Origin: Candidatus Poribacteria bacterium | GTDB taxonomy: Bacteria; Poribacteria; WGA-4E; WGA-3G | Direction of reading: 5' to 3' | DNA: 64,000 bases | NCBI GenBank assembly: GCA_965215265.1 | Contig: OZ244048.1 | Coordinates: forward strand, 400,917-464,916 | Part shown: piece after piece, positions 1 to 64,000 of the stretch | How the letters are laid out: every line of letters begins with the position of its first letter | Position numbering within the stretch: position 1 is the first letter of the stretch | The notes under the pieces: model-generated | What the model saw: only the letters and a program-made list of their open reading frames with translations | The model's database searches: none | Told to the model about the DNA's origin: nothing | Position numbers and translations under genes: made by a program

Positions 1-2
1 TC

Positions 3-1826
3 CGCATCGATAAAAAAACGCAATTCCGATCGATCCTCGCTACAGATTGCGGAAGCACAACGACTAAGGCGATTCTGATTGAGAAACGCGGCGCTGAATA
101 TCATCTCATTGTACGCGGCGAAGCACCGACAACCGTTGAGGCACCCGTTGAGGATGTAACAGCCGGCGTTATCAACGCTATCACCGAAGTAGAAGAACTC
201 GCCGGACGCAAATTGCTGCAAGATGACAGAATACTCAAACCACAACGCGGCAACGAAGGCGTGGATCTCTACATTTCAACAAGCAGCGCCGGCGGCGGAC
301 TACAGATGATGGTTGCAGGGGTTGTCAGAAACCTCACCGCAGAAAGTGCAGAACGTGCCGCACTCGGAGCAGGCGCAATTGTGATGGATGTCATCGCCTC
401 TAACGATAAACGACTGCCACACGAAAAAATCGAGCGCATCCGACACCTGCGACCGGATATGCTACTCCTCTCTGGCGGCGTTGATGGCGGGACCACAGCA
501 CACGTGGTTGAACTCGCAGAAATCATCGCCGCCGCACGCCCGCAGCCACGATTAGGCATTGCTTATGAACTCCCGCTTATCTATGCAGGCAATAAAGACG
601 CGCGCGAACTCATCAAGAAATGCTTGGAAGATGTTATGTCTTTGCAGATAGTAGATAACCTACGGCCCGTCTTAGAACGGGAAGAACTAATGCCCACACG
701 ACATAAGATTCAGGAACAATTCCTTGAACATGTGATGGCACACGCACCGGGCTATAAGAAACTTATCGATTGGACCGATGCACCCATTATGCCCACACCA
801 GGCGCCGTCGGCGCAATTATCCAGACTGTTTCAGCGAAACTGGATATTGAGGTAGTCGGCGTGGATATTGGGGGGGCTACGACAGATGTGTTTTCAGTGT
901 TCAAAAACCGAGAAGCAGAACCTATTTTCAACAGAACCGTCAGTGCAAACCTCGGCATGAGTTATAGTATCTCCAACGTCCTGGCTGAGACAGGTTTAGA
1001 GAACGTCTTGCGGTGGGTGCCTTTTGACATAGACATCGGGGCACTGCGGAACCGGGTGAAAAACAAAATGGTCCGCCCCACAACCATCCCACAGACACTT
1101 GAAGCACTGATACTGGAACACGCAATTGCACGCGAAGCACTCCGCTTAGCTTTTGAACAACACAAACAACTCGCCGTTGAATTGCGAGGCATCCAGCAAC
1201 AGCGCACGATTTCTGAAGCATTCGACCAGACAGAAAGCGGACAGTCTCTCGTGAATATGCTCAGCTTGGATATGCTTGTCGGAAGCGGCGGGGTACTCTC
1301 TCACGCACCACGGCGACAGCAAGCGATGCTGATGATGATCGACGCGTTCCAACCGGAGGGGCTCACACATCTCGCTGTCGATAGTATCTTCATGATGCCG
1401 CAACTCGGGGCACTCGCACAAATCAGTCCAGAAGCAGCCACACAGATTTTTGAACGCGATTGTCTCATTCACTTAGGCACCTGTATTGCCCCTATAGGCG
1501 TTGGAAAACAAGGCGATGCGTGCATCACCATGCAACTTCACATCGATGGGAAGCCACCACTGACCGAAGCACTCTACTTTGGTGAACTCCGACTGTATCC
1601 GCTTGCACTCGGAGAAAAAGCAACCGTGAAACTCCAACCTGCGCGACGGTTCGATATCGGCTCGGGACGTGGGCAAGACGTTGAGGCAGAAGTCATGGGA
1701 GGGGTCGTCGGCTTGGTTGTTGATACACGCGGCAGACCGCTTGAAATTCCTGCTGAGGCTGCCCAGCGTGTGGCGCAGTTTAAAAAGTGGCATAGCGCAC
1801 TGGATGTATATCCTGCTGAACAATAG
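3..1826 (+). CDS. MutL/GlmL-family protein (methylaspartate/glutamate-mutase accessory-like, hydantoinase-type ATPase fold); 5' end runs off the window
   Basis: Frame 3 is open from base 3 to the TAG at 1826 (the ORF track shows only the part from 213). N-terminal ATDCGSTTTKAILIE and internal VVGVDIGGATTDVF motifs are typical of the MutL/GlmL family. Confidence 0.6.
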   Translation, partial: RIDKKTQFRSILATDCGSTTTKAILIEKRGAEYHLIVRGEAPTTVEAPVEDVTAGVINAITEVEELAGRKLLQDDRILKPQRGNEGVDLYISTSSAGGGLQMMVAGVVRNLTAESAERAALGAGAIVMDVIASNDKRLPHEKIERIRHLRPDMLLLSGGVDGGTTAHVVELAEIIAAARPQPRLGIAYELPLIYAGNKDARELIKKCLEDVMSLQIVDNLRPVLEREELMPTRHKIQEQFLEHVMAHAPGYKKLIDWTDAPIMPTPGAVGAIIQTVSAKLDIEVVGVDIGGATTDVFSVFKNREAEPIFNRTVSANLGMSYSISNVLAETGLENVLRWVPFDIDIGALRNRVKNKMVRPTTIPQTLEALILEHAIAREALRLAFEQHKQLAVELRGIQQQRTISEAFDQTESGQSLVNMLSLDMLVGSGGVLSHAPRRQQAMLMMIDAFQPEGLTHLAVDSIFMMPQLGALAQISPEAATQIFERDCLIHLGTCIAPIGVGKQGDACITMQLHIDGKPPLTEALYFGELRLYPLALGEKATVKLQPARRFDIGSGRGQDVEAEVMGGVVGLVVDTRGRPLEIPAEAAQRVAQFKKWHSALDVYPAEQ

Positions 1827-1963
1827 GAGAATGCGCAAGGTTGCTTAGCGTATCGAGCTCAGCGTCAAACGCTTCATATCAAAGACACGCGCGATATAGT
1901 TTAACGTGTTGCTGCCCAAAACGTTCACGGTAGCAATCGTGCGTGAAAAGAGAGACGCAAAAA

Positions 1964-3226
1964 TTACCGTTCCCCGAGCGTCACAACATAATTTCGCTCA
2001 TGCCCGTTCCGGGAAATTTTGAGGTCTATCCGCGTATTCGGCTTGGTGCCCGTCACACATCGCAACAGTTCAGGGTAGGTCCGCATGGGCGTGTTATCAA
2101 ATTCAAGAATAACGTCCCGCGGTAAAAGGCCTATACGGTGTGCCGGGCTATCTTTATGCACCTTTGTGATAATGCACCCTAATTCCCCAGATGTAATTTC
2201 GACATCGACCCCGAGCCAGCCACGTGCAACCCTGCCGTGTGTTATTATCTCTTTCGCAGTCATTGTGACGGTTTCAATCGGAATCGCAAACGTGATTTCT
2301 TGATGAACCCATCTTTGCGATAACGGTGCAATGCGAAACTCAGTAACTTCCGGTAATCTTGTGTAAACATCCGTCGTGCTGGGTTCCGCGAGGACAGCAA
2401 GTATCATTCCGATAGTTTCCCCAGCAGTATTCACAATTGCCCCCCCACTGTTGCCGGGTGTAACCGGGGCATTGATTTTAATCAAATTCGTGCAGAGGTG
2501 GTTGGGTAAGGTATCCCACCCGCTGACAATCCCGAAGGAGATCATAGGACTGTTCCCGTAGGAATTCCCTACCGTAACAACCCATGAACCGGTGTCAATT
2601 TTAGTGGAATCGCCCTGACGCATCCGCAGAGCAGGCCCGATCTTATCCCTTGGCACCTGAAGGACAGCAATATCAGTCAGACTATCCTCGCCTATCAGTT
2701 TGGCGGACGAAGATTTGCCATTATTGAAGATGACCTGGATTGTTTGCACATCTTTATCAAAGGTAGTTGTTGCAATGTACCCATCTGTGTCAATTATAAT
2801 ACCTGACCCAATACTCTGGCTGGTCATCAACATCTTCTGCTGAGTGGTAGGCAATTGGACATGTCGCTGTTGCGTCACGACGACTTTAACAACCGCCGTA
2901 CGTGCGGACGTGACAACTTTCTGAAATTCTTTTTCAAGCACCTGTAGGGCGCTCTCTTGGGCAATGGATGACGCAGCTGGAGATAAAAGCATGCTCACCA
3001 GTGCAGTTAGCAACAAGCCCGCTTTAGATTTAGCAATAACGGGCCAATTCTTCTCGTAAAGTAGATGCACTGTCTGTTTTTTGTTGGATTCGACGAAAAC
3101 GGGCATTGCCGAAACGCCTAGTATGTAGAAAACTACGAAATTCATGACACGATGATAAACCATTCGTACTGAATTGGACAAAACTTTAACAACCGGGATT
3201 AGAAAATTCAAATTATCAGGATGCAT
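1964..3226 (-). CDS. HtrA/DegP-family trypsin-like serine protease with C-terminal PDZ domain and N-terminal membrane anchor
   Basis: 420-aa ORF. Catalytic-serine motif TPGNSGGAIVN, Gly-rich S1C core, PDZ-like C-terminus, hydrophobic N-terminus. Confidence 0.8.
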   Translation of the reverse strand: MHPDNLNFLIPVVKVLSNSVRMVYHRVMNFVVFYILGVSAMPVFVESNKKQTVHLLYEKNWPVIAKSKAGLLLTALVSMLLSPAASSIAQESALQVLEKEFQKVVTSARTAVVKVVVTQQRHVQLPTTQQKMLMTSQSIGSGIIIDTDGYIATTTFDKDVQTIQVIFNNGKSSSAKLIGEDSLTDIAVLQVPRDKIGPALRMRQGDSTKIDTGSWVVTVGNSYGNSPMISFGIVSGWDTLPNHLCTNLIKINAPVTPGNSGGAIVNTAGETIGMILAVLAEPSTTDVYTRLPEVTEFRIAPLSQRWVHQEITFAIPIETVTMTAKEIITHGRVARGWLGVDVEITSGELGCIITKVHKDSPAHRIGLLPRDVILEFDNTPMRTYPELLRCVTGTKPNTRIDLKISRNGHERNYVVTLGER

Positions 3227-3281
3227 CCGTTTATCCTCTGCAGCGCAATCGCTCGCACGCCTCCGATACTAACTAAACGGA

Positions 3282-3851
3282 TTATAAGCCGCCTGCAGTC
3301 GGTAGACTCGCATAATTAACACGCTTTAAGATGTAATGTTGTTGCATCGGTTCTGTTGACATCGACCCAGAGATACTCGTGCCACTAAAACTGCGTGGAA
3401 TGGGCGGAAACGGCAGCCGGATCGGTTCAATCGATTGTTGGACTTCTTCGTCGCTCTGATCGATTTGGACTACCGGTGAATTTTGTGTCCAATCCAACAC
3501 ATCCTTTTGATAAAGGTAAGTGCCAACTGCAGCCAAAATTAACAACGTGATGCCACTGAATGCCCAGCGCGGACGGCCGCATGCAGATAACAACCGCTTC
3601 CAGAGCGGCACTGTTTCCTGACGCAGCACGTGCTCACGCGCGAGCTGTTGATGCAGTGTCAATTCAAAGCGCGCGGACGGGGTAACCTGCGGCAATTCTT
3701 GTGTCGCTTTTACGGATTTTTCAAACACGGTATACTCATGCTCACACCTCTCACATTCGCTGAGGTGAAACTCAAAACCTTTTAGCGTTTGATAATCCAG
3801 TTCATCTTCAAAATAGGCGGAGAAGTGTTCTTCAGCCTGTAAGCAGTTCAT
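3282..3851 (-). CDS. anti-sigma factor (zf-HC2 type, single TM segment)
   Basis: N-terminal HLSECERCEHEY (HxxxCxxC) zinc-finger motif and a central hydrophobic helix. A 4-nt ATGA overlap couples it translationally to the upstream ECF sigma gene. Confidence 0.6.
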   Translation of the reverse strand: MNCLQAEEHFSAYFEDELDYQTLKGFEFHLSECERCEHEYTVFEKSVKATQELPQVTPSARFELTLHQQLAREHVLRQETVPLWKRLLSACGRPRWAFSGITLLILAAVGTYLYQKDVLDWTQNSPVVQIDQSDEEVQQSIEPIRLPFPPIPRSFSGTSISGSMSTEPMQQHYILKRVNYASLPTAGGL

Positions 3852-4453
3852 AGTGGCTCCATTAAGGGTTTTAATTTATCCTTTAGCATCAGCCGCGCAC
3901 GACTGATGCGGGATTTCGTCGTGCCGTTCCGCAGTTCTAGTGCATTGCTAATTTCCTCGTAACTCAGGCCCTGAAGGTCGCGGAGAACAAGCGGGAGTCT
4001 ATATTGCTCCGGCAGCTCCGCAATCGCTTTTCGGACAGCATTCCGGAGCTCTTTCCGTTCCAGTTGAACCTCCGGTTGATACGAGGTATCTGCCGGGGCA
4101 CTTGCGATGATGTCCATCTCCATGTCCGAATCCGCAGCGTCTCTGTTGTCTATTATGTTATCTACCCAATAGCGGCTCCGACGCCCACGATTCCGAAGCT
4201 CATTTTTGCACAGATTTGAGGCGATATGGTACATCCACGTTTTGAATCGGGCCCTCCCCGTTTTGTAACGCGGGGCGGCTTTAAAAATGCGAATGAACGT
4301 CTCTTGAGCCAAATCTTCCGCGCTCTCTTTATCACCCAAGAATTGCGCGATAAAATTAATCAGCGGCTGCTGATGTCGACGCACCAACAGCGTAAACGCA
4401 TTCTCATCGCCTTTCTGAAAACGTTCCATTAATTCATCGTCTAATTCAGACAT
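3848..4453 (-). CDS. RNA polymerase sigma-70 factor, ECF subfamily
   Basis: 201 aa. Region 2 motif (FIRIFKAAPRY) and region 4 HTH (TKSRISRARLMLKDKL). Confidence 0.85.
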   Translation of the reverse strand: MSELDDELMERFQKGDENAFTLLVRRHQQPLINFIAQFLGDKESAEDLAQETFIRIFKAAPRYKTGRARFKTWMYHIASNLCKNELRNRGRRSRYWVDNIIDNRDAADSDMEMDIIASAPADTSYQPEVQLERKELRNAVRKAIAELPEQYRLPLVLRDLQGLSYEEISNALELRNGTTKSRISRARLMLKDKLKPLMEPL

Positions 4454-4701
4454 CAGATCCTCCGGACAGGCTTATCTATAATATACACCTAAATACCGAT
4501 TTGGTTGCACTTTTTTTTGCCAAGCGTTTTTTGAAAGCCTTGACTCCAAAACGATTGTCGTGTATGATGAAACATGCTTGTCTAAAAAAAATGGACATCT
4601 TACACGCTCATTCTAAGGAACATGGTGTCTCACTAAGCGGACATGAACACTAACGGAAATTTTATCATATCTTATTACAGATTGTCAAATGCATAATAAC
4701 A

Positions 4702-5316
4702 TTGGAGGAACACATGGCTGATCGAACTCAAGACGAAACGGATAAGCCCCTATTGGATATTTTAAAACAGGTCGAAGGACAATGCCGGGAAGGGAACATC
4801 CCTATGCTGGGCCCGGAGAAGGCAGTATTTATTGCAGACTGCGTTGAAAAGGCACGCCCCTCACTGATTGTTGAATGTGGAACTGCCATCGGCTACTCCG
4901 GACTGTGGATATTACAGCGCCTGAAAGCACTCGGCACCGGACGTTTGATAACGGTTGAGATAGATGCCGACCGGGCCCACCGTGCACGCGCCACTTTTGA
5001 AAAAGCACGCGTGGCAAACCTTGTCGATTCGCGCATCGGGGATGCACAAGAGATACTCAATCATATTCAAGAACCAGTCGATTTTCTACTCCTTGACAAC
5101 AACTTCAGCAACTATTTCCCGTGTTTTCGAGCAATTGAATCACGCTTAACCAATCCAGCCACAGTCGTAGCGGATAACGTAGGCATCGGTGCTAAGCAGA
5201 TGGCGGACTACCTGACGCATGTCCGCGACCGGTATGAGTCTGAGACGCACTGGTTTGACATAGACCTACCGTGGGTAAAACAGGACGCGATTGAAGTGAG
5301 CATCTACCGGCGTTAA
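4702..5316 (+). CDS. class I SAM-dependent O-methyltransferase (family 3, caffeoyl-CoA OMT-like)
   Basis: LIVECGTAIGYSGLWI glycine-rich SAM motif. 204 aa is typical of O-MT family 3. Confidence 0.65.
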   Translation: MEEHMADRTQDETDKPLLDILKQVEGQCREGNIPMLGPEKAVFIADCVEKARPSLIVECGTAIGYSGLWILQRLKALGTGRLITVEIDADRAHRARATFEKARVANLVDSRIGDAQEILNHIQEPVDFLLLDNNFSNYFPCFRAIESRLTNPATVVADNVGIGAKQMADYLTHVRDRYESETHWFDIDLPWVKQDAIEVSIYRR

Positions 5317-5376
5317 TCGCTCAAACGCTCTGTTCCCAACCCACGGCAACTGTTTTTTCTAGGAGGATTTTCTAAT

Positions 5377-8163
5377 ATGGGTTCACAAACCATAGGCTTA
5401 GCTCAAACTGAAATAGACCACTCCTCTCTTTCTGACGATTTTACGGCCATCGCACGGCTGCCAGCACCCACAGATAACGTCGCGATAGCTACCCAACGCT
5501 TGGAAGCCGGTACGGAGATGCGCTACAACGGCAAACTGTTTCGCCTATCGCATACCGTCTTAGAAGGGCACCGATTTGCTATCCAACCGATTGCGGTGCA
5601 GGCACCACTACTGTCCTGGGGATTACCCTTTGGCGTTGCTGCGCAGCCCATCGCACCCGGCAATTACGTCTGTAACCAGAAAATGATCGATTCTTTGTCG
5701 ATCCGGAACCTGAATTTCTCGATGCCAGCAGCACCGAATTTTCGTGATATCATGGCACCTTATCTCCTCAATGAGGCTGAATTCTGCCTCGGAGAACAGG
5801 TCGCCCGCTACGAACAGGAACGTCATTTTCTAGGATACCAGCGGCCAGGAAGACGAGGAGTCGGGACGAGAAACTACATCGTTGTCATGGGGACAACCGC
5901 TCGCACGGCCGGTTTTGTTCGGCAGCTCACGCATCACACTGCAGACATGGCAGAGGCATACCCCAACGTAGACGGCATCGTCGCTGTAACACACACTGAG
6001 GCAGGTGAAAGCAAAACACCGAATAATGTGAACATGTTGCTCCGCACCCTCGCTGGGTTCACCGTGCATCCTAATATCGGCGCGATGCTCCTCGTTGATT
6101 ACGGAACTGAAGCCGTTACAAACAAAATGCTGGCGAATTATATGGCGCAGAACGACTATGCAACCGACGATGTACCCCACCACTTTTTTCAGATACAGGA
6201 CGGTTTTGAGGCGAGCTTGACACGCAGCAGCGAGATTCTCAACCGATGGCTTGACAGTGTTAACGCCGTCCAACGGACCGAACAATCTTTGGAACATCTC
6301 AAAATTGCGCTGCAGTGCGGCGGCTCTGACGCATTCTCCGGCATCTCTGGAAATCCACTCGCCGCTTACGTTGCCAAAGAGGTCATACGTTACGGCGGAT
6401 GCGCAAACCTCGCAGAAACGGATGAACTTATCGGCGCAGAGGCATACATACTGCAGAACACCAAGGATCTTCCTACAGCACGCAAATTCCTTGATACCAT
6501 TGAAACTTTCAAGCAACGCGCAGCGTGGCATGGGCATTCCGCAGAAGCGAACCCTTCCGGCGGTAACAATTTCCGCGGACTCTATAACATTGCTATTAAA
6601 TCAATTGGGGCCGCAATGAAACGGCACCCTGATGTCTGCCTTGACTATGTCATCAATTACAGTGAACTGATGCAGAAGCCAGGATACTATTTCATGGATA
6701 GCCCCGGGAACGACTTAGAGAGTATTGCCGGACAGGTCGCCTCTGGCTCTAACATGATTTTCTTTGTGACGGGCAACGGCTCAATTACCAACTTCCCCTT
6801 CGTGCCAACAATTAAAATTGTTACAACCAGCAACCGGTACCAGATGTTATCCGCTGACATGGATGTCAACGCAGGGGCTTATCTTGATGGCACACCGATG
6901 CCCGAACTCGGGGAAGAGATGCTCAACCTCACCGTGGATGTCGCATCCGGGCAGCGCTCTGTCGGAGAAAAAGCTGGGCATTCACAAGTCTCACTCTGGC
7001 GGGATTGGAAGCAGACCGGGCCAATAGATTTAACCGCAGCTCTCGCTGAATCGGAATTAAAGCCCGGTGCACCACTCGCACGCGACGCATTGGCTACCTT
7101 GAAAACACACGGCACCTCGGCGCACTCAGCATTCGATACCTTAACTTTCCGCGCATTCCGAACCCAGGACGGATATCGTAGCAACCAATTCGGGTTAATT
7201 TTGCCGACGAGTCTTTGCTCCGGACAAATTGCACAGATGATTGCACAACGTTGCAACGAGCAGCGCATCGGCAAAAAGAGAGGAATCTCTCAATTTGTAG
7301 CACTTCCGCACACAGAAGGCTGTGGTGTCTCAAGTGGACGCTCGGAAGAAATTTATACCCGCACGATGATTGGACATCTCACGCATCCATCAGTCGCACG
7401 TGCTCTCCTCCTTGAGCACGGTTGTGAGAAAACTCACAACGATCATCTGCGTTATCAGATCCAGCAATTGGGTATCGCACCAGAACGTTACGGTTGGGCA
7501 AGTGTGCAATTAGATGGCGGCATTGACGCTGTTATAACGAAAGCACAAAATTGGTTTGTGAACGCGCTCGCGCAGCAACCTACGCAGCGCCTCGTTGACA
7601 CAGGTTTCGAGCACCTCTCCATCGGTTTGATGTCAACCGGACCAGCAACAGATAAAGTCGCACACGGTTTGATGACATTAACGGATGCCATAGTCCAACT
7701 CGGAGGAACCGTTGTCATACCAGCCAATGCAACGTTTCTCACAAAGCAGACACCTCTTAACACGTATCCCTTGCAAAATACATTAGCGTACGGACAACGC
7801 ATAGGTACAGGCAAATCTGGTGAGCCCGTAGTCAACAGTGCCGGTCTACACATCATGGAAACGCCGACCGACCAGCCCACAGAAACATTGACAGGCCTAA
7901 GCGCGACAGGAATTGCGCTCGCACTGGCACATGTGGCAGGTTCACCTCTGCAATCACATCAGTTAGTGCCCTTGATTCAGGGGAGCACCGATGCAGAGAC
8001 ACTAGAAAACCACGGCGATGACCTGGACATTGTAACCTGCGATGTGGAGAGCATGCTCGCACGCATCGGAGACGTGGCTTCGCGCCGGTACATTCCGAAA
8101 CTGCACGGCATAGGGAATACGGATTTTCAGTTGACGCGAGGGTTGCTTGGCATTTCAATGTAA
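5377..8163 (+). CDS. UxaA-family (altronate/galactarate dehydratase-like) protein with an N-terminal SAF domain and a tandemly duplicated catalytic region, 928 aa
   Basis: Residues 1-500 align by eye to UxaA (SAF: GHRFAIQPIA...; GGSDAFSGISGNPLAAYV...RYGGCANLAETDELIGAE; FVPTIKIVTTSN). Residues 500-928 repeat the same core motifs (HTEGCG, HPSVARALLLEHGCE, GGTVVIPANATFL). Confidence 0.6.
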   Translation: MGSQTIGLAQTEIDHSSLSDDFTAIARLPAPTDNVAIATQRLEAGTEMRYNGKLFRLSHTVLEGHRFAIQPIAVQAPLLSWGLPFGVAAQPIAPGNYVCNQKMIDSLSIRNLNFSMPAAPNFRDIMAPYLLNEAEFCLGEQVARYEQERHFLGYQRPGRRGVGTRNYIVVMGTTARTAGFVRQLTHHTADMAEAYPNVDGIVAVTHTEAGESKTPNNVNMLLRTLAGFTVHPNIGAMLLVDYGTEAVTNKMLANYMAQNDYATDDVPHHFFQIQDGFEASLTRSSEILNRWLDSVNAVQRTEQSLEHLKIALQCGGSDAFSGISGNPLAAYVAKEVIRYGGCANLAETDELIGAEAYILQNTKDLPTARKFLDTIETFKQRAAWHGHSAEANPSGGNNFRGLYNIAIKSIGAAMKRHPDVCLDYVINYSELMQKPGYYFMDSPGNDLESIAGQVASGSNMIFFVTGNGSITNFPFVPTIKIVTTSNRYQMLSADMDVNAGAYLDGTPMPELGEEMLNLTVDVASGQRSVGEKAGHSQVSLWRDWKQTGPIDLTAALAESELKPGAPLARDALATLKTHGTSAHSAFDTLTFRAFRTQDGYRSNQFGLILPTSLCSGQIAQMIAQRCNEQRIGKKRGISQFVALPHTEGCGVSSGRSEEIYTRTMIGHLTHPSVARALLLEHGCEKTHNDHLRYQIQQLGIAPERYGWASVQLDGGIDAVITKAQNWFVNALAQQPTQRLVDTGFEHLSIGLMSTGPATDKVAHGLMTLTDAIVQLGGTVVIPANATFLTKQTPLNTYPLQNTLAYGQRIGTGKSGEPVVNSAGLHIMETPTDQPTETLTGLSATGIALALAHVAGSPLQSHQLVPLIQGSTDAETLENHGDDLDIVTCDVESMLARIGDVASRRYIPKLHGIGNTDFQLTRGLLGISM

Positions 8164-8397
8164 TTGCAATTCATTATAATTATTCCATCGACTTTTTTGT
8201 TGATATATTTAAATCTTTTTTGTAAAATAATGTACAGAACCGAAGCGCGGGTCGTAACGGCGACATTTGAAAATTATCCGTTCTAAAGAGAGCGACTCGC
8301 ACAAATTTAGTCAAATCACCGACGAATGGTTTAAGAACATTCAACGGTGTAGAGACTGAAAGCGTATTGCTTTCCTTACATATGAGGAGGTTTACTC

Positions 8398-9186
8398 ATG
8401 CGTTCAATAATGTATCTGTTTACTATTACGCTGCTTTTGATAGGTGGCGTACTTTCCACGCATGCCCTTGTTGAAGATGACGGCTTAATCCTTTACTTCA
8501 GTTTTGATGAGGAAAAGGGCGGGACCGTTAAAGATGAAACCGGTGGCGGAAATGATGGCGTGCTCGACAATGCTGAAATTACCACTAAAGAGGTCGTACA
8601 CGGGACAGGCGCGTTAGCATGCGAAGATGCCGGCGCGAGTGTGATAGTTGAATCCTTCAAAGAATTAGAAGACTATCAGGATAATAGCTTCCTATTTTGG
8701 GTCCAGTTCATTGAGAAAAACTCCGGTTCATGGAACCAAATCATCGCGAAAAAAGCGCCCGGCTCTGACCGATCCCCCGGTATATGGACCTGTAACCGTG
8801 TGCCCTTGCACATCCACTACCGGTTCAATCCCGGAAATCAAGGGACGCATTGCACGGGACCCGGTGGCGAAGGCGACGAATTTGACACCGGTAAATGGTA
8901 TCACCTTGCAGGTGTGAAACAAGATGCTCAACTGAAGTTTTACATTGATGGGGAAGAAATTGAGGAACAAGGCGTTCCGAAAGATCACGCACAAGGGGAA
9001 GAGAGTCTCTATATCGGTAAAACCGGTTACGGCTCTGCTATTTTCTACCTCGACGATCTTTATGTTTACGACAGAGCACTCAGTGCAGATGAAGTTGTAG
9101 AGGTCATGGAAGGGAATCTTCTGCCTGTTGAACCTAAGAACAAACTCGCAGCTACGTGGGGACAACTCAAAACGCATCGTGACTAA
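8398..9186 (+). CDS. secreted LamG-like (Laminin_G_3 / concanavalin A-like lectin) domain protein, paralog 1
   Basis: Signal peptide, RBS GAGGAGG. Motifs LILYFSFDE, KWYHLAGV, SLYIGK...DDLYVYDRALSADEV, and C-terminal KLAATWGQLK. Confidence 0.7.
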   Translation: MRSIMYLFTITLLLIGGVLSTHALVEDDGLILYFSFDEEKGGTVKDETGGGNDGVLDNAEITTKEVVHGTGALACEDAGASVIVESFKELEDYQDNSFLFWVQFIEKNSGSWNQIIAKKAPGSDRSPGIWTCNRVPLHIHYRFNPGNQGTHCTGPGGEGDEFDTGKWYHLAGVKQDAQLKFYIDGEEIEEQGVPKDHAQGEESLYIGKTGYGSAIFYLDDLYVYDRALSADEVVEVMEGNLLPVEPKNKLAATWGQLKTHRD

Positions 9187-9249
9187 TTTTCCACCCTGAA
9201 ATGTTGGGACAGCCTTCGGGCTGTCCCGAATTTATCTCCCCTTCTACTC

Positions 9250-10611
9250 ATGTTTACTCCTCACTCCCAGCTATTTCCCATCTTGCAAAGACTGCTCCTC
9301 TTTTTTTTCTTCTTCACTCAGCCTTTACCGGGGGCCGGATGGTACGATGCTGAGGAGGAAATTAAGGTCAGATTTCATCGCGGTGTTCGCTATCTTGACA
9401 CGGAACAGTACGAATTGGCACTGGCAGAATTCCAAACTATTTATCAACAATTTCCTGAATCGGAGAGACTTCGTAGCATTGCCCAGTATTATATCGGCAT
9501 TGTGTATCAAGAAAAAAATAGATTGAGTCAGGCGGCGGCTGCCTATAAAGCTGCATTGGTGTTGAATGCACCACCGGATGTACACGGTACCGCGCATCTT
9601 CAGTTGGGCATTGTCTATAAAACACAAGGCCAATTACGACTGGCTGAAAAACACCTGAGCGCAGCCAGAACCCAACTGCCTGAGAACGCTGACGTGCATA
9701 TCCAGCTGGGCGATGTCTATCTCCTACAACGGCAATGGAACGCAGCAGAAAATGCTTATCGTGAGAGTATCCGCCTCAACCCAAATTACACTGAATCTTA
9801 TTATGGGTTGGGCAGAGCAACCGAGCTGCAAAACCGCCTCAAGCAGGCTGTGGAATATTACAACGCCGCGCTGAAACGCAATCCGTATTTAGCGCAAGCA
9901 CATTACCGGCTTGCCCTTATCTATCGGCAATTAGGGGATACCGCCCAGGCGAAAACAGCGATCGCACAATTTGGACGCTTAAAAACTTACGCCGATAGGA
10001 TGCATCAATACCGAGAAGCACTCTACAAAAACCCAAATTTGCCGATGCTATACATCAAATTGGCGGAACTTCACGAATCTTTTGACAATCTGGAATCGGC
10101 AGCGCGGGTTTATCAGATTGCAATTACAGTGCATCCCAAGTTTTTGCCGGCCTATCATCAACTTGGAGAACTCTTTATCCGACAACGCGCACTTGAAAAA
10201 GCAATCGCGGTTTATCGCAGTGCTACAGAAATTCGGCCCGACGATGCACAAGCATGGCTACAGTTAGGGGTCATCTATATCAACCAAAAACGGTTTCAGG
10301 ACGCAATTCAGGCGTTCCAGACAGCCATTTCTGTTGATAGCACAGAGGCAGAAGCGTATAATAACCTTGCACGTGTCTACGCGGCACTTGGTAAGGAGTT
10401 GGAACAAGCGATAGCCCTCGCAGAGAAAGCCGTTGCCTTAGCCCCCACGGCCAAGCACTATGATACCCTCGCTTACGCCTATTACCGTAATCAACAGTAC
10501 CCACAAGCGTTAACGGCAATCCATCGCGCGGTTGCGATAGCACCCAATGTCGCTGAATATAGGAAGCTGCTACTGAAAATCCAGACAGCGCAAAAGGCAG
10601 AGAAAAAGTAA
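9250..10611 (+). CDS. TPR-repeat protein (secreted)
   Basis: Hydrophobic N-terminus followed by many 34-residue repeats with the W/LG/Y..A..Y..A pattern. Confidence 0.8.
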   Translation: MFTPHSQLFPILQRLLLFFFFFTQPLPGAGWYDAEEEIKVRFHRGVRYLDTEQYELALAEFQTIYQQFPESERLRSIAQYYIGIVYQEKNRLSQAAAAYKAALVLNAPPDVHGTAHLQLGIVYKTQGQLRLAEKHLSAARTQLPENADVHIQLGDVYLLQRQWNAAENAYRESIRLNPNYTESYYGLGRATELQNRLKQAVEYYNAALKRNPYLAQAHYRLALIYRQLGDTAQAKTAIAQFGRLKTYADRMHQYREALYKNPNLPMLYIKLAELHESFDNLESAARVYQIAITVHPKFLPAYHQLGELFIRQRALEKAIAVYRSATEIRPDDAQAWLQLGVIYINQKRFQDAIQAFQTAISVDSTEAEAYNNLARVYAALGKELEQAIALAEKAVALAPTAKHYDTLAYAYYRNQQYPQALTAIHRAVAIAPNVAEYRKLLLKIQTAQKAEKK

Positions 10612-10681
10612 AAACCGAGGAGATATAGAAACCAACGCTAAAATCCAAGCACAAAATATGCCAATTTGTCTACAAAACAAA

Positions 10682-10710
10682 TTGACATAATCTGAATTTT
10701 CCTTTATAAT
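10682..10710 (+). promoter_or_regulatory. near-consensus sigma70 promoter (TTGACA-17-TATAAT) upstream of the Dam-family methyltransferase
   Basis: TTGACA at 10682-10687, a 17-nt spacer, TATAAT at 10705-10710. A 7-bp inverted repeat AATTTGT/ACAAATT overlaps the -35 box. Confidence 0.45.
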
Positions 10711-10769
10711 TTCAATGGACGGAATATAATAACAGCAACGAAGAAATATGCAGACCTTAACGAAGAAAT

Positions 10770-11753
10770 ATGCAGACCTTTTTGACACAAGCAAACGAGG
10801 AACAAAAAAGTAATATGCAAGAGACGTATCCAGACCTTTTTGGGGCATCGCTAAGACTGTTATTCTTACAATCTCTTAGGAGCCAGGGAAAGTACAAATA
10901 TGCACGTTACCGCGGACTTCCGCTGCGGTATGCAGGTGGGAAAAGTCTCGGCGTGGGACACGTCATAGAGCAAATTCCGGATGGCCTGGAGAGACTCGTT
11001 TCCCCTTTTATGGGTGGTGGTGCCGTTGAAATTGCCTGTGCAAAAGAACTCGGCATGCAGGTTCGTGCCTATGATATCTTCGATATCCTTGTAAACTATT
11101 GGCACATCCAACTGAGTGCCGGTGGAAAACTTGCCACACGTTTAGAACAGTGGAAACCGACAAAAGCACAATATGCAGAGATTAAGAGCAGACTCAAGGC
11201 ACATTGGAACGGTGAGCAGCCTATTTCAGACGCGTTAGAATTGGCGGCACATTACTGGTTCAACCATAATCTCTCCTACGGACCCGGATTTCTCGGATGG
11301 ATGTCGAAAATTTGTGAGTCGCCTGAGAAATACGCCAGATCCGTGAATGCAGTACGCAATTTCCGATGTCCCTCCCTGTCCGTTCGCACAGGAAGTTTCG
11401 AGGAGACTATCTCTTGTCATCCCGCGGATTTCCTCTACTGTGATCCGCCCTACTACCTTGATGAGGGTAAGATGTTCCGAGGTATCTACCCACAACGCAA
11501 TTTCCCTGTGCATCATAACGGGTTCAGACATGAACTGCTCCGAGACTTGCTCCATAACCACAAGAGTGGTTTTGTTCTCTCTTACAACGATTGCAAGACG
11601 ATACGGAAATGGTATGCCGGGTTTCGGATCCTCGAGGTCGAATGGCAGTATACCTTAGGACAAGGCGAAACCCGCATTGGCAAAAATAGGATTGAGAATG
11701 GGACAGGACATGTCAAACGGTCTCATGAACTCCTAATTATAAAGGAAACATGA
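10770..11753 (+). CDS. Dam-family (D12 class, alpha group) N6-adenine DNA methyltransferase
   Basis: Motif I LRYAGGKS...SPFMGGGAV and motif IV LYCDPPYY, in the order typical of Dam/DpnIIA-like enzymes. Confidence 0.85.
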   Translation: MQTFLTQANEEQKSNMQETYPDLFGASLRLLFLQSLRSQGKYKYARYRGLPLRYAGGKSLGVGHVIEQIPDGLERLVSPFMGGGAVEIACAKELGMQVRAYDIFDILVNYWHIQLSAGGKLATRLEQWKPTKAQYAEIKSRLKAHWNGEQPISDALELAAHYWFNHNLSYGPGFLGWMSKICESPEKYARSVNAVRNFRCPSLSVRTGSFEETISCHPADFLYCDPPYYLDEGKMFRGIYPQRNFPVHHNGFRHELLRDLLHNHKSGFVLSYNDCKTIRKWYAGFRILEVEWQYTLGQGETRIGKNRIENGTGHVKRSHELLIIKET

Positions 11754-11757
11754 CATC

Positions 11758-12141
11758 ATGGCGAGAAGGGCGATGACCTCGGAACAAGCGTCATCTAAGA
11801 AAAAAAGCGGGCACGCTAACGAAAATCACTTTGCCGAACTGATTGGTGGAGTCGTTTTGGCTTCAACAAGAAAGACTGACGTAATAGACCAACAACACCG
11901 AACCCACTCTGTGAAAAGTGGGCAATGGTGGCAAATTTTCCTTTATGCAAGATCTAGACTGGTAACCAACACGATTTTTCAGGATATAGGAGAGCTTGCA
12001 GACCTCATGATTCAATGCATCGATGCTTTTCCTGAAAATTTCAGCGATTATAAGATGGATAAACAGTCAGCGAAATACCGTTTACAGGAGCCGATGCATC
12101 TTCTGAAAGAGGAGATTGAGAAACCTGAGATAGACGATTAA
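11758..12141 (+). CDS. hypothetical 127-aa protein immediately downstream of the Dam-like MTase (possible remnant of an R-M partner)
   Basis: 4-nt gap after the MTase stop, same strand. No motif I recognise. Confidence 0.35.
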   Translation: MARRAMTSEQASSKKKSGHANENHFAELIGGVVLASTRKTDVIDQQHRTHSVKSGQWWQIFLYARSRLVTNTIFQDIGELADLMIQCIDAFPENFSDYKMDKQSAKYRLQEPMHLLKEEIEKPEIDD

Positions 12142-12189
12142 ATACGTTAGGTGAAAAAAAATCCATAGAGATTTAGTACAGAGGTAACT

Positions 12190-12978
12190 ATGAAAAAAGG
12201 AATATGTATCGGTTCACTACCGGGTAATTCTACAGAGGCTCGGTTTAAGCTCGCGAAAGCCGCCGGATTTGACGGGGTTGAAATCGGCACACTCGGAGAT
12301 GATGCCGACCGGCACCAAACAAAACAACTCGCAGCACAACACCATTTGGAACTTTTCAGCGTAATGAACCAGAAACACTGGTCGCATCCCCTTTCCGATG
12401 CAGATGAAGCCGTTCGTGCAGCATCGCACGAAGGTATGCTGGATTCCATGGCGACCGCGAAAACCATCGGGGCAGATGCAGTGCTACTTGTCCCAGCTGT
12501 TGTCAACGAAGCCACTCCGTACGAAGCAGCGTATGAACGTTCACAGACCGAAATTCGCAAACTTATTCCGCGCGCCACCGAATACGGGCTCACCATTGCG
12601 ATAGAAAACGTCTGGAATAAATTTCTGCTCAGCCCGATTGAATTTGCCCAATATCTTGATGAATTTGAGAGTGACGCTGTCGCTGCTTACTTTGACGTTG
12701 GTAATATCGTGCTGTATGGGTATCCGCAACAGTGGATCCGCTCTTTGGGTTCCCGGATTTCCAAAGTACACGTGAAAGGGTTCAACGCGAACACCCGTCA
12801 ATTCACCTATCTCATTGAAGATTGCACAATTGATTGGAACGAAGTGATGACGGCACTTGCGGATGTCGGTTACGATGACTATATGACAGCGGAACTGCCT
12901 ATTGATGCAGAGGACCCGGACGGAACCGTACATCAAATTAGCGAGGACATGGACAATATTATTGCTGGCAAAGTTTAA
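12190..12978 (+). CDS. sugar phosphate isomerase/epimerase (xylose isomerase-like TIM barrel)
   Basis: AP-endonuclease-2/XI-like TIM-barrel pattern (GFDGVEI..., IAIENVWNKF, HVKG). Confidence 0.75.
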   Translation: MKKGICIGSLPGNSTEARFKLAKAAGFDGVEIGTLGDDADRHQTKQLAAQHHLELFSVMNQKHWSHPLSDADEAVRAASHEGMLDSMATAKTIGADAVLLVPAVVNEATPYEAAYERSQTEIRKLIPRATEYGLTIAIENVWNKFLLSPIEFAQYLDEFESDAVAAYFDVGNIVLYGYPQQWIRSLGSRISKVHVKGFNANTRQFTYLIEDCTIDWNEVMTALADVGYDDYMTAELPIDAEDPDGTVHQISEDMDNIIAGKV

Positions 12979-13763
12979 TGGAAATTATTATTCAATCGAC
13001 ATATCAGAAGTTAGTATGCGTGGCGGCAGATATAGTGCGCAGCGCACTTTTGAAAAAGTCCGACCTCGTTTTGGGGCTTGCCACGGGTAGTACGCCCCTC
13101 GGATTTTACAAAGAACTTGTACGGATGCATCAGGAGGACGGTCTCGATTTTTCAGCCGTAACCACTTTTAATTTGGACGAGTATGTCGGAATTCCTACGA
13201 CGCATCCTTACAGTTATCATACCTTCATGGAAACGCACTTTTTTCAGCATGTCAATATCGCGACTGCGAACCGGCATATCCCGCAAAGCACTGCAGATGC
13301 CCACGAGACTTTCTGTGAAGAATATGAGGCAGCGATTGCACGTGCCGGTGGCATCGACATTCAGCTCCTCGGCATCGGGATAGACGGCCATATCGGCTTC
13401 AATGAACCCAGTTCCTCCCTCGGCTCCCGTACCCGAATTAAGACGTTGACGCGAAGTACCTTGGAGGCGAACACCCCGCATTTCGGGGGCGATACGGGTT
13501 CAGTACCCACCATGGCCATTACAATGGGCGTCGGGACTATCATGGAAGCAAAGAAATGTCTACTATTAGCCAGCGGAGAGTCAAAGGCGGCCGCGGTCGC
13601 TGCAGCAGTGGAGGGCCCTATTACCGCAGAAGTACCTGCTTCGGTGTTGCAGATGCATCCGCGAGCCGTGGTCCTAACTGACAATGCAGCAGCATCCCAA
13701 CTCAAGCGCATAGATTATTACAAACAGGTTTACACCAATAAGCAGAAACTTCTGCGGATGTAA
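12978..13763 (+). CDS. nagB: glucosamine-6-phosphate deaminase
   Basis: LGLATGSTPLGFY, NLDEYVGIP and LLGIGIDGHIGFNEP signature motifs. Confidence 0.85.
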   Translation: MEIIIQSTYQKLVCVAADIVRSALLKKSDLVLGLATGSTPLGFYKELVRMHQEDGLDFSAVTTFNLDEYVGIPTTHPYSYHTFMETHFFQHVNIATANRHIPQSTADAHETFCEEYEAAIARAGGIDIQLLGIGIDGHIGFNEPSSSLGSRTRIKTLTRSTLEANTPHFGGDTGSVPTMAITMGVGTIMEAKKCLLLASGESKAAAVAAAVEGPITAEVPASVLQMHPRAVVLTDNAAASQLKRIDYYKQVYTNKQKLLRM

Positions 13764-13841
13764 ACCACATTTCGCTGTTGGAAACAAGACGTTCACAACC
13801 CCCATGCAATTTATTCGTATAACCTAACAGGCATTGAAATT

Positions 13842-14574
13842 TCAATTCGCCTCAATGACAGGCGGGCGCCTGCCGATGGACGGTGGTAGGAGCATCCGTT
13901 GCTGTTGCTCGCTCAACTCACCGTATTTGCTGATGTCATAATAGTTGCTGGACCACGCCGAGTGTCCCGGACTATACTTATACAACAAGGCGCGCCGCTC
14001 ATGGTTAGCCTGCCAGGGCATCGTGCCGTGAATGAGGGCCTCGGTGAAAAAGAGCACGTCGCCGGCTCCAACAGCCGGTTGGACGACGTAGTGTGCCGGC
14101 TCCTCGAAACGTCGGACCGCTTTGGGGAGCTGTGTTGGAAAGTTGCACTTGTGGCTAGCGGGGATACAAGCAAACCCGCCGGCTCCTTCAGGCGCGTCTG
14201 CCAAATTGTATGTCATTACAGACAGCCCATTCCGCATAAAACCGTCGCGATACTTGTACCAATGATCTCCGACGTGCCCGCCGGCGCGTCCGCCATCCTC
14301 ACCACCGTGTAGCCCGCCGCGTCCTTCGCCCTTACTCATGAAAATAGCATAATCGTGGTCCAGACGGACGTGCGGTCCTAGGAGTTCGATGAGATACGGC
14401 AAAATTTTCGGATGGTCGCTTAAACGGCTCACCCCAGAGGCTCGGCGGGCCCGAACGCTCGCCACCATCAATGATCGCGTTCATTTCCGCGACTTCATCA
14501 TCCGTTAAAACGTCCTTTATTACCAGATATCCTTCAAGATCGACTCTAAATTTTTCTTCGCTTGTCATATACAC
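13842..14574 (-). pseudogene. phytanoyl-CoA dioxygenase (PhyH) family gene interrupted by a frameshift
   Basis: The N-terminal part is in ORF 14332..14574 (YLVIKDVLTDDEV). The rest is in ORF 13842..14471 (HPKILPYLIELLGP..., FACIPASH). The two overlap in different frames around 14400-14470. Confidence 0.5.
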
Positions 14575-14945
14575 AAACTCTCCTCCGTTAAAAACGAATG
14601 ATTTCCATTTTTATAAGATGATAACACATCTCACAGAGATATGTCAAATCGAGGAGTAAGGGGTTCTGATTGATCGCTTGGTTCTGTGGAATTTTCACTA
14701 CCAACGTACAAAAAGGCAAGAAACCATCCGGTTTTTGGATAGGGCATTTATAGTAACATCAACAAAGGTGCAAAATTTTATCGTGCTGCAAAAATGTTTG
14801 CCCTATTAGTCAAGCGGCAAACCAATCACCGACAGAGGTCCCGCGTTTCGGCGAGACTAATACCTACAACCTATCAAGCCATGGGTAGAAAAACTGACAT
14901 CGGTATGTTCGAACGTGGAGATGGAAAAATTGGGTAATGTATCTG

Positions 14946-15650
14946 CTACACAAAAGGCTCAAGTAAAACTCGAAATTTATTGACACAAGAGGCCACGTTT
15001 TCTATTGGAAGCTCCTTAAAGTGTTGTGGCTTATGTATTTCTCTGTTCGATTTTCTATTACTATCAAGCAGAGTTATGATTTCCAGACTTACCGTCGGAG
15101 TGTGAGACAGTAACGTATGCGTTGATTCACTACCTAATTGCTCCGGTTTACTAACTTCTCCGTAATCTCCACCTAAACCATTCTCGAGCTGAAATACACA
15201 AAATAGCAGGTCTGGATAAAGTAACTTCGCGATTAACTCAAAATCTTTCAAGGTTCTTTTGAGCATAGCATTTTCTATATATGACTTGCACTCTATGCCT
15301 AGAATTAACTTGTCATCTATCTTTACTGCTCTATCCAACTCTATTTTATAAACATATCTTTCCTTATTCTGTTCAATATGATGCCGGATAGATTCAAGAG
15401 TTAGATTTTTAACATAATTTTCTTCGATAGTGATAGTTCTTGTCCGTTTTCGTATATCGAAGCGGTCAGTCTCACCCCCTACTTCATGCCATGCTAAATG
15501 GACTATAGCATCCACAATATTCTCTACTAGTGCACCTTTTGCTCCCCGAATCTGTCCTGGAGTCATCTCGTACATTGAATATATGCTGCTGTTGTACAAC
15601 TCAACTATTGATTGATAGTCTGGATAAGTAAGCACATCATAGGTAGCCAT
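14946..15650 (-). CDS. putative Type II restriction endonuclease (PD-(D/E)xK fold)
   Basis: Co-directional, immediately downstream of a DNA MTase. Candidate catalytic D...(D)-x(n)-E-x-K in DDKLILGIECKSY. 234 aa. Confidence 0.5.
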   Translation of the reverse strand: MATYDVLTYPDYQSIVELYNSSIYSMYEMTPGQIRGAKGALVENIVDAIVHLAWHEVGGETDRFDIRKRTRTITIEENYVKNLTLESIRHHIEQNKERYVYKIELDRAVKIDDKLILGIECKSYIENAMLKRTLKDFELIAKLLYPDLLFCVFQLENGLGGDYGEVSKPEQLGSESTHTLLSHTPTVSLEIITLLDSNRKSNREIHKPQHFKELPIENVASCVNKFRVLLEPFV

Positions 15651-15733
15651 TTAGCTGTTCCATATCTTACAAGTGATTTGTAACTGCTCCGATATCAAGA
15701 ATTAAAGCCCTGAAATGCTTAAGTCAAGTTCAC

Positions 15734-16621
15734 TTACACTAAAAGGCGTAACCTATCCTCCGCCGTTTGGCAGTATTCGGGCGAAATGTCTATACCTAAG
15801 AAATGACGTTGGCTTTTAAACGCTGAAACACAAGTTGTTCCAGTCCCCGCGAAAGGATCGAGAATAGTATCTCCTCGGAAACTGAACAGCTTCAACACCC
15901 GATTCGCGAGTTCCTCTGGAAACATCGCAGGATGTCTAAATTTTCGCATATCGCGTTCCGGTGCGATCGTCCATTTCGCCGAGACCCACCGTTTGAAAGA
16001 CTCAGCGTCAATATCCGCATCTTTTGGATGCCCCGACTTTTTCAAAGACCCTTTGCAAAATATCTCTAAAAACTCCCACGTATATTTAAGGTAGGGGCTC
16101 GAGGGGCTTTTCCAACTCCCCCAAGCAGTATACTTACAATTGTAGTGATTTTTCTCCCATAGAATTTCACCCTTCCAGATCAGCTTCTTCCGTATAAAGT
16201 ACTGTGAAATAAGATGATGTGTCGGAATGTAATCCGAAAATAGCGGCTGAACGTTAACAACGATGCGGCCCCCATATTTCAGTATTCTGATGCATTCATC
16301 AAAGATACCGAACAACACCCTGAAGTAAGCGTCCCATGCAAAGGCATCCTCGGTTCCCTCGTAATCCAGACCAAAGTTGTAGGGCGGCGATGTGAAAATG
16401 AGGTCTATGCAATTGTCAGGCAGCTGCGTGAGAACAGTCTGTGAGTCGCCGCAGATAATTGTATCGGTAAACTCAGCAGGTAGGACATTACTCTCCTGAC
16501 TAAAATCATGCGTATTGGCATAATAGTACTTCCCACGTGCTGCTTCTTTCTGTTTCCGATTCCTAACTTTTCGTTCCATCGTGTTATCTCTCTTTTTCAA
16601 ATTGTTCTTTTGCTCAAACAT
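15734..16621 (-). CDS. DNA methyltransferase, N4-cytosine/N6-adenine beta class (N6_N4_Mtase family)
   Basis: Motif IV IFTSPPY lies near the N-terminus. Motif I DPFAGTGTT lies near the C-terminus, followed by FLGIDIS; this is the beta-class order. Confidence 0.85.
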   Translation of the reverse strand: MFEQKNNLKKRDNTMERKVRNRKQKEAARGKYYYANTHDFSQESNVLPAEFTDTIICGDSQTVLTQLPDNCIDLIFTSPPYNFGLDYEGTEDAFAWDAYFRVLFGIFDECIRILKYGGRIVVNVQPLFSDYIPTHHLISQYFIRKKLIWKGEILWEKNHYNCKYTAWGSWKSPSSPYLKYTWEFLEIFCKGSLKKSGHPKDADIDAESFKRWVSAKWTIAPERDMRKFRHPAMFPEELANRVLKLFSFRGDTILDPFAGTGTTCVSAFKSQRHFLGIDISPEYCQTAEDRLRLLV

Positions 16622-17050
16622 AGATGCTCTCTATAAAGTCCGTTCTACTTCCTGCTACAGTTGTGGGCAGAAAATGAGTCGTACTCATCTCAACAGGCTA
16701 TCGAATAGTATCACAGTTCCTGAGAAAAGTCAAATCTATTGTTTGGAAAATATGCAAACGTCTACCGATAGAGGTGCTGCAGCACGTTGTCTCTGAACCT
16801 CACGAAAAACCGAAATGGTGCGTCGACTCCTGATTTTTGACCGACTCTGCCGCAAAAATGCCGCCCCTATGAGTAGAGCGGCAAACTAATCTCCAGCCCA
16901 TGTAAAACCGTAAAGCAGGAAAAATATTCTTCAGTCTCATCCTCCATTAGATTCGTAATTTGCTCTAAACTTCCCAATAGGTCGTGGTCTTTCCCTCCTT
17001 GCGAGATACATCCGCCTATACAACCTATAGAATTATAGAATCTTTAGCAT

Positions 17051-17506
17051 TCACGCCTCCTCTCGTAGTAATTCATCAATTGCGTCAGAAAGATTCCAGA
17101 TTGGATCATCCTTTCCATCTTGCAGCATCCTGGCTATATGGGGGACCCCCGCCGCAGCGAGCCCATTCGCGATAGTCATCATGCGCCGTGGATTTTCCAC
17201 AACTTGCACGTCATCATCAACTGCTATAGCAATTAACATTACTGTCTGGAACCGCCAACTGTCTCGGTCAAAGATTGAACCTTGGATGAACGTGAAAGTT
17301 TCCTGTTTGGATAGGTTGACTAGTTCGAGTTCCTTTCGCACTGCAAACGATAATCCTGCAAACCATAAATCAACCATTCGCGGGAAAGGGCTTCGATCTA
17401 CACTTGCCTGTCTACTTGTTTGGCAGTAACGATCATAAACATCGCGCTGAGTCTTAGGGGCGATTAAATCCATACTAGCAAAGGGATTATGATATTGCTG
17501 TGCCAC
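17051..17506 (-). CDS. hypothetical 151-aa protein, last gene of the putative PT-like defense operon (DndE-like by position only)
   Basis: 23 nt after the SMC-like ATPase gene on the same strand. No recognisable motif. Confidence 0.4.
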   Translation of the reverse strand: MAQQYHNPFASMDLIAPKTQRDVYDRYCQTSRQASVDRSPFPRMVDLWFAGLSFAVRKELELVNLSKQETFTFIQGSIFDRDSWRFQTVMLIAIAVDDDVQVVENPRRMMTIANGLAAAGVPHIARMLQDGKDDPIWNLSDAIDELLREEA

Positions 17507-17528
17507 TGTCTACCTCCTAAGATATTGG

Positions 17529-19637
17529 TTACACTTCTGTTTCTACATCCATTCGCCGCTGGCACAAGCGGCATTTCTTACGGTGATTGCATTCACACCG
17601 TAGTGTCTTACGTTGCTCTACCCGTGGATCATTAACTAAAATTCGCGGATAGTGTGCCGAGTTTGTCAACGTTATCACACGCCCTGCTTCTTCATCCAGA
17701 ATTTCTTCACAGTCTGCAATCTCGGAGCGCGTGAGAAATAGAATAAGCTGCGAGCTTTCCCGGATGGCAGTCCTAAGTACGGACCGCTTCACATAGCCGC
17801 TCATCATTCCGAGCGGTGTATCAAGCACATTCGGGGCTTCGACTTCACTAACCTTAGTTAGAGCAAGGATAAAGGCAAAGGTCAGTGCACGACGAGATGC
17901 ACCGTTAAGATCTTGGTCAGGGTTTAGCATTTGATTATTTAAACCGTAGACCAGAATATCATAATCCTTGCTGATTTCTGCCCTTTGAATGATCGCCCCT
18001 TGTTTTGGATCAGCACCGATCATTTCAAGAAAAATCTCGTTCATTTTACAGCTGACTTTCATCAATTCTTCATCTGTAATCCGGTCGTAGGACTTCTTCA
18101 GAACACTTTGTACATCGCGCGCCACATCCAGACTCGCAAGTATGTGTTTACCTTTCCTCTGTTTACTAAGAAGGTTATCGCGCCGCAATACCAAGCTTTT
18201 ACGCTCTTTTTTTAGTCCTTCAAGTTGTGTTTCAGCTCCCCCTAAACGACGGGAAAGGTGGGTCTTCTGGTCAGTGTAGTCCTGCTCGGTAGAGCGAAGA
18301 CCCTGAATATTGATGTCAGGTATAAGGTCCAACTGTGCTTCAAGATCCTTAAGTTTTTCACCTTGTTCATCGCGTTTCCTTTTAAGTTTATCTCGGCACT
18401 CCACGATTTTCTCGTACTCAGCAATCCAATCCTTATTGTTAGCGGTTTCATCCAGTTGCAAGTCACGCGAACCGTAATAGAGGTCAGTGAGCTTACTTTG
18501 AAGAACATCTGCTTGTTGGCTTTCATCAATCAGGCACTGGATGTGGTCTCTTCGCTTCTTGCCATCAACTGTCTGTGAATCTAACGACTCACCACAAATG
18601 CAAGTAATTCCCTGGAGACGCTCTTCCAAGACAGGAATGGTTGCACTAGGAATCTTGCCCTGAGTGTGCAACTTACTTAGCTTTTCAAGGCTTTTTTTCA
18701 ACGTCGGAGCAAGCAGGTCGCGTGAGAAGAACATACCTCTAAAAAGGTGAGAATGTTTTTGACCAGCAGCAGCGAGATTCTTGTCAAGTTGCTTTAGCTG
18801 CACCTTGGTTTCTGCAATATCGATTTTAAGTTTTTCCCGGTCGCCCTTAACTAATGCGATTTCAATTTGTTCCCGGGTTCCCTCAATTTGTTTATGAATC
18901 GCGGCAATCTGCGATTTATAATCGACTATGTTTTTCTCAAGCTTCCTATACGCGGTTTCTATCTCTTCCAATTCTGCAGCAACGCTTGTGAGTTCCTTAT
19001 GGATGTCAAGTGATTTTGCTGCTTTGTTGAAGTCAGAAATTGTCGTTTTTATATGTGACCTGGCCTTGTCAATGTAATTCAGTCCCAAAAGCGAACGGAT
19101 TGCTTTTTCAACGCGATCTCGCTTGATTTTTTCTGATGCAGTTGCTTCAATGAAACTGAGTGCTCGATCACCGTCAGTAAAGAACACCTCCCTTAGTTCA
19201 GGCGGAAGTTCTTCTTTAATCCGCACGTTAGGTTTATCCACGTCCTTGCTCCCCGTATCTGTTAATTCAAATAAACGGACCTCTGGATTATCCATTACAC
19301 CATCTAATTTTTCATAACCAGCCCGGATAATACGGTATCGTATAGTGTCATCCGGACCGCTCCGACTAAGCCTCTTTGTCTCAAATTCAACCTGTACAGA
19401 TATTGGAATTCGCTGACCATCTGCTGCGTCCCAATCGATCGGATGTAGACGGTAGTCTTTGCCCTTTTCTGGCAATGCATCATTACCATAAAGAGCCCAT
19501 TGAAGTCCATTGAGGATAGTGGTTTTTCCACTTTCGTTCTCTGCCCGAATAACCGTTAGCCTTTTATCCGTTGAAAAGTCTAACTTTAAATCACGTAGCA
19601 GACGGAAATTTTCAAATTGGGCACGGATAAGTTTCAT
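17529..19637 (-). CDS. SMC-like / DndD-like AAA ATPase with long coiled coil and Rad50-like CxC hook motif
   Basis: N-terminal FENFRLLRD...IRAENESGKTTILNGL (RecF/SMC_N-type Walker A). Long heptad-rich middle with TCICGE at the apex. C-terminal ABC signature/Walker B region and a Cys-rich tail (CECNHRKKCRLCQ). Confidence 0.7.
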   Translation of the reverse strand: MKLIRAQFENFRLLRDLKLDFSTDKRLTVIRAENESGKTTILNGLQWALYGNDALPEKGKDYRLHPIDWDAADGQRIPISVQVEFETKRLSRSGPDDTIRYRIIRAGYEKLDGVMDNPEVRLFELTDTGSKDVDKPNVRIKEELPPELREVFFTDGDRALSFIEATASEKIKRDRVEKAIRSLLGLNYIDKARSHIKTTISDFNKAAKSLDIHKELTSVAAELEEIETAYRKLEKNIVDYKSQIAAIHKQIEGTREQIEIALVKGDREKLKIDIAETKVQLKQLDKNLAAAGQKHSHLFRGMFFSRDLLAPTLKKSLEKLSKLHTQGKIPSATIPVLEERLQGITCICGESLDSQTVDGKKRRDHIQCLIDESQQADVLQSKLTDLYYGSRDLQLDETANNKDWIAEYEKIVECRDKLKRKRDEQGEKLKDLEAQLDLIPDINIQGLRSTEQDYTDQKTHLSRRLGGAETQLEGLKKERKSLVLRRDNLLSKQRKGKHILASLDVARDVQSVLKKSYDRITDEELMKVSCKMNEIFLEMIGADPKQGAIIQRAEISKDYDILVYGLNNQMLNPDQDLNGASRRALTFAFILALTKVSEVEAPNVLDTPLGMMSGYVKRSVLRTAIRESSQLILFLTRSEIADCEEILDEEAGRVITLTNSAHYPRILVNDPRVEQRKTLRCECNHRKKCRLCQRRMDVETEV

Positions 19638-19653
19638 TGGATAGCCCTCCTCC

Positions 19654-19878
19654 CTATTTTAGTTGATTCCGGCTCTCTGCAAGAGAGTCGCCAGTCTTTT
19701 GACAAATTTCGCGTATTTTTTGGTGAATAGGTGTCATCTTCAAAAGATGTTCCTTTTCGTGTTCGAGGATTTTATCTATGGCACCAGCAAGTTCCTCCTT
19801 GTACCCATCGTACCTTTCCTCAATAGATTGGCATTCATGAAAGATAATGTCAAAGATTTTTTGTCTATTGAACAGCAT
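19654..19878 (-). CDS. hypothetical 74-aa protein between the helicase and the SMC-like ATPase
   Basis: 12-nt and 17-nt gaps to its neighbours on the same strand. No motif. Confidence 0.35.
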   Translation of the reverse strand: MLFNRQKIFDIIFHECQSIEERYDGYKEELAGAIDKILEHEKEHLLKMTPIHQKIREICQKTGDSLAESRNQLK

Positions 19879-19889
19879 GATTCTCTCCT

Positions 19890-22025
19890 TTATAGATAAA
19901 TCGCTTTAACAAGTCGATCAATAATATCCAAAGGCCCATCAGTTCTACCTGCATTCAGAGCGAGTTTAGAAAATTTCATAACTCGCGAGAGTTCTGATTC
20001 AATAAGTTTGCGTGCCTCATCGTCGATATCATCCATGTTCGATGGCAATGCAATAAAATCGTGAATTTCGCTATGTGTCTTGTCAGTTTCACGACATGTC
20101 CGAAGGAGCCTCCCTCGACGCTGTACCCATTGCCGCTCTACTGTAGTACTGGCCAGGATGAACGCCTTTTTAATCTGCGGAATGTTCACACCTTCATCAA
20201 GCACGCGCTTTGCAGTCAGCACATGCAATGTCCCCTCCTGAAAGGATTGGATAATTTTCGCTGTTTTTTCACTGTTCGGTGTTTCCTTGTATGTGAGTTG
20301 GTGAAAAAGCACACCGCGTGCCTTCAATAAAGCATTGACAGCCTCAAGTTGCTGCGGTGCCTTGTCTGATGCGTAAATTAATGTGTACTGGAGTTGTCGA
20401 AACCCCTCACGTGTCAAGACCGCCTCCAACGCCTCGATCTTATTTTCCGCGTTCTCTAAGAGAGCACGCCTATCCCGAAGCAACTTCATCAGATACTCAT
20501 CAGTTTCATTTTCTTCCTTACGCCAAGAATTCGCCTTGATTTTTTCCGTAAGTGCATACCATTGGTCCATTTCGTCCTCTGTGAGTTCCACAGGATGAAC
20601 GTAATACTCGTATTCAACGAGGCATCGCCCGATTGCTTCCTCGAGCGTGAATTGGAAAACAACCGGACCGAAAAATGAGAACAGGACCTCTGTCCCGTGT
20701 TCATCATATTGACGGATCGGAGTTGCCGAAAGACCCAGCCTATAATCAAAAAAAGTCGGCAGGTCAGTGATGAATCTCTCACTTCCCAGATTGTGTACTT
20801 CATCCGCAATGAGCAAAGTCTTACAATCCATTTTTTTGATTTCCGTTTTAAACTCGCTATTGCATAGTGTAACATGAGAAACGACAACAATTTCAATGCC
20901 GCTTCTTCCAATTCGAAGCCGTCGTCTTATCTTATTAAGTTCACGTGCCCGTCCTCTTGCTCCTGTAGACGCTGTCAGATTAACAGCCGTGAGTCCAAAG
21001 GGCAAAATCTCATCACACCACTGTTGAATGAGCGGAATGTAGGGTGCTGCAACAACGATAAGCAGCGGCTTCTGCACATTGTAAAGCCTATGTGCACAAA
21101 TCATAGCAGTAATCGTTTTGCCTGAACCGGTCGCCATTTCTAAGATACCTTGATAATCCGCTTCGCACCACGCATCTACAGCCCTGCCTTGATGTTCAAA
21201 GGGGCCATCCTGAAATCGGAGTTCTGATGGTATTACAAATGAAGTACGAGACGAATCGTAATCGGCAGGAGATTCCTTTATCGAGCCAGTCGCCTGGTCG
21301 TAGAGTGTCCGAAAATCTGTCTCGGTTGGCGGGATGTCTGAACGATAAGTGTGAAGTAGATCGTCGCGAATAGCTTGGGGCATCTCAACCACGATACAAC
21401 TCTCAACCTCATTTTCCCAAAGTTGTTTGAACTGGTCACAAAACCTTTCTGTAGTGTAGTGCTGGGTAGGATCTTCCCAGGATTTAGAAATGGAAATTTG
21501 CTCAATATTCTTCTGAATACCGGCATAAGTCATATTGCTAGATCCGTGTGCTGCAATCACGTCATCACCTTTCCGAAAGAGCCAGACCTTTGGATGGAAG
21601 AGTGCATCTTTCATAACGGCTATCTTGATTTGGACGCGTCTCCTATGCAGCAGCCACGACAGACACTTCAGTGTATGTTGCGCAATAAGGTCTTCAGTGA
21701 CAAACATATCTTCTAAAATTGCATTAGCGCTATTTTCCGAAGAGGTTAGCCCTTCTTCTATTGCCTCCCTATCTTCAGAGCGGAGCAGAGGACTGATAAT
21801 TAAGCGAAAACTCTCCTCTGAGGAGTTGATAAAGGTTGCCAAGCCCGGGGCTAGCGACACGAAGATGTCGCTAGAAAAGAATCCCATCATGCCATCAACT
21901 TGAGTCGCTGACTGAAAGCAAGGGATCAGGACCTCTTCAGACACCGGATCGTCAGGTAGTATGTAGAGAGGTCTAATATTAGGCACAGCCTGAAGCGTCA
22001 TCTCATTAAGCTCCAACATCTTCAT
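19890..22025 (-). CDS. PLD-family (HKD) nuclease domain fused to an SF2 DEAH-box helicase
   Basis: HPKVWLFRKGD...HGSSNMTYAG resembles an HxK...GSxN PLD motif. The helicase has Walker A MATGSGKT and DEAH-like LIADEVHNLG, then helicase-C motifs (VLTAKRVLDEGVNIP, QRRGRLLR). Confidence 0.7.
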   Translation of the reverse strand: MKMLELNEMTLQAVPNIRPLYILPDDPVSEEVLIPCFQSATQVDGMMGFFSSDIFVSLAPGLATFINSSEESFRLIISPLLRSEDREAIEEGLTSSENSANAILEDMFVTEDLIAQHTLKCLSWLLHRRRVQIKIAVMKDALFHPKVWLFRKGDDVIAAHGSSNMTYAGIQKNIEQISISKSWEDPTQHYTTERFCDQFKQLWENEVESCIVVEMPQAIRDDLLHTYRSDIPPTETDFRTLYDQATGSIKESPADYDSSRTSFVIPSELRFQDGPFEHQGRAVDAWCEADYQGILEMATGSGKTITAMICAHRLYNVQKPLLIVVAAPYIPLIQQWCDEILPFGLTAVNLTASTGARGRARELNKIRRRLRIGRSGIEIVVVSHVTLCNSEFKTEIKKMDCKTLLIADEVHNLGSERFITDLPTFFDYRLGLSATPIRQYDEHGTEVLFSFFGPVVFQFTLEEAIGRCLVEYEYYVHPVELTEDEMDQWYALTEKIKANSWRKEENETDEYLMKLLRDRRALLENAENKIEALEAVLTREGFRQLQYTLIYASDKAPQQLEAVNALLKARGVLFHQLTYKETPNSEKTAKIIQSFQEGTLHVLTAKRVLDEGVNIPQIKKAFILASTTVERQWVQRRGRLLRTCRETDKTHSEIHDFIALPSNMDDIDDEARKLIESELSRVMKFSKLALNAGRTDGPLDIIDRLVKAIYL

Positions 22026-22054
22026 TTTTTAGACATAATCAAATTTAATAAAAA

Positions 22055-22873
22055 CTACTTATAACAAATCAGACACGGTTCCTCATCGTCTTCATCGTCG
22101 TGCACATCCGTAAGGATATCTATCAGCCGCCGATTCGGACGAGCCGCCCGCTTCGCCGCCTTCGACTCTTCAGCATGTGCCTTAATCTGCTCAATGCGTT
22201 CCGGGTCCGAAAGCTCGTCTAAACTCTCGCTCTGACACCATGTGAACCGTTCACCGGTATCAGGGTCAAATTTCTCGTATGCCTTGGCGAGTTCAAAAAG
22301 GTCGGGATGTTTCTCCAGCAACCCTACCCACTCGGATTTACGCTGGAAGAAGCAGAAATAGCACCCGGAACGCGTCCGCCAATCGTAATAGTCCGGCATC
22401 CCGAGCCCACTCTCCTCCAGAATGCGGTAGACATCCTGTTTCGTGATACCATCTTCCTTAAAAGGATATTTCGGCTCAATGTTTCGCAACTCCGCGTTTT
22501 TCAGCGGCTTATAACCGACGCGATCCTCATCTGCACGAATCGCGATGTAGTTGTACGCCTTGTCGTCACCGACATATCTCTCAAACGGTTTAATCTTGAG
22601 ATTGACGGTACACCAACGCACCTGTGGCGATGGCAACAAGCCCCCTAAAACCGTCAACCAGTGATCGAAATCCCGCTCCGTATTCAGACGGGCGATCGGT
22701 TTGCCGAGGAACGCCTCCAGCCGATCCAAAAACGCATACGTCTCCGGCAATTCTTTCCCAGTATCTGAGAACACATATTCCATCTCCGGCACCCGGTCAC
22801 GCATATAAATCGCGAGTGCAGAACTATCTTTCCCACCGGAGAGCCCAAGAATGTGTCGTCTCTGCTGTTCCAT
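22055..22873 (-). CDS. PAPS-reductase-family PP-loop ATP pyrophosphatase (DndC/SspD-like)
   Basis: PP-loop LGLSGGKDSSAL near the N-terminus. Start chosen at MEQQRR, preceded by RBS GGAGG; the ORF track's longer version overlaps the upstream gene. Confidence 0.75.
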   Translation of the reverse strand: MEQQRRHILGLSGGKDSSALAIYMRDRVPEMEYVFSDTGKELPETYAFLDRLEAFLGKPIARLNTERDFDHWLTVLGGLLPSPQVRWCTVNLKIKPFERYVGDDKAYNYIAIRADEDRVGYKPLKNAELRNIEPKYPFKEDGITKQDVYRILEESGLGMPDYYDWRTRSGCYFCFFQRKSEWVGLLEKHPDLFELAKAYEKFDPDTGERFTWCQSESLDELSDPERIEQIKAHAEESKAAKRAARPNRRLIDILTDVHDDEDDEEPCLICYK

Positions 22874-22883
22874 GTTTTCCTCC

Positions 22884-25800
22884 CTATTCTTGAAGTTGTT
22901 GCATCCATTTCTGTGCAATTCGTGCGAAAATAGCGACGCGAAGCTCAAGGGTATCAGTGCCCATCCCAAACTGCTTAAAGACCTCATCAATAGCCTTTTC
23001 TATTTCGGAAGCCTGCTTATCAGCCGCTGATGGTAAAGTGACGACCCGCTCCTGTTCGGCTTGGTGAGGCCGTGTAATGCCGACCCGAACAGGTTCACTA
23101 GATGACGGCTGACGGCACGCTTGTTCTTCATAAGAAACGGCTTCAAAATGATGGAATTGTCGCGCGAGCGTCGAAAGATTCATCTCAAATAGAGCGTTAT
23201 CTTCGTCATTCCAAGATCTCGGCGGTTTGTTAGCTACATAGAGCGCCACTGCCTCAAGCCAGTCAGTGCGATTCCGAAGCTTGCCATCGCAGACTCGACG
23301 GAGAAATCCGTTGAGCCTCCCCCCAACGGTAATTTCCAACAGCGGCTCTGCTCTGCGAACCAGTACACGCTGAAGCTCTTTCTCGTCTTCCAAAGCGAAC
23401 GTCGTCTTAAGTCGTTGTTCAATCGAATTCAACAGACTCTCGTAGACCTGCCGCAATTCAGATAAAACCTCCTGTAGTCTGCTGCAGAAGTCCGAAACTA
23501 CCTGCGAGTCCACGATTTCCGGGCTGAAAACCGGAAATCCGAGGGCCTTCGGCAGCTCCCCAAAAAGCAGCTCATCCGGTTCACGCGCATTCGTAACCGA
23601 TGTACGCAGCCTCTTAGCTTCATCGCTCAACTCCTCCGTTTTCAAAGTGTAGTCTGGAAGTTGTGCAATAAATTGCATAAGCGGTGCAACCACCGTCAAT
23701 AAATCAGGTTCTCCAGGTTCCGACGATTGACGGAGTACCTTCAGAAATTGCTCGAACAACTCGCCCCGGATAGCTGTCATCCGGAAGCGCTTGATCTCAA
23801 ATCGTTGCGGCATTTTAAGCAGCCGCTCAAAAAGCGGCACTGACCATTCCGGGGCAAAGCCCCCATTTTCGTAGAGCGCGATTTCCGACTTGTAATGCAG
23901 CAGAGCAGCACACAACAGAATCGGCAGCAGACCATTTCGAACACCGTAAGGCTCGGCCTCTAAGCATTTATAGAGAGCTACTACCGGTTGCCGCTCGCCT
24001 TCACACTCCTCAAGAAACGCATCTATTTCTCCCCACACGGGCATCAGACTTTCTTCCGTTGGCGGACAAAACCCCCACATGTCCGAAACTTTGCGATGCA
24101 TGCCCGTACTCTCTAACACAGAACGGTAGATGCTCATTTCAGCCGGGTAACCGTTGATGCCGAGGTTTTCCATGTCACTCCTCTCAAGCATCGCCTCAAT
24201 CAATTTTCTTCGGGCAGTCGCCGCTGTCGCAGAAATACTACGTCTATTGATGAGCTCATTACGAATAATAGGTGTCCCAGGGTAAACCTGCTTACAGATT
24301 TCTGACAAATATCTGTTCCGCGCACGTTGGGAGTTGATACTTTCTACAGGTTTCCCTTTGTGGTACCAGAGACAAGTTTTATCTCTATCCTTGTCGCCCT
24401 TAAAAATTTCGGTTAGTTGACCGGACACTGCGCGTTCTGCTTCCATCTGCCGCAGGAGGAGCTCCCGTCTTGCAACTGCATCGCCCTCCAATTCCGGGGT
24501 GTTTTCCGCAACCCAATGTAGACAGGCAAGTTCAAAGACAACCTCTTGCAGCGACTCGATCGAACGTGGAATCGCAACCAACACCGCCGCGTGCGCGACA
24601 CTGTCCATGCCGCACGCCTTCTCAATGAACTGATCGACCTGTTCCTGCGTCGCAGGTAGCGTGTAAAGGATCAGACCGTCCGCATCCTCGAACGGTTCAC
24701 TCAGATCTGCCTCGAAGTTCTCAAGATTGGTGTACCGAACAGTGAAATGACGGAGGGTCCCTGTCTCAAACAGATGCTGCCGTGCAACGAGCGGACGCGG
24801 TTGTGTATAGCGCGAGAGGTCTGCAGCAAGCACTAACTCCGAACCAATATGGGCCGCGGCTTCGCGGAGCCGTACCTCAATATCAATATCACTCCCTTCC
24901 CAAAGGGCGTAGGTGTCATTGTAACGACGGTATATCACAATGGATCGCCTTTTCAGATCTGCAAGCGCCTCCTCAAATCCTCCTCCGTTAGCGTCTAACG
25001 CATAACGCAGCATTTGTGCTGAGGCTTTCAGCTCAGGAATCCCTGTGTTAACAACATTGAGTAACCCAATAGTTTTAATCAGACGAAGCGCTAACGGTGA
25101 AGGATCCGATAAGCAATCTAAGGCAGATTCAATTTCTACCCATTTTTTCCCGTTATGAGAAGCATAAAGCCGATGCCCTTGTGTAGTATGAAGGTAGTCA
25201 TACAGTTCAGCGAGCGAAAACAGAGGCAGAACCTCTCCATCGTAAGATTCTGATGCCAAAAAGTCTTGTAGCCCATGCGGTTCGCTTGAACTCAGGAAAG
25301 CAAAGAGCGAACGTTCATTCTGTGAGAACCGCCGGAAAAGCGGCCCGATCATGAGGGCCACCGTCGGATGCAGCGGCAGACAACTCTTCAATAACAAAAT
25401 AAATTCGTCTTCATTCAATTGGCGCGGTTTTAGTCCTAAAGCAATTGCATTGTTAAGATTAGGCGGCACGACAACCTCTGGATGCCGCACCAATGCCGCA
25501 CTAATTAACCGAAGCACCTGCTCAGTCGGCTCCGTAAACACCACATCCTCGAACCGGCCCTGAACCTTCGCCCACTCTTCTCGTTGTGACCTACTCGCAC
25601 GTTCCACGTAAAATTCAAAAGCTTGATGCAGGATCGTCATCAGGAAGAACGGTGCCGGCGTACTGCGATCCGCCAATTCGGCGAGGCTCTGCAGAACAAA
25701 TATATCTGCTTGTGCCGGACGATCCGCAGCATATTCGAGAAACTTTCCCAGCTCGTCAACCACCACCAGCAGCCCGGAACCTCCAGCATCACAAATTTGA

Positions 25801-26363
25801 CGTGTCGCCGATTCAAATAGCGCAGTTATCTCAGAGGCAGACGGCGAACCCCCATTTGCTACCATTTCTTTCAGGTTGTCGAGAACCGCAGCAGCACCCC
25901 AATCGCCGTTTGAACGACTGAGCCCATGCTGCAGACCCCGCAGCAGACTACGCGTAAGCGGCGCACGTTCCCCCGAAATCAACACAGGACAGAAACCAGA
26001 TGACGACACCGCCCCCTTACCGTTTGCACCGACAGATACGAATCGCGCATGCAGCTCAGCATCACCCGCCTTCAGGATTTCTAAAGCCTGGCGCGCCGCG
26101 GAAGTGTCACGGGCACCGAGTAACTGTGCCGCAAAGAGTGCAAATGCCGACTTCCCCGAACCATACGGGCCCGTCAGAGACCACGCCTTTGAACCACGTT
26201 CGTTTTCAAACGTAGAAACCACACGCCCCAACATATCCCGCGCACTCACAGTCAAAACGTACCCATCCAGAACGCTCTCCGTGTAGAAATCGCGCTCCAG
26301 ATGCACCGAACGCCTAAAACGCCCCCTAATCTGAAAAATATCTGACAACAAGGTGTTACTCAT
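22884..26363 (-). CDS. large P-loop NTPase (1159 aa; KAP/BrxC/SspC-like ATPase)
   Basis: Walker A LTGPYGSGKSAF and Walker B LLVVVDELGKF in the first 250 aa, with a long alpha-helical C-terminal region. A 4-nt overlap couples it to the upstream DUF4007-like gene. Confidence 0.6.
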   Translation of the reverse strand: MSNTLLSDIFQIRGRFRRSVHLERDFYTESVLDGYVLTVSARDMLGRVVSTFENERGSKAWSLTGPYGSGKSAFALFAAQLLGARDTSAARQALEILKAGDAELHARFVSVGANGKGAVSSSGFCPVLISGERAPLTRSLLRGLQHGLSRSNGDWGAAAVLDNLKEMVANGGSPSASEITALFESATRQICDAGGSGLLVVVDELGKFLEYAADRPAQADIFVLQSLAELADRSTPAPFFLMTILHQAFEFYVERASRSQREEWAKVQGRFEDVVFTEPTEQVLRLISAALVRHPEVVVPPNLNNAIALGLKPRQLNEDEFILLLKSCLPLHPTVALMIGPLFRRFSQNERSLFAFLSSSEPHGLQDFLASESYDGEVLPLFSLAELYDYLHTTQGHRLYASHNGKKWVEIESALDCLSDPSPLALRLIKTIGLLNVVNTGIPELKASAQMLRYALDANGGGFEEALADLKRRSIVIYRRYNDTYALWEGSDIDIEVRLREAAAHIGSELVLAADLSRYTQPRPLVARQHLFETGTLRHFTVRYTNLENFEADLSEPFEDADGLILYTLPATQEQVDQFIEKACGMDSVAHAAVLVAIPRSIESLQEVVFELACLHWVAENTPELEGDAVARRELLLRQMEAERAVSGQLTEIFKGDKDRDKTCLWYHKGKPVESINSQRARNRYLSEICKQVYPGTPIIRNELINRRSISATAATARRKLIEAMLERSDMENLGINGYPAEMSIYRSVLESTGMHRKVSDMWGFCPPTEESLMPVWGEIDAFLEECEGERQPVVALYKCLEAEPYGVRNGLLPILLCAALLHYKSEIALYENGGFAPEWSVPLFERLLKMPQRFEIKRFRMTAIRGELFEQFLKVLRQSSEPGEPDLLTVVAPLMQFIAQLPDYTLKTEELSDEAKRLRTSVTNAREPDELLFGELPKALGFPVFSPEIVDSQVVSDFCSRLQEVLSELRQVYESLLNSIEQRLKTTFALEDEKELQRVLVRRAEPLLEITVGGRLNGFLRRVCDGKLRNRTDWLEAVALYVANKPPRSWNDEDNALFEMNLSTLARQFHHFEAVSYEEQACRQPSSSEPVRVGITRPHQAEQERVVTLPSAADKQASEIEKAIDEVFKQFGMGTDTLELRVAIFARIAQKWMQQLQE

Positions 26364-27352
26364 TCTTCCCCTTCTTTGTCATAATACTGCTTTAAAAGTC
26401 GCATCGACTCTGAATCACACCGACTATCGCGATGGAAAAGTCGCATCGACTCGGAACCACACCGACTATCGCGATGGAGCTGCTTTAAACCTGCAGTATC
26501 ATCATATCGCAGTACACCCGCGGTAAGTTCTTCAAGCCTATCGAGATACAGAGTCATCGTGTCTTCATCTATTCTGAAAATTCGTCCCGGACTTAAGGGT
26601 TCATACATCAGCTCTTGGAAGCGCAATGTGTTCGCTGCAGAAAAACGTTTATCCCAAAACGCAATCAGCGTCGCCGTAAAGAGCTCGACCGGTAAAGTCT
26701 CTTTTCTCCCACGCTGGAACTCATAGCCCGCACCCTCCGGCAACTCACCGATTAAGTTGAGCTCAACAAGCGGACAAGCAAAAGTCTCCTCAACTAAGGC
26801 AGCGTTAAAACTATCAGGTGAAGCGCAATACGTCCGAATAAAACAAGTCACATCGCGCCGAAATGTATTGTCAGAAACAGGCCGCTTCGATACCCGCTGC
26901 TGCGATGCCCACTTCGACAATTCCGTTATAAAGGTGTCAAATGTGAATCGATTCTCCTTAAAAATGTTAAATGCCCAATACCACGTAGTAGCCTGGTTGA
27001 TATGAGTTGCAATCTGCCAATGAATGAACCACAGAGTAGCAGGGTCATCGAGGTACGGATCAAATCCGTCTTTCCCAAAAAAAGCCTCGCCGAGCTCTGT
27101 TGGCACAAATACCCCGGGTTGACGTGATACTGTCTCAATAAGTCCAGATACTCTGCACCAGTACCGAATAGAATCCACCATGTTTTTTCCGACACCTAAA
27201 GTGACGGAAGCCTCCTGCGATGAAAAAACATCCGGATCCTCGATTACCGCATCGACACCTTTCTTCAACCACATGTATCGCATCGGAAACGTCTGATGGC
27301 CTGAAAAGGACAGATTTCTTACTTGTGAAGGGTTGAAGCGTAGGTTACTCAA
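26360..27352 (-). CDS. DUF4007-like protein (SspB-like), first gene of the PT-like operon
   Basis: The N-terminal FSGHQTFPMRYMWLKKG motif is one I associate with DUF4007 proteins that sit beside PAPS-reductase and ATPase genes in Ssp-type clusters. This assignment is from memory. Confidence 0.5.
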   Translation of the reverse strand: MSNLRFNPSQVRNLSFSGHQTFPMRYMWLKKGVDAVIEDPDVFSSQEASVTLGVGKNMVDSIRYWCRVSGLIETVSRQPGVFVPTELGEAFFGKDGFDPYLDDPATLWFIHWQIATHINQATTWYWAFNIFKENRFTFDTFITELSKWASQQRVSKRPVSDNTFRRDVTCFIRTYCASPDSFNAALVEETFACPLVELNLIGELPEGAGYEFQRGRKETLPVELFTATLIAFWDKRFSAANTLRFQELMYEPLSPGRIFRIDEDTMTLYLDRLEELTAGVLRYDDTAGLKQLHRDSRCGSESMRLFHRDSRCDSESMRLLKQYYDKEGEE

Positions 27353-27550
27353 ATTTTGCCCCCAAAAATGTACAAATCCTCAGCACATGCAGCCCTGGGG
27401 GCAAAAAATTGAGAATAAGCGATAGAGAGACGGTACAACAAAAACAGCCCGCAGCCGGTGCCATCAACCAATATGACACACGAGCGCACGGACAAAAAAT
27501 CGGCAAATGCCAATAACGTTTTACTTAATAAAATACTTAACGAATGTGAA

Positions 27551-27560
27551 TTGGGGGGGG
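27551..27560. repeat. G10 homopolymer tract in the leader/promoter region of the PT-like operon
   Basis: attgggggggggg, about 200 nt upstream of the operon's first start codon (minus-strand orientation). Confidence 0.9.
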
Positions 27561-27869
27561 GGTCGTGGCCTGTTAAACCTTGTGTACGAGAGGGATCTCG
27601 TGGAATTAACGACCGACAGCAATTGCAACCGGACGCTGGTACTGTTTTAAATCTAGGACTAATATGTTTATTCTTCATCTACTTTACCGGTTAGATGTGA
27701 GGGAGTATAACTTAAACCAGAATGGAAAATAATTGAGATAATACACATTTTTCTGTTCTTCGGGTCATATTTACCTATATTATACCTTAAACTGCAAATC
27801 TGTTCAAACTATTTCCCGGATTTGTCACGTTTTGTTTTATTATATGAATTATCAAATTCTTGTGCGATT

Positions 27870-28736
27870 CTAGCCTTTAAACACCTCTCTTAGGTGCCAA
27901 TCTATAAATTCTTCGTTCGGGTAATCCATCTGGCTATGAGGAAAACTAATTTCTTTTCCGTGGAATCTCATTAGCCATTCTTCAAAACCGGCTGACCCGT
28001 CTGCATCCTCAGATACCACTATTGTCAACTCCTCGGACAATGCAAAGGCCCCCCGGTCGAACAACTTATGATGTAGCGAGCAGAGAGCCATGCCATTCTC
28101 TGCTATATCCGGTCCATCCGCCATGCGCCATTTGATATGAGCCGCCTCTAAAGCGACAGGACGAGCTCGTAACGTTACATTAAATCCACAAATCGCACAC
28201 TCGTGGTTATAAGCATCGAGGATACGGTGCCGGAATTTAGGATCACGGGGCTGCCAGAACGATCCGAAAGATAGTTCAATGCCGACAGCTTGTAAAATAT
28301 CTTCATGGTATGAGATTGGAAAATGAGAAGCTAGCAACCGCCCAGTTATTTCAAAAACTAAACCCAAATCGCTTTTAAGTTTTTCGGCAATCGCTGCCGG
28401 AAAGCTACCGACACCGTACTCCCTCAAATCGGTGACGTACGCATCTCCACTAGCAGTCTGCTGAATTCTATGTGCATCGGATACTTGCCAGATGTCGTCG
28501 TTTTGCAACCGCCAAAATGGCTGCTCAGGGTGATACCTTTGGCACCACGGTCCAAACTCTTTTAGTAAGTCCTTGAGTTCCTTTTCAGCTTCTGCAAATG
28601 GGATGTACTCAGTTTCGCTGTTCAGCAATTTGCCTATCGCATAAAGTAGCAGCAACGGCTTATGAGGCGCTCTTTCGCCGCCGCTTTTCCATACATTCAA
28701 GTCCTGAAATTTCTGAATAATTGATTCTCTGTCCAT
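27870..28736 (-). CDS. HNH endonuclease-domain protein (288 aa) with an uncharacterised N-terminal domain; possible modification-dependent (Type IV-like) nuclease
   Basis: C-terminal HNH core HECAICGF...EAAHIKW...ALCSLHHKLFDRG. Confidence 0.7.
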   Translation of the reverse strand: MDRESIIQKFQDLNVWKSGGERAPHKPLLLLYAIGKLLNSETEYIPFAEAEKELKDLLKEFGPWCQRYHPEQPFWRLQNDDIWQVSDAHRIQQTASGDAYVTDLREYGVGSFPAAIAEKLKSDLGLVFEITGRLLASHFPISYHEDILQAVGIELSFGSFWQPRDPKFRHRILDAYNHECAICGFNVTLRARPVALEAAHIKWRMADGPDIAENGMALCSLHHKLFDRGAFALSEELTIVVSEDADGSAGFEEWLMRFHGKEISFPHSQMDYPNEEFIDWHLREVFKG

Positions 28737-28811
28737 TTTCTATCTTCTTAGCTATAGAAGAGTTCCATTTTCTCTCTGCTGCGAATCAGGATGCGATATA
28801 AACAAAGAAAT

Positions 28812-29651
28812 TCAACTTGTAAAAGTGGAATTCTGCTCTGTTTTATCTTCAATTTCCAGGAAATCCTCGTGCCTTTCTTCCAAGAGATTCGCTAACGCTT
28901 CTTCCATGGAATCCTCGGATGCTTCAGCATGATTCATCACAAATTCCCATGCAATATAGTAGATATTATCTAAGTCAAAATCTGAGGGGTGGTAACGGTC
29001 GAAATGAGCGATATCACAAGTATAAAGAATTTCCCCTACGTAATCAACCGCTCCATCGGGGAGTTCTGCGAGCATCTGTGCGGTTGTTACATCGTCCACC
29101 TTTATCTCGTATTTTTTGCTAATGTACTGTTTAATGACACGCGCAATTATTTTGTGGTATTCGGCAATTGCATCCTTCTCACGCAGGGCATAAGCATCTT
29201 CAAGCTGGCTGAGTGCTTGATCTTCAAAGGGCTTGCCGTCACCCAATGTTAGCGGACTTCTGCGCCGCTGCGGATTTGGCTGTCCCTTGCTTACCGTTCG
29301 TGCTCTTCTTGGACTTTGCGGGCTTCTATGCACGTGCTGAAGCTTCTCACGGTGCGCTTGCCGGTTGCGGCGGACACGCGAGCGAAGAACCAGCGCACCT
29401 GCCGCGAGAATGATGAGACACGCTGGTAAAACAACCCACAAAAGAGTGCTGACGATATCCATGAGTTGATATGGACTAGCACGGAGTCCAGCCGCGTTCT
29501 CCATCTGGTTTCCTACGGTTTGCGAGAGAAACCCAACAGTTCCAAAATAGCCGGTGGAAGATCGGCTTTTGCGTGTCTCGCTGTTTTGTATCGTGCTTGC
29601 CAGAGTTGTGCCACACGCAAAAACTCGCCTAATCTTCATGGCATAGCCCAT
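28812..29651 (-). CDS. hypothetical membrane-anchored protein
   Basis: Hydrophobic segment LLWVVLPACLIILAAGALVL followed by an Arg/Pro-rich linker and a soluble domain. Start trimmed to avoid overlap with the regulator gene. Confidence 0.4.
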   Translation of the reverse strand: MGYAMKIRRVFACGTTLASTIQNSETRKSRSSTGYFGTVGFLSQTVGNQMENAAGLRASPYQLMDIVSTLLWVVLPACLIILAAGALVLRSRVRRNRQAHREKLQHVHRSPQSPRRARTVSKGQPNPQRRRSPLTLGDGKPFEDQALSQLEDAYALREKDAIAEYHKIIARVIKQYISKKYEIKVDDVTTAQMLAELPDGAVDYVGEILYTCDIAHFDRYHPSDFDLDNIYYIAWEFVMNHAEASEDSMEEALANLLEERHEDFLEIEDKTEQNSTFTS

Positions 29652-31140
29652 ATTCTTTTGCTTTCCTTTGAATGGTTCGGCGGCTGATTTGCAAAATTTT
29701 CGCCGCTTTCGCTTTGTTATTCTCTGCATATTCAAGTGTGGCACGAAGAGCCTCGCGGCTAATTTCGTCAAGTGACATGCCGACCTCCACATTAATGCGC
29801 GGCACAATGCTGCTGCTCGAATCTAACGTCCGAAGCGTCGGTAAGAACGGCATCTCTGAGACACCTTGATCTCCCTCAAAAAGCGGAGGAACCTTCTGAT
29901 TCAGCGCAATGCTGCTTTCAGGTTCATATTGGGAAGACTCATGTTCCGCTAAGGTCTTCTCAAGGATGCGCTCAGGTAGTTCAGCCTGTTGTATCGCTGA
30001 CTGTGTAGACATAACCACAAGCCCCTCAATACAATTTTTCAATTCTCGCACATTTCCAGGCCAGTCGTACTTCATTAACGTTCTAATCGCCGGGGTTGTC
30101 ATCTTCATCAAAGCTTTTCCGTTTTCCCGACAAAATTCTGCGAGAAAATCTTTGACGAGCAGCGGAATATCTTCTACCCGTTCTTTAAGTGTCGGGAGGT
30201 TAATCCGGATAACGTTGAGCCTGTCGTAAAGATCTGGGAGGAACGTGCCGTTTTGGCATGCCGACTCCAAATCATGGTTCGTTGCACAGACGACCCGCAC
30301 GTCAACTTTAATCGTTTTACTCCCGCCCATCCGTTCAAATTCTCGTTCTTCGAGGACACGCAGCAAACGTGCCTGATTGGATAAACTGAGTTTCGAGATT
30401 TCATCCAAGAAGAGCGTGCCACCGTGTGCAAGCTCAAACCTGCCTTTGCGTTGATAATAAGCCCCGCTAAACGAACCACGTTCATGACCAAAAAGTTCGG
30501 ATTCCGCAAGGTTCTCGTTGAGCGTCGCACAGTTAAAAGCGATGAGCGAACCACGCCGCAAACTGCGATGATGAACCGCACGAGCAACGAGCTCTTTACC
30601 TGTCCCACGCGCACCGTAGATAAGCACCGTCGCTTTTGTCGGCGCGACTTGCGTCACCATCTCACGGATCCTGATGATTTGCGGGGACTGACCGGTCAGA
30701 CGCCGTAAGCCCTCATTTTCGTCTATTTGCGATTGCAACTGGCGGTTCTCAAACTTTAGACGTTGACTTTGGAGCGTTCTCTGCAGCAGCGCCCTCAGGT
30801 GAACAGGATTCACCGGCTTCGGCAGAAAATAGGTCCCTTCATGCACTGTCATCGCTTTGATGCCGATATCAGTCTCCAAAATATTGGAAGCCGTGATGAA
30901 AATCACACCTATATCCGGATGGTGCTGCATCGCCGCTTCTAACAAACTTAACCCATCAATCCGTTCCGCTTTCAGTGTCGCAATCAGGATATCCGTTTTC
31001 AGATGCTCAAGCTGATAAAATGCTTGATACATGTTGCTCGTCACAACTAAATTGAGCCCCTCTTCACCGAGCGTTTGGCAGACTAGCTCGCGTTGCCGTG
31101 GGTCGGCATCTACAATCAGCACGGTTTTCTGTGTATTCAT
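29629..31140 (-). CDS. sigma-54-dependent response regulator (NtrC family: receiver + AAA+ + Fis-type HTH)
   Basis: N-terminal receiver, Walker A GARGTGKE, GAFTGA-like ESELFGHERGSFSGA, and a C-terminal HTH. Confidence 0.85.
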   Translation of the reverse strand: MNTQKTVLIVDADPRQRELVCQTLGEEGLNLVVTSNMYQAFYQLEHLKTDILIATLKAERIDGLSLLEAAMQHHPDIGVIFITASNILETDIGIKAMTVHEGTYFLPKPVNPVHLRALLQRTLQSQRLKFENRQLQSQIDENEGLRRLTGQSPQIIRIREMVTQVAPTKATVLIYGARGTGKELVARAVHHRSLRRGSLIAFNCATLNENLAESELFGHERGSFSGAYYQRKGRFELAHGGTLFLDEISKLSLSNQARLLRVLEEREFERMGGSKTIKVDVRVVCATNHDLESACQNGTFLPDLYDRLNVIRINLPTLKERVEDIPLLVKDFLAEFCRENGKALMKMTTPAIRTLMKYDWPGNVRELKNCIEGLVVMSTQSAIQQAELPERILEKTLAEHESSQYEPESSIALNQKVPPLFEGDQGVSEMPFLPTLRTLDSSSSIVPRINVEVGMSLDEISREALRATLEYAENNKAKAAKILQISRRTIQRKAKEYGLCHED

Positions 31141-31399
31141 TTTTTCTCACTACCTTCTTGATAAACAGCATAGCAAATTACGGGGCGTTGAGCATGCTGT
31201 AGAACGCTTCCCCCTTATTTCCAGAAAACGGACGGAAGAGATAGGGCATGCAGGGATGTCAGCATCTTGCCGGTAATTTGCGCTAAAGCACGGACCCATA
31301 ATCTCAATCGCAACAAAAAACCGAGGTAATTCGGTAGCAGTCCTATAAATTCACTTTTGTCCGTTAAGAAATCTAACAGGCTGAATGAACGAGTCATCA

Positions 31400-31850
31400 A
31401 GCTAACTTTTTCCGGATGAGCCCACTCATTAAAAGGTTATCTGCCTTACCTCACACTTGAGGAGTTAAAGCAAACATCACCTTACCCATATCTCTCATTG
31501 AGGTAGGACAGAGCTCGTCAATAACTTTTTTAGCGAGTACGGCAATTTCGGATTCCGAGAGCTGCCCCTGAAGAAATACTCCAAAACCTAAATTTGCTCG
31601 GATTTCCTGGCTATTAGTTGCGTTCAACCCCTGTTTTTTTTACTGTGCCAAGACCTCTTTGCACTTCTTTACTTGGTTAACTATGATTTCCAGAATGCCG
31701 TTATCATCAAGTTTGACCACTTTTCAATCTCTTTATCCGGGATTGCACCGCGGATCGTCCGGATTGCGAAAAGTCGCAGTTTATCACGTGCATTCATGAC
31801 TCCTTTCATTTCTTCATTCAGTGTGTCATGAAGCGTCATCAGGCATTACG
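31400..31850 (-). pseudogene. decayed GatB/YqeY-domain gene (multiple frameshifts and an in-frame stop)
   Basis: Minus-strand translation gives MTLHDTLNEEMKGVMNARDKLRLFAIRTIRGAIPDKEIE, then in shifted frames LDDNGILEIIVNQVKKCKEVLAQ, GLNATNSQEIRANLGFGVFLQGQLSESEIAVLAKKVIDEL...MRDMGKVMFALTPQV, TGA, then GKADNLLMSGLIRKKLA. One junction lies at an A8 run. Confidence 0.5.
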
Positions 31851-32392
31851 CCAAAATTTTATGTTTCATAAATTATAACCGATAACTCCGTTATGAGTCA
31901 ATAGAAAATTTACGCGCACTTCCTCTATTTTTTCTAGCAGATTTACGAGAAACGGGTTTTCGTGGAAGTTGATTCTTTTTTGACACGTTTCCACAAATCT
32001 AGAATACTGTGAGAACCGGCCATCGTGCCAATGCTATCCGAGCCGAATTTACCGGAACCCCTCAACGAAAGAGCAGAATACGTCGACAGATGTGTTAGTC
32101 GATACTGTCCCCCATTTCGCAGCTCTCTTGCGCCGCGCGGACTCACAGCTTTTCTCATACACAGACTCCGCCATCGTCCCCAGACGCAACTCACAAAAAA
32201 AGTGCCGCTAAATCAGACTCCCATACATTTTTCTTACAATTTTTTTAAAAATATGATATATTAATGTGAACATCATAAAAATCTGCCTGACAATGTTGCA
32301 AACCTGCTTATCAGAGGAGACAACCGCATGCACAATAAACTCACAAAGCCCAGCCTCGTCCCTCAACCGCATGGCCCCAGAGGAGCAAACGC

Positions 32393-35300
32393 ATGAACAA
32401 AGAACACATCAGAGAGGCTCTCGCTGCAATATGCACTGGCCCCTTTTTACAAACCGCGAAAAACCTGCTCGCCACGCTCGGCTACCGCAGCGATTTGACA
32501 GAAGCATTCTCTGGAACAGCCGGCGACTTTATAGAGACTTTCCCCGCATTCAACCCGAACACCCAAACGGAACAAGCCCTCCGAAACCACGCAGCCTCGA
32601 TACACTTCATCTTCCAACTCACAGACGCAGAAATAGATGGCGAAACGCAACAGCGGTTAGAACTCTTTGAAGGAAACGATGCGGAAAGTTTCTTTTTCTT
32701 CGCGGTTGAACTAAAAGAGAAAACCTACTCCCGCGGTGCGTACGCAGAATTGACGCGAGAAATCAATAAGCGTCTGATTGTTCCGACGGTGGTGTTATTT
32801 CGTGTGTCAACCCGGCTAACCCTCGGTTTTGTGGGACGCCGTCCACACGAGCACCACCCAGAACGTGATGTTCTCCAACAAGTGACACTCATCAAGGATA
32901 TTCGTCTTGAGGCACCGCACCGTGCGCATTTAGATATCCTCTCTGAACTTTCACGAACAGAATGCCTGAACTGGATGGACGCAAATAACAGACAGAAAAA
33001 CTTAGCCGGACTGCTATCCGCCTGGCTAGCGAAACTCAACACCGAAGCGCTCAATAAGCAGTTCTACCGAAGGTTGTTCAGCTGGTTTGAGTGGGCAGTG
33101 AGGGAAGCGAAGTTCCCGACAGCCGAGCTGAATCCGTTGGGTTCCGAAGCACACATCATCCGGCTCATCACGCGGCTGCTCTTTATATGGTTCTTGAAAG
33201 AAAAAGGGCTTGTCCCCGAGTGGCTTTTTCAAGATTCCGGGCAGAAAGAGCAGGCGGGCACGCAAAACAACGAGCTGTCTGAAGAATCTGAACAGAATAG
33301 GCAGGTAAGCCTGCAAAACAACCAACAGTCTGAATACCCCCCCCCTTACAGACGTTAAGTCTTCTGCCGAACTCCACGACAGAAAGCAGCCTGCACGCAC
33401 ACCTCAAAAACTTTGAGCCCGACACATCCGACTACTACCAAGCCATCCTCCAAAACCTATTCTTTGCTACTCTCAACACACCTATAAATCAACGCACATT
33501 TAGCACACACGATAACCGGAGCCACCGCGACTCAAGCAAATATCGCTATGCTGACCTGCTCCAACAACCCGACACCTTCCTTCAACACCTAAAGCACGTC
33601 CCATTTGTCAACGGCGGACTGTTTGACTGCCTCGATACCTTTGAGGCAACCGGCGACGGCGGTGTCCGAATAGACTGTTTCTCTGATAACAAAACAGTTC
33701 GGCAAAAATTACACGTCCCCGCAAAACTCTTCTTTGACAAAACACACGGCCTCTTTCCTCTCTTCGCTCACTATAAGTTTACCGTCGAGGAAAACACACC
33801 CATTGAACAAGAAGTCGCGCTCGATCCAGAACTGCTCGGACAGATATTCGAAAACCTGCTCGGCACCTATAACCCCGAAACACAATCCACCGCACGCAAA
33901 GCCACAGGCTCTTACTACACACCCCGCCAGATTGTCGACTATATGGTAGACGAGGCACTCATCGCATACCTCCTCCAAAACGTCAAACCCTACGACGGAA
34001 ACACACAATCCCTTGAAGAACGCCTCCGCGAAGACCTCCTCGCTTACGAATCCCAAGGCAACATTGATGAAGACGCACATCACCTCATTCATCCAGAGGA
34101 AATCCAACCCCTCATTCAGGCAATCGACGCACTCAAAATCATAGATCCAGCCGTCGGCTCCGGGGCTTTCGCTATGGGCATCCTCAATAAACTCGTGCTC
34201 ATCCTCCGAAAACTCGACCCGCAGAATCAAAACTGGAAGCAGCGACAACTTCAACAAGCTGAGAACATACCAGATACCCATAGCCGAGAAAGCGCGAAGC
34301 AGGCAATTGAGGCAGTTTTCTCCAAGGCGAATCACTACAACGACTACGGACGTAAACTCTACCTCATCCAAAACGGCCTCTACGGCATAGATATACAACC
34401 CATCGCCGTCACCATAGCAAAACTCCGCTTTTTCATCTCCCTCATCATAGAGCAGATACCCAACCAGAACCCTGACGACAACTACGGCATCAGACCCCTC
34501 CCCAACTTGGAGACGAAGTTCGTTGCCGCAAACACCCTCATCGGCTTGAAGGGGGCAAAAGAAACGGATTTTCAGCGCTTGCTGGAAACAGACACCATCC
34601 AACAACTCCGCAACGACATTGAAGTCATCCGCGCCAAACACTTCTCCGGCAGCACCCGTCCGCAAAAACTTGAGGCGATGCGAAAAGAGGAAAAGTGCCG
34701 TGAAAAATTGGCACGAGCGCTAAGAACACAGTCGGAACAGTGGACGGTGCAGGAGCAAAGCCGGATATCCCAACAGATTGCGCAGCTGCCAAAAAAGGAG
34801 GCGCGCAACCAACTCCAAGAAAAACTCGAGAAAGCGTATGCAATTCGTCAGCAAAAGCTAACAGCCAGCGTAGAAGAGGCACAGAAAATCGCAGACTGGA
34901 ATCCATACAACCAGAACGCCGTCGCCGATTTCTTTGAACCCGCATGGATGTTCGGCATCCACCACGGCTTTCACATCGTCATCGGCAATCCACCCTACAT
35001 CCGACACCACAAAATTCACCATCTCAAACCTACCTTGAAAACACAATTTGGTGATTTCTTTACGGGCATGGCAGACATCAGCGTCTACTTCTACAAACGC
35101 GGAGCCGAACTACTACGAGAAGGTGGTTTACTCTCCTACATCTGCACAAACAAGTTTATGCGCAGCGGCTACGGAAAAAAACTACGCCAATTCCTAACCG
35201 CTGAGATGGCACTAAAAACAATTTTGGATTTCGGCAGCCTTTCCGTCTTTGACGCAGCAGTAAATGCATCCATTCTCCTCGTTCAAAAGTCGCCACCTAC

Positions 35301-36300
35301 TCCAAACCACACCCTCCATGCGACAACCCTAAGGCATGTTTCAAAGGAATTTAACGTCCGGAAAGCATTTCAAACGCAGGCATTCCCGATGCAGCTCGCC
35401 TATTTGTCTTCAGAAGAATGGACGTTAGCACGCACAGAAACACTCGCCCTACTACAGAAATTGCAACACACGGGAACATCATTCAGCGAATCAATACAAG
35501 GTCAACTTTATATTGGTATCTTCACCGGATACAATGAAGCATTTATCATAGATGAATCTCTCTGTCAGCAGCTAATAGCAGAGGATGCCAAAAGCGCACA
35601 ACTCATAAAACCTTTACTGCGAGGGCGGAATCTCAAAAAATGGAAAGCGGTATCAGCAAACGAGCACTTGATAGCAATAGCCAGCAGTGCCAATAAACAG
35701 TGGCCCTGGTCAAACGCAGCAAGCGAATCTGAAGCCGAACAGATTTTTGAAAAAACCTATCCAGCAATCCATCGCCATCTAATACGCTATAAAGAGCGGC
35801 TTTTACCCCGTGATAACCAGGGAAAATTCTATTGGGAGTTGCGTTCGTGCGCCTATTACGACGCGTTCGAAAAGCCGAAGATCATCTATCCGGATATTAG
35901 CTCATCTATGCGTGCGTGTTATGATACCGCAAACGCTTTTTCCTTACAGACTACCTACATCTTACCTACTGAGGATCTCTCTTTGCTTGCAATTTTGAAC
36001 AGCCAACTTTTTGATTGGTATGCCAAATATAAGTTTCAGAGCCTTAACGATCCGTGGATAGGTGGTGGCTTGCGTTTCATTGCTCAATACATGCGACATG
36101 TCCCGATAGCCAATAGAACAGAAGCACAGAAAGCCGCACTCTCACGCCTCGTCGCGCAGATATTGGCAGAACCCAACGGCGATGCCGTGAACGCACTTGA
36201 GAAAGAGATAGATACCTTAGTCTATCAGTTATATGAGTTAACGCCGCAAGAAATTCAACTCATAGAACAGACGTATCGCGACGCAGGGATGACAGTATGA
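32393..36300 (+). pseudogene. MmeI-family Type IIG restriction-modification enzyme (PD-ExK nuclease + gamma-class N6-adenine MTase + TRD), reading frame broken at a C9 tract
   Basis: The N-terminal frame (32393..33358) carries D...FFFFAVELKEK (ExK) and the LITRLLFIWFLKEKGLV helix. The downstream frame opens at 33334 and carries LGQIFENLLGTY...GSYYTPRQIVDYMV, IIDPAVGSGAF (motif I) and VIGNPPYI (motif IV). The frames meet at the 9-C run at 33338-33346. Confidence 0.7.
33338..33346 (+). repeat. C9 homopolymer inside the Type IIG R-M coding sequence (candidate slipped-strand phase-variation tract)
   Basis: gaatacccccccccttac; the frame changes exactly here. Confidence 0.85.
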
Positions 36301-36395
36301 AGCACCACGCTCTATATTATAGCAACCCACCAGAATTGCGGTTTGGAGCCAAACATCTGAAGTTACGATATGAGCCGTTTTCACGAAAAAAGACG

Positions 36396-36425
36396 TTGAC
36401 AAAAAAGCAGAGACGCTGCTATACT
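36396..36425 (+). promoter_or_regulatory. near-consensus sigma70 promoter (TTGACA-18-TATACT) pointing into the tandem-repeat region
   Basis: TTGACA at 36396-36401 and TATACT at 36420-36425. There is no protein-coding gene for about 800 nt downstream. Confidence 0.4.
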
Positions 36426-36584
36426 TTATCATGAGAAGTCAACAGCCTAAGCAGATAGATAAGGATATCAAGATTTATTTCAAACGCGTCTGCTCTAAGT
36501 GGCAACGACTTTGGGGCCGAAGCGGCTGTCGGCGATAACCGCCTCCGTTCGTGAATTGGATAGTTTGTAGTCAAACAGAGGCAG

Positions 36585-36960
36585 CTGCCAGATAACCCGT
36601 TTTCACGAAAGGAACAGATTTTGTATTTTATGAACGCAGTGGTAGTCTACGCTCACGAAAATCCTCGTGAAACTTTTCGTGAATTGCATACCACCAACCA
36701 AAACAGAGGAAACTACCAGATAAGCCTGTTTCACGAAAAAACGCATGTCGAATCTTCTGAACGCAGTGGTAGTCTACGCTCACGAAAATCCCTCGTGAAA
36801 CTTTTCGTGAATTGGAGACTCTGGAGCAAAACAAAGGAAGTTGCGATATGAGCCGTTTCACGAAAGGAACGGATTCTGTATCGTATGAACGCAGTGGTAG
36901 TCTACGCTCACGAAAACCTCTCGTGAAACTTTTCGTGAATTGCATCCGGTACAGACACAC
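36585..36960. repeat. 3 x roughly 128-bp tandem direct repeat with embedded 9-bp perfect inverted repeats (TCACGAAAA...TTTTCGTGA) and many copies of the CACGAAA/TTTCGTG heptamer
   Basis: Units start near 36631, 36758 and 36886 (tgaacgcagtggtagtctacgctcacgaaaa[t/c]cc[c]tcgtgaaacttttcgtgaattg). A partial copy lies at 36365-36395. Confidence 0.85.
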
Positions 36961-37201
36961 CATTTTTTCCCATTGACAACCACCGTTCACCCGTAACTCA
37001 CAATTTAAAAAAAATATCACATTTGTAGTGCCCAAATAGGAGTCGTTCTCCAGCCAAGGCAACCAGATATCGACGTTATCTCAATAGCAAAAAAAAAATT
37101 CAAATCTGCTTTGCAATTCTATTAAAATTGTGGTAAAATTCACGTGCAATGTCCAGAACACTCTTAATTAAAGCCGTACACTGAATTCAAGGAGAAAACT
37201 T

Positions 37202-37966
37202 ATGAAAGTCGGTATTCGAGATGGCATGTTACCCGTTTCCTTTGAAGACGCGTTCCAAACCGCACAAAACATTGGGTTCGATGGCATTGAGCTCTGCCTC
37301 GGGGTCAACTACCGCCAACATCCACTCTGGCAAGACGATGCAGTCGATAAGGTGAACCGTTTAGCCGAAGCCGCAGGAATTGAAGTCGCCTCCCTTTCGC
37401 CCGGCGGGTTCACCGCCTACTCATTCATGCACCCAACAGATAGCACACGCAGCGAGGGCATTGCAAAATTGCAATACCTCGCAGAAATCTGTCCAAAACT
37501 CGGCGCAAACGTAATTCTCGTACCTTTCTTCGGAAACGGAGCCATCCAAGAAGAACACATCAACGCAACTCGATTCCTTGACGGACTAAAAGCCGCCGCA
37601 GAAACCGCTGAAAAACATCACGTCGCACTCGCAATAGAATCTACCCTAACTGCTCAACAACACCTACAGATTATTGATGCCGTCAAATCACCCGCAGTCG
37701 GTGTCTATTACGACATGGGCAACGCAACCGGATTCGGATACGACGCACCCGCTGAAATACGGGAACTAGGCAGCGCAATCGTCCAAATGCACATTAAAGA
37801 TACCAGGGGAAACCACGCAGGCGAAGGCGATGTCGACTTCAAAGCCGTTTTTGAAGTCGTCCATGCAATCGAATACGACAGCTGGTTCGTACTCGAAACA
37901 CCCGGCAAAGATCAACCCATACAAGCCGCTCGCAAAAACCTTAACTTCGTCAGACAGAATTTCTGA
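37202..37966 (+). CDS. sugar phosphate isomerase/epimerase (xylose isomerase-like TIM barrel)
   Basis: GFDGIELCLG, IAIESTL and HIKD TIM-barrel metal-site pattern. Paralogous to 12190..12978. Confidence 0.75.
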   Translation: MKVGIRDGMLPVSFEDAFQTAQNIGFDGIELCLGVNYRQHPLWQDDAVDKVNRLAEAAGIEVASLSPGGFTAYSFMHPTDSTRSEGIAKLQYLAEICPKLGANVILVPFFGNGAIQEEHINATRFLDGLKAAAETAEKHHVALAIESTLTAQQHLQIIDAVKSPAVGVYYDMGNATGFGYDAPAEIRELGSAIVQMHIKDTRGNHAGEGDVDFKAVFEVVHAIEYDSWFVLETPGKDQPIQAARKNLNFVRQNF

Positions 37967-38022
37967 AAACGCACTACGCTACCACAGCAAAACACAGAGA
38001 AAAACCGTATTGGAGATGTCTC

Positions 38023-38781
38023 ATGCCACAAACCGACATTTTTCAACCATACATTTTTGGAGAAGAAGAACGGAAAGCACTAGACCGGGACGGGCATTTT
38101 GTTTTACCACAACTGCTGCTACCACACGCACAGAAAAAACTAACTGAATCCCTCGCACACATACAGAAACTTATACCCGCTGCAGTGCAAGGCCATGAAC
38201 CCAACCGATTCGCAGCCGAATTTGATACTTATTTGGAGAGCCTCATCGCACATCCACAAATGCTCCAACTCGCACGCAACGTACTTGGAGACGAAATTCG
38301 CTTCGACCACTGCGTCACACTGAACCGAAACGGCGGCAATCGTGGAATCGGATGGCACAGCCACGGATACGCAGACGATGAACCACGACTAGGATTCCTA
38401 CGCATCTTCTTCTACGTCAACGGATTTCAACACCAAGATGCCGCATTAAAGGTAGTCCCCGGCAGCCACCTCTTCCGCGACGCTAAAATTCATGCACAAT
38501 CTGATCACGAATTGAAGGCAAATTGGATCGCACAAAAGACGCACCCCATAACCCGTAAACCCCTCAAAATCGAAACCTTAACCGCACTACCAGGAACCGT
38601 CGTCTTAATGTGGACACACGCCGCACACGCCGTCACACCCAGAAAACAACACAGTGACACACGCTGGACCGTCGTCTACGCATACCGAAACCCCGGCAGA
38701 ACCTCCGGAGCTAGATGGATAACACCTGAATTTGAGCGTAAACCGATACCCAGCACCGAGAAATTGATGCCACTCTACTAA
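38023..38781 (+). CDS. phytanoyl-CoA dioxygenase (PhyH) family Fe(II)/2OG oxygenase
   Basis: GWHSHGY...D (HxD) and a distal H in WTHAAHAV. Typical size of 252 aa. Confidence 0.7.
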   Translation: MPQTDIFQPYIFGEEERKALDRDGHFVLPQLLLPHAQKKLTESLAHIQKLIPAAVQGHEPNRFAAEFDTYLESLIAHPQMLQLARNVLGDEIRFDHCVTLNRNGGNRGIGWHSHGYADDEPRLGFLRIFFYVNGFQHQDAALKVVPGSHLFRDAKIHAQSDHELKANWIAQKTHPITRKPLKIETLTALPGTVVLMWTHAAHAVTPRKQHSDTRWTVVYAYRNPGRTSGARWITPEFERKPIPSTEKLMPLY

Positions 38782-38927
38782 TATAACCCACGATGAGCAT
38801 AACACCATCTCTTACTAGTCATGAAAAGTATAAGAACCCTCTGCTGTTTATACCAGAGCGAGAGCATAACAACCTTTCACACAAGACACCCCTCCGGAAT
38901 CAATCAAAATAATCTTCATCGCAAAAC

Positions 38928-39770
38928 ATGCGGAGTTGCTATATGAACAGTCCAAAAATCATAATCCCACGCACCGAAAGCGACAAGCTGCTCGCAATGC
39001 CAACACGCGAAGCTGAACAACTCTTCCAAAGTTATGAAAAGCAACAGCAGCTTGATATTATAAACGCAACGCGAAACCCTAGAAAGCGAGAACAACTCTA
39101 CTATCTCGTACCTGATTGCACCGAACTCATACAAGAAAGCCCAACCGTCGAAGTCCTCCAAATCCTCGACACGATGCTCGGCACAGGACTCGCATCCGCA
39201 CTGCTACCTTGCCTCTCAAATGAACAATTTGAAGAACTCGTCGATATTGCAGTCTGGCAAGACGGAAAATTAGATCAAGAATCTCTTAACCTCTGGCTCT
39301 TTGAACTCTCTGAATGCGATCGCGACGACCTCGCACGATTCCTCGCAGAACTCGACATCCGACTCCTCGCCGCACTCCTCCACCAACGCATACTATTGCA
39401 AAGCGAATACGCCGCAATGTTCATTGAAGCTGAATACATCGACCCAGGCTCCCCCGCAATTCGCTATCTCGATGAACAAGCAAAAACCATTAGTCAGGCT
39501 ATCTGGGAAGCTGACGGCGAGATCTTCCTTATGCTACTACGCGAACTCTTCGCAATTGATGAAGAAGGAGAAGTCGACGACATACTCGCTCATACACTCG
39601 GTATCGCACAAGCTGACAGACAAGAACGCGTCGAACTACGCGATAAACAGACCGGCATTGATGTCACAGAAGCTGAATTGACACAACGCGTAGATCTCAA
39701 CTCACTCACACTTCAAGACGGAGAAGAAGAAGAGCAGCAGGAGGAAAATGATGATGATGAAACAAAATAA
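38928..39770 (+). CDS. hypothetical acidic protein
   Basis: 280-aa ORF with coding-like composition and an Asp/Glu-rich C-terminus. No motif. Confidence 0.4.
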   Translation: MRSCYMNSPKIIIPRTESDKLLAMPTREAEQLFQSYEKQQQLDIINATRNPRKREQLYYLVPDCTELIQESPTVEVLQILDTMLGTGLASALLPCLSNEQFEELVDIAVWQDGKLDQESLNLWLFELSECDRDDLARFLAELDIRLLAALLHQRILLQSEYAAMFIEAEYIDPGSPAIRYLDEQAKTISQAIWEADGEIFLMLLRELFAIDEEGEVDDILAHTLGIAQADRQERVELRDKQTGIDVTEAELTQRVDLNSLTLQDGEEEEQQEENDDDETK

Positions 39771-40710
39771 CGCACCAATTGTACCAACAACCACCATCGA
39801 CACCCAGCTGTTCCTCGCACAAGTCCTCGCACACGGAGAGGAAAACGGCACAATCTCACATCTCCAGGCCGAGCAGCTCTATCAGAACGTCACCGTCATC
39901 GCACATAAACTTATTACCATGAAAACCCAAAACCTCGCAGACTTGGCAGGACTACGCACCCAGACGCAAAACGCTTTTACACTCATTAGCCTGGGACTTG
40001 AATACGGCAGCAACCGAAACCTCCACAAAGCAGCACGACAACTCCTCAAAAACAGAACCGTCCAATTCTTCCAGATTGGCAACACTATCACCGACAAAGT
40101 CGTAGCACGCGCACGCAAACTCATACAAAGCAAAGGACTTCTTACACCTATCGCCTTCCCCGGCCACAACACCGAAGAATTCATTATTTTCAACAAAGCC
40201 GAGCACGATTTTTTGAACGCAACGCTCCAATATAGTCTCAACATTCAAACACCCCAAATCACTATTAGAGAAACAATACCATGGCGCACTATTACACAAT
40301 TGAACGACATAAAACTCATGGAAAATCAACTCGCATGCCTTGAAAACCGACGCCACTACCTCGCAGCTTTGCCCCTCGAACAAATTTTAAAACCCGACAC
40401 ACAAATTTTAAAATCCGACACAATGCTCAACTTCACCTTAAAACCTGTAGAATCAATCACGCTCGGCCTGATCGTCAACCTCACGCTCCATCGGCAAATC
40501 GATTTACAACTCGACTACGATGCCTTAAACGATTTCACCGAACTCGCTTATACCGACGGGCAAATCTCAAACGCCATTCGACAACGATTACTCGACTGGA
40601 TTAAACAATACCTTGACCAGCACCATCAACCTCACGCAGTACAACAATACGCCGCCGCATACTGGGATGAATGTCTTCATGACTATCAACAAATCAGAAA
40701 ATATCGATGA
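39748..40710 (+). CDS. hypothetical protein
   Basis: 320-aa ORF overlapping the previous gene by 23 nt. No motif. Confidence 0.4.
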   Translation: MMMMKQNNAPIVPTTTIDTQLFLAQVLAHGEENGTISHLQAEQLYQNVTVIAHKLITMKTQNLADLAGLRTQTQNAFTLISLGLEYGSNRNLHKAARQLLKNRTVQFFQIGNTITDKVVARARKLIQSKGLLTPIAFPGHNTEEFIIFNKAEHDFLNATLQYSLNIQTPQITIRETIPWRTITQLNDIKLMENQLACLENRRHYLAALPLEQILKPDTQILKSDTMLNFTLKPVESITLGLIVNLTLHRQIDLQLDYDALNDFTELAYTDGQISNAIRQRLLDWIKQYLDQHHQPHAVQQYAAAYWDECLHDYQQIRKYR

Positions 40711-40770
40711 AACTCAGCTCTATCTGAGCAAACAAGAAAGGAGGAAAGCAACAAAGCAGGATTCGACTAT

Positions 40771-41475
40771 TTATTCGGACGCACCGGCACTTTGGGACGC
40801 TCTAAGCGCCTCGCGCGCCTCCGGCACACCCATCTCACTTAAAGCACGCGCTGCCATCCGCGCACGGTCCGCATCAGCACCTGTCAGAGCAGCCTTGAGA
40901 AGCGGAACCGCTGGAACACCGATCGAAACTAGCGCACGAACCACAAGCCGCCGAACGTTCCATTCCGCATCGGTCAGCGCAACAATCAGCGCCGGAACAA
41001 TAACATCATGCGGCCCACCGATTTCGCCCAGCGCATAAGCCACATGAAGCCGCGTCGACGAGGGCCCCGAATCCAACGCAGCAATCAACCACGGCACAGC
41101 CGGCTCACCCACCTGCTGTAACCCTAGAGAACCGATAATCTGCACGGTTTCATCCGCATCACTCAGCACTGAAATCAACGCTGACATAACATCTGCAGGC
41201 GGCTCTGCTTCACGGACACCCTCGCAACTCGTTACGGCTATGTCGCTAAGTGTCCAAACCGATGTCTCACGAACTTGGGGATTTTCATGCGATATCCCCC
41301 ACATCAGCGCATCAACTGCCGACGGGCCCATTGCCACTAATGCTGCTGCCGCTTCGCTACGCCGCTTCGCATCAGGCGCACCCAGTTGGGCAACCAACGT
41401 CTCCACCGGCGGCTTTTGTGAATGGCACGCTACCAAACATAGCACAACAAATGTGAACAACTGTAAACTTTTCAT
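40771..41475 (-). CDS. secreted HEAT-repeat (PBS-lyase-like) protein
   Basis: Signal peptide, then repeated units of the type ...VRxxAxxALxxIG... Confidence 0.65.
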   Translation of the reverse strand: MKSLQLFTFVVLCLVACHSQKPPVETLVAQLGAPDAKRRSEAAAALVAMGPSAVDALMWGISHENPQVRETSVWTLSDIAVTSCEGVREAEPPADVMSALISVLSDADETVQIIGSLGLQQVGEPAVPWLIAALDSGPSSTRLHVAYALGEIGGPHDVIVPALIVALTDAEWNVRRLVVRALVSIGVPAVPLLKAALTGADADRARMAARALSEMGVPEAREALRASQSAGASE

Positions 41476-41593
41476 ATAGACTGAAGTCTAACAGAATTGC
41501 ACACTTTTCGCAAGTTTCGCAGCTTTATCTAAAACTTATCACAATATAGGAGCATCACGGCCTTCCACAACGCAAGGAAGCCACGTAAAAAAT

Positions 41594-42547
41594 ATGCAAC
41601 TAGAAACCGCTACATTCGGAGCCGGCTGCTTTTGGTGTATAGAAGCAGTCTTTCAACAGTTAGAAGGAGTTCACGAGGTAGTCTCCGGCTACACCGGCGG
41701 CACCACCGCCAACCCTGATTATCGCACAATCTGTACCGGCACGACCGGACACGCTGAAGTCGTTCAGATACGATTCCAGCCAGATGTCATCTCTTACACC
41801 GAATTGCTCGACGTTTTCTGGCACACACACGACCCAACCACACTGAATCGGCAAGGAGGAGACCACGGCACACAGTACCGTTCCGCCATTTTCTACCATA
41901 ATGATGAGCAGCTGAAAATCGCACGACAATCTAAAGCAGATATGGACAACACCGAACTCTGGGATAACCCAATTGTCACCGAAATTACGCCTATGGAAAC
42001 CTTCTATCCCGCTGAAGACTACCATCAGAACTATTTCAAAAACAATCCACGACAACCATACTGTCAATTCGTCATCCAGCCCAAAATGCAAAAATTCACA
42101 GCCGACTTTAAGCACAAACTCAGAACCGACGCTCCCGCCGACGCTCCCACTGACACCCCCGCTACCGATATCACCACCGAACAGCAGGAATTCTATGATT
42201 TGTGGTTAGAAAGTGTGCTTGAACAAGATATTGCATACCATGAGAAATTAGAGACACGAAGCAAAATCCAGCAAGGAATCTTTAACATGTTGCGAACACC
42301 AGAGTCAGAACGCACCGAGGCACAGCAAGACATTTTCGAGTTGTGGGTAGACATCGCTCTTGGACAAGATATTGCATACTATAACGGATTAGAGACACGA
42401 AGCGAAATCCTAGAGGAAATCCTTGACGCACTCCAAGCCGTTCAAGCTGCTAGACTAGCGGAATTCCTTAGCGAGTCGGCACAGCAACCTACACCCACAG
42501 AAGAACCTACCGGAACGACAGAGGAACCTGAAACGCCAAACGAATAG
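41594..42547 (+). CDS. msrA: peptide-methionine (S)-S-oxide reductase MsrA with an unusual about 140-aa C-terminal extension
   Basis: GCFWCIEAVF active-site motif at the N-terminus. A P/T/D-rich linker is followed by two roughly 40-aa repeats (DIAYHEKLETRSKI / DIAYYNGLETRSEI). Confidence 0.8.
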   Translation: MQLETATFGAGCFWCIEAVFQQLEGVHEVVSGYTGGTTANPDYRTICTGTTGHAEVVQIRFQPDVISYTELLDVFWHTHDPTTLNRQGGDHGTQYRSAIFYHNDEQLKIARQSKADMDNTELWDNPIVTEITPMETFYPAEDYHQNYFKNNPRQPYCQFVIQPKMQKFTADFKHKLRTDAPADAPTDTPATDITTEQQEFYDLWLESVLEQDIAYHEKLETRSKIQQGIFNMLRTPESERTEAQQDIFELWVDIALGQDIAYYNGLETRSEILEEILDALQAVQAARLAEFLSESAQQPTPTEEPTGTTEEPETPNE

Positions 42548-42571
42548 CAAATCCGCAACAGGAGAAATCTA

Positions 42572-44128
42572 ATGTTCAGAACCTATTTCATCCACGCAAT
42601 TTTACTTAGCTCTTTTGGCATCATGGCCGATGCCAACGCACAAAAAACTGACACGCCTATCCCTATCCACGTCACATCAGCTAGACGCATCACAATTGTC
42701 AGCGAAAAACGTTATACCGGACTCTTCATACCCCAAGCAGAACTGCAGGTATTTGCAAATATTCCCGGTAACATTGTCGAACTCCACGCGAAGCCCGGAC
42801 AACTCGTGACGAAAGGCGAAATACTAGCACGCAGCAACGCACGAGAAGCAAATATCGCCGCTATAAAGGCTGAAGCCGCATTAATACAAGCACAAGCACA
42901 ACTCACCACCACCACTGCAAACGCACAAGCACGCATTGAAGCCCAACTCGCTGTCGCCCAAGAAGCTCTCCTCGCAACCCAAGCCAGACTCGAAGAGACA
43001 AAATCACTCGCAGAAATGCGCATCCGCAACCAACTGACGCAGGCTGAAGCCGCATACAAAGCCGCTGAAGCTACTCACGCACGTGCTAAAGTCAACGCAC
43101 AACAAGCCACAAAACGCGCAAAAGCTGAACTCGACAAAACTGAACTCGATTTTAACAGAAATAAGGCACTTCACGAAAAACAGCACATCAGCGATAGCGA
43201 CTTTGAAGCAGCCGAAACCCGACTCAAAGTCTCAAAAACACGCTACCAAGAGGCACTCGCATCGCTAAACCAGTTTCAGGACGGAACCGCCCAACTCGCC
43301 GTACAGAAAGCAAAAACTGAATTGGAAGTCGCACGCAAGGTCGTTCAAAGCCGAGGATGGGAACGCGAAATTGCTACCGCTCAATCAAAACTTAACCAAG
43401 CACAAGCCACACTCACTACTGCACAGAAATTGGTCGACGCAAAAGCATGGGAACGCGAAATCGCCATCGCTCAATCCGCTGTCAAACAAGCCGAAGAACA
43501 GTTGAAACTCGCTCGACAACACCTCAATAACGCCGCTATTACATCACCCATTAACGGCGTAATTGTCTCGCGCAACGTTGAACTCGGAGACTACGCAAAA
43601 CCACCCAGCGCACTCGGAAGCCCTATTTTCACAGTTATCTCAACCGACAGCCTCACCGCAGCATGGAGCATCCCAGCACAAGAACTCAGCAAAATTGAAA
43701 TCGGACAAATGGTCCTGATCTCCACATCTACTGGAATTCAGAACATTGTAGGTACAATCGACTTCATCAGTCCGACCTTCAACAAACAAGATAACACCGT
43801 GCTTGTTCATGCAACCCTCTCTAAACCAGAACGCAAAAGCACACGGAAACTCCTCAAACCCGGGGCCACTATCACCGTCGCCGTCAAAACAGATGAACGG
43901 AAAGACGTACAACTCCTCCCGCTCCGAGCTGTCATCCACATTCAGAATGCTACAGGCGAAATTTTCATCGTCAACGGAAACACAACCCAACGAAAGCAGA
44001 TAAACGTCGGCGCTATCTACGGAAGCGAAATCGAAGTCACATCAAAACTTACGCTAAAAACGCAGGTGATTGTCGATAACCAACACCTCTTGCAAGACGG
44101 AACCCCTATTACTATTGCACCCGATTAA
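42572..44128 (+). CDS. HlyD-family / efflux periplasmic adaptor subunit (signal peptide, long coiled coil with internal repeats)
   Basis: Biotinyl/lipoyl-like half-motifs (VTKGEILAR; INGVIVSRNVELGDY) flank a long Ala/Gln-rich coiled coil containing AKAWEREIAIAQS and SRGWEREIATAQS. Confidence 0.65.
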   Translation: MFRTYFIHAILLSSFGIMADANAQKTDTPIPIHVTSARRITIVSEKRYTGLFIPQAELQVFANIPGNIVELHAKPGQLVTKGEILARSNAREANIAAIKAEAALIQAQAQLTTTTANAQARIEAQLAVAQEALLATQARLEETKSLAEMRIRNQLTQAEAAYKAAEATHARAKVNAQQATKRAKAELDKTELDFNRNKALHEKQHISDSDFEAAETRLKVSKTRYQEALASLNQFQDGTAQLAVQKAKTELEVARKVVQSRGWEREIATAQSKLNQAQATLTTAQKLVDAKAWEREIAIAQSAVKQAEEQLKLARQHLNNAAITSPINGVIVSRNVELGDYAKPPSALGSPIFTVISTDSLTAAWSIPAQELSKIEIGQMVLISTSTGIQNIVGTIDFISPTFNKQDNTVLVHATLSKPERKSTRKLLKPGATITVAVKTDERKDVQLLPLRAVIHIQNATGEIFIVNGNTTQRKQINVGAIYGSEIEVTSKLTLKTQVIVDNQHLLQDGTPITIAPD

Positions 44129-44381
44129 AAAAGCACCGACAGATATCGCAACGACGCATACACCTCTTTCACCGTTGATTCCAGACTTCTTGAGGGGGAC
44201 TCATAAGAATCCCCCTAAACGCATATACCTCTTTCACCGTTGATTCCAGACGGTATATGTCGCACACATCAACATCAGTCCTCTCATTTAAACCATTACC
44301 ACGCAAACTTAAATTAAAATTGGGCAGCGTACCAAAGCACACTGCCCTCCGCATACGGATACAGCCGAATACAGATAGAAA

Positions 44382-45524
44382 TTACTGAATCAGAACAGAA
44401 ACCTGAATCTGCTCCCACTTCCGCTTAGCCCGGTGCGTTGCCACTCGCCTTTTAAACACATCGGCCACCGTCATTCCGGCTGATTCAATTATCCCCTCTA
44501 GATTCTCAATCGCCTTTCGACCGGAAGCATCTGCGTACCCTAATAAAATTATCCCATCAGGTTTTAGAAAGCGCCGAACCTCTTTAAAAAAACGTTTCAA
44601 CGTCTGCTGCTTCTCATCGTGGATCGCCAATTCCCCTCTATTGCGCGCACGTACCACAACCCACGGCGCATTGAACAAAATTAAATCAAATTGGCGCGTA
44701 CCGAACGGGACAAAAAGATCGCCTGCAGGCATAATACGGATATTTCCTGAATCCGGAAGATGCTCCTCAACGTTCAACTTTGTCGTCGCAACCGCCTCCG
44801 GAAGTAAATCCGACGCATAAATAATCGCCGTTTCCGGCGATTCCTGATGTGCTAACAGGGTCAACACCCCGCTACCACAGCCAACGTCAACCACTTCAAT
44901 CTCACTCCGTTTTAAAACATTCGCAAAAACATCTTGCAGCGCCTCCTGAAAGCACGCAACCGTCTCTTGTGACCGAGGCGCAAGCACATGTTCTGAAGCA
45001 ACAAGCGACACACCCAGCACACCAACCGGATAAGTCACCTCCAGCGCACGCCGAACTCTCTCAACACACGCAAGCGGAACAAGAAACGGACACCCTTCAT
45101 TCGCACCGGACGGCTCCCCAATTAATTCCAAGAGATACGGCAAATCCAACGGCGGATCCACTTGTAAAACCCCATCTGCATCTGCCCAGCACATCAGCCG
45201 CGTCAAGTCTACGTCTAGCAGATTCCCTGCCGATTTCCGACGCTTAGGTGCCACCTCTCCATACCGCGAACCCTTATGTGAAACTGTTCTGTTCGACCGA
45301 CTCTTCTGATGCCGTTCAATGTAGTCCATTAACACTAAAATCTGTTCCCACCGACCCTCCACAACCGCAACGCCACCTTTACTAAGATGCGTAGAAATGC
45401 GACCGAGGTGTATCAAATCGCGAGCCGCGAAGTACTTCACACGAGGACGCGCAAAGACTGACTCCCGACATTCTCTCGGAACGTAAAGTTCCCCTAGCTT
45501 GCTGACGTTATAAAAATGATTCAT
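44382..45524 (-). CDS. class I SAM-dependent methyltransferase (RsmC/RlmG-like small-domain N-methyltransferase)
   Basis: Motif I VVDVGCGSGVL and the NPPF/W-like LILFNAPWV. Confidence 0.6.
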   Translation of the reverse strand: MNHFYNVSKLGELYVPRECRESVFARPRVKYFAARDLIHLGRISTHLSKGGVAVVEGRWEQILVLMDYIERHQKSRSNRTVSHKGSRYGEVAPKRRKSAGNLLDVDLTRLMCWADADGVLQVDPPLDLPYLLELIGEPSGANEGCPFLVPLACVERVRRALEVTYPVGVLGVSLVASEHVLAPRSQETVACFQEALQDVFANVLKRSEIEVVDVGCGSGVLTLLAHQESPETAIIYASDLLPEAVATTKLNVEEHLPDSGNIRIMPAGDLFVPFGTRQFDLILFNAPWVVVRARNRGELAIHDEKQQTLKRFFKEVRRFLKPDGIILLGYADASGRKAIENLEGIIESAGMTVADVFKRRVATHRAKRKWEQIQVSVLIQ

Positions 45525-45588
45525 GCGTAAATCTAGTTACAAACTGGGCTTAGTCATAGCACTGCACGAATGCCTAAACAGTTGCCAC

Positions 45589-46638
45589 CTAACGAATCCC
45601 TACAATCTCACCTATTCTAACAGATTCTGCCTCTTTATAACAGAGCAGCAGCGCATTTCTCGCACCAAATCCAGACAGAGCCGTCGGCTCTTCACCACTC
45701 TGAATCGCATCTACCGCGTACTGCAGTTCACTCCTGAAGGCATCAATCGGGTCTGGCTCTCCCAAATCCACCTGCTCCACTTCGCCTGTTTCATGCAAAA
45801 GCGTTAAAGGCACTGCAGCCACCGGCTCGCCCCCCAACGTCGCGAAGTCATACAACAGCGTCGCTTTTTCAAGATAGAGCTCGAAACCGTGCGAGAACGC
45901 CCTGCCTCTTTGCGAAACCGCCCCAGATGAGCAGCTCACCGCAACCCCCTTATCCTTATAGATATATTGTGTCGTCACATAATCAACGAAGTTGTCACCG
46001 ATCCGTTTGCCTTGTGAGAAAACCGCGTCAGGCACACCGCACAGCAGCTGGATGAAGTGCGTATCGTGAATGTGCAAATCGATACCCGGCCCACCGCTCT
46101 TCTCAACATCCGCGAAATCCCTAGACCAGCTCGGTTTAGAGATGATGCGCTTGAAATGCGCACCCAGCATATTACCGTACTCCCCGCCATCAACCAAGCT
46201 CCTCGCATACGCATATTCCGAAAAGAAGGGCAATACATGCGCAACCATAAAATATTTACCCGTCTCCTCCGCCAACCCAACTATCTCATTAGCATCCTCA
46301 ATTTCAATGCAGATCGGCTTTTCAACAAGCGTATGTTTACCCGCACGAAGTGATGCCATGCTAACCGACTTATGTAGATGTGTCGGCAGACAGATATCAA
46401 CCAGGTCTATCTCTTCATCCGCGAGCATCGCGTCAATGTCCCGGTACGTCCTAACATTCGACAAATCTTCAATCCCACCACGCGGACCAAAGTTACCCTG
46501 AATCCCCGTCCAATCCCCTTCTAATTTCTGAGCATCCCGCGTGCAGATTGCCACCACTTCGGCCCCAATCACGCGCTGAATACCGTAGTAGTGCATCATA
46601 CCCATGAAACCTATGCCCACAATCCCAATTTTAACCAC
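45589..46638 (-). CDS. Gfo/Idh/MocA-family NAD(P)-dependent oxidoreductase
   Basis: Rossmann motif KIGIVGIGFMGMMHY at the N-terminus. GTG start preceded by AGGGAG; the longer ORF in the track would overlap the LamG gene. Confidence 0.75.
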   Translation of the reverse strand: MVKIGIVGIGFMGMMHYYGIQRVIGAEVVAICTRDAQKLEGDWTGIQGNFGPRGGIEDLSNVRTYRDIDAMLADEEIDLVDICLPTHLHKSVSMASLRAGKHTLVEKPICIEIEDANEIVGLAEETGKYFMVAHVLPFFSEYAYARSLVDGGEYGNMLGAHFKRIISKPSWSRDFADVEKSGGPGIDLHIHDTHFIQLLCGVPDAVFSQGKRIGDNFVDYVTTQYIYKDKGVAVSCSSGAVSQRGRAFSHGFELYLEKATLLYDFATLGGEPVAAVPLTLLHETGEVEQVDLGEPDPIDAFRSELQYAVDAIQSGEEPTALSGFGARNALLLCYKEAESVRIGEIVGIR

Positions 46639-46726
46639 TTTGCTCCCTACCTTTATAGAAAACGGCACAGCAGCCGCCTCTCTCAAGATGAACCACTGTA
46701 CCGTTAATTTTTGTGCAAATCTGCCG

Positions 46727-47515
46727 CTAATGGATAACGCTTCTTCGCTTAAGAGTGCCCCATGTCGTTGCCGCCTTACCCTTTGCCGAGACGGCCAGGA
46801 ACCCCTCTTCCATAATCGCTTGGACTTCATCCTCACTCAGCGCACGCCGCCAAATCGCAGCCTCATCTATCGAACCATTCTCAAATGTATAATTCGGACG
46901 GTCCTTGGAACAGCCTATCCGCAGATCCTGGTCATTTGTACCCTGAAAGTCAAATTTATTATCCTCTTCAACCGCCAGCGCACCATCAACATAGACTTTC
47001 ATAGTCGAACCGTCATAAGTACCAACAACGTGATGCCAGGTCTTCTCTTCCAGCGGATGAGGTTTGTTCAACGTAGGACGACCATTGCCCGAACCCAAAA
47101 ACATATTAAAACTTTTACCGTCACCGAAAGCACCTATCCCGTACGAATTATGTTCACCACCGTTATGGCAGTTCTTATCGAACCATTGTGCATCGGTATT
47201 CCACCCCTCCTGATAGATCCAAGCAGCCATCGTAATCTCACCACTAATCTTCAATTCATCAGAAGCCGGCACATTCACGCAATCCGCACCCTCAGCCGTA
47301 ATATGTATCGCATCGCCATATTTACCTGCCACAAATTCGGTATTGGCGATAATATCCGCATCCAGTCCATTCCCGGAATCGTCAAGAATCATTTTGCCGC
47401 TCACGTTGTCAAACGTGAAATACAGAACAAGCCCATCTTCCAGATTCGCGATAACGCCGCCTACTGTCAAAAACAGCACTATCGTTAACGCCACATACAT
47501 AAATAACCTTCTCAT
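46727..47515 (-). CDS. secreted LamG-like (Laminin_G_3) domain protein, paralog 2
   Basis: RBS AGGAGG + ATG at the MRRLF start. LVLYFTFDN, KTWHHVVGTYDGSTMKVYVDG, IDEAAIWRRALSEDEV, and C-terminal AATTWGTLK. Confidence 0.7.
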   Translation of the reverse strand: MRRLFMYVALTIVLFLTVGGVIANLEDGLVLYFTFDNVSGKMILDDSGNGLDADIIANTEFVAGKYGDAIHITAEGADCVNVPASDELKISGEITMAAWIYQEGWNTDAQWFDKNCHNGGEHNSYGIGAFGDGKSFNMFLGSGNGRPTLNKPHPLEEKTWHHVVGTYDGSTMKVYVDGALAVEEDNKFDFQGTNDQDLRIGCSKDRPNYTFENGSIDEAAIWRRALSEDEVQAIMEEGFLAVSAKGKAATTWGTLKRRSVIH

Positions 47516-47649
47516 TTTTCCTCCTCCTGTTTGCTCTTCTGAATTATGCCCCAATTTTACGACAAATTTTCAAATAAGTCAACCTACTTCTATTTCAAAA
47601 ACACGCTCAGGCGGTCAGGCGGAGCCGTCCACCTACTATAAAAAAATAC

Positions 47650-48477
47650 TTATTCGCTAGTCAGCGCAGCATTCATCACCTCTTCCCATCTGCCCTCAAA
47701 TCTTTCGCCAAATTCCATCTCACCACCCGTTGCAAGAGAACCGCGCAGCATCGGTTTTGTCGCTTTGTGCCTCTCCCAAAGCTCCAGACCACCGAAATCG
47801 TTATGCAAGAAATGAAGTGCAACCCCTGCACGGGCCTTATCGGAGAGGTTCGATTTCGTACAGTGAGCAACACCATAGCAGAAAAACAGAACACCGCCTG
47901 CTTTCAATTCAATCGGCACAGCACGCTCCTCCGGCGGATCACACCTTATGTGATGGTCGCTCAACGCGTCTCGATAGTGTTCGTAACTTTCACGATGACT
48001 CCCCGGAATAACGTGCATACACCCATTCTCAATGTTCGCATCGTGGATGGCAATCCACATCGCCGTACCACGCAACGGGTCGGCAATTTTAAAATACGCA
48101 TTATCCTGATGCCAACTTGTACCAATACCTATTTTGGCAGGCTTCCAAAAGGCCTGGTCCAACTCCAACATGAATTCATCACCAATCAATTGTTCAACAA
48201 CAGCAAGCACCTTCGGATGAAACGGTAACGCCTTGTGCAATACACTCCGATTGTTAAGCGGAATAACCTGCAGGTTCTGTCTTTCACCCTCATTGTCCCT
48301 TTTCGTGCCATCTGTCTGAACAGCACAATTAATCCCGTTACCTTGCCTCAGTTCACGCTCATAAATCCGCTCCAATTCTAAGCACAGCGCTTTCGATTCA
48401 ACAGGAGTAAAGAAACCCTCAATCGCCAGATAGCCATCCTTTCGGAATTCGGCTAATTGTATATCAGTTAATTGCAT
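47650..48477 (-). CDS. phytanoyl-CoA dioxygenase (PhyH) family oxygenase
   Basis: WHQD...H..D pattern (GTSWHQDNAY) and distal VAHCT. 275 aa. Confidence 0.7.
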   Translation of the reverse strand: MQLTDIQLAEFRKDGYLAIEGFFTPVESKALCLELERIYERELRQGNGINCAVQTDGTKRDNEGERQNLQVIPLNNRSVLHKALPFHPKVLAVVEQLIGDEFMLELDQAFWKPAKIGIGTSWHQDNAYFKIADPLRGTAMWIAIHDANIENGCMHVIPGSHRESYEHYRDALSDHHIRCDPPEERAVPIELKAGGVLFFCYGVAHCTKSNLSDKARAGVALHFLHNDFGGLELWERHKATKPMLRGSLATGGEMEFGERFEGRWEEVMNAALTSE

Positions 48478-48498
48478 TAGACCCTTCTCTCTTTATCT

Positions 48499-49962
48499 CT
48501 AGTTCATTTCTGCACACGGCACAATAATCGAATCTACCATACCGTGCAAAATTTTCTTATCTGCAGGACACACTGCTGCCTGTATGCCTCCCAATGTAGC
48601 AGTATTTCCTGTTACAAAATAGTACGGTCGAAGCAACGGCCGGCAGGCCATCTCTTCTAAATCCCCGAGCTCAAAATTATAATACTGCATCCGGACCCGT
48701 TTGGCTGTATGGAACTTCTGTAACACATAAGGCGTTTTCTCAAAATTCGCCAAACCGTTTTCTATCGCCGATGCCCACTCCTCAACAGGAAGATCGTGCC
48801 CTATGGCAACACCCCGACTCCCCCACGCCAACGCGGAAAAGCCCGACGGTTTAATAACCAATTCACGCTGACGCTGCGTCACATCCATCAACTCATGCCA
48901 ATCCCTTACAGGACACCCCTCTAACGCTAACTCAGGAATCACAGCATGCGGCGGCAGCGGACGGGCATCTAAAACCCACGTCTGCGGAATAGACCCGCGC
49001 AGAAAAGCGTAAGTCCGCCGCCCGAGTTGACGCTGCCAAAACCGTTGCAACGACGGATGATGGAAGAGAGCCAAACACAATTTCTCTTCAAGATACGCCT
49101 TTGGCGGAGGTGTCATCACAACCGTCCGTTTCTTCGCACTATAAAGCATTAATTCCGATTTCGGAATGTTCTGCAAATCAAACAATTCATAGAAGCGATA
49201 TAATACATCAACACGTATCTCATCCGGTTCAACACGAGACGAAACCGCGCCACAAAAATCGGATTTTACAAAAATCCCATCCTCCCTAAAAATGACATCA
49301 TGCGGCTTGACAGCACGCGCCCACACACCCAAATCACAAAGCGAACCCGCAAGCCACTCCATTTCTGCCCAATAATCTTGCGATTCATCTGAAACAACAA
49401 TCGCAAGCACCGGTTCATCTCTCTTCGACAAGCCACGAATCATGTCTGCATACCCACGCACCATCCCATCTCTACCACCGATAACAGAATAGCCCAGCTC
49501 CCCATACAACTTTGACAGACAACCCGTCGCTCCAATAAAACCCGGAACTGAATCCAACTCTGTTATCACCATACCCTCTACACCATCTGCCGTCGGAAGA
49601 ATATCCGGGCGAAGCACACCCGGCAACTGACTCTTAAACCGGTTCATCCGTCCATATTGAATCAATGACTCAGGTTTGCCTATATCTAAATACTCCGCTA
49701 CCCAATCCGGCTGAATCCCCCGTACACTTTGCGAATAGAGCAAGTTACACGCACGATAAAAATTTAAGAGATGCCCACCTAACTCTTCAAACCACCTTAA
49801 CTCTGCTTGGGAAATCCAGAACGGCTCTGGCGAGATGCGCCACGTAGCATTGCAATCCGGATGCACAGCCCGTTTCTCGCCTGAGAACAACTTCGCCCTC
49901 GGAATTTCACCATTAATAAATAGACATTTTTGTTTAGCATCCAAACGGAAACTCCTCGTCAA
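48499..49962 (-). CDS. hypothetical 487-aa protein (possibly ATP-grasp-like fold)
   Basis: Long ORF with coding-like composition. Weak resemblance of VIKPSGFSALAWGSRGVAIG to ATP-grasp nucleotide-binding loops. No firm motif. Confidence 0.35.
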   Translation of the reverse strand: MTRSFRLDAKQKCLFINGEIPRAKLFSGEKRAVHPDCNATWRISPEPFWISQAELRWFEELGGHLLNFYRACNLLYSQSVRGIQPDWVAEYLDIGKPESLIQYGRMNRFKSQLPGVLRPDILPTADGVEGMVITELDSVPGFIGATGCLSKLYGELGYSVIGGRDGMVRGYADMIRGLSKRDEPVLAIVVSDESQDYWAEMEWLAGSLCDLGVWARAVKPHDVIFREDGIFVKSDFCGAVSSRVEPDEIRVDVLYRFYELFDLQNIPKSELMLYSAKKRTVVMTPPPKAYLEEKLCLALFHHPSLQRFWQRQLGRRTYAFLRGSIPQTWVLDARPLPPHAVIPELALEGCPVRDWHELMDVTQRQRELVIKPSGFSALAWGSRGVAIGHDLPVEEWASAIENGLANFEKTPYVLQKFHTAKRVRMQYYNFELGDLEEMACRPLLRPYYFVTGNTATLGGIQAAVCPADKKILHGMVDSIIVPCAEMN

Positions 49963-49982
49963 TTATGCAATCAGCGCAGATT

Positions 49983-51566
49983 CTACAGAAAAATCTGCTT
50001 CACAAAATCAATCTGCTTTTGCGACGCGAGCGCTTGCAAAGCACTCCGCGGCACAGGACTATCCACATTTATCAACGTCACAGCCAATTCACCCATCCGC
50101 GAACGCCCCACAGTCATATCCGAGATGTTGATGCCGTGATCACCCAAAATTGTACCGATTAAGCCGATCATCCCCGGCTGATCGCGATTATAAATCAGAA
50201 TCATATCACTATCCGGCTTCGCATTCATGTGAATTTGGTTAATCCGAACAATCCGAATATCCTGCCGCCCAAAAACGCTACCTTCAATCACTGCCTCACC
50301 TTTATCTGTCATAATCGTGATAGCGATAGAGTTCGCGAAATCCGATTCCGAATCACTCCGAGTCTCCTTAACAGGAATACCGCGCTGCTTCATCAGGAAG
50401 GGCGCGTTCACATAGTTTACGTTGCTTAACACAGCCATGAGCAGCCCTTTTTGCAAAGCAACAGTTATCGGCATCACATCTTCCTTCCGAAACAGAGCAC
50501 CACTGTAATCAATCTGAATCGCGGAGATTTGGCCCTCTACAATTTGTGCGTGGAAACTCCCAATTTTTTCAGCCAATGTCAGATAGGGACCTAAAATATC
50601 AAACGTTCTTGAGTCAATTTGCGGTTGATTAACCGCATGAGCAACCGGTTGCCCCCGGAGCGCGTTAATCGCTTGTTGTGCTACCTCTATTGAAACGTGG
50701 TCCTGTGCCTCTGTTGTTGAAGCTCCCAAATGCGGACTAACTAAGACGTTATCCAAACTCAGCAACGGAGAAGCAGTTGCCGGCTCATTCTCAAACACAT
50801 CCAGCGCAGCACCCGCCAATTCCCCTTTTCTCAGCGCATCGTACAGCGCATCTTCGTCAATAATACCACCACGCGCACAGTTAATCAAACGACACGTCGA
50901 CTTCATCAGATTAAACTCTGAGACACCTATGCTATGATACGTCTCAGCATTCAGATGTGTATGAATGGAAATATAATCCGACTCCTCAAACAACGTCTCA
51001 CGGCCCACAAGCTGGACACCCATTTTCTCTGCAGCCCCTATCGAAATATACGGGTCATGCGCGATAACCTTCATCCCAAACGCTTGAACACGTTTCGTGA
51101 CTTCGCAGCCGATACGCCCTAAACCCACACTCCCCAAAACCTTCCCGTATAATTCAACACCCATGAACTCATCCCGTTTCCATCTCTTATTTTTCAGAGA
51201 GATACCCGCCGGAACAAGGTTACGGGCCAACCCTAATAACAGCGCAATCGTATGCTCCGCCGCTGCAATCGTATTACCCAGCGGCGTATTAACGACCAGG
51301 ATGCCCTGCCGCGTCGCAGCAGCTACATCAATGTTATCTACCCCAACGCCAGCACGCCCTATCACCTTCAAACGGGACGCCGCATCGATAACCTCTGCTG
51401 TCACCTTCGTCGCACTCCGAATCAGCAACGCGTCATATTCACAAATACATGCAAGCAAGTCCTCGCGCGACAAGTCTAGCGCGACATCTACCTCAAATTC
51501 ACCGCTCTCATGTAAAACGTCCAATCCGCGCTGTGACAGCAAATCGCTGACCAGCACCTTGTTCAT
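49983..51566 (-). CDS. serA: D-3-phosphoglycerate dehydrogenase (long form with ASB and ACT domains)
   Basis: VIGRAGVGVDNIDV, the NAD-binding GLGRIGCEV, and the catalytic region. 527 aa. Confidence 0.85.
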   Translation of the reverse strand: MNKVLVSDLLSQRGLDVLHESGEFEVDVALDLSREDLLACICEYDALLIRSATKVTAEVIDAASRLKVIGRAGVGVDNIDVAAATRQGILVVNTPLGNTIAAAEHTIALLLGLARNLVPAGISLKNKRWKRDEFMGVELYGKVLGSVGLGRIGCEVTKRVQAFGMKVIAHDPYISIGAAEKMGVQLVGRETLFEESDYISIHTHLNAETYHSIGVSEFNLMKSTCRLINCARGGIIDEDALYDALRKGELAGAALDVFENEPATASPLLSLDNVLVSPHLGASTTEAQDHVSIEVAQQAINALRGQPVAHAVNQPQIDSRTFDILGPYLTLAEKIGSFHAQIVEGQISAIQIDYSGALFRKEDVMPITVALQKGLLMAVLSNVNYVNAPFLMKQRGIPVKETRSDSESDFANSIAITIMTDKGEAVIEGSVFGRQDIRIVRINQIHMNAKPDSDMILIYNRDQPGMIGLIGTILGDHGINISDMTVGRSRMGELAVTLINVDSPVPRSALQALASQKQIDFVKQIFL

Positions 51567-51796
51567 AGCACAACATTACCTTCCTTTAAAGCATTTTATC
51601 AGCAGGATATTTGTAGAACAACTTACACAACACTTTAAATTATAGCATACACACTCCACCAGAGTCAACAACATTTTAAAACAATTAAACTTACAAATAT
51701 TTAAATTGACTATTTTTCTTATACATGATACTATAATGTACAATATCACCGTGCAGCACACTATTGCACGAAATACCTTATTACGGAGGAAAAAAC

Positions 51797-51991
51797 ATGG
51801 GAGTCCCTGGTCCCTGGGAATTATTGATTTTGTTAGGCATTATCCTACTTATCTTCGGCGGTAAACGACTGCCTGAACTCGCACGCGGACTCGGCAAAAG
51901 TATCACCAACTTTAAGGCAGGCCTCAACGACGAAGAAACCATCGATGAGACAACAACCGAACCACCAAAAACTGAGAACCAGAAAAAATGA
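51797..51991 (+). CDS. tatA: twin-arginine translocase subunit TatA/E
   Basis: MGVPGPWELLILLGIILLIFGGKRLPELARGLGKSI; start preceded by GGAGG. Confidence 0.85.
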   Translation: MGVPGPWELLILLGIILLIFGGKRLPELARGLGKSITNFKAGLNDEETIDETTTEPPKTENQKK

Positions 51992-52311
51992 AAGACAAAT
52001 TACCCGATTTCCTTCTGAACGTCATTGACGAATACCCAGAAGTTTGGAACGCATATCAGACGCTAGGAGAAACCTGCAGCAATGCAGGACCTCTTGACAC
52101 CAAAACGACAAGACTTGTTAAACTCGGCATTGCTATCGGAACCAAATCTGAAGGCGCAGTCCACTCACACACCCGCAGAGCACTACGAGAAGGAATCGCA
52201 CCCGAGGAATTGCAGCAAGTCGCACTCCTAGCAGTGACATCCATCGGCTGGTCCGCCAGCATGGCCGCACTCTCATGGATACAAGATGTCATTCATCAAC
52301 AAGACGCTTGA
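51988..52311 (+). CDS. carboxymuconolactone decarboxylase (AhpD-like) family protein
   Basis: 107 aa with AVHSHTRRAL...GIAPEELQQVALL, characteristic of CMD/AhpD proteins. Confidence 0.65.
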   Translation: MKDKLPDFLLNVIDEYPEVWNAYQTLGETCSNAGPLDTKTTRLVKLGIAIGTKSEGAVHSHTRRALREGIAPEELQQVALLAVTSIGWSASMAALSWIQDVIHQQDA

Positions 52312-52333
52312 ACCCACAGAACGGAGTTCCATC

Positions 52334-53554
52334 ATGAAAACGCATCTGGTAGCATCCTTAATATTCGCCGGCACCTGCTGGCTTATCCCATCGAGCACGG
52401 TAAGCCAAAACGAACCACAATTAAAACAAGGCATCGCCTACGTCAAATTACGACTTTATCCACAGGCAATTGAAGCCTTCAAATCGATTTTAGCACAACA
52501 ACCTACCCAGGCCGATGCACTTTTCCAACTCGGCAATGTCTATATATTGCACAACCAATTGGAATTAGCAATTCAGACGTTTGACAAAATCCTGACGTTT
52601 GACAAAACTGAGACACAACCTAACCTCTCGCCTATCGGAAAAGGTTTAGCCCACCTCGCACTAGCAGAAACTTATTGCAAAATCGGTGAATTGGAGACAG
52701 CAGCACAGCACACAAAGGCAGCTATTCACTACCATCCAACACATCCTGATAGCTACTACCGCCTCGGCTATATCTATACACATCAAGCACTGTTTGACGC
52801 AGCCATCACCCAATTCAAACAGGCACTCGCACTCAAACCCGATTTTCCTGAAGCTTACGAATGGCTCGGATTAATCGCACTCATGCAAGATAAACCCCAG
52901 CAAGCAGTGCAATATTACCAGAACGCCATTCGCAAAAATCCTTACGTTCAGAGCACCTACTATAATCTCGCCAAAGCATATCGCCTACTCGGAGATATGA
53001 ACGCCGCAGCCCAACAACTTAAGCAGTTTGAACTTATGAAAACCTATTATGACAAAAGTTATGCTATTGAACTCGCACTCGACCGGCAACCAATGAATAC
53101 CGCCCTACGCATGAAATTGGCAGAAATTCATTTAGCATATAAAAATACAGACGCCGCAATTCACACATACCAAACCTTGCAACAGCTAAACCCTGAATTT
53201 GTAGAAGGATATGACAAACTGGCCAGACTCTACATGAATCTCAACAAACCACAACAGGCAATTCCACTCTTCCAAAAGGTACTGGAATTAAACCCGTACG
53301 CACTTGAAGCACACGTCCGATTAGGATGGCTCTACACTTTCCTCCGAAAATTTGAAAAAGCCGAAAACCATCTCAAAACCGCTATAGATAAGAGACCACA
53401 ACTCACATTAGCATACCACGGACTAGCCGAAATTTATCTCGCACAGCAGAAAAACGAAAAAGCGATACAAGTCTACCGCCAGATCATCCAAATCAATCCA
53501 GAAGACAAAGACGCTTCCAAAGCATTGCAACAGTTGCATAATAAAAAACCGTGA
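52334..53554 (+). CDS. secreted TPR-repeat protein
   Basis: Signal peptide (MKTHLVASLIFAGTCWL) plus roughly ten TPR units. Confidence 0.8.
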   Translation: MKTHLVASLIFAGTCWLIPSSTVSQNEPQLKQGIAYVKLRLYPQAIEAFKSILAQQPTQADALFQLGNVYILHNQLELAIQTFDKILTFDKTETQPNLSPIGKGLAHLALAETYCKIGELETAAQHTKAAIHYHPTHPDSYYRLGYIYTHQALFDAAITQFKQALALKPDFPEAYEWLGLIALMQDKPQQAVQYYQNAIRKNPYVQSTYYNLAKAYRLLGDMNAAAQQLKQFELMKTYYDKSYAIELALDRQPMNTALRMKLAEIHLAYKNTDAAIHTYQTLQQLNPEFVEGYDKLARLYMNLNKPQQAIPLFQKVLELNPYALEAHVRLGWLYTFLRKFEKAENHLKTAIDKRPQLTLAYHGLAEIYLAQQKNEKAIQVYRQIIQINPEDKDASKALQQLHNKKP

Positions 53555-53563
53555 TGTGATCTG

Positions 53564-55300
53564 ATGTACAAATACGCCTATATACTTTTCACACTTACCA
53601 TCTTAAACACCAATAGTCCTCTTATAGCGGACACAATTACACCGCTAACCCCTGTTTTCCTTGATGTCACTGCCGCTGCTGGCGTGACGTTTAAGCACAC
53701 CGACGGCAGCAGCACACAAACTCAATTCAAACGCAGACTCTTCAATGAATTTCTCGGCTCCGGCGGCGGGTTCTTTGATTATGATAACGACGGAGACCTT
53801 GACATCTATCTCGTCAATGGCGCAATTCAAATCGATCAAACTCAACTTCACAATAAATCTCAACACTCACAAATAACAAACGTCCTCTACCAGAATAACG
53901 GCGATGGAACCTTCACCGATGTTACAAAAATAGCAGGCGTCGGAAGCACAGCCTACGGCACCGGATGTACCGTCGGCGATTACGATAACGATGGCGACTT
54001 GGATCTTTACGTGACTAACTTCGGCACTGATCAACTTTACAAAAATAACGGAAACGGAACCTTTACAGATGTAACAATACACGCACAAGTTGCCAACACC
54101 GGCTGGGGAACTAGCTGCGCCTTCAGCGATATCGATCGAGACGGGTTCCTCGACCTCTACATCGCGAATTATGCAATATACCAACCGCAAGACGATAAAC
54201 GATGTGACGAACATGGAATCCATGTCTACTGCGGACCGCATGCATACCCCGCCGCACCCGACACACTCTATCACAACAACGCTGATGGCTCTTTTACCGA
54301 CGACTCCACACAACGCATGCCGCCCGAGCTCATACCTATGCACGGATTAGGCGTAACATTTGGAGACTACGACGCCGACGGAGACGTTGATATCTACGTC
54401 GCTAATGACCAAGACCCAAATTTTCTATTTCAAAACCGCGGCGACGGATTTTTTAAAGAGGTTGCACTAATTACCGGAGTATGTTATAATGACATGGGAA
54501 AAGAAGAAGCCGGAATGGGAACCGATTTCGGAGACTACGACAACGACGGATTGCTAGATCTTACCGTCAGCAATTACCAAACCGAAACCAATACCGTCTA
54601 TCATAATCATGACGGCACCTTCTTTACCGACAACACCATACCCACAGGTATCGCACAAGTTACCCACGCATACCTCGGATGGGGCATCCGGTTCCTTGAT
54701 TATGACAACGACGGCCATCAGGACATCTTTGTCGCTAATGGGCATTTGATGGATAACATTCAATTGCTTGAAAAACACGTAAACTACCCACAGAGAAATC
54801 TGCTATTCCGAAACCTCGGCAACGGCACTTTTGCTAACGTCACCCCAATAGAACACGCTACTCCCTCCAAACGAGACGGACTAGCACTAAAAAAAGTCAG
54901 CCGCGGAGCAGCCATCGGCGATTATGACAACGACGGAGATCTCGATATACTCGTCACAAATTGCAATCAACGCCCAGATCTACTTCAAAACCAGATCGGC
55001 AACCAGAACAATTGGATACAAATTCAACTCATCGGAAAAAACAGCAATCGAAGTGGAATTGGTGCCAGAATTAAAGTCGTGACAGAAACACATACACAGT
55101 ACCAGCACGTACAGAGCAGCGGTAGCTACCTCTCCTTCCACGACCTACGTGCACATTTCGGCATTGGAAAAGCTCAACAAATTAAACAACTCGAAATTCA
55201 ATGGCCCAGCGGCCATATCGACCACGCACAACGACTCCCTATCAATCAGATTCTTTTGGCAGTTGAAACGGAAGCAATCGCTCCCGTAAAACCACAATAG
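53564..55300 (+). CDS. FG-GAP repeat / ASPIC-UnbV (CRTAC1-like) protein
   Basis: Repeated DYDNDGDLDLYV FG-GAP calcium-binding motifs, and a C-terminal UnbV_ASPIC-like region (IGARIKVVTETHTQYQHV..SSGSYLS). Confidence 0.8.
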   Translation: MYKYAYILFTLTILNTNSPLIADTITPLTPVFLDVTAAAGVTFKHTDGSSTQTQFKRRLFNEFLGSGGGFFDYDNDGDLDIYLVNGAIQIDQTQLHNKSQHSQITNVLYQNNGDGTFTDVTKIAGVGSTAYGTGCTVGDYDNDGDLDLYVTNFGTDQLYKNNGNGTFTDVTIHAQVANTGWGTSCAFSDIDRDGFLDLYIANYAIYQPQDDKRCDEHGIHVYCGPHAYPAAPDTLYHNNADGSFTDDSTQRMPPELIPMHGLGVTFGDYDADGDVDIYVANDQDPNFLFQNRGDGFFKEVALITGVCYNDMGKEEAGMGTDFGDYDNDGLLDLTVSNYQTETNTVYHNHDGTFFTDNTIPTGIAQVTHAYLGWGIRFLDYDNDGHQDIFVANGHLMDNIQLLEKHVNYPQRNLLFRNLGNGTFANVTPIEHATPSKRDGLALKKVSRGAAIGDYDNDGDLDILVTNCNQRPDLLQNQIGNQNNWIQIQLIGKNSNRSGIGARIKVVTETHTQYQHVQSSGSYLSFHDLRAHFGIGKAQQIKQLEIQWPSGHIDHAQRLPINQILLAVETEAIAPVKPQ

Positions 55301-55351
55301 GTAAGACACATGTCTTACCAAATTCACGTAAGAAGATAACATGGAGGTATA

Positions 55352-56125
55352 ATGAAAACCCTATCTATTACGCTACTAACTTTTGTGTGTCTTGTTTCCT
55401 TCACATACGCACAAAATGAACCAGATGACTCTCTCATTCTCTATTTCTCATTTGACGAGCTCGATGGCAAAAATACCATAGACCACTCAAATTACGAGAA
55501 CCATGGGGAAATCGTCGGAGCTCCAAAACTGGTTAGGGGAAAATTCGGAACGGCATTGCAATTCAACGGCACAAGCGACTGGATCGAGGTCCCGCACGAC
55601 GAAATCCTCACCGTCGATGAAAGTGTCACCGTGATGGCATGGATTAATACCGAACGCCATCAGGGACCCGGCGGGCAGCGGTGGCAAGGAATCGTTGCTA
55701 AAGGTAACAACCCACGCTCCTATAGTTTTTACACCGAATCTCCGAGTGAATGTTTGCACCTCAGTGTCGGAGGAGGCGGTAGTGTCTGCAACGGAAAAGT
55801 TAAACTTGAGGAATGGCAACATGTCGTCGCCCAAGTCGATGATGGCACACACCGCTATTGGCTAAACGGAGAAAACGTCGGCGAATTCGACGGGAAACCA
55901 CCCCCACCCGGTAAAGCCGATACCGCCTCCGTCTTCATCGGAAAAACACATGAAGGAAGCCGAGAATTCCTCGGACTTATTGATGAAGTCCGTATCTGGA
56001 ACCGCGCACTTGATGAAGACGAAGTCATTCAGCAAATGGAATGGGGATATCTTGAGATTTCCGCCGTCGATCCGCGACAGAAATTGGCAACCACCTGGGG
56101 AAACCTCAAAACTTCTAAACGGTAA
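55352..56125 (+). CDS. secreted LamG-like (Laminin_G_3) domain protein, paralog 3
   Basis: RBS GGAGG. LILYFSFDE, EEWQHVVAQVDDGTHRYWLNG, LIDEVRIWNRALDEDEV, and C-terminal KLATTWGNLK. Confidence 0.7.
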   Translation: MKTLSITLLTFVCLVSFTYAQNEPDDSLILYFSFDELDGKNTIDHSNYENHGEIVGAPKLVRGKFGTALQFNGTSDWIEVPHDEILTVDESVTVMAWINTERHQGPGGQRWQGIVAKGNNPRSYSFYTESPSECLHLSVGGGGSVCNGKVKLEEWQHVVAQVDDGTHRYWLNGENVGEFDGKPPPPGKADTASVFIGKTHEGSREFLGLIDEVRIWNRALDEDEVIQQMEWGYLEISAVDPRQKLATTWGNLKTSKR

Positions 56126-56328
56126 ACTTAGCGTGCATCACGCTCTCTCGCAATTTAACGCAAATCCTTCTAAGCTAGGCGTGCATATCAAAACCGCGCC
56201 TAGCCATAAAACTTATGCACCCAGAACGCATCTACAAACTACACACCGTCAAAACGAAATTCGCAACGTGATCGAATTAACATGAGGCCGCAGGAAACGC
56301 CCTCAAAAAAAGGAGAAACCCATACATA

Positions 56329-56730
56329 ATGAACGGAAAATTTATCGCCTCCGCAAATGTTGAACGTGACAACCTCGATTGGGGAACAATCGGATGGCTC
56401 AGCCGCCCCGAATCCACCGACGCTAAAGACATCGTCGCAATGGAAGTCACCCTCTCCCCAGGATATGGACACGACTTTCATAAGCACCCAGAACAAGAAG
56501 AAGTTATCTACGTCATTGAAGGCAGTGTCGAACAGTGGTTACAGGACAAGAAGCAGACGCTAAAAGCAGGAGACTCTGTTTTCATACCCGCAGATATTGT
56601 ACACGCCTCCTTTAACGTCTCAAATCAACCAGCAAAACTCTTTGTCACCCTCAGCCCATGTAAGGGTGCTGAGGGGTACCAACTCATCGATGTCTTTGAC
56701 CAGCCACCGTGGAATACACTCCGCGATTAA
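56329..56730 (+). CDS. cupin-domain protein
   Basis: HKHPEQEEVIYVIEGS...GDSVFIPADIVHA, a two-His cupin motif. 133 aa. Confidence 0.7.
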   Translation: MNGKFIASANVERDNLDWGTIGWLSRPESTDAKDIVAMEVTLSPGYGHDFHKHPEQEEVIYVIEGSVEQWLQDKKQTLKAGDSVFIPADIVHASFNVSNQPAKLFVTLSPCKGAEGYQLIDVFDQPPWNTLRD

Positions 56731-56778
56731 GAAGACCTTTGCTAATTCTTTCTACTGTCAAACTGTCAAACTGTCAAT

Positions 56779-57726
56779 ATGGAAACACCTTTGACAAAAA
56801 CCTCATCACCACAAGAGCAGGCACCTGCACAAAACGCGACGACACCTTCTCTTCGCCAGCGGATGCGCCAATTTTACGAAACATCGCAAGCCTACAAAGC
56901 GCTCCTTGACGCACACGACGAGGTATACCACCAACACTACGTTGAATTGGTAACAAAGGCACTACCGCCTTTGGACGCAAAAAACGCCAAACGTCAAAAC
57001 GCCTCACTCACTCAGGATGCCACCGACTCTATAGAAAAGCAACCGCAACCAGCACGCAAAATACTTGACCTCGGTTGTGGAAACGGTATCTCTGCACGCC
57101 TAATTCATCAAGCAGGCCACGACGTTACCGGCACCGACATTTCGCCACTCTTCTTAGAAGATGCACGCAAATGGGAGAACCCGCACCTACGTTATCAGGT
57201 ATGCGATGCCCACCAACTACCCTTTGAAGCAGAAACCTTTGATGTCGTCTGCTCAAACGAACTCATTGAACACCTCCCAGATGTTGAAACGGCACTCGCT
57301 CAAATGATCCGCGTCGTCAGAAAAGGAGGACGGATTGTACTCTCCGGACCCAATCTCTCCTCACCCTTAACGCCCCTCCTCGATTGTCTCAGACTCCTCG
57401 TTCGAAAACAAGGCAGACGTGTATGGGCAGAAACCAAAACGCAAGCACTACAACAGTTAGCCAAAAACTCGCACCTCTATTTCAAAAAACAATTTTCAAA
57501 ACAACCACCTCAATTTATCTACCGAAACCCTGATTTACAGACTGATGCCATGGGCGGGGACGCAGATAGCGCATATTACACAAGTCCTATAGACCTCGTG
57601 CAATTTTTCCGACTGAACGGATGCACCATCGTCAAAAAGTGCGTCGGATTCGGTCTCAAAGGCAGCATCATCGCAAAAACAGTACCATACCTCAGCCCTT
57701 ACATCAGCATGGTTGTAGAAAAATGA
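56779..57726 (+). CDS. class I SAM-dependent methyltransferase (Methyltransf_11-like)
   Basis: ILDLGCGNGIS motif I, and DVVCSNELIEHLPD. Confidence 0.7.
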   Translation: METPLTKTSSPQEQAPAQNATTPSLRQRMRQFYETSQAYKALLDAHDEVYHQHYVELVTKALPPLDAKNAKRQNASLTQDATDSIEKQPQPARKILDLGCGNGISARLIHQAGHDVTGTDISPLFLEDARKWENPHLRYQVCDAHQLPFEAETFDVVCSNELIEHLPDVETALAQMIRVVRKGGRIVLSGPNLSSPLTPLLDCLRLLVRKQGRRVWAETKTQALQQLAKNSHLYFKKQFSKQPPQFIYRNPDLQTDAMGGDADSAYYTSPIDLVQFFRLNGCTIVKKCVGFGLKGSIIAKTVPYLSPYISMVVEK

Positions 57727-58544
57727 ACATTCACCGCAGAGATTTTGTCCTAGAAATCGGCAGCGGGCACAATCCCAAGCCCAGAGCCGATGTTTTATGC
57801 GATAAATTCATAGATGATGACCGACAACGCGGCGGACATATCGTCGCAGACCGCCCACTCGTTGAAGCTGACGGGCAGCACCTCCCTTTCGCAGACAGCG
57901 CATTTGACTACGTTATCTGTTCACACGTCCTAGAGCATATCGAAGATCCGGTCCTACTCATCCACGAATTGATGCGGGTTGCTAAACGCGGATATATTGA
58001 AACACCCTCTGAAATCGCAGAACGGATTTACGGATGGCCCTATCACCACTGGCTAATCAACCGCATCGGCACAAAACTGGTCTTACAAAAAAAGAGACAT
58101 ACTTCGCAATTTGGACAGCTCTTCCACACCCTCGTCGCACACGATAAGCAATGGAAACGCTTCCATCTCACGCATCATCACCTTTTCCTTGTACAACACG
58201 AATGGGATGGCAACATTGAATATGAGATAATCCAAAACGGAAAGTCACCGATGAACTTAGATTGTCACAAGACAGTTGAAAGCCTCATCGCAAAAGCAGA
58301 ACCAAACCTGAACTTATGGATGCCTATTCTCAAAAATGCTATACCCGCCGGGGTCGTTTCAAAAGCAAAATCGTTTCTGGCAAAACGATACAAACGCCGA
58401 CAAACAAAAACCTTAACAGAAATTCTTGTATGCCCACAGTGCAAAACTACTCTTAACTGGGCAGAAGGCACACTCCACTGCAAAGCCTGCACCCAGCAAT
58501 ATCCAATTATCAACGGAATACCCCGCCTGACTTTGGCGGTTTGA
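57723..58544 (+). CDS. class I SAM-dependent methyltransferase with C-terminal Trm112-like zinc ribbon
   Basis: LEIGSGHNP, YVICSHVLEHIEDP, and C-terminal CPQCKTTL...CKACTQQYPIINGIP. ATGA overlap with the upstream MTase. Confidence 0.65.
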   Translation: MNIHRRDFVLEIGSGHNPKPRADVLCDKFIDDDRQRGGHIVADRPLVEADGQHLPFADSAFDYVICSHVLEHIEDPVLLIHELMRVAKRGYIETPSEIAERIYGWPYHHWLINRIGTKLVLQKKRHTSQFGQLFHTLVAHDKQWKRFHLTHHHLFLVQHEWDGNIEYEIIQNGKSPMNLDCHKTVESLIAKAEPNLNLWMPILKNAIPAGVVSKAKSFLAKRYKRRQTKTLTEILVCPQCKTTLNWAEGTLHCKACTQQYPIINGIPRLTLAV

Positions 58545-58652
58545 AACAACATAACACCCTTAGCCCTTAGAAGAAATAAAAACCGAATGCAAACAAGAAT
58601 GGCACAATTTACGATAAGAATACCGATTAACCTTATAAGGAATAAAAACCGA

Positions 58653-59615
58653 ATGCAAACAGATACCAATAACATAGAAGAACGAAATATCGTTATTATT
58701 GGAGGAGGCACTGCAGGTTTTGCCGCAGGTATCTATACCTCACGCGCTATGCTCGAACCTGTTCTTATTACAGGCGACGCACTCGGCGGGCAACTCTCCT
58801 TAACACTCGACCTTGAGAATTACCCCGGTTTCTTCGGAAACGAAGCCGCCGCATTCATTCAAGGCATGCAACAGCAAGCAGAACGCTTCGGCACAGCAGT
58901 CAAATTTGATACTGTCAACCACGTCGATTTCTCTAAACAACCTTTCACCGTCACAACATACGATACAACATATCATGCAAAATCCGTGATTATCTGTACC
59001 GGCGCATCACCCCGCACACTTGACATCCCCGGTGAAGTAGAATACGGCGGACGCGGTGTCTCCTACTGTGCTACCTGTGACGGCTTCTTTTTCCAAAACC
59101 AGCGGCTCATCGTTGTCGGCGGCGGGGATGCCGCACTCGAAGAAGGCATTTTCTTAACCAAATATGCCGCCGAAGTCTACATCGTCCACCGACGAGACCA
59201 GCTCCGCGCTAGCAAAATCATGCAGGAGCGCGCCTTCAAAAATGATAAAATCAAATTTATATGGGACACCATCGTTGAAGAAATTTGCGGCGATAACGAA
59301 AAAGTAACCACTGCAAAACTCAAAAACGTCAAATCCCAGAAAACCGAACTTTTTCCTATTGATGGCGTATTTATCTTTATCGGGCATATTCCAAACACGC
59401 AACTCTTTAAGAATCTTATTCACATGGATGAACAAGACTATATCATTGTAGATAACCGGCAGCGCACAAATGTAGACGGTGTATTCGCCGCCGGCGATGT
59501 ACATGACCATCTCTTCCGACAAGCTATTACTGCCGCAGGTGCCGGGGCCGCCGCTGCCATCTCCGCTGAAAAATTTATCGCAGAACTCGATAACCGCGCA
59601 TACCCAGGAAACTAA
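58653..59615 (+). CDS. trxB: thioredoxin-disulfide reductase
   Basis: FAD motif IIGGGTAGFAAGIY, redox-active CATCDG, and the NADPH site VVGGGDAALEEG. Confidence 0.85.
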   Translation: MQTDTNNIEERNIVIIGGGTAGFAAGIYTSRAMLEPVLITGDALGGQLSLTLDLENYPGFFGNEAAAFIQGMQQQAERFGTAVKFDTVNHVDFSKQPFTVTTYDTTYHAKSVIICTGASPRTLDIPGEVEYGGRGVSYCATCDGFFFQNQRLIVVGGGDAALEEGIFLTKYAAEVYIVHRRDQLRASKIMQERAFKNDKIKFIWDTIVEEICGDNEKVTTAKLKNVKSQKTELFPIDGVFIFIGHIPNTQLFKNLIHMDEQDYIIVDNRQRTNVDGVFAAGDVHDHLFRQAITAAGAGAAAAISAEKFIAELDNRAYPGN

Positions 59616-59620
59616 TAAAA

Positions 59621-61285
59621 GTGACTCATGCCAAATTCCGGGACAAAAATCCCAAACTGCAAAAGCCAAAACTCGCACTCGGACTAGATTCAAGCACACA
59701 GAGCCTCTCTGCCATCCTCATTGATATTGATAAAGCAGAGAAGCACTTTGAGCACGCCCTAGACTATCGCACCGACGAACGACTAAACCGGTTCGGGCTC
59801 GGAGAAGACTATATACTACCCTCACCAGTTGAAGGACAGGCAGAACAACCACCGCTCATCTACCTCGCATCCATTGATGCAATGTTCGCTGACATGCAAG
59901 CAGCGGATGTTCCGATCGAGGACATCGTTGTTATCAACACATCCGGGCAACAGCACGGACACGTCTATCTTAACCGCAGCGCAGCGCAGCGCCTCCAGAT
60001 ACTAAACCAGCCTGAAAGCAGTCAAGCCAATCTGAAAGAGCTGCTCACCGAAATTTTCGCATATCCCACCGCACCCATCTGGATGACTTCCAACACCCTC
60101 CAGCAAACTGAGCAGCTCAGAAAGGCCGTTGGCGGAAAACAACGCATGGTGCAACTCTCCGGCTCTGACGCTCCGCTCCGCTTTACAGGAACCATCATGC
60201 AACGCGTCGCCGAGCAATTCCCCGAACTCTACCACCAAACCGCCAACATTCAACTTATTAGCAGTTTTATACCCGCAATACTCACAGCAAATAGCCTCGT
60301 ACCTATTGATTACGGAAACGCTTGCGGCATGTCACTCATGAATTACCGCACAAAAATGTGGGAACCAGAATTATTAGAGGCAACCGCACACAGATTGCCC
60401 GGCGGCACACAGGAATTCCGCAGCAAACTACCAACTCTCGCACGTCCTGACGCTGCTGTCGGAACAATTGCAAATTACTATATTCAAAAATACGGGTTCT
60501 CCCCAGCCTGCACCATCATAGCCGGCTCAGGAGACAACCCCCAGGCGAAAGTCCCTGTTGCCGGAGATCTGCTCAGCCTCGGAACCAGCTTCGTCAATAT
60601 GGTAGCAACCGACGGCAATACGCTTGATCCTGAAGGTTTTGCTAACGCCATGTACGACGGCATCGGACGCCCTTTTATGTTCGGCTGCAGAACCAACGGC
60701 GCAATGGTATGGGACGCTGTCAGAAATCGATACGGACTCGCTAAAGAGGAATACGCACCCGCAGAAGCAGCACTCCAAGACGCACCACCCGGACAATTCA
60801 TGACGTTCTGGCAACCAAAAAACGAATCCTTCCCCCTTTCCGGGGCATTTGAACTCAGACGAACATCGCAGACACGCAACCCTACACTAGGAGAAGATTA
60901 TGCAGGCGTTATCGAGACAAGCCTCGCCTCTGTTTACCTCTATTCTCAGGGGTTTACTAAACAAAACCAAGCACCGCTCTTTGTTACTGGAGGTGCCACT
61001 GAAAGCCCCGAAATTATGCGACGCGTCGCCGGAATTTGGAATAGACCAGCCATCCCTATAGAAAAGGGCGGGGCCGCACTCGGCGCCGCTGTCGCAGGCG
61101 CAAACGCGTATTGCAAACAAAACAGCCTACCCTTTGACATAGAGACTTTTAGTGCAGCTGTCTTGAAACGCAGTGAACCCATACAGCCAAACTCTACCGA
61201 TGTCCAAGCATACCATACGCAAGGAAAATATCTACACCGTTTTTATCAACTTTACCAGAAAATTATCGCCGAGAATCCTATATAA
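59621..61285 (+). CDS. FGGY-family carbohydrate kinase (xylulokinase/ribulokinase-like)
   Basis: N-terminal LALGLDSSTQS (FGGY_N), about 550 aa, with a C-terminal FGGY_C glycine-rich region (FVTGGATESPEI). Confidence 0.65.
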   Translation: MTHAKFRDKNPKLQKPKLALGLDSSTQSLSAILIDIDKAEKHFEHALDYRTDERLNRFGLGEDYILPSPVEGQAEQPPLIYLASIDAMFADMQAADVPIEDIVVINTSGQQHGHVYLNRSAAQRLQILNQPESSQANLKELLTEIFAYPTAPIWMTSNTLQQTEQLRKAVGGKQRMVQLSGSDAPLRFTGTIMQRVAEQFPELYHQTANIQLISSFIPAILTANSLVPIDYGNACGMSLMNYRTKMWEPELLEATAHRLPGGTQEFRSKLPTLARPDAAVGTIANYYIQKYGFSPACTIIAGSGDNPQAKVPVAGDLLSLGTSFVNMVATDGNTLDPEGFANAMYDGIGRPFMFGCRTNGAMVWDAVRNRYGLAKEEYAPAEAALQDAPPGQFMTFWQPKNESFPLSGAFELRRTSQTRNPTLGEDYAGVIETSLASVYLYSQGFTKQNQAPLFVTGGATESPEIMRRVAGIWNRPAIPIEKGGAALGAAVAGANAYCKQNSLPFDIETFSAAVLKRSEPIQPNSTDVQAYHTQGKYLHRFYQLYQKIIAENPI

Positions 61286-61333
61286 GACGCACCACACCAG
61301 AAACTCTCGGCTCGTCCTACAGAAATACAACCC

Positions 61334-61804
61334 ATGAAAAACAAATTGACGCACTTTGACCAAAAAGGAAACGCACGCATGGTGAATGTCGGGGACAAAC
61401 CCGAAACATTGCGCATCGCCATCGCACACGGACACGTTACTGCAAAGCCCGAAACCTTGCAATTAATTACAGAACAACGCATCAAGAAGGGCGATGTCTT
61501 AGAAGTCGCACGCCTCGCCGGCATCATGGCAGCGAAACGCACCAGCGAACTCATACCTTTGTGTCACCCGCTCGCACTCACCTCCATCCGCGTCACATTA
61601 ACCCTTGATGACAAAAAAATAAAAATTGAAGCTGAAGTCCAAACGGTCGGACGCACCGGCGTAGAAATGGAAGCACTCACAGCCGTCTCAATCGCCGCAC
61701 TTACCATCTACGATATGTGCAAAGCAGTCGACAGGGAGATGCAAATCTCTGAAGTCAAATTAGTCAAAAAGACTGGAGGAAAAAGTGGTGAATATTTTCG
61801 ATAG
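61334..61804 (+). CDS. moaC: cyclic pyranopterin monophosphate synthase
   Basis: [15 protein letters not shown]...[29 protein letters not shown], the signature MoaC sequence. Confidence 0.85.
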
Positions 61805-64000
61805 AAGCATCAAAGCCAAACCCGGTTTAAACCTTGCTGACAACTACGACAACACAAACAGAACCTCCGGCCGGTATAAACCTTCACATCTCACTCTAAT
61901 CTATGCCGTTCTAATCTGCTCGCTTCTCTTAATACCCACAACCGGCTTTCCAGCAGATTACGTGATGCTTATCGGCGGTGTCGGCGGCGAAAAATCCTTC
62001 TATGATGATTTCTGGAGCGCAACTTCCCGATTACATAAACTCCTCACAGAAGAATATAGCTACTCACACCAACAGATAACATTTCTCTTTGAAGATGAAG
62101 GCGACGCATCCGGCATAGTTGATGCACAAGCCAAGCGCGAAACGATTTTAGCAGCCTTCAATCAACTCGCAGAGAAAATTCAAACCACAGACCGATTCAT
62201 CCTCTTCATGATCGGACATGCAGCGCGCTCCGCGCAAGGTGTCAAATTTAATCTACCCGGCCGCGATATTAGTGAAGCCGAATACGCACACAGCATTAAC
62301 CGAATACCTACCAAAAACAAGGTCTTAATCTTCGGATTCCCTTATAGTGCAAAGTTCGTCCCAAACGTCACCGCCCCAGGCACCATCATTATCACCTCAA
62401 GCTCACCCAATGAAGGCTACTCCTTACAAGCAGGATTCGGCGACGTTTTTGTTGATGCCTTCTCAACCACCGACGCAGATACAAATATTGACGGAGTTGT
62501 CTCTCTCTTAGAGGCGTTTTTATGGCTACAGCAGCGCACCAAGGAATGGTACGAAAATGACGGCTCCGTCCAATCTGAACACCCATACTTAGAAGACAAC
62601 GGCGACGGCAGTCCATCACGAAAAGATATTGAAGAAACCTCTCCCGAATCGGACGGAAAACTCGCCGCAAATACATTTTTCGGACAGCGACGCACTCCTC
62701 TGCCCCAGCCAACGCAAACACCAGAAACAGAACCCAACTCCCTCGCTGAACACATACCCGAATTTTCGAACACCGACAATAAAGAGATACCACCAAACAA
62801 CACTTCATCAATCCCTTATGATTTCATCAGCGAACAGGACGAACTGGCAATCCAAAACGCCATTCAAAATGCACCCAATCAAAAACAACTACCCAACGCC
62901 GGCGCAGTTATATTATGGGAAGGCATCGACATTGACATCGATGAGCAGAGCCGATATATCTATTCCACACGCAGAATTGTCAAAATATTCAACGAAGACG
63001 GATACGGCTTAGGTGAAGTCAGCATCCCTTACATGCGGGGCAGAGACGATGTCACCATCCATCACGCCAAAACTTTTAAACCTACAGGGAAAACCGTCGA
63101 ACTCAACCCTAACGAAATCATACGAGATATACCCCCACCAAGTGCCGTAGAAGCAGGACTCTACGTCGACGCACGACTCATGCACTTCACAATGCCCGAA
63201 CTTACCAACGGATGCATCATAGACTACGCCTATTCTACAAACAACTTAGGACACATCATGAACGGAGAATTCTGGCGACAAGTCTTCTTCCAAACATCCG
63301 AACCCGTTCAATACTATCGATTTACTGCGCACATCCCTAAGAAAAAGCAGCTCTATTATCAAATCCTCGGCCCAAACATTGAACCAACAATCACAGAGAA
63401 CAACTACACCCGCACATATACCTTCGAGACGCGAGATGTTCCACCTCTAACCCAGGAATACCTCATGCCACCACCACAAGATCTCGCATATAACATCAGC
63501 ATCTCATCACTCGATTCCTGGGATAAACTCGTAACATGGTACGCAACGCTCATCCGCGAACAAGATACAATGACCACGGCTATCCAAGCTAAAACCGACG
63601 AACTACTCAGAGGAACACGCAATCGCGCAGAGAAAATTAAGCGACTTTATGAATACGTCGCAACACAAATCCGGTACCTCGGACTAGAACTCGGAATCTG
63701 GGCCATTAAACCCTACTCCGCTGATACCGTACTAAAGAATGGTAGAGGCGACTGTAAGGATAAAACAACACTCCTTTCCACTATGCTCAAGCACGCCGGC
63801 ATCCCCTCATATCCCGTGCTCATCTCTGCTGGAGACGCACGCGAAATCGTCACAGAAATCCCTTCGCTCGCATATTTCAATCATATGATCCTCGCCGTCG
63901 AAGCCGACAAAGGCAAAGAACTCTTATGGCTTGACCCTACCGCATCCACATGTGCTTTTGGCGACTTGCCCGCCGGAGATCAGGACAGATGGACCCTCAT
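61786..64000 (+). CDS. secreted multi-domain protein: C13/caspase-like N-terminal domain, DUF3857-like middle and transglutaminase-like cysteine-protease core; 3' end runs off the window
   Basis: Open frame from the GTG at 61786 to the window end, so it is absent from the ORF track. Signal anchor [26 protein letters not shown] (caspase-like His). Transglutaminase core [26 protein letters not shown]. Confidence 0.6.

Follow-up and report, generated by a model that had tools for sequence, protein, structure and literature searches.

The locus analyzed here comprises two described phosphorothioate (PT) modules, the SspBCD writer and the PbeABCD restrictor, in one operon. It lies within a 64,000-nucleotide stretch of a Candidatus Poribacteria contig (OZ244048.1; hereafter the window), and its new element is the pairing of SspBCD with PbeABCD, which is a recombination of modules; PbeABCD has been characterized only with DndCDEA (PMC6459918), and no paper describing it with SspBCD was found in the open-access literature. 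The analysis established the family membership of each gene, the intactness of the catalytic motifs, the structure of the operon, and the recurrent linkage of the two modules. A preliminary description had proposed a PT-type modification-restriction operon with a PLD-helicase effector, a proposal that was upheld; every gene falls cleanly into a characterized system with the same gene order when the modules are taken singly, but the composite does not.

Organization of the operon

Seven co-directional minus-strand genes, all found where they had originally been placed, occupy positions 17051-27352 (ORF calls) and are separated, in order from sspB to pbeD, by -4 (a 4-nt overlap of sspC with sspB), 10, 29, 11, 16, and 22 nt. 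The gaps first given (11, 30, 12, 17, and 23 nt) were in the right order, although each positive value was 1 nt above that computed. The top minus-strand sigma-70-like score within 14800-29000 belongs to a promoter-like site (TTGAAC-17-TATAAT, 10/12; 27779..27807, minus strand) 5' of sspB, in the 517-nt spacer that follows an SBD-HNH gene, and among terminator-like sites in this region the top rank goes to a minus-strand hairpin (16859..16883; 9-bp stem, six G-C pairs, T run) approximately 170 nt 3' of pbeD. These two sites, each a consensus match only, flank exactly the seven genes; the total of promoter-like sites found was not above shuffle expectation. A 109-aa ORF at 27349-27678, within the interval originally delimited, is of low complexity, has a single weak match in relatives, and is probably not a gene.

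The modification genes

The first gene, sspB (26360..27352, minus strand), encodes a DUF4007 protein (Pfam PF13182, 1.7e-86; PADLOC SspB, 1.8e-97) whose sole PDB sequence match is solved SspB (6juf/6lb9, E 1e-31), and its product is the predicted DNA-recognizing and nicking subunit of the Ssp writer. The gene starts with TTG, preceded by a Shine-Dalgarno-like GGGGG run, and carries a 42-bp in-frame tandem duplication in its C-terminal tail (26394-26478). The product of sspC (22884..26363, minus strand), a 1159-aa BrxC-related P-loop ATPase once regarded as an anomalous second giant NTPase, is instead a canonical SspC (PADLOC E=0, 1098.8 bits), aligning over residues 12-1075 to model positions 1-1053 of 1054 and bearing the Walker A (GPYGSGKS at 65) and Walker B (LVVVDE at 199) motifs that had been claimed for it. 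The third gene, sspD (22055..22873, minus strand), encodes a 272-aa PAPS-reductase-fold PP-loop sulfurtransferase (PADLOC SspD, 2.7e-116; Pfam PAPS_reduct PF01507, 2.8e-08). Its SGGKDS motif, already recognized, is invariant at S, G, G, D, and S in 27/27 homologues, with K in 24 and R in 3, as are five cysteines (27/27). The mechanical ORF begins at a TTG (22990; 311 aa); the ATG at 22873 chosen earlier is nonetheless correct, because profile matches begin at residue 45 and the homologues are 272 aa long.

All three Ssp-like assignments were therefore upheld by PADLOC profiles, and SspB, SspC, and SspD of the SspABCD module are each present. The writer, in the operon order B-C-D, is shared with SspABCD-SspE and SspABCD-SspFGH, the single-strand PT systems of Vibrio and E. 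coli (Xiong 2020; PMC8092258), as are an optionally unlinked cysteine desulfurase and the use of a single writer with alternative or multiple effectors. SspB and SspC differ from the known Ssp proteins in being divergent (SspB reaches just 113 bits against solved SspB), and the effector is the four-gene PbeABCD rather than SspE or SspFGH.

Another PP-loop-dependent, non-PT modification of DNA, or a BREX type 4-like system, might be envisaged given that SspC is homologous to BrxC (PADLOC BrxC model, 3.4e-187), that BrxP has been described as an SspD-SspB fusion (bioRxiv 10.1101/2024.06.03.597175), and that the chemistry here is predicted from genes; such a reading is nevertheless scarcely probable. 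All three writer proteins score far higher on Ssp than on BrxP or BrxC models (PADLOC), PglZ and BrxL were not matched among the 18 operon and neighboring proteins (PADLOC), and cysteine desulfurase, SspE, DndB, and sulfur-binding-domain genes beside relatives point to sulfur. BREX type 4 as such does not fit the locus, in which SspD and SspB are separate proteins and BrxP matches are weak.

The restriction genes

The fusion of a PLD-family (HKD) nuclease with an SF2 helicase encoded by pbeA (19890..22025, minus strand; PADLOC PbeA, 3.5e-199; Pfam PLDc_2, ResIII, DEAD, Helicase_C) is as first described, except that its box reads DEVH and not DEAH; the protein also matches TIGR04095, 'DNA phosphorothioation system restriction enzyme', at 5e-114, under that model's cutoff. 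The PLD domain holds HxK (H144, K146) and GSSN, with the canonical Asp displaced; H144, K146, and N164 are invariant wherever aligned (29/31 homologues), and the helicase GK-T and D-E-H residues are invariant in 31/31. The 74-aa product of pbeB (19654..19878, minus strand), which has a conserved IEERCDGY motif, was assigned from its position and size as PbeB (PMC6459918); it matched no profile in Pfam, PADLOC, or NCBIfam, libraries that contain no PbeB profile. In 29 related loci the corresponding position holds a homologue that aligns along its length, and on sequence inspection the protein looks conserved and helical, not fast-evolving or disordered. The CxC-hook coiled-coil ABC ATPase encoded by pbeC (17529..19637, minus strand; PADLOC PbeC, 1.8e-48; AAA_23, AAA_15) belongs to the sister clade of DndD. 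The Rad50-like hook ascribed to it was located at C346-I-C348, and C346/C348, the DTP Walker-B region, and a C-terminal four-Cys cluster (C681/683/689/692) are invariant in 30/30; the motifs originally named in the operon show no or almost no variation among 27-31 homologues. Lastly, pbeD (17051..17506, minus strand) encodes a 151-aa DndE-fold DNA-binding protein, the cognate of PbeC; the DndE profile gave no sequence match, and the protein is the DndE cognate that its location at the DndE position had suggested.

The last four genes, which had been read in part as Dnd modification components (the SMC-like ATPase and the 151-aa ORF), are instead the PbeABCD cassette in its published order and sizes, with PbeA, PbeB, PbeC, and PbeD all present. 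A restriction partner therefore exists, so that the partner's supposed absence holds for SspE and DndFGH but not in general. The cassette is also named the CxC ABC-ATPase system, and its domains were re-annotated in PMC10853773. With the Haloterrigena jeotgali DndCDEA-PbeABCD system (PMC6459918) the locus shares the effector in the order A-B-C-D (PbeB and PbeD being 74 and 151 aa here and 66 and 152 aa there), the HKD and SF2 helicase domains, the CxC hook, and the DndE-fold partner. It differs in that Pbe is paired with an Ssp-type writer (an ORC/Cdc6-like ATPase and a triple-wHTH SspB) instead of DndC/D/E/A, that both modules are fused in one transcription unit, and that the mark that Pbe would read is probably single-stranded rather than double-stranded.

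A DndABCDE system was considered and rejected, as SspD scored 22.1 bits against a cutoff of 290.4 for DndC (TIGR03183), PbeC scored 121.9 bits against 245.85 for DndD (TIGR03185), and DndE was not matched; no DndC, DndD, or DndE reaches curated cutoffs beside Pbe, where the adjacent writer is SspBCD. It is also quite unlikely that, in line with the original Dnd-like reading, two PT-writing assemblies, SspBC-SspD and PbeCD-SspD, share SspD and leave PbeA as the sole restriction component. That arrangement would agree with the DndD sister-clade position of PbeC and the DndE fold of PbeD (PMC10853773), with the adjacency of sspD and pbeA in colinear loci, with the replacement of SspBC by GHKL ATPases in related loci L001/L003 and L012, and with a five-gene unit (L007) in which SspD lies directly 5' of pbeABCD and no SspB or SspC is nearby. 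However, PT in Haloterrigena is made by DndCDEA, the pbe genes being needed for defense (PMC6459918); PbeC and SspD fall far under the NCBIfam DndD and DndC cutoffs; PbeABCD is also found without any PAPS-reductase; and the SspBC of L007 could be elsewhere in the genome.

Recurrence of the pairing

The conservation check suggested at the outset showed all seven genes linked in 21 other loci, in probably sponge-associated MAGs (Poribacteria among them), in Oleispirillum, and on plasmids of Sphingomonadaceae and Rhizobium, and the arrangement is hence not a chance one. The genes are colinear in Poribacteria, Latescibacterota, and one Sphingomonadaceae plasmid, the last reading sspA-B-C-D-pbeA-B-C-D with genes that overlap or abut, and are rearranged yet still linked in Dehalococcoidia, Caldilineaceae, Acidobacteriota, Oleispirillum naphthae, and a Rhizobium indigoferae conjugative plasmid. 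A class-V aminotransferase gene of cysteine desulfurase type (sspA) adjoins sspB in four of these loci, a bona fide SspE lies between sspD and pbeA in another relative, and DndB is present in two; these neighbors are signs of PT chemistry.

It is unlikely, if less so than the foregoing alternatives, that two independent systems merely share a defense island and a transcript. SspBCD would then be an orphan PT writer with an epigenetic or protective role, or would serve SBD-HNH, whereas PbeABCD would not read PT and would be self-contained, its HKD nuclease triggered by infection, for instance through loss of a PbeB inhibitor, leading to abortive infection. Consistent with this, three close PbeABCD relatives have no PT gene within 10 kb and further relatives are solitary or accompanied by a methylase, SspBCD loci mostly lack a known effector (PMC8092258), and both a suicide model and decoupling of the modules have been proposed (PMC10853773). 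Pairwise-identity matrices correlate at 0.94-0.98 within Ssp and 0.69-0.91 within Pbe but at 0.54-0.74 between modules, and Latescibacterota loci are 73-75% identical in PbeA but 24-25% in SspC; the modules have thus been swapped and are not co-evolving. A type II R-M pair and a type IIG-like methylase are also found in the window, marking the region as a defense island, as independence would have it. Island co-residence alone, however, hardly explains a linkage that survives inversions and reorderings in distant phyla. Also against independence stand the operon-tight spacing here, the overlapping or abutting ssp/pbe junction of the Sphingomonadaceae plasmid, and the sole experimental test of PbeABCD, which showed approximately 10^4-fold PT-dependent protection that required all four genes (PMC6459918).

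Absent components and the SBD-HNH neighbor

That the window lacks a cysteine desulfurase, SspE, and DndFGH was borne out: tblastn of the window with relatives' SspA (three used), SspE, and DndB proteins gave no match, and none of the 38 window ORFs examined with Pfam contained Aminotran_5. An adjacent SspA is optional, because IscS can substitute for it, and more than one type of effector can be served by the same SspBCD module (PMC8092258).

Upstream of sspB lies the gene of a sulfur-binding-domain (SBD) HNH nuclease (27870..28736, minus strand), identified by phmmer (ScoMcrA SBD 5zmm/5zmo, E 1.8e-07; also SBD-Spr 7cc9) and Pfam (HNH_2, 7.6e-12). It is found 5' of sspB in 10 related loci at 49-62% identity and elsewhere in an eleventh, and one orthologue carries PF26340 (DNA-SBD_ScoMcrA). 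Judged from its sequence, the product is built like a PT-dependent type IV restriction enzyme: the protein retains PHKP, xPFWRL, and HNH residues and has the SBD and HNH domains, HK sulfur-recognition motif, and HNH catalytic residues of ScoMcrA, SprMcrA, and EcoWI (PMC7461809), but the YP-motif Tyr is Gln (Y, H, F, or Q among relatives). Such enzymes were reported to adjoin dnd clusters in <3.6% of cases and were expected to avoid them (PMC7461809), whereas here the gene is a conserved neighbor of a PT writer.

Proposed function

A composite PT modification-restriction operon is, in our judgment, the probable nature of the locus. Counted against it are the lack of sspA in the window, Pbe cassettes without PT genes, module swapping, and the setting of the closest SspD relatives, most of which, in a search begun from SspD, do not adjoin Pbe. 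In the one tested Pbe system no cleavage of viral DNA was observed (PMC6459918), in spite of an intact HKD motif, and whether CxC/Pbe acts in PT-dependent restriction at all has been questioned (PMC10853773).

What we infer within this composite reading is the PT chemistry with its motif, the dependence of Pbe on PT when paired with SspBCD, and what SBD-HNH does. SspB, recognizing and nicking DNA, would act with the ATPase SspC and the PP-loop sulfurtransferase SspD to place PT on host DNA, with persulfide sulfur from an IscS-type cysteine desulfurase that is encoded at another site in the genome and stands in for SspA. In characterized Ssp systems, the mark is single-stranded, at 5'-CpsCA-3'. 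PbeABCD, directly downstream on the same transcript, would be the restriction arm: PbeC and the DndE-fold PbeD may scan or loop DNA, PbeA may translocate on and attack or block unmarked DNA, and PbeB may act as an essential accessory or regulator. SBD-HNH would probably form a third layer, directed against DNA bearing PT in a foreign sequence context.

Organization and Conservation of the Operon

Seven minus-strand ORFs occupy positions 17051-27352 of the window, where the preliminary description had placed them, with spacings of -4, 10, 29, 11, 16, and 22 nt from sspB to pbeD (computed from the coordinates); the close packing reported there holds, although each of its positive gaps was one nucleotide too large. 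The first three genes encode the phosphorothioate (PT) writer SspBCD: sspB (26360-27352; PADLOC SspB, 1.8e-97; Pfam DUF4007, 1.7e-86), whose sole PDB sequence match is the solved SspB 6juf, sspC (22884-26363; PADLOC SspC, E = 0, 1099 bits, whole model length), and sspD (22055-22873; PADLOC SspD, 2.7e-116). The Ssp-like components had been rightly recognized, and what had been taken for a second giant NTPase is an ordinary SspC. The window also lacks a cysteine desulfurase, SspE, and DndFGH, as previously noted: no Aminotran_5 domain occurs among the 38 window ORFs scanned against Pfam, and tblastn of the window with SspA (the cysteine desulfurase of Ssp systems), SspE, and DndB from relatives returned no match. 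The C-terminal tail of SspB, outside DUF4007, contains a repeated 14-aa segment arising from an in-frame 42-bp tandem duplication (26394-26478, 2.0 copies, 95% match).

The remaining four genes match, gene by gene, the anatomy of the published PbeABCD effector cassette (the CxC ABC-ATPase system), which consists of an HKD nuclease-SF2 helicase fusion (PbeA), a 66-aa small protein (PbeB), an ABC ATPase with a CxC hook (PbeC), and a 152-aa cognate of DndE (PbeD) (PMC6459918; re-annotation PMC10853773). The pbeA gene (19890-22025) matches PADLOC PbeA (3.5e-199), PLDc_2, ResIII, Helicase_C, and TIGR04095, "DNA phosphorothioation system restriction enzyme" (5e-114), while pbeC (17529-19637) matches PADLOC PbeC (1.8e-48) and falls under the DndD equivalog cutoff. 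Neither pbeB (19654-19878) nor pbeD (17051-17506) has a profile match; the former, of 74 aa, is conserved in position and sequence (29 related loci have an alignable homolog there) and carries a conserved IEERCDGY motif, and the latter, which gave zero matches to PDB, Pfam, and NCBIfam whether searched alone or as a profile of 43 members, revealed its DndE fold by fold comparison only. The PLD-helicase, the CxC hook, and the ORF in the DndE position had thus been correctly spotted, but the ATPase and ORF labeled Dnd-like belong to PbeABCD, a described restriction-side cassette. Given an ordinary SspC and Dnd-like genes that are those of PbeABCD, each half of the operon is canonical in content and order, and novelty is confined to their combination. 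Membership in BREX type 4 and in canonical Dnd, the double-strand PT system, was rejected because profile scores were too low and genes were missing; that the locus is a non-PT modification or BREX type 4 system is considered extremely improbable.

Functional residues are well preserved. The PP-loop SGGKDS of SspD is (near-)invariant across 27 homologs (Lys in 24, Arg in three), which also keep five cysteines; PbeA retains H144, K146, and N164 wherever aligned (29/31 homologs), and its GSSN motif, GK-T Walker residues, and the D-E-H of its DEVH box are invariant or nearly so (27-31 homologs). Among PbeC homologs, the G-K-T of Walker A, the hook cysteines C346-x-C348, the Walker-B region (DTP), and four clustered C-terminal cysteines are (near-)invariant as well. 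Such constancy of catalytic and structural residues across 27-31 homologs indicates that the seven-gene operon is under purifying selection and is not a decayed remnant. The terminal PbeC cluster (residues 681-692, CxC-x5-C-x2-C, invariant in 30/30 homologs) is a probable second zinc site besides the mid-coil CxC hook, and no mention of it was met in the accessible portions of the CxC/Pbe literature.

A sigma-70-like site between the SBD-HNH gene and sspB (27807-27779, minus strand; top minus-strand score in the scanned 14.2 kb) and a terminator-like hairpin (16883-16859, minus strand; strongest in the scanned region), located ~170 nt past pbeD within the 429-nt pbeD-methylase gap, bracket exactly the seven genes, though these are consensus matches only and the host promoter type may differ. 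A 109-aa ORF overlapping the sspB start (27349-27678) was rejected as a gene, being of low complexity and essentially unconserved in relatives. An Rfam scan for a leader RNA returned zero family matches anywhere in the window, and a tRNA scan for island borders found none.

Recurrence and Modularity of the Ssp-Pbe Pairing

The sequence analysis establishes the family of each gene, the integrity of the motifs, the operon structure, and the linkage of the genes; the interpretation of the locus as a composite PT restriction-modification operon further presumes PT chemistry, a modification motif, and PT-gating of this pairing. Scanning with PbeA, one genome per species, retrieved 29 loci, most of them from Candidatus Poribacteria MAGs and the remainder from Latescibacterota, Dehalococcoidia/Chloroflexota, Rhodospirillaceae, Acidobacteriota, and the isolate Oleispirillum naphthae Y-M2. 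When the window proteins were mapped onto these and other look-up loci, all seven genes were linked in 21 loci, mostly in colinear order; in four related loci (L019, L024, L030, and L031), the ssp genes follow pbeABCD or are encoded on the opposite strand. Plasmid CP099618.1 of the cultured Sphingomonadaceae strain OTU29MARTA1 carries a cysteine desulfurase-DUF4007-SspC-PAPS reductase-PbeA-B-C-D array with overlapping or abutting genes, and a conjugative plasmid of Rhizobium indigoferae CIP 108029 has PbeC-D-A convergent with SspA-B-C-D; other plasmids examined bear canonical DndCDE-A with PbeABCD and DndB, methylase-linked Pbe, or solitary Pbe. The accessory genes of relatives point to sulfur chemistry: class-V aminotransferases adjoin sspB in some, DndB occurs in L019 and L025, a DUF262-HNH protein in L029, and a full-length SspE between sspD and pbeA in L014 (7588-9912; PADLOC 7.7e-284). 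As the L014 array holds both SspE and PbeABCD, one SspBCD writer is encoded there with two different effectors.

The linkage has limits. Across 22 loci, pairwise-identity matrices show correlations of 0.94-0.98 inside the Ssp module, 0.69-0.91 inside Pbe, and only 0.54-0.74 between modules, and Latescibacterota loci share 73-75% identity in PbeA yet only 24-25% in SspC; the two modules are exchanged rather than strictly co-evolving. No PT genes lie within 10 kb of Pbe in the close relatives L020, L027, and L028. From the SspD side, a search yielded 16 metagenome loci, and SspD relatives at 57-61% identity mostly belong to SspB-C-D sets without Pbe. That SspBCD and PbeABCD are independent systems residing together is judged unlikely.

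SspD itself enters further associations. Its closest relatives (79-82% identity; metagenome contigs L033-L036) are encoded by orphan genes with one or two SBD-HNH genes immediately behind them (e.g., L034, 8001-10839), with no SspB, SspC, or Pbe within 8 kb and with housekeeping flanks in the two checked (L034 and L035), which suggests that SspD and SBD-HNH form a recurrent pair. Several loci (L001/L003, 5071-9879; L012, 331-3449; also L018 and L031) place a variant writer upstream of pbeABCD, in which an SspD 76-82% identical to that of the window is accompanied by GHKL ATPases replacing SspB and SspC: a HATPase_c_3 protein of ~570 aa with a weak MzaB match and a HATPase_c protein of ~634 aa without a PADLOC match. 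A description of this SspD-GHKL module was not found in the literature. In L007 (9145-15000), a five-gene sspD-pbeABCD unit, in which sspD ends 2 nt before pbeA, has no SspB/C or GHKL gene in its vicinity and oppositely oriented sulfatase-maturation and PhyH genes upstream; this unit may represent a minimal system or a remnant. The proposal that PbeCD also uses SspD, forming a second writer of Dnd-like type, draws its support solely from such SspD-PbeABCD units without SspBC (L007) and from the GHKL variants, and is deemed highly unlikely.

Neighboring Defense Genes

Directly upstream of sspB lies a minus-strand gene (27870-28736) for a 288-aa protein whose N-terminus matches the sulfur-binding domain (SBD) of ScoMcrA/SBD-Spr and whose C-terminus matches HNH_2. 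Orthologs (49-62% identity) are encoded upstream of sspB in 10 related loci, whereas an eleventh (L010) has its copy at another place; PHKP, xPFWRL, and the HNH residues are retained among them, and in the window protein the sulfur-pocket motif YP has Gln instead of Tyr. Enzymes combining SBD and HNH cleave PT-modified DNA; they reportedly adjoin dnd clusters in <3.6% of cases, with avoidance of such clusters expected (PMC7461809). A conserved place beside a PT writer is therefore unexpected. The simplest reading is that SBD-HNH would be a type IV enzyme targeting PT that lies in sequence contexts unlike that of the host. The nucleases of Dnd neighborhoods include an SBD-bearing three-domain HNH nuclease (wHTH/SBD, SAD(SRA), and HNH; PMC10853773).

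Directly downstream of pbeD is a minus-strand type II R-M pair (14946-16621) comprising an N6_N4 methyltransferase of 295 aa and a type II REase of 234 aa (PADLOC 6.6e-54). The methylase was rejected as Pbe-linked, as in the known CxC+MTase variant, because its partner is the adjacent REase and the terminator-like site intervenes. On the pbe side, L002 shows synteny with the window, including genes for glucosamine-6-phosphate isomerase and AP-endonuclease-2 that are 82-85% identical, and it holds an IS605 OrfB/TnpB gene in place of the R-M pair, so this flank is a variable defense hotspot. Another defense-island element is a plus-strand Eco57I/TaqI_C-type methyltransferase (33943-36300, 785 aa) whose match to type IIG REase-MTase models is confined to their C-terminal two-thirds, with no nuclease domain detected. 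A 331-aa minus-strand ORF (28812-29807) has no Pfam or PADLOC match and no homolog in related loci; it overlaps by 179 nt an RtcR/PspF-like sigma-54 enhancer-binding response regulator gene (29629-31140, minus strand), and its TTG start is probably wrong.

Proposed Mechanism and Significance

In the composite operon, SspBCD, together with an unlinked IscS-type desulfurase, would mark host DNA with PT, and PbeABCD would act on DNA without the mark. In this scheme, PbeC and PbeD would scan as a pair, PbeA would supply the helicase-nuclease, and PbeB would be an essential accessory. In Ssp systems, IscS can substitute for SspA, and one writer can serve different effectors (PMC8092258). The archaeal Dnd-Pbe system is PT-dependent, requires all four pbe genes, and blocks viral replication without detectable cleavage, even though the nuclease motif is intact (PMC6459918); this one archaeal system is where PbeABCD has been tested, and comparative work has cast doubt on the PT-dependence of the cassette (PMC10853773).

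All parts of the operon are members of known families, and PT systems are already known as modular. Krishnan et al. (2020) are said to have given the first description of CxC systems. Open-access full-text literature was found to treat the Ssp and Pbe modules separately only, so the pairing is probably, though not certainly, undescribed, and a detailed comparative study of CxC systems mentions neither the Ssp pairing nor GHKL partners. It is tentatively suggested, as a doubtful but possible extension, that Ssp-Pbe constitutes a distinct, widespread, uncharacterized PT defense class in which a single-strand Ssp mark gates an HKD-helicase/CxC-ATPase effector, the Poribacteria version being three-layered, with an SBD-HNH nuclease functionally tied to SspD and an SspD that can be re-partnered with GHKL ATPases or PbeCD into new PT writers.

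PbeABCD is the least understood PT-linked effector, and a recurrent operon joining it to an Ssp writer implies that this effector is not bound to Dnd-type double-strand marks. The pairing is present in cultured, tractable sources (the Sphingomonadaceae plasmid, Oleispirillum naphthae, and the plasmid of the Rhizobium indigoferae type strain), in which it is testable whether and how Pbe reads PT. Ssp could plausibly be the modification partner of some of the pbeAC loci reported without dnd genes (320/553; PMC6459918), and an Ssp-Pbe class, if true, would explain many "solitary" pbeAC loci left unpaired by that 2019 survey. A megablast comparison of the locus with complete E. coli genomes gave no match. 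The source bacterium is Poribacteria-like and probably a sponge symbiont, judging from its nearest relatives and flanking-gene similarity, and sponge metagenomes are enriched in PT and other defense genes (PMC5099237); the locus adds to the picture of heavy, layered investment in DNA defense in MAGs of phyla known as sponge symbionts.

Follow-up and report, generated by a model that had tools for sequence, protein, structure and literature searches.

Nucleases that act on phosphorothioate (PT) DNA are expected to avoid PT writers, and fewer than 3.6% of PT-dependent enzymes were found beside dnd clusters (Lutz et al., PMC7461809). In a contig from a Candidatus Poribacteria bacterium, however, a gene for a protein with an HNH core lies beside a putative PT-writing operon. 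What is this protein, and what would a PT-cutting nuclease be doing next to a PT writer? An earlier note on this DNA had read it as a reader domain joined to an HNH nuclease, with a possible self/non-self or exclusion role. Here we follow up that reading; the window is the whole stretch of 64,000 nucleotides that was analysed.

Identity of the 288-aa protein

The gene and its parts are as follows.

27870..28736, minus strand: SBD-HNH nuclease gene, 288 aa (ORF, NF045808 match, 4177 homologues)
28272..28736, minus strand: sulfur-binding domain (SBD), aa 1 to ~155 (phmmer, AlphaFold, Foldseek, conservation in 84 homologues)
28032..28238, minus strand: HNH (beta-beta-alpha-Me) core, aa ~167–235 (Pfam HNH_2, TagI 6GHS match, conservation)
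27873..28031, minus strand: family-specific, conserved C-terminal extension, aa 236–288 (NF045808 to position 284/284, alignment)

Judged by its sequence, the 288-aa ORF is real, far beyond chance. It was found exactly as the earlier note had claimed (27870..28736, minus strand, ATG start), and its translation contains all of the motifs quoted there (ERAPHKPLLLLYAIGKL, FWRLQNDDIWQV, HECAICGF, AAHIKW and CSLHHKLFDRG). The protein matches the NCBIfam profile NF045808 (PT-DNA_restrict) with 331.1 bits against a cutoff of 180 (E=4.6e-99), and it does so at full length, with aa 6–287 on profile positions 3–284 of 284. Its homologues fill 4177 protein clusters (E<=1e-10). Annotated plasmid homologues (38–44% identity) carry the same PGAP name as the NF045808 family, and PF26340 (DNA-SBD_ScoMcrA) is precomputed on homologues of the protein.

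The proposed architecture, a reader domain followed by HNH, holds: the N-terminal domain is an SBD by sequence and by fold, and the HNH is intact. Because the SBD is identified, its pocket conserved and the HNH intact, the protein is a further member of the known family of SBD-HNH PT-dependent nucleases. No SRA domain was matched by Pfam, the linker between SBD and HNH is only ~12 residues long, and ScoMcrA matches the protein in the SBD and HNH segments only. The absence of an SRA domain places it with the two-domain SprMcrA/EcoWI type and not with the three-domain ScoMcrA type. Searches with Pfam, NCBIfam and PADLOC gave no match to DUF262, DUF1524 or the SspE model. As to molecular identity alone, the protein is very probably a two-domain PT-reading nuclease of the SprMcrA/EcoWI (SBD-HNH) kind, a type that is already known and that a standard annotation pipeline would name correctly.

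With the SprMcrA/EcoWI type (NF045808; PF26340 plus PF13391 HNH_2) it shares the same two domains, a length of ~290 aa, the reader fold, the same pocket positions (His, Lys/Arg, Pro), a loop homologous to the HGD loop of SprMcrA and an intact Cys/His zinc site; it differs in having Gln for Tyr at the lid and Ser for His in the base-contact loop. Identity to the solved SBDs is only about 20%, and the protein is 38–44% identical to annotated proteobacterial homologues.

The sulfur-binding domain

A reader domain is present at the N terminus, as proposed, but comprises ~155 aa and not 170. The earlier note had likened it to the SBD of ScoMcrA, and the comparison was positive both by sequence and by predicted fold. 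With phmmer, the protein matched the solved SBDs of ScoMcrA and SprMcrA (5ZMM, E=1.8e-7; 7CC9, E=6.9e-5; also 5ZMO). The AlphaFold pLDDT is about 90 over aa 1–150, and all 15 of the best PDB matches of the model in Foldseek are SBDs (ScoMcrA, SprMcrA and Hga), with 5ZMO matched at E=4.7e-7, a target TM-score of 0.80 and an rmsd of 2.3 Å over 156 columns.

The sulfur pocket is intact. In a conservation set of 84 homologues, with divergence down to ~45% identity, H25 is kept in 83/84, K26 in 81/84 and P73 in 84/84. In ScoMcrA, conservation of the pocket is highest at H116 and P165; most homologues have Lys in place of R117, and Y164 and A168 are poorly conserved positions (PMC6224610). In the 288-aa protein, the lid residue Y164 is replaced by Gln72 and A168 by Arg76; Arg is the rule at the latter position among relatives (82/84). 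The S96-G97-D98 loop aligns free of gaps with H102-G103-D104 of SprMcrA, which touches bases within GpsG/GpsA sites. According to the same work (PMC7470945), SprMcrA shows no binding to CpsCA; the Hga SBD does bind CpsCA (PMC10602919). Among the homologues, neither the lid residue (position 72) nor the loop sequence correlates with linkage to Ssp. Linked and unlinked copies share 55–70% of their amino acids, a divergence that saturates synonymous sites. One locus (L041) carries two tandem paralogues, 61% identical, whose base-contact loops differ, as expected if specificities diversify. SBDs of this clade, with their new base-contact loops, are a resource for PT-mapping and PT-targeting tools.

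The HNH core and its C-terminal extension

The HNH core that the earlier note had placed at the C terminus is real, but it is not terminal: a conserved extension of ~55 aa follows aa ~235, with conserved columns at E253, W254, L255, P273, H281, V285 and F286. Pfam HNH_2 matches aa 180–233 (E=7.6e-12), and the HNH domain of TagI (6GHS) matches the core at E=6.8e-6. C180, C183, H200, N214, C219 and H222 are invariant in the 84 homologues and H223 is kept in 82/84, which indicates selection on catalysis.

This conservation bears on the reading that the protein has lost or never uses its nuclease function and serves as a PT-DNA-binding factor only, for example by regulating the ssp operon or by forming a roadblock on PT DNA. 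Proteins that bind PT DNA tightly but do not cut it have been discussed as a means of attenuating such DNA (PMC7461809), the gene directly precedes a conserved sspB leader that looks regulatory, and AlphaFold confidence over the HNH half is only 58–77. Catalytic and zinc residues that are invariant or, for H223, nearly so, and a whole protein that fits a nuclease family profile end to end, nevertheless make a pure binding role highly improbable.

The neighbouring Ssp operon

The supposed PT-writing operon proved to be a genuine Ssp writer, with PADLOC matches to SspB (1.8e-97), SspC (1099 bits) and SspD (2.7e-116). Downstream of it lies a Pbe-like PLD-helicase/SMC module.

26360..27352, minus strand: sspB (DUF4007), TTG start (Pfam DUF4007 1.7e-86; PADLOC SspB 1.8e-97)
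22884..26363, minus strand: sspC, BrxC-like ATPase, overlapping sspB by 4 nt (PADLOC SspC 1098.8 bits)
22055..22873, minus strand: sspD, PAPS-reductase-like (PADLOC SspD 2.7e-116; Pfam PAPS_reduct)
19890..22025, minus strand: PLD nuclease plus SF2 helicase, PbeA-like/dnd_restrict_1-like (PADLOC PbeA 3.5e-199; Pfam PLDc_2, ResIII and Helicase_C)
19654..19878, minus strand: 74-aa ORF between the helicase and SMC-like genes (ORF list; an 80-aa gene at the same place in locus L001)
17529..19637, minus strand: SMC/DndD-like ABC ATPase, PbeC-like (PADLOC PbeC 1.8e-48)
17051..17506, minus strand: 151-aa ORF after the SMC-like gene, conserved, also in locus L032 (ORF and relatives)

The start of sspD is probably the conserved Met 10 nt past the sspC stop. 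TIGR04095 matches the PLD-helicase with 382 bits, under its 600-bit cutoff, and TIGR03185 (DndD) matches the SMC-like ATPase with 122 bits, also below cutoff. The 74-aa ORF, the 151-aa ORF and an upstream 331-aa ORF match neither PbeB, PbeD nor any defence model, and the 151-aa ORF has no Pfam or PADLOC match. The ORFs scanned around the ssp cluster included no cysteine desulfurase (SspA); published Ssp systems often use an IscS encoded elsewhere in the genome. There are no notable signs of recent horizontal insertion (GC 42–52%, tRNA scan empty).

The gap between HNH and sspB

In the window, 517 bp separate the HNH gene from sspB, and in this gap lie a promoter-like match and a hairpin that resembles a terminator.

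27779..27807, minus strand: sigma-70-like promoter match in the stretch from the HNH stop to sspB, TTGAAC-17-TATAAT (consensus scan, 10/12 positions)
27534..27562, minus strand: C10 tract, ~13 nt, then TAAGTA, within the conserved sspB leader (locus comparison)
27435..27492, minus strand: GC-stem hairpin followed by a T-run, terminator/attenuator-like, in the sspB leader (terminator-like match, RNAalifold)

A −10-like block is kept in all eight loci with the order HNH-leader-sspBCD. All eight loci in which HNH precedes sspB contain the C10/TAAGTA element, and it is absent from the rest of the 1.8 Mb of loci compared, which contain just 11 C or G runs of at least 9. RNAalifold on the eight sequences retains a six-pair stem, with little covariation, and no Rfam family was matched by the gap or the HNH gene. 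A 109-aa ORF in the gap was rejected as a gene, as it has no Pfam match and conservation is at the DNA level. That conservation, together with the poly-C tract and hairpin, is why we treat the gap as a non-coding leader.

Linkage to ssp genes across relatives

In 34 of 80 relatives' loci, ssp genes lie within 10 kb of the SBD-HNH gene, in two orders: HNH-leader-sspBCD, as in the window, and sspBCD-HNH. In the second, about 17 loci have no more than ~75 nt between sspD and HNH. At the nine junctions measured, 11–19 nt separate the sspD stop from the HNH start, often with a GGAG-like ribosome-binding site, which points to co-transcription of sspBCD and HNH in those loci. Linkage is found in four phyla, Poribacteria, Gemmatimonadetes (L034), Planctomycetes (L074 and L082) and Desulfobacterales (L043 and L050), where the ssp proteins are only 25–49% identical to those of the window, and one syntenic chromosomal site hosts both gene orders. 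Vertical inheritance inflates the count, since one phylum and one syntenic site contribute much of it. Adjacency of SBD-HNH to a PT writer is nonetheless unusual and recurrent in this bacterial group, and tighter than simple island neighbourhood predicts. The SBD-HNH enzymes that have been characterised either belong to genomes that have no PT writer or are solitary in their defence islands, whereas members of the window clade often adjoin sspBCD or are co-transcribed with it.

The other 46 of the 80 loci carry an intact SBD-HNH with no ssp genes within 10 kb; these include the syntenic Poribacteria sites L003 and L007 and 16/16 members of a Firmicutes subclade. In Proteobacteria, SBD-HNH stands alone in defence islands. 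Further, in several loci sspB or sspC is fragmented or missing and HNH is still full length. Classical restriction–modification logic, in which the HNH would cut unmodified DNA and PT would shield the host, was rejected on this ground: HNH genes are intact where nearby ssp genes are missing or broken. In several sspBCD-HNH loci, no other recognisable Ssp effector lies within 10 kb. Locus L025 was considered as a clean four-gene island and rejected, as two more unannotated ORFs follow HNH.

Autonomous nuclease or cognate effector

A self/non-self role, as proposed earlier, is consistent with the data and admits two logics: the protein would attack foreign PT DNA, or it would sense the marks of its own host. 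On balance, we favour the first: SBD-HNH is probably an autonomous, type IV-style PT-reading nuclease, retained alongside Ssp to add a complementary layer of defence.

We infer PT-dependent cleavage, its specificity and the sparing of self DNA for the 288-aa protein along the following lines. The SBD would dock on an Rp phosphorothioate link, where H25, P73 and the aliphatic portion of K26 would line a small hydrophobic pocket that takes up the sulfur; K26 would also make a salt bridge to the phosphorothioate, and the S96-G97-D98 loop would read adjacent bases in the major groove. Once docked, the enzyme would use its zinc-stabilised HNH, with H200 as general base, H223 as metal ligand and N214, to nick or cleave the DNA a few bases from the mark. 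It would probably work as a dimer, like its characterised relatives. The enzyme would need no partner and would depend on modification. SspBCD with the PLD-helicase/SMC module may act on DNA that lacks the host mark, and SBD-HNH on incoming DNA with PT in contexts foreign to the host's own writer, for example double-stranded Dnd-type GpsN. Single-strand Ssp marks would not be a substrate of SBD-HNH, which would leave host DNA uncut.

Several observations support autonomy. HNH is intact at loci that lack ssp genes within 10 kb or have broken ones, it stands alone in proteobacterial islands, and the tandem paralogues of L041 have diverged in their base-contact loops. In the window, HNH is set off from sspB by the 517-bp gap, and the slot after sspD is filled by the PLD-helicase/SMC module. 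Other observations speak against the autonomous model. In other Ssp operons, the post-sspD slot is the place of cognate partners, SspF or a PLD-helicase; the tightness of linkage, the fusions of SBD to SspF described below and the binding of CpsCA by the Hga SBD point the same way.

Under the second logic, SBD-HNH would be the cognate effector of SspBCD, or one of several, and a PT-sensing nuclease in the manner of SspE/DndI: its SBD would recognise Ssp marks on the DNA of its own host and so license, position or restrain an HNH that damages unmarked incoming DNA. SspBCD and SBD-HNH would then make up a distinct, undescribed Ssp subtype in which own single-strand PT marks control the nuclease against unmarked invaders, a possibility that we hold only tentatively. 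The position of HNH 11–19 nt after sspD, in the slot that SspF, SspA-SspF, PLD-helicase and DndB-like genes take elsewhere, argues for it, as do the loci that show no other effector and the recurrence of linkage in four phyla, with both gene orders at one syntenic site.

Possible precedents for self-mark reading also exist. We found 655 clusters of SBD-SspF fusions with an intact pocket, and the fusion genes lie within (sspA)-sspBCD-sspFGH cassettes in 3/3 contexts checked; an SBD can thus serve as a reader of self marks. No mention of SspF together with an SBD was found in the literature searched. The fused SBDs are homologous to that of the window (27–33% identity), with the conserved pocket and an (S/V)-G-(D/H) loop, and directly follow sspD; the proteins differ in having a P-loop SspF body, then SspG and SspH, with no HNH, and occur mainly in Gammaproteobacteria. 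The self tag of SspFGH is the Ssp mark (PMC8092258), and neither SspE nor SspFGH accompanies 84% of sspBCD clusters, for which further partners are expected. In a BREX type 4 PT cluster of Bacteroides, mcrA lies between brxP (an SspD homologue) and brxC and coexisted with PT synthesis (PMC12914056). Rakesh et al. (2024, PMC10853773) proposed this cognate role for wHTH(SBD)+SAD+HNH proteins in Dnd loci.

By contrast, all characterised SBD-HNH enzymes cleave PT DNA, so that reading the host's own marks would mean self-destruction, and the gene and its catalytic residues stay intact where nearby ssp genes are absent or broken. The window HNH has its own promoter-like site and lies outside the post-sspD slot, which the PLD-helicase/SMC module holds. 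The lid residue does not track linkage, tandem divergent paralogues exist, and one phylum and one syntenic site supply much of the linkage. We therefore regard a cognate effector as rather unlikely.

Either way, a family of PT-cutting nucleases lies repeatedly beside a PT writer and is co-transcribed with it in many genomes, where earlier work expected avoidance. If the specificities do not overlap, a testable prediction follows, a division of labour in which single-strand Ssp marks and foreign marks are handled separately. If the SBD also reads self marks, it would help to explain self/non-self discrimination by Ssp restriction modules, a question that bears on SspFGH and on the 84% of sspBCD clusters without a known partner; together with the SBD-SspF fusions, it would make the SBD a general self-mark reader of these modules, beyond type IV sensing.

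Comparison with other PT-linked nucleases

ScoMcrA (SBD-SRA-HNH) and the Dnd-locus proteins (wHTH+SAD+HNH) have the SBD and HNH modules in common with the window protein, and those of Rakesh et al. are likewise associated with a PT module and have a proposed role in restriction. The window protein differs from both in having no SRA/SAD domain, and its neighbouring writer is SspBCD, which makes single-strand PT, and not DndABCDE.

SspE/DndI (DUF262 NTPase plus DUF1524 HNH), like the window protein, is a His-Me finger nuclease beside a PT writer. The window protein could in principle take host PT as a licence and, like SspE, would be harmless without PT. Unlike SspE/DndI, however, it has no DUF262, DUF1524 or NTPase, and its reader is a winged-helix SBD and not the hydrophobic patch of a ParB-like domain.

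Type IV restriction and BREX were reportedly found in one defence island, with complementary coverage, by Picton et al. in 2021. There too, a modification-dependent nuclease stands beside a modification-based defence system; the modification is on the base there and in the PT backbone here, and the partner system is BREX there and Ssp here.

A two-domain reader nuclease of a known family

The 288-aa ORF on the minus strand (27870-28736), which carries all the motifs quoted in an earlier note, is clearly a genuine gene. Its C-terminal part aligns with the HNH domain of TagI and matches Pfam HNH_2 at aa 180-233 (E=7.6e-12), and C180, C183, H200, N214, C219 and H222 are invariant among 84 homologs (H223 is kept in 82), so that the earlier reading of an HNH nuclease holds and a purely binding, non-catalytic role is unlikely. 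The same note left the N-terminal half unassigned but likened the architecture to that of nucleases with a sulfur-binding domain (SBD) of the ScoMcrA type, a reader of phosphorothioate (PT) DNA; three independent lines, namely sequence, precomputed Pfam and fold, identify this half as such an SBD. Residues 22-97 align with the SBD of ScoMcrA (5ZMM/5ZMO, E about 1e-7) and residues 5-101 with that of SprMcrA (7CC9/7CCD/7CCJ), and homologs bear PF26340 (DNA-SBD_ScoMcrA) and PF13391. In an AlphaFold model built on 119 sequences, pLDDT is about 90 over aa 1-150 and the HNH half is of low confidence. When this model was compared with the PDB by Foldseek, the 15 top-ranking matches were without exception SBDs (from ScoMcrA, SprMcrA and Hga). 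The first was 5ZMO, with E=4.7e-7, a target TM-score of 0.80 and an rmsd of 2.3 Å over 156 columns; the HNH enzymes VcaM4I and TagI rank only below them.

The protein fits, over its full length, a curated NCBIfam profile named "phosphorothioated DNA-binding restriction endonuclease" (NF045808): aa 6-287 span positions 3-284 of the 284 in the profile, with a score of 331 bits (cutoff, 180 bits) and E=4.6e-99. At E<=1e-10 the protein has 4177 homologous clusters. Every sequence- and structure-based test of membership in the SBD-HNH family was passed, whereas those for the three-domain enzymes of the ScoMcrA type and for SspE/DndI failed. No SRA domain was found in the protein, which therefore is of the two-domain SprMcrA/EcoWI type rather than the three-domain ScoMcrA type. 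By homology and predicted fold, it belongs to an already known family.

The pocket is aligned with that of ScoMcrA through H25 (H116), K26 (R117), P73 (P165), Q72 (Y164) and R76 (A168), with H25 conserved in 83, K26 in 81 and P73 in all of the 84 homologs. Liu et al. found H116 and P165 to be most conserved, R117 to be Lys in most homologs, and Y164 and A168 to vary (PMC6224610). The lid residue does not track ssp linkage among homologs. The SprMcrA alignment is gap-free with a constant offset of 6 and places S96-G97-D98 on H102-G103-D104, the base-contacting residues of SprMcrA (PMC7470945).

An Ssp writer downstream of the nuclease

In the window, all genes of the Ssp cluster lie on the minus strand, downstream of the nuclease gene. 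What the earlier note took for a PT-writing operon does match the PADLOC models SspB, SspC and SspD.

Features of the nuclease neighbourhood in the window
33943-36300: Eco57I/TaqI-like methyltransferase
27870-28736, minus: SBD-HNH nuclease gene, ATG-initiated, 288 aa
27353-27869, minus: 517-bp gap between the nuclease gene and sspB
26360-27352, minus: sspB (DUF4007; PADLOC SspB 1.8e-97; TTG start)
22884-26363, minus: sspC (PADLOC, 1099 bits)
22055-22873, minus: sspD (PADLOC, 2.7e-116)
19890-22025, minus: PLD-nuclease/SF2-helicase (PbeA, 3.5e-199)
Between the PLD-helicase and the SMC/DndD-like gene, minus: 74-aa ORF
17529-19637, minus: SMC/DndD-like ATPase (PbeC, 1.8e-48)
Downstream of the SMC/DndD-like gene, minus: conserved 151-aa ORF
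14946-16621, minus, beyond the 151-aa ORF: type II restriction enzyme and N4/N6 methyltransferase pair
10770-11753: D12-class adenine methyltransferase

The further methyltransferase genes at 10770-11753 and 33943-36300 mark the region as defence-rich. No cysteine desulfurase was found near the Ssp cluster, a frequent situation in Ssp systems. Transcription of the nuclease is probably separate from that of sspBCD here, because the 517-bp gap bears a good sigma-70-like match (TTGAAC-17-TATAAT, 27807-27779) as well as a terminator-like hairpin.

The module after sspD (17051-22025, minus) resembles PbeABCD-type modules, which are known beside Dnd systems, whereas here a similar layout is coupled to sspBCD. 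Its small ORFs of 74 and 151 aa matched no known model. The module likewise follows sspD in the fetched loci L001, L032, L039, L042 and L063, with distant versions in L105 and L107.

Linkage to ssp genes among relatives

Scanning one genome per species yielded 80 loci with relatives of the nuclease, mainly from Poribacteria, Latescibacterota, Caldilineaceae, Desulfobacterales, Planctomycetes and Firmicutes. When the ORFs of these loci were searched with profiles, at least 34 of the 80 had ssp genes no more than 10 kb from the nuclease, a lower bound since many contigs are short. With sspBCD in about 3% of genomes (Yuan et al.) and an assumed chance of ~0.5% that a random gene in an Ssp-positive 5-Mb genome lies within 10 kb of the cluster, we infer that 42% linkage is an enrichment of several orders of magnitude, on a count that vertical inheritance inflates because many Poribacteria loci share one syntenic site. 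There, the island is flanked by genes for a 3-keto-disaccharide hydrolase, an aldo-keto reductase, MutY and an FGE-sulfatase on one side and for HAD and PhyH proteins on the other.

Two gene orders recur. In order A, the HNH gene is followed by a leader of 300-670 bp, sspB-sspC-sspD and, where the contig is long enough, PLD-helicase and SMC genes; it is found in the window, L001, L005, L029, L037, L039, L042 and L063, of which L001, L005, L029, L037, L042 and L063 occupy the syntenic site. In order B, sspB-sspC-sspD-HNH (at the syntenic site, L025), the nine junctions measured have a stop-to-ATG spacer of 11-19 nt, frequently with a GGAG-like ribosome-binding site, and from this spacing sspD and HNH must, as read from the sequence, be co-transcribed. 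The syntenic site also holds sspD-HNH without sspB or sspC (L012, L022) and HNH alone (L003, L007). Linkage is also seen outside Poribacteria, where the ssp genes have diverged far more. L034, a Gemmatimonadetes MAG, has sspC-sspD-HNH; L074 and L082, both Planctomycetes MAGs, have sspB-sspC-HNH; and a Desulfobacteraceae locus (L043) has a convergent arrangement.

Lutz et al. located <3.6% of PT-dependent enzymes near dnd clusters, with avoidance expected (PMC7461809), and Rakesh et al. described wHTH(SBD)+SAD+HNH genes in Dnd modification loci, suggesting that they are the real restriction components (PMC10853773). In the searchable literature, of incomplete coverage, no report of linkage between a two-domain SBD-HNH and SspBCD came up; this conserved, sometimes operonic pairing with the Ssp writer is moderately surprising.

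Intact sspD-HNH pairs without sspB or sspC within 10 kb on either side occur in five loci (L012:9049-10888, L016, L022, L033, L044), on different branches of the HNH tree and with 11-19 nt spacers where measured. They may be deletion remnants, have sspBC elsewhere in the genome or form a functional two-gene unit.

Persistence of the nuclease apart from ssp genes

In essentially every one of the 80 loci the HNH gene keeps its full length and its complete set of catalytic residues; among these are the 46 without ssp genes nearby and 16/16 members of a Firmicutes subclade. It is also intact in several loci where sspB or sspC is split or missing, some splits being possibly assembly errors. Proteobacterial plasmid homologs (38-44% identity), annotated "phosphorothioated DNA-binding restriction endonuclease", are solitary genes of defence islands, with Dsr1, a type I R-M system or an integrase as neighbour, and no PT writer was found beside them there. 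Such intact genes where ssp genes are missing speak against a classical R-M logic, in which PT would shield self from an HNH that cuts unmodified DNA, and we disfavour it.

The molecular picture is well supported by homology and very probably correct: the SBD would dock on an Rp phosphorothioate, the S-G-D loop would read the flanking bases and the HNH domain would then cut or nick nearby DNA. The system-level logic is less certain. We lean towards a modification-dependent enzyme in the style of type IV, one that works autonomously, is retained alongside Ssp as a complementary layer and spares the host's single-strand Ssp marks. First, all characterised members of the family are PT-dependent. 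Second, the gene is retained, and has diversified, in loci that lack ssp genes close by. Third, it has a base-contact loop like that of SprMcrA, an enzyme that recognises GpsG/GpsA sites without binding CpsCA. Fourth, in the window it is probably promoted separately, and the PLD-helicase/SMC module already occupies the partner slot. Finally, going by its title, one study (PMC8565348) reports a defence island that unites BREX with type IV restriction and so gives complementary protection.

One disrupted Ssp locus (L041) has two tandem SBD-HNH paralogs, 61% identical and with different base-contact loops, side by side with other defence genes, in the order sspD, HNH, second HNH paralog, Hypoth_Ymh protein, TIR-domain protein, sspC (7874-13051). 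In four Poribacteria-type loci (L009:10899-12959; also L007, L030 and L046), a Piwi-domain (prokaryotic Argonaute-like) protein of ~686 aa lies directly downstream of SBD-HNH, followed in L009 by an unannotated 305-aa ORF.

SBDs within Ssp restriction modules

In 25 distant Ssp operons from a metagenome scan seeded with SspD, sspB-sspC-sspD is followed by a variable partner slot, occupied by SspA-SspF, a PLD-helicase, a DndB-like gene, GHKL ATPases or a second SspB/SspC-like pair. In one (L093), the slot holds a 787-aa protein that starts with an SBD of 150 residues (30% identity to that of the window, E=6e-19; 5ZMO, E=2.3e-6) with H-K-P, Y-P-F and SSGD motifs, and whose remainder matches SspF. 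Such fusions (~780 aa, with an SspF-like P-loop body) make up a large family, with 655 clusters at E<=1e-20; of the best 120, nearly all bear PF26340 and lack an HNH. The pocket is conserved (Lys 105/106, Pro 104/106, lid Tyr or Phe 117/119, Pro 104/119, loop Gly 119/119). In 3/3 contexts checked, the fusion stands in the place of SspF within a complete (sspA)-sspBCD-sspF-sspG-sspH cassette.

SBD-SspF fusions
L093:5797-8160
L111:10001-12361
L113:10001-12352
L115:10001-12328

In SspFGH systems, Ssp marks are a self tag and unmarked DNA is damaged (PMC8092258); the SBD fusion may be how some of these modules read the self mark. The searched literature gave no mention of SspF together with an SBD. 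In a Bacteroides BREX type 4 PT cluster described by Yuan et al. (brxP-mcrA-brxC-brxZ-brxL; PMC12914056), the SspD homolog is followed by an McrA-like gene that, when co-expressed, coexisted with PT synthesis. The fusions and this mcrA, together with the 11-19 nt sspD-HNH junctions and a linkage that recurs across several phyla, point towards the main rival to an autonomous type IV-style enzyme, namely that SBD-HNH is an Ssp-cognate sensor of self marks, which we hold to be the less likely of the two.

Five metagenomic loci (L084, L086, L087, L089, L091) have a second, very divergent SspB-like gene downstream of sspD, with a ~165-aa ORF, a 1280-1427-aa protein (matching SspC models in L084 only) and a ~720-790-aa protein (no family match in L084, where tested). 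The arrangement suggests that the restriction-partner slot is filled here by a paralogous module of BrxA/BrxC-like type.

A conserved leader of sspB

The gap between the HNH stop and the sspB TTG is a conserved non-coding leader in 8/8 order-A loci.

sspB leaders
Window 27353-27869, minus
L001:10886-11395
L005:10916-11198
L029:10892-11236
L037:7310-7607
L039:10883-11304
L042:3327-3621
L063:10877-11411

It holds a -10-like block, a conserved ATG-led block, a poly-C tract (C8-C17) that runs into TAAGYA (window 27534-27562), a GC hairpin plus T-run (window about 27435-27492) and a G-rich ribosome-binding site upstream of sspB. The poly-C element had no other occurrence in 1.8 Mb of fetched loci and was absent from order-B loci, and an Rfam search of the leader gave no match. 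RNAalifold kept the hairpin and weakly predicted pairing of poly-C with the ribosome-binding site, with almost no covariation. The leader may act as an attenuator or a translational switch, or be a phase-variable tract.

What the first reader, a model, noticed from the sequence alone, without database searches (positions are those of the whole stretch)
32393..36300. MmeI-family Type IIG R-M gene interrupted exactly at a C9 tract: phase-variable (currently OFF) or homopolymer sequencing error
The N-terminal 320 codons carry a PD-ExK nuclease motif (…FFFFAVELKEK…) and the MmeI-type helix LITRLLFIWFLKEKGLV. They are in one frame, and a stop follows 4 codons after a 9-C run at 33338-33346. The adjacent frame opens just before the same C-run. 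It continues for about 990 codons through the canonical middle region (GSYYTPRQIVDYMV), MTase motif I (DPAVGSGAF), motif IV (NPPY) and a TRD-length tail. A single +/-1 change in the C-tract restores an intact enzyme of about 1300 aa, which is the classic contingency-locus architecture.
Basis: seen in the sequence. Interest (0 to 1): 0.6.

Follow-up and report, generated by a model that had tools for sequence, protein, structure and literature searches.

The report
Poly-C switch in symbiont restriction-methylase gene
A run of nine Cs really does split a 1,302-codon restriction/methylase-type gene of a sponge-symbiont (Poribacteria-like) genome, and the same run is kept at the same spot, always out of frame, in a dozen related genes, so it is most likely a reversible genetic on/off switch, a known kind of device seen here in a new bacterial group.

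Summary
The tract is C9 at 33337-33345. ORF A (32393-33358) and the downstream open frame (33334-36300) overlap only across the tract. C10 or C7 restores one 1,302-aa ORF; C8 does not. It is probably not a sequencing error. Twelve distinct related loci carry C7-C12 at the same linker position and all are out of frame, in both possible frames. Both halves are intact in all twelve. WIN versus its closest relative gives dN/dS of about 0.22 for both halves. This includes about 200 ORF B codons that have no start codon of their own.

Two family claims fail. MmeI domains are absent or sub-threshold. The proposed ExK is not conserved, and the N-domain is DUF4391-like with no nuclease fold match. The gene has the Eco57I-methylase plus TaqI_C architecture of Cj0031, a known phase-variable Type IIG enzyme. 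Relatives usually sit behind an HKD-SNF2 helicase gene, which is missing from this window.

Best reading: a slipped-strand contingency locus, currently OFF. Two things stay unexplained: no in-frame allele was found (0 of 12), and a conserved nucleotide motif lies 3' of the tract and recurs upstream of sspB.

The parts
32225..32326 (+). Conserved upstream (probable promoter) region. It contains a sigma-70-like site at 32233-32262 (CTTACA-18-TATATT).
   Evidence: It is 92% identical to L001 1588-1689, the region just upstream of the HKD-SNF2 helicase gene of the closest helicase-bearing relative. The promoter-like match is and is a consensus match only.
32393..33358 (+). ORF A, 321 aa. It holds a DUF4391-like N-terminal domain (aa 1-~250) and the start of the helical connector (LITRLLFIWFLKEKGLVP). 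A Q/N/E-rich linker follows, then the tract, then Y-R-R-stop.
   Evidence: A GAGGAG Shine-Dalgarno-like sequence lies 7 nt before the ATG. The AF2 model has pLDDT 84. 11 of 19 homologous N-domains hit PF14335. dN/dS is 0.225 against L084.
33158..33158 (+). Approximate recombination junction. Downstream of this point the gene is about 87% identical in DNA to L001. Upstream of it the N-domain is only 53% identical in protein to L001's.
   Evidence: blastn. tblastn identities. The N-domain is 56-61% identical to the P0103-P0115 subfamily.
33230..33336 (+). Lineage-specific low-complexity insert in the inter-domain linker. It consists of two degenerate units of about 18 aa (..QNNELSEE / SEQNRQVSLQNNQQSEY). 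The spacing from WFLKEK to YYQA is 82 aa here, against 32 aa in most homologues.
   Evidence: TRF does not score it.
33337..33345 (+). Poly-C tract, C9. This is the frame-break point. C10 or C7 would be in frame.
   Evidence: Homologous tracts of C7-C12 occur in 11 other distinct loci.
33346..33360 (+). Conserved 3' flank TTACAGACGTTAAGT (ACA-N5-TAAG). 'TAAG' is invariant in all 12 tract-bearing loci. Its TAA is the stop codon of ORF A here.
   Evidence: Alignment A4. The motif is read in two different frames of ORF B among the loci. A second copy lies at 27535-27562 on the minus strand.
33334..36300 (+). ORF B open frame, 988 codons: helical region, gamma-class N6-adenine methyltransferase, TaqI_C-type target-recognition domain and C-terminal helices. 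The first ATG/GTG/TTG in this frame is at 33943.
   Evidence: PADLOC REase_MTase_IIG at 2.6e-94. dN/dS is 0.220 overall and about 0.19 over the first 200 codons.
34372..35250 (+). Eco57I-type methyltransferase domain (PF07669), with motif I DPAVGSGAF at 34144-34170 just upstream and motif IV NPPY at 34987-34998. A coiled-coil insert of about 270 aa separates motifs I and IV.
35608..36045 (+). TaqI_C-like target recognition domain (PF12950).
   Evidence: PDB sequence matches to the MTase+TRD of CamA and M.BseCI. This region is mosaic among the paralogues of the same genome.

Best explanation
The locus is one gene for a large fusion protein of 1,302 aa. Its order is a DUF4391-like N-domain, a helical connector, an Eco57I-type N6-adenine methyltransferase and a TaqI_C target-recognition domain. 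This is the architecture annotated as 'Type IIG' for Cj0031-like enzymes. It lies in a defence island of a Poribacteria-like sponge symbiont.

A hypermutable poly-C tract sits in a dispensable, insertion-tolerant inter-domain linker. Slipped-strand mispairing during replication changes the tract length. C10 (or C7, C13) gives the full-length protein. C9, the state in this assembly, ends translation 4 codons after the tract. The result is a 321-aa N-terminal fragment with no methyltransferase or TRD, i.e. OFF.

Shown:
- the tract, the frame geometry and the lack of any other lesion;
- conservation of the tract, with length polymorphism, across diverged relatives;
- purifying selection on both halves.

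Inferred:
- the switching itself (no reads are available);
- the biological output (methylation, with or without restriction).

The usual HKD-SNF2 helicase-nuclease partner is absent from this 64-kb window, and the N-domain shows no nuclease signature. The ON state here may therefore give modification or epigenetic switching rather than autonomous restriction.
For: 1. Geometry. The two open frames overlap only at 33334-33358, around the C9 tract. C10 or C7 gives one ORF of 1,302 or 1,301 aa with no internal stop.
2. Ancestral state. Homologues are single proteins of 1,200-1,290 aa covering both halves, with a 32-aa WFLKEK..YYQA spacing and no tract.
3. Conservation. Twelve distinct loci carry C7, C9 (x7), C10, C11 (x2) or C12 at the same linker position. 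Their ORF B identity to the window is 64-90%. Both half-ORFs are intact in every one.
4. Specificity. 13 of the 19 G/C runs of 8 nt or more in 1.23 Mb of related loci are at this site. 80 more distant homologues from other metagenomes lack such tracts.
5. Not an artefact.
 - Both OFF frames occur: 8 loci are one nucleotide above an in-frame length and 4 are one below.
 - The assemblies include Illumina scaffolds and independent Logan and ENA assemblies that agree on tract length.
 - Homopolymers of 6-8 nt elsewhere in the window lie within intact ORFs.
6. Still under selection. dN/dS is 0.225 for ORF A and 0.220 for ORF B against L084. It is about 0.19 for the first 200 ORF B codons. These precede the first possible start codon, so they can be translated only as a fusion.
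7. Second tract. A sister subfamily has a poly-G run in an N-domain loop, and both in-frame and broken alleles of it are seen.
8. Precedent. Cj0031 of C. jejuni has the same Pfam architecture (1,243 aa) and is experimentally phase-variable through a G9 tract (PMC4889913).
9. Context. The neighbours form a defence island with PbeA/C-like, SspB/C/D and PT-dependent HNH genes.
Against: 1. No in-frame allele of this tract was found. All 12 distinct loci are OFF, which has a probability of about 0.008 if the three frames were equally likely and the loci independent.
2. All cluster members, including at least 5 paralogues in the window's own genome, were called as N-truncated proteins. Classical phase variation predicts some ON alleles.
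3. No read-level data are available, so length heterogeneity within a population is untested.
4. The HKD-SNF2 partner found next to 53 of 83 relatives is absent from the window. The gene is also a recombinant. It could therefore be an orphan on its way to loss.
5. A 3' nucleotide motif is conserved independently of reading frame. Simple slipped-strand switching does not explain this.
Confidence: 0.6

Rival explanations
1. Recoding rather than DNA-level switching. The out-of-frame tract is the normal, selected state. Ribosomal slippage of tRNA-Pro on CCC repeats (+1 or -1), or RNA-polymerase slippage on the run, yields a small constitutive fraction of full-length enzyme. Most translation gives the free 321-aa N-domain protein.
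For: - 0 of 12 distinct loci, and none of the clustered paralogues, are in frame.
- Both halves are nevertheless under purifying selection, including ORF B codons that have no start codon of their own.
- A nucleotide motif (ACA-N5-TAAG) 3' of the tract is conserved regardless of reading frame.
- From general knowledge, not tested here: CCC-C is a classic +1 frameshift-prone site, and conserved frameshifted homopolymers rescued by polymerase slippage are known in insect endosymbionts.
Against: - Loci need shifts in opposite directions: 8 need +1 and 4 need -1. A single programmed mechanism would fix one direction.
- There is no conserved RNA structure. RNAalifold predicts 0 pairs on A4. The 100 nt downstream fold with z = -0.29. 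There is no Rfam match.
- From general knowledge: rC:dG hybrids are the least slippage-prone for RNA polymerase.
- Tract length varies from C7 to C12 instead of being fixed.
Confidence: 0.17
2. Decaying orphan pseudogene. After recombination removed the helicase-nuclease partner, the gene was inactivated by a frameshift in a chance homopolymer. It is no longer used.
For: - The HKD-SNF2 gene is absent from the 64-kb window, while 53 of 83 relatives have it immediately upstream.
- The N-domain was replaced by recombination.
- The nearly invariant E162 is Q in this copy.
- The gene is OFF.
Against: - There is no second lesion in 1,302 codons.
- The same C9/OFF configuration and the same Q162 are shared with L084. 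Since their divergence (dS about 0.2) both halves have evolved at dN/dS of about 0.22.
- The tract is conserved in 11 other loci that do retain the helicase partner.
Confidence: 0.13
3. Homopolymer sequencing or assembly error. The true tract is C10 and the gene is constitutively intact.
For: - Runs of 9 nt or more are the most error-prone feature of long-read assemblies.
- The window appears to come from a single 4.83-Mb contig.
- A one-base under-call would produce exactly this state.
Against: - The same site is out of frame in 11 other loci, including Illumina-based scaffolds and independent assemblies that agree on length.
- Eight of these are one base longer than an in-frame length, the opposite of an under-call.
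- Shorter homopolymers in the window are not frame-breaking.
- Several paralogues in the same genome are also called truncated.
Confidence: 0.06
4. A natural two-subunit arrangement. ORF A and ORF B are separately translated proteins that assemble, and the tract is incidental.
For: - In 8 of 12 loci a TTG or ATG lies close enough to the tract to give an ORF B product that covers all conserved residues.
- DUF4391 also exists as a stand-alone family.
Against: - In the window the first start codon of ORF B is 202 codons downstream (33943). It is 45-78 codons downstream in three other loci. An ORF B product starting there would lack conserved motifs such as FVNGGLFD.
- No Shine-Dalgarno-plus-start arrangement is conserved.
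- All tract-less homologues are fused.
- A stable split would not need to keep a mutable C7-C12 run.
Confidence: 0.04

Closest known systems
Cj0031 (cj0031/cj0032) of Campylobacter jejuni NCTC11168, a phase-variable Type IIG restriction-modification enzyme (Anjum et al. 2016, PMC4889913)
   Same: - A single polypeptide of about 1,240-1,300 aa with Pfam Eco57I (PF07669) plus TaqI_C (PF12950).
- An intragenic G/C homopolymer of nine bases splits the gene into two annotated ORFs.
- In Cj0031 ON/OFF switching changes methylation, and the ON state restricts phage.
- Only a subset of alleles carries the tract.
- The TRD is variable between alleles.
   Different: - The tract position differs. In Cj0031 it is at nt 2573, inside the methyltransferase. 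Here it is at nt 945, in the linker between the N-domain and the helical/MTase part, so the OFF product is an intact N-domain.
- The phylum and lifestyle differ: an uncultivated sponge symbiont here.
- Here the tract is conserved across a whole clade and across several paralogues per genome, and no ON allele has been seen.
Two-gene module of an HKD(PLD)-SNF2 helicase plus a Cj0031-like methyltransferase fusion (PADLOC candidate PDLC01075 'HKD+Snf2'; context noted by Milman et al. 2023, PMC9881135)
   Same: - The relatives of this gene, including the tract-bearing ones, have a protein of about 1,086 aa immediately upstream on the same strand. It carries NgoFVII-like PLD and SNF2 helicase domains.
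- The same pairing is annotated on Parabacteroides and Planktothrix plasmids.
   Different: - In this window, and in the closest relative L084, the helicase gene is missing.
- The promoter-proximal 102 bp that precede the helicase in L001 here directly precede ORF A.
- No mechanistic study of this module was found in the two literature searches run for it.
MmeI family (Type IIL/IIG; MmeI, NmeAIII, DrdV)
   Same: - The general order: N-terminal domain, helical spacer, gamma-class N6A methyltransferase (NPPY), then TRD, in one chain.
- An R-L-L-F-x-x-F helix resembling the start of the MmeI-type helical domain.
   Different: - No MmeI-specific Pfam domain passes threshold (MmeI_Mtase 20 bits against 27; the others are absent).
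- The TRD is TaqI_C-type.
- There is no PDB sequence or Foldseek match to MmeI or DrdV.
- A coiled-coil insert of about 270 aa lies between motifs I and IV.
BREX PglX and DISARM DrmMI methyltransferases
   Same: - An Eco57I-type methyltransferase core.
- Weak profile similarity (PADLOC DrmMI 1e-30 and PglX 1e-17; NCBIfam BREX_1/2 MTaseX about 60 bits).
- The partner in relatives combines SNF2 and PLD domains, as DrmD plus DrmC do.
   Different: - Scores are far below the NCBIfam cut-offs (60 against 400-500).
- There are no BrxA/B/C/L or DrmA/B genes in the window or in the relatives' loci examined.
Conserved frameshifted homopolymers rescued by polymerase slippage in insect endosymbionts (Buchnera and Blochmannia poly(A) tracts; from my own knowledge, not checked here)
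   Same: - Out-of-frame homopolymers are kept over long divergence in genes that remain under purifying selection.
- The organisms are host-restricted symbionts.
   Different: - Those tracts are poly(A)/poly(T) in housekeeping genes.
- Here the tract is poly(C) in a defence gene, with variable length and both frame offsets.

Membership tests
MmeI family (Type IIL/IIG) | MmeI-type methyltransferase domain (Pfam PF20473) at or above the gathering score | tested here: not met
   20.0 bits against a cut-off of 27. Eco57I PF07669 scores 125.3 bits instead.
MmeI family (Type IIL/IIG) | MmeI N-terminal PD-(D/E)XK nuclease domain, MmeI helical spacer, MmeI TRD and MmeI C-terminal Pfam domains | tested here: not met
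   None is reported at E<=0.01. The TRD is TaqI_C. The PDB sequence search hits only CamA, BseCI and StySJI M.
   Position 106 reads Q18 E11 K8 R6 S1 and position 108 reads S20 K7 T6 D5 A3 in 44 homologues.
PD-(D/E)XK nuclease (any motif in the N-domain) | Restriction-endonuclease-like alpha-beta-beta-beta-alpha-beta fold recognisable by structure comparison | tested here: inconclusive
Eco57I/Cj0031-like 'Type IIG' methyltransferase fusions | Eco57I methylase domain (PF07669) with motif I (xPxxGxGxF) and motif IV (NPPY) | tested here: met
   125.3 bits against a cut-off of 25.3. DPAVGSGAF lies at 34144-34170 and NPPY at 34987-34998.
Eco57I/Cj0031-like 'Type IIG' methyltransferase fusions | TaqI_C-type specificity domain C-terminal to the methyltransferase | tested here: met
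   PF12950 scores 44.7 bits against 26.5, at aa 1073-1218. PADLOC REase_MTase_IIG matches at 2.6e-94.
Eco57I/Cj0031-like 'Type IIG' methyltransferase fusions | Endonuclease activity in the same polypeptide, cleaving at a fixed distance from the site | not testable with these tools
   This needs biochemistry. The sequence and fold evidence for a nuclease domain is negative or inconclusive.
Simple-sequence-repeat contingency locus (phase variation) | Homopolymer of about 8 nt or more inside the reading frame, whose length change alone toggles an otherwise intact ORF | tested here: met
   C9. C10 or C7 restores the 1,302- or 1,301-aa ORF, and there is no other stop.
Simple-sequence-repeat contingency locus (phase variation) | Tract retained at the homologous site in relatives, with length polymorphism | tested here: met
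   C7, C9, C10, C11 and C12 occur in 12 distinct loci. The tract is absent from all in-frame homologues.
Simple-sequence-repeat contingency locus (phase variation) | Both ON and OFF tract lengths observed among natural alleles | tested here: not met
   0 of 12 loci are in frame and all cluster members are truncated calls. For a second tract, poly-G in the N-domain of a sister subfamily, both states are seen.
Simple-sequence-repeat contingency locus (phase variation) | High-frequency, reversible length heterogeneity within a population | not testable with these tools
   No read data are available. Independent assemblies of the same samples agree on the majority length (L088/L089 and L090/L091).
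HKD-SNF2 helicase + methyltransferase-fusion defence module | Adjacent, co-oriented gene for a PLD(HKD)+SNF2 helicase protein of about 1,086 aa | tested here: not met
   tblastn of the L001 helicase against the whole window gives no hit better than E = 7.8. The helicase is present in 53 of 83 relatives.
Programmed ribosomal frameshift / transcriptional slippage site | The same frame relationship in all homologues, plus a conserved stimulatory element | tested here: not met
   Frame offsets are +1 in 8 loci and -1 in 4. There is no conserved RNA structure. A conserved 3' nucleotide motif exists, but its role is unknown.
BREX PglX / DISARM DrmMI | Score above the NCBIfam cut-off, and the system's partner genes nearby | tested here: not met
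   BREX_2_MTaseX scores 60.1 against 400 and BREX_1 scores 58.6 against 500. The neighbours are Ssp/Pbe genes, a sigma-54 regulator and metabolic genes.

The most novel reading that the evidence does not exclude
The out-of-frame poly-C tract, together with its frame-independent 3' motif (ACA-N5-TAAG), is a dedicated element of Poribacteria and not just a mutable run. It would keep these multi-copy restriction/methylase genes permanently 'OFF' at the DNA level. Expression would be set by slippage on the C-run, ribosomal or transcriptional, or by a factor that binds the motif. The same element also sits upstream of the phosphorothioation operon (27535-27562). That would make it a shared regulatory switch for several defence systems in an uncultivated symbiont.
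Probability: 0.15. Interest if true: 0.75.

Novelty: new member of a known kind. Interest (0 to 1): 0.5.

Why it matters
Homopolymer-driven ON/OFF switching of restriction-modification genes ("phasevarions") has been documented almost only in cultivable, host-adapted pathogens such as Campylobacter, Helicobacter, Neisseria and Haemophilus. This window extends it to Poribacteria, uncultivated sponge symbionts.

The tract is conserved across a clade of a widespread but unstudied defence module, and across at least five near-identical paralogues with mosaic specificity domains in one genome. If the tracts switch, a single symbiont population could hold many methylome and defence states. That bears on phage-symbiont dynamics inside sponges and on how metagenome-assembled genomes are annotated, because these genes are systematically called as two ORFs or as pseudogenes.

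The total lack of ON alleles and the frame-independent flanking motif are concrete anomalies. Both can be tested with existing public reads.

Tried and rejected
- Paralogues. Retrieving DNA for the other paralogues of the window's own genome (P0123, P0129) failed because they are not on record. Their tract states are therefore inferred only from truncated gene calls.
- Tract-length variants. An exact-flank scan of JGI metagenomes for variants of this very locus found nothing. The protein-based scan returned only distant relatives without tracts.
- RNA explanations for the conserved 3' motif. There is no Rfam family, no consensus structure and no unusual stability.
- Promoter explanation. Reading the motif by eye as a sigma-70 promoter, or the tract as a promoter spacer, gives hexamers and spacings that do not fit.
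- Phylogeny. A tree of the C-terminal parts meant to test single versus multiple origin of the tract was uninformative, because TRD mosaicism scrambles it.
- Literature. 'DUF4391' appears in only two unrelated papers.
- Split-gene reading. Rejected: ORF B has no start codon for 202 codons in this window.


Full report
**1. What is in the sequence**

The window has a run of exactly nine C at 33337-33345.

ORF A starts at ATG 32393, preceded by GAGGAG, and ends at TAA 33356-33358 (321 aa). The neighbouring frame, offset +2 (equivalent to -1), is closed by TGA at 33331-33333. It is then open from 33334 to the stop at 36298-36300, 988 codons. The two open frames therefore overlap only over 33334-33358, and that overlap is centred on the tract.

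Adding one C (C10) or removing two (C7) gives a single ORF of 1,302 or 1,301 codons with no internal stop. Removing one C (C8) does not: the third frame stops at 33414. All quoted motifs are present.

A C9 run is expected 0.30 times per window by shuffling. On its own it is only mildly unusual. Its placement, and its recurrence in relatives, are what count.

**2. What the gene is**

The restored protein hits these Pfam families:

| Family | Score | Cut-off |
|---|---|---|
| Eco57I (PF07669) | 125 bits | 25 |
| TaqI_C (PF12950) | 45 bits | 26.5 |
| N6_Mtase | reported | |
| MmeI_Mtase | 20 bits | 27 (fails) |

No other MmeI domain is hit.

- PADLOC calls it REase_MTase_IIG (2.6e-94), with weak DrmMI and PglX similarity.
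- NCBIfam BREX models score about 60 bits against cut-offs of 400-500.
- The only solved relatives by sequence are the MTase+TRD parts of CamA and M.BseCI.

The N-terminal ~270 aa give no family hit themselves, but 11 of 19 homologous N-domains match DUF4391 (best E 9.5e-7).

Position 106 is mostly Q, E, K or R, and position 108 is mostly S. An AlphaFold model of the domain is confident (pLDDT 84) but has no significant Foldseek match in the PDB (best E 0.009, TM about 0.2). A profile search of PDB sequences finds nothing relevant. The domain has many invariant polar residues and is clearly functional, but a nuclease role is unproven.

The closest described enzyme by architecture is Cj0031 of C. 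jejuni (1,243 aa, Eco57I+TaqI_C). It is experimentally phase-variable through a G9 tract, and its ON state restricts phage (PMC4889913).

**3. Relatives and organism**

A search of 5.8 billion proteins returned thousands of homologues. Most are single fused proteins of 1,200-1,290 aa that cover both halves of the query. They have a constant 32-aa spacing between WFLKEK and YYQA.

The closest relatives, by contrast, were all called as C-terminal fragments of 877-974 aa. P0001 and P0002 are 88-90% identical to ORF B; nine others are 64-68%.

Genome and metagenome loci identify the organisms as Candidatus Poribacteria and other sponge-symbiont MAGs. The window's own proteins are on record from a 4,833,177-bp contig.

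**4. The tract is conserved, polymorphic and always out of frame**

I examined the junction in 91 loci.

- Every locus whose two halves are in frame lacks a homopolymer there.
- Every locus with a homopolymer there is out of frame.

The tract-bearing set has 12 distinct members:

| Tract | Loci |
|---|---|
| C9 | window, L084, L003, L007, L085, L087, L090 |
| C7 | L001 |
| C10 | L014 |
| C11 | L086, L088 |
| C12 | L002 |

Eight are one nucleotide longer than an in-frame length. Four, including the window, are one shorter. In all twelve both half-ORFs are intact (292-359 and 956-1,004 codons).

Of 19 G/C runs of 8 nt or more in 1.23 Mb of related loci, 13 are at this site. Eighty more distant homologues from non-sponge metagenomes have no such tract. 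They are intact apart from a few unrelated breaks.

The assemblies include Illumina scaffolds (TARA and others) and independently built Logan and ENA contigs that agree on tract length. Homopolymers of 6-8 nt elsewhere in the window lie inside long intact ORFs.

A platform artefact would give a consistent direction of error, and would not create a conserved C-run in the first place. I therefore rate sequencing error as unlikely (about 0.06).

**5. The gene is not decaying**

Between the window and L084, both C9 and both OFF, dS is about 0.21-0.24. dN/dS is 0.225 for ORF A and 0.220 for ORF B. Against L001, ORF B gives 0.28.

The first 200 codons of ORF B have dN/dS of about 0.19, yet the first ATG/GTG/TTG in that frame is at 33943, 202 codons after the tract. 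Those codons can be under protein-level selection only if they are translated as a continuation of ORF A. This argues against both a pseudogene and a two-subunit split. It means full-length protein is made at least some of the time.

**6. A second tract in a sister subfamily**

Two paralogues in one Poribacteria genome (L013, L065) carry G8 and G9 inside a loop of the N-domain (…AAVGGG…), and both are broken there.

Database proteins of the same subfamily fall into three groups:

- in-frame versions (P0067, P0072, P0085);
- versions with the run interrupted (AAVGKGRR);
- nine N-truncated calls that start just downstream.

For that tract, ON, OFF and "locked-ON" alleles coexist, which is the classical contingency-locus pattern. 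Homopolymer switching has thus arisen at least twice in this gene family in Poribacteria.

**7. What does not fit the simple switch**

(a) No ON allele of the linker tract was found. With 12 distinct loci, the probability is about 0.008 if the three frames were equally likely and the loci independent.

In addition, all members of the two 90% clusters are truncated calls. These include four further paralogues from the window's own 4.83-Mb contig (P0123, P0128, P0129, P0130, with mosaic TRDs). I could not fetch their DNA.

(b) Immediately 3' of the tract lies a conserved nucleotide motif, ACA-N5-TAAG(T). In the window it is TTACAGACGTTAAGT at 33346-33360. "TAAG" is invariant in all 12 loci, although the surrounding linker is highly variable. 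The motif is read in two different frames of ORF B among the loci: xTA-AGx in seven and xxT-AAG in five. The constraint is therefore on the DNA or RNA, not on the protein. Its TAA is the ORF A stop in 7 of 12 loci, which is about what chance would give.

(c) The same composite, C10 plus AATTCACATTCGTTAAGT, occurs once more in the window. It lies on the minus strand at 27535-27562, in the intergenic region between a phosphorothioate-dependent HNH endonuclease gene and sspB. The expected count is 0.13 per window.

I found no Rfam family, no conserved RNA structure and no unusual folding energy. I saw no convincing sigma-70 geometry either.

These points keep a recoding or regulatory-element reading alive. 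Against a single programmed frameshift, the loci need shifts in opposite directions and the tract length is not fixed.

**8. Genomic context and the missing partner**

In 53 of 83 relatives, a protein of about 1,086 aa is encoded immediately upstream on the same strand. It has an NgoFVII-like PLD/HKD nuclease domain and an SNF2 helicase. It matches the PADLOC candidate "HKD+Snf2" at 1e-112. The same pairing is annotated on Parabacteroides and Planktothrix plasmids. It was also noted for Cj0031-like genes by Milman et al. (PMC9881135).

The window has no trace of this gene. Instead, the 102 bp that precede the helicase in L001 (92% identical) lie just upstream of ORF A. DNA similarity to L001 resumes only at 33158. 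The N-domain in between is 53% identical to L001's but 56-61% identical to that of another subfamily.

The window's gene, like L084, is therefore a recombinant that lost the helicase-nuclease and acquired a different N-domain. N-domain type and helicase type appear to co-vary, which suggests that the N-domain may be the docking or coupling module for the helicase-nuclease rather than the nuclease itself. This is inference.

Upstream the window carries a defence island:

| Gene | Coordinates |
|---|---|
| PbeC/DndD-like | 17529-19637 |
| PbeA | 19890-22025 |
| SspD | 22055-22990 |
| SspC | 22884-26363 |
| SspB | 26360-27352 |
| PT-DNA-dependent HNH endonuclease | 27870-28736 |

**9. Verdict**

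The contingency-locus interpretation is the best supported (about 0.6). The sequencing-error alternative is unlikely. The "MmeI-family" and "PD-ExK" labels should be dropped.

The better description is a Cj0031-like Eco57I-methyltransferase/TaqI_C fusion with a DUF4391-like N-domain, here orphaned from its usual HKD-SNF2 partner.

It is a new member of a known kind, a phase-variable Type IIG-like R-M gene, in a new phylum. Two anomalies are worth a read-level follow-up: no ON alleles, and a frame-independent flanking motif shared with the ssp operon's upstream region.

Noticed in passing
window 27535-27562 (minus strand; G10 on the plus strand at 27553-27562): There is a second long G/C homopolymer (C10 on the minus strand), followed by AATTCACATTCGTTAAGT. 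This is the same 'poly-C + ACA-N5-TAAGT' composite found in the RM gene linker. It lies in the 518-nt intergenic region between the PT-dependent HNH endonuclease gene and sspB, about 200 nt upstream of sspB. The motif is expected 0.13 times per window. It may be a shared regulatory or phase-variable element.
   Followed up: partly
window 17529-28736 (minus strand): A defence island lies here: PbeC/DndD-like (17529-19637), PbeA (19890-22025), SspD (22055-22990), SspC (22884-26363), SspB (26360-27352) and a phosphorothioated-DNA-binding HNH restriction endonuclease (27870-28736; NF045808, 331 bits).
   Followed up: partly
L013 5627-5634 and L065 5685-5693 (both from genome OZ251518.1): A different homopolymer (G8 or G9) lies inside a loop of the N-domain (…AAVGGG…) of a sister subfamily and breaks the frame there. 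In-frame, interrupted and truncated alleles all exist in the protein database (P0067, P0072 and P0085 against P0061, P0062, P0064, P0079, P0094 and P0096-P0099).
   Followed up: partly
window 32225-33158, compared with L001 1588-5820: The gene is a recombinant. The promoter-proximal 102 bp and everything from 33158 onward match L001 at 87-92%. L001's helicase gene and N-domain (4.1 kb) are replaced here by 0.83 kb encoding an N-domain of another subfamily.
   Followed up: yes
proteins P0123, P0125, P0128, P0129, P0130 (all from the 4,833,177-bp contig): The window's genome appears to hold at least five paralogues of this gene that are 88% or more identical. Their TRD segments are mosaic. All were called as N-truncated products of 785-914 aa. 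Their DNA could not be retrieved.
   Followed up: partly
proteins P0003-P0030, P0040, P0041 (linker between WFLKEK and YYKA): In other Poribacteria paralogues (1,270-1,810 aa) the same linker carries in-frame arrays of repeated peptide units (…ARLQSAPTGGGAEA…VGAVSNRAP…). They expand the spacer from 22 to 153 aa, so the linker is an insertion hot spot. The extra ~450 aa of the 1,650-1,800-aa forms were not examined.
   Followed up: no
window 36573-36945: A tandem repeat (128-bp unit, 2.9 copies, 82% matches) lies just downstream of the gene. Each unit contains a small hairpin (TCACGAAAATCC(C)TCGTGA). Similar sequence follows a neighbouring gene in L001 (10249-10666).
   Followed up: no
window 38928-39770 and 39748-40710 (plus strand): Two overlapping ORFs (280 and 320 aa) match the first and last parts of the single Pfam family DUF6178 (profile positions 10-125 and 252-546 of 561). 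The junction lies in GAAGAAGAAGAG…ATGATGATGATG, not in a homopolymer. This is either a frameshifted gene or a natural split.
   Followed up: no
whole window: There is a strong and persistent strand bias. GC skew runs from -0.1 to -0.29 and AT skew up to +0.33 over most of 22-64 kb, and cumulative GC skew falls monotonically.
   Followed up: no
window 32874-32876 (codon 162 of ORF A): The nearly invariant glutamate of the N-domain (E in 42 of 44 homologues) is glutamine in this copy and in L084. This may bear on whether the N-domain is catalytically or functionally altered in the helicase-less lineage.
   Followed up: partly
L037 9020-9044: A 25-nt poly-C run lies inside a 414-codon open frame next to a Spirochaetia homologue of this system. 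It was not examined further.
   Followed up: no
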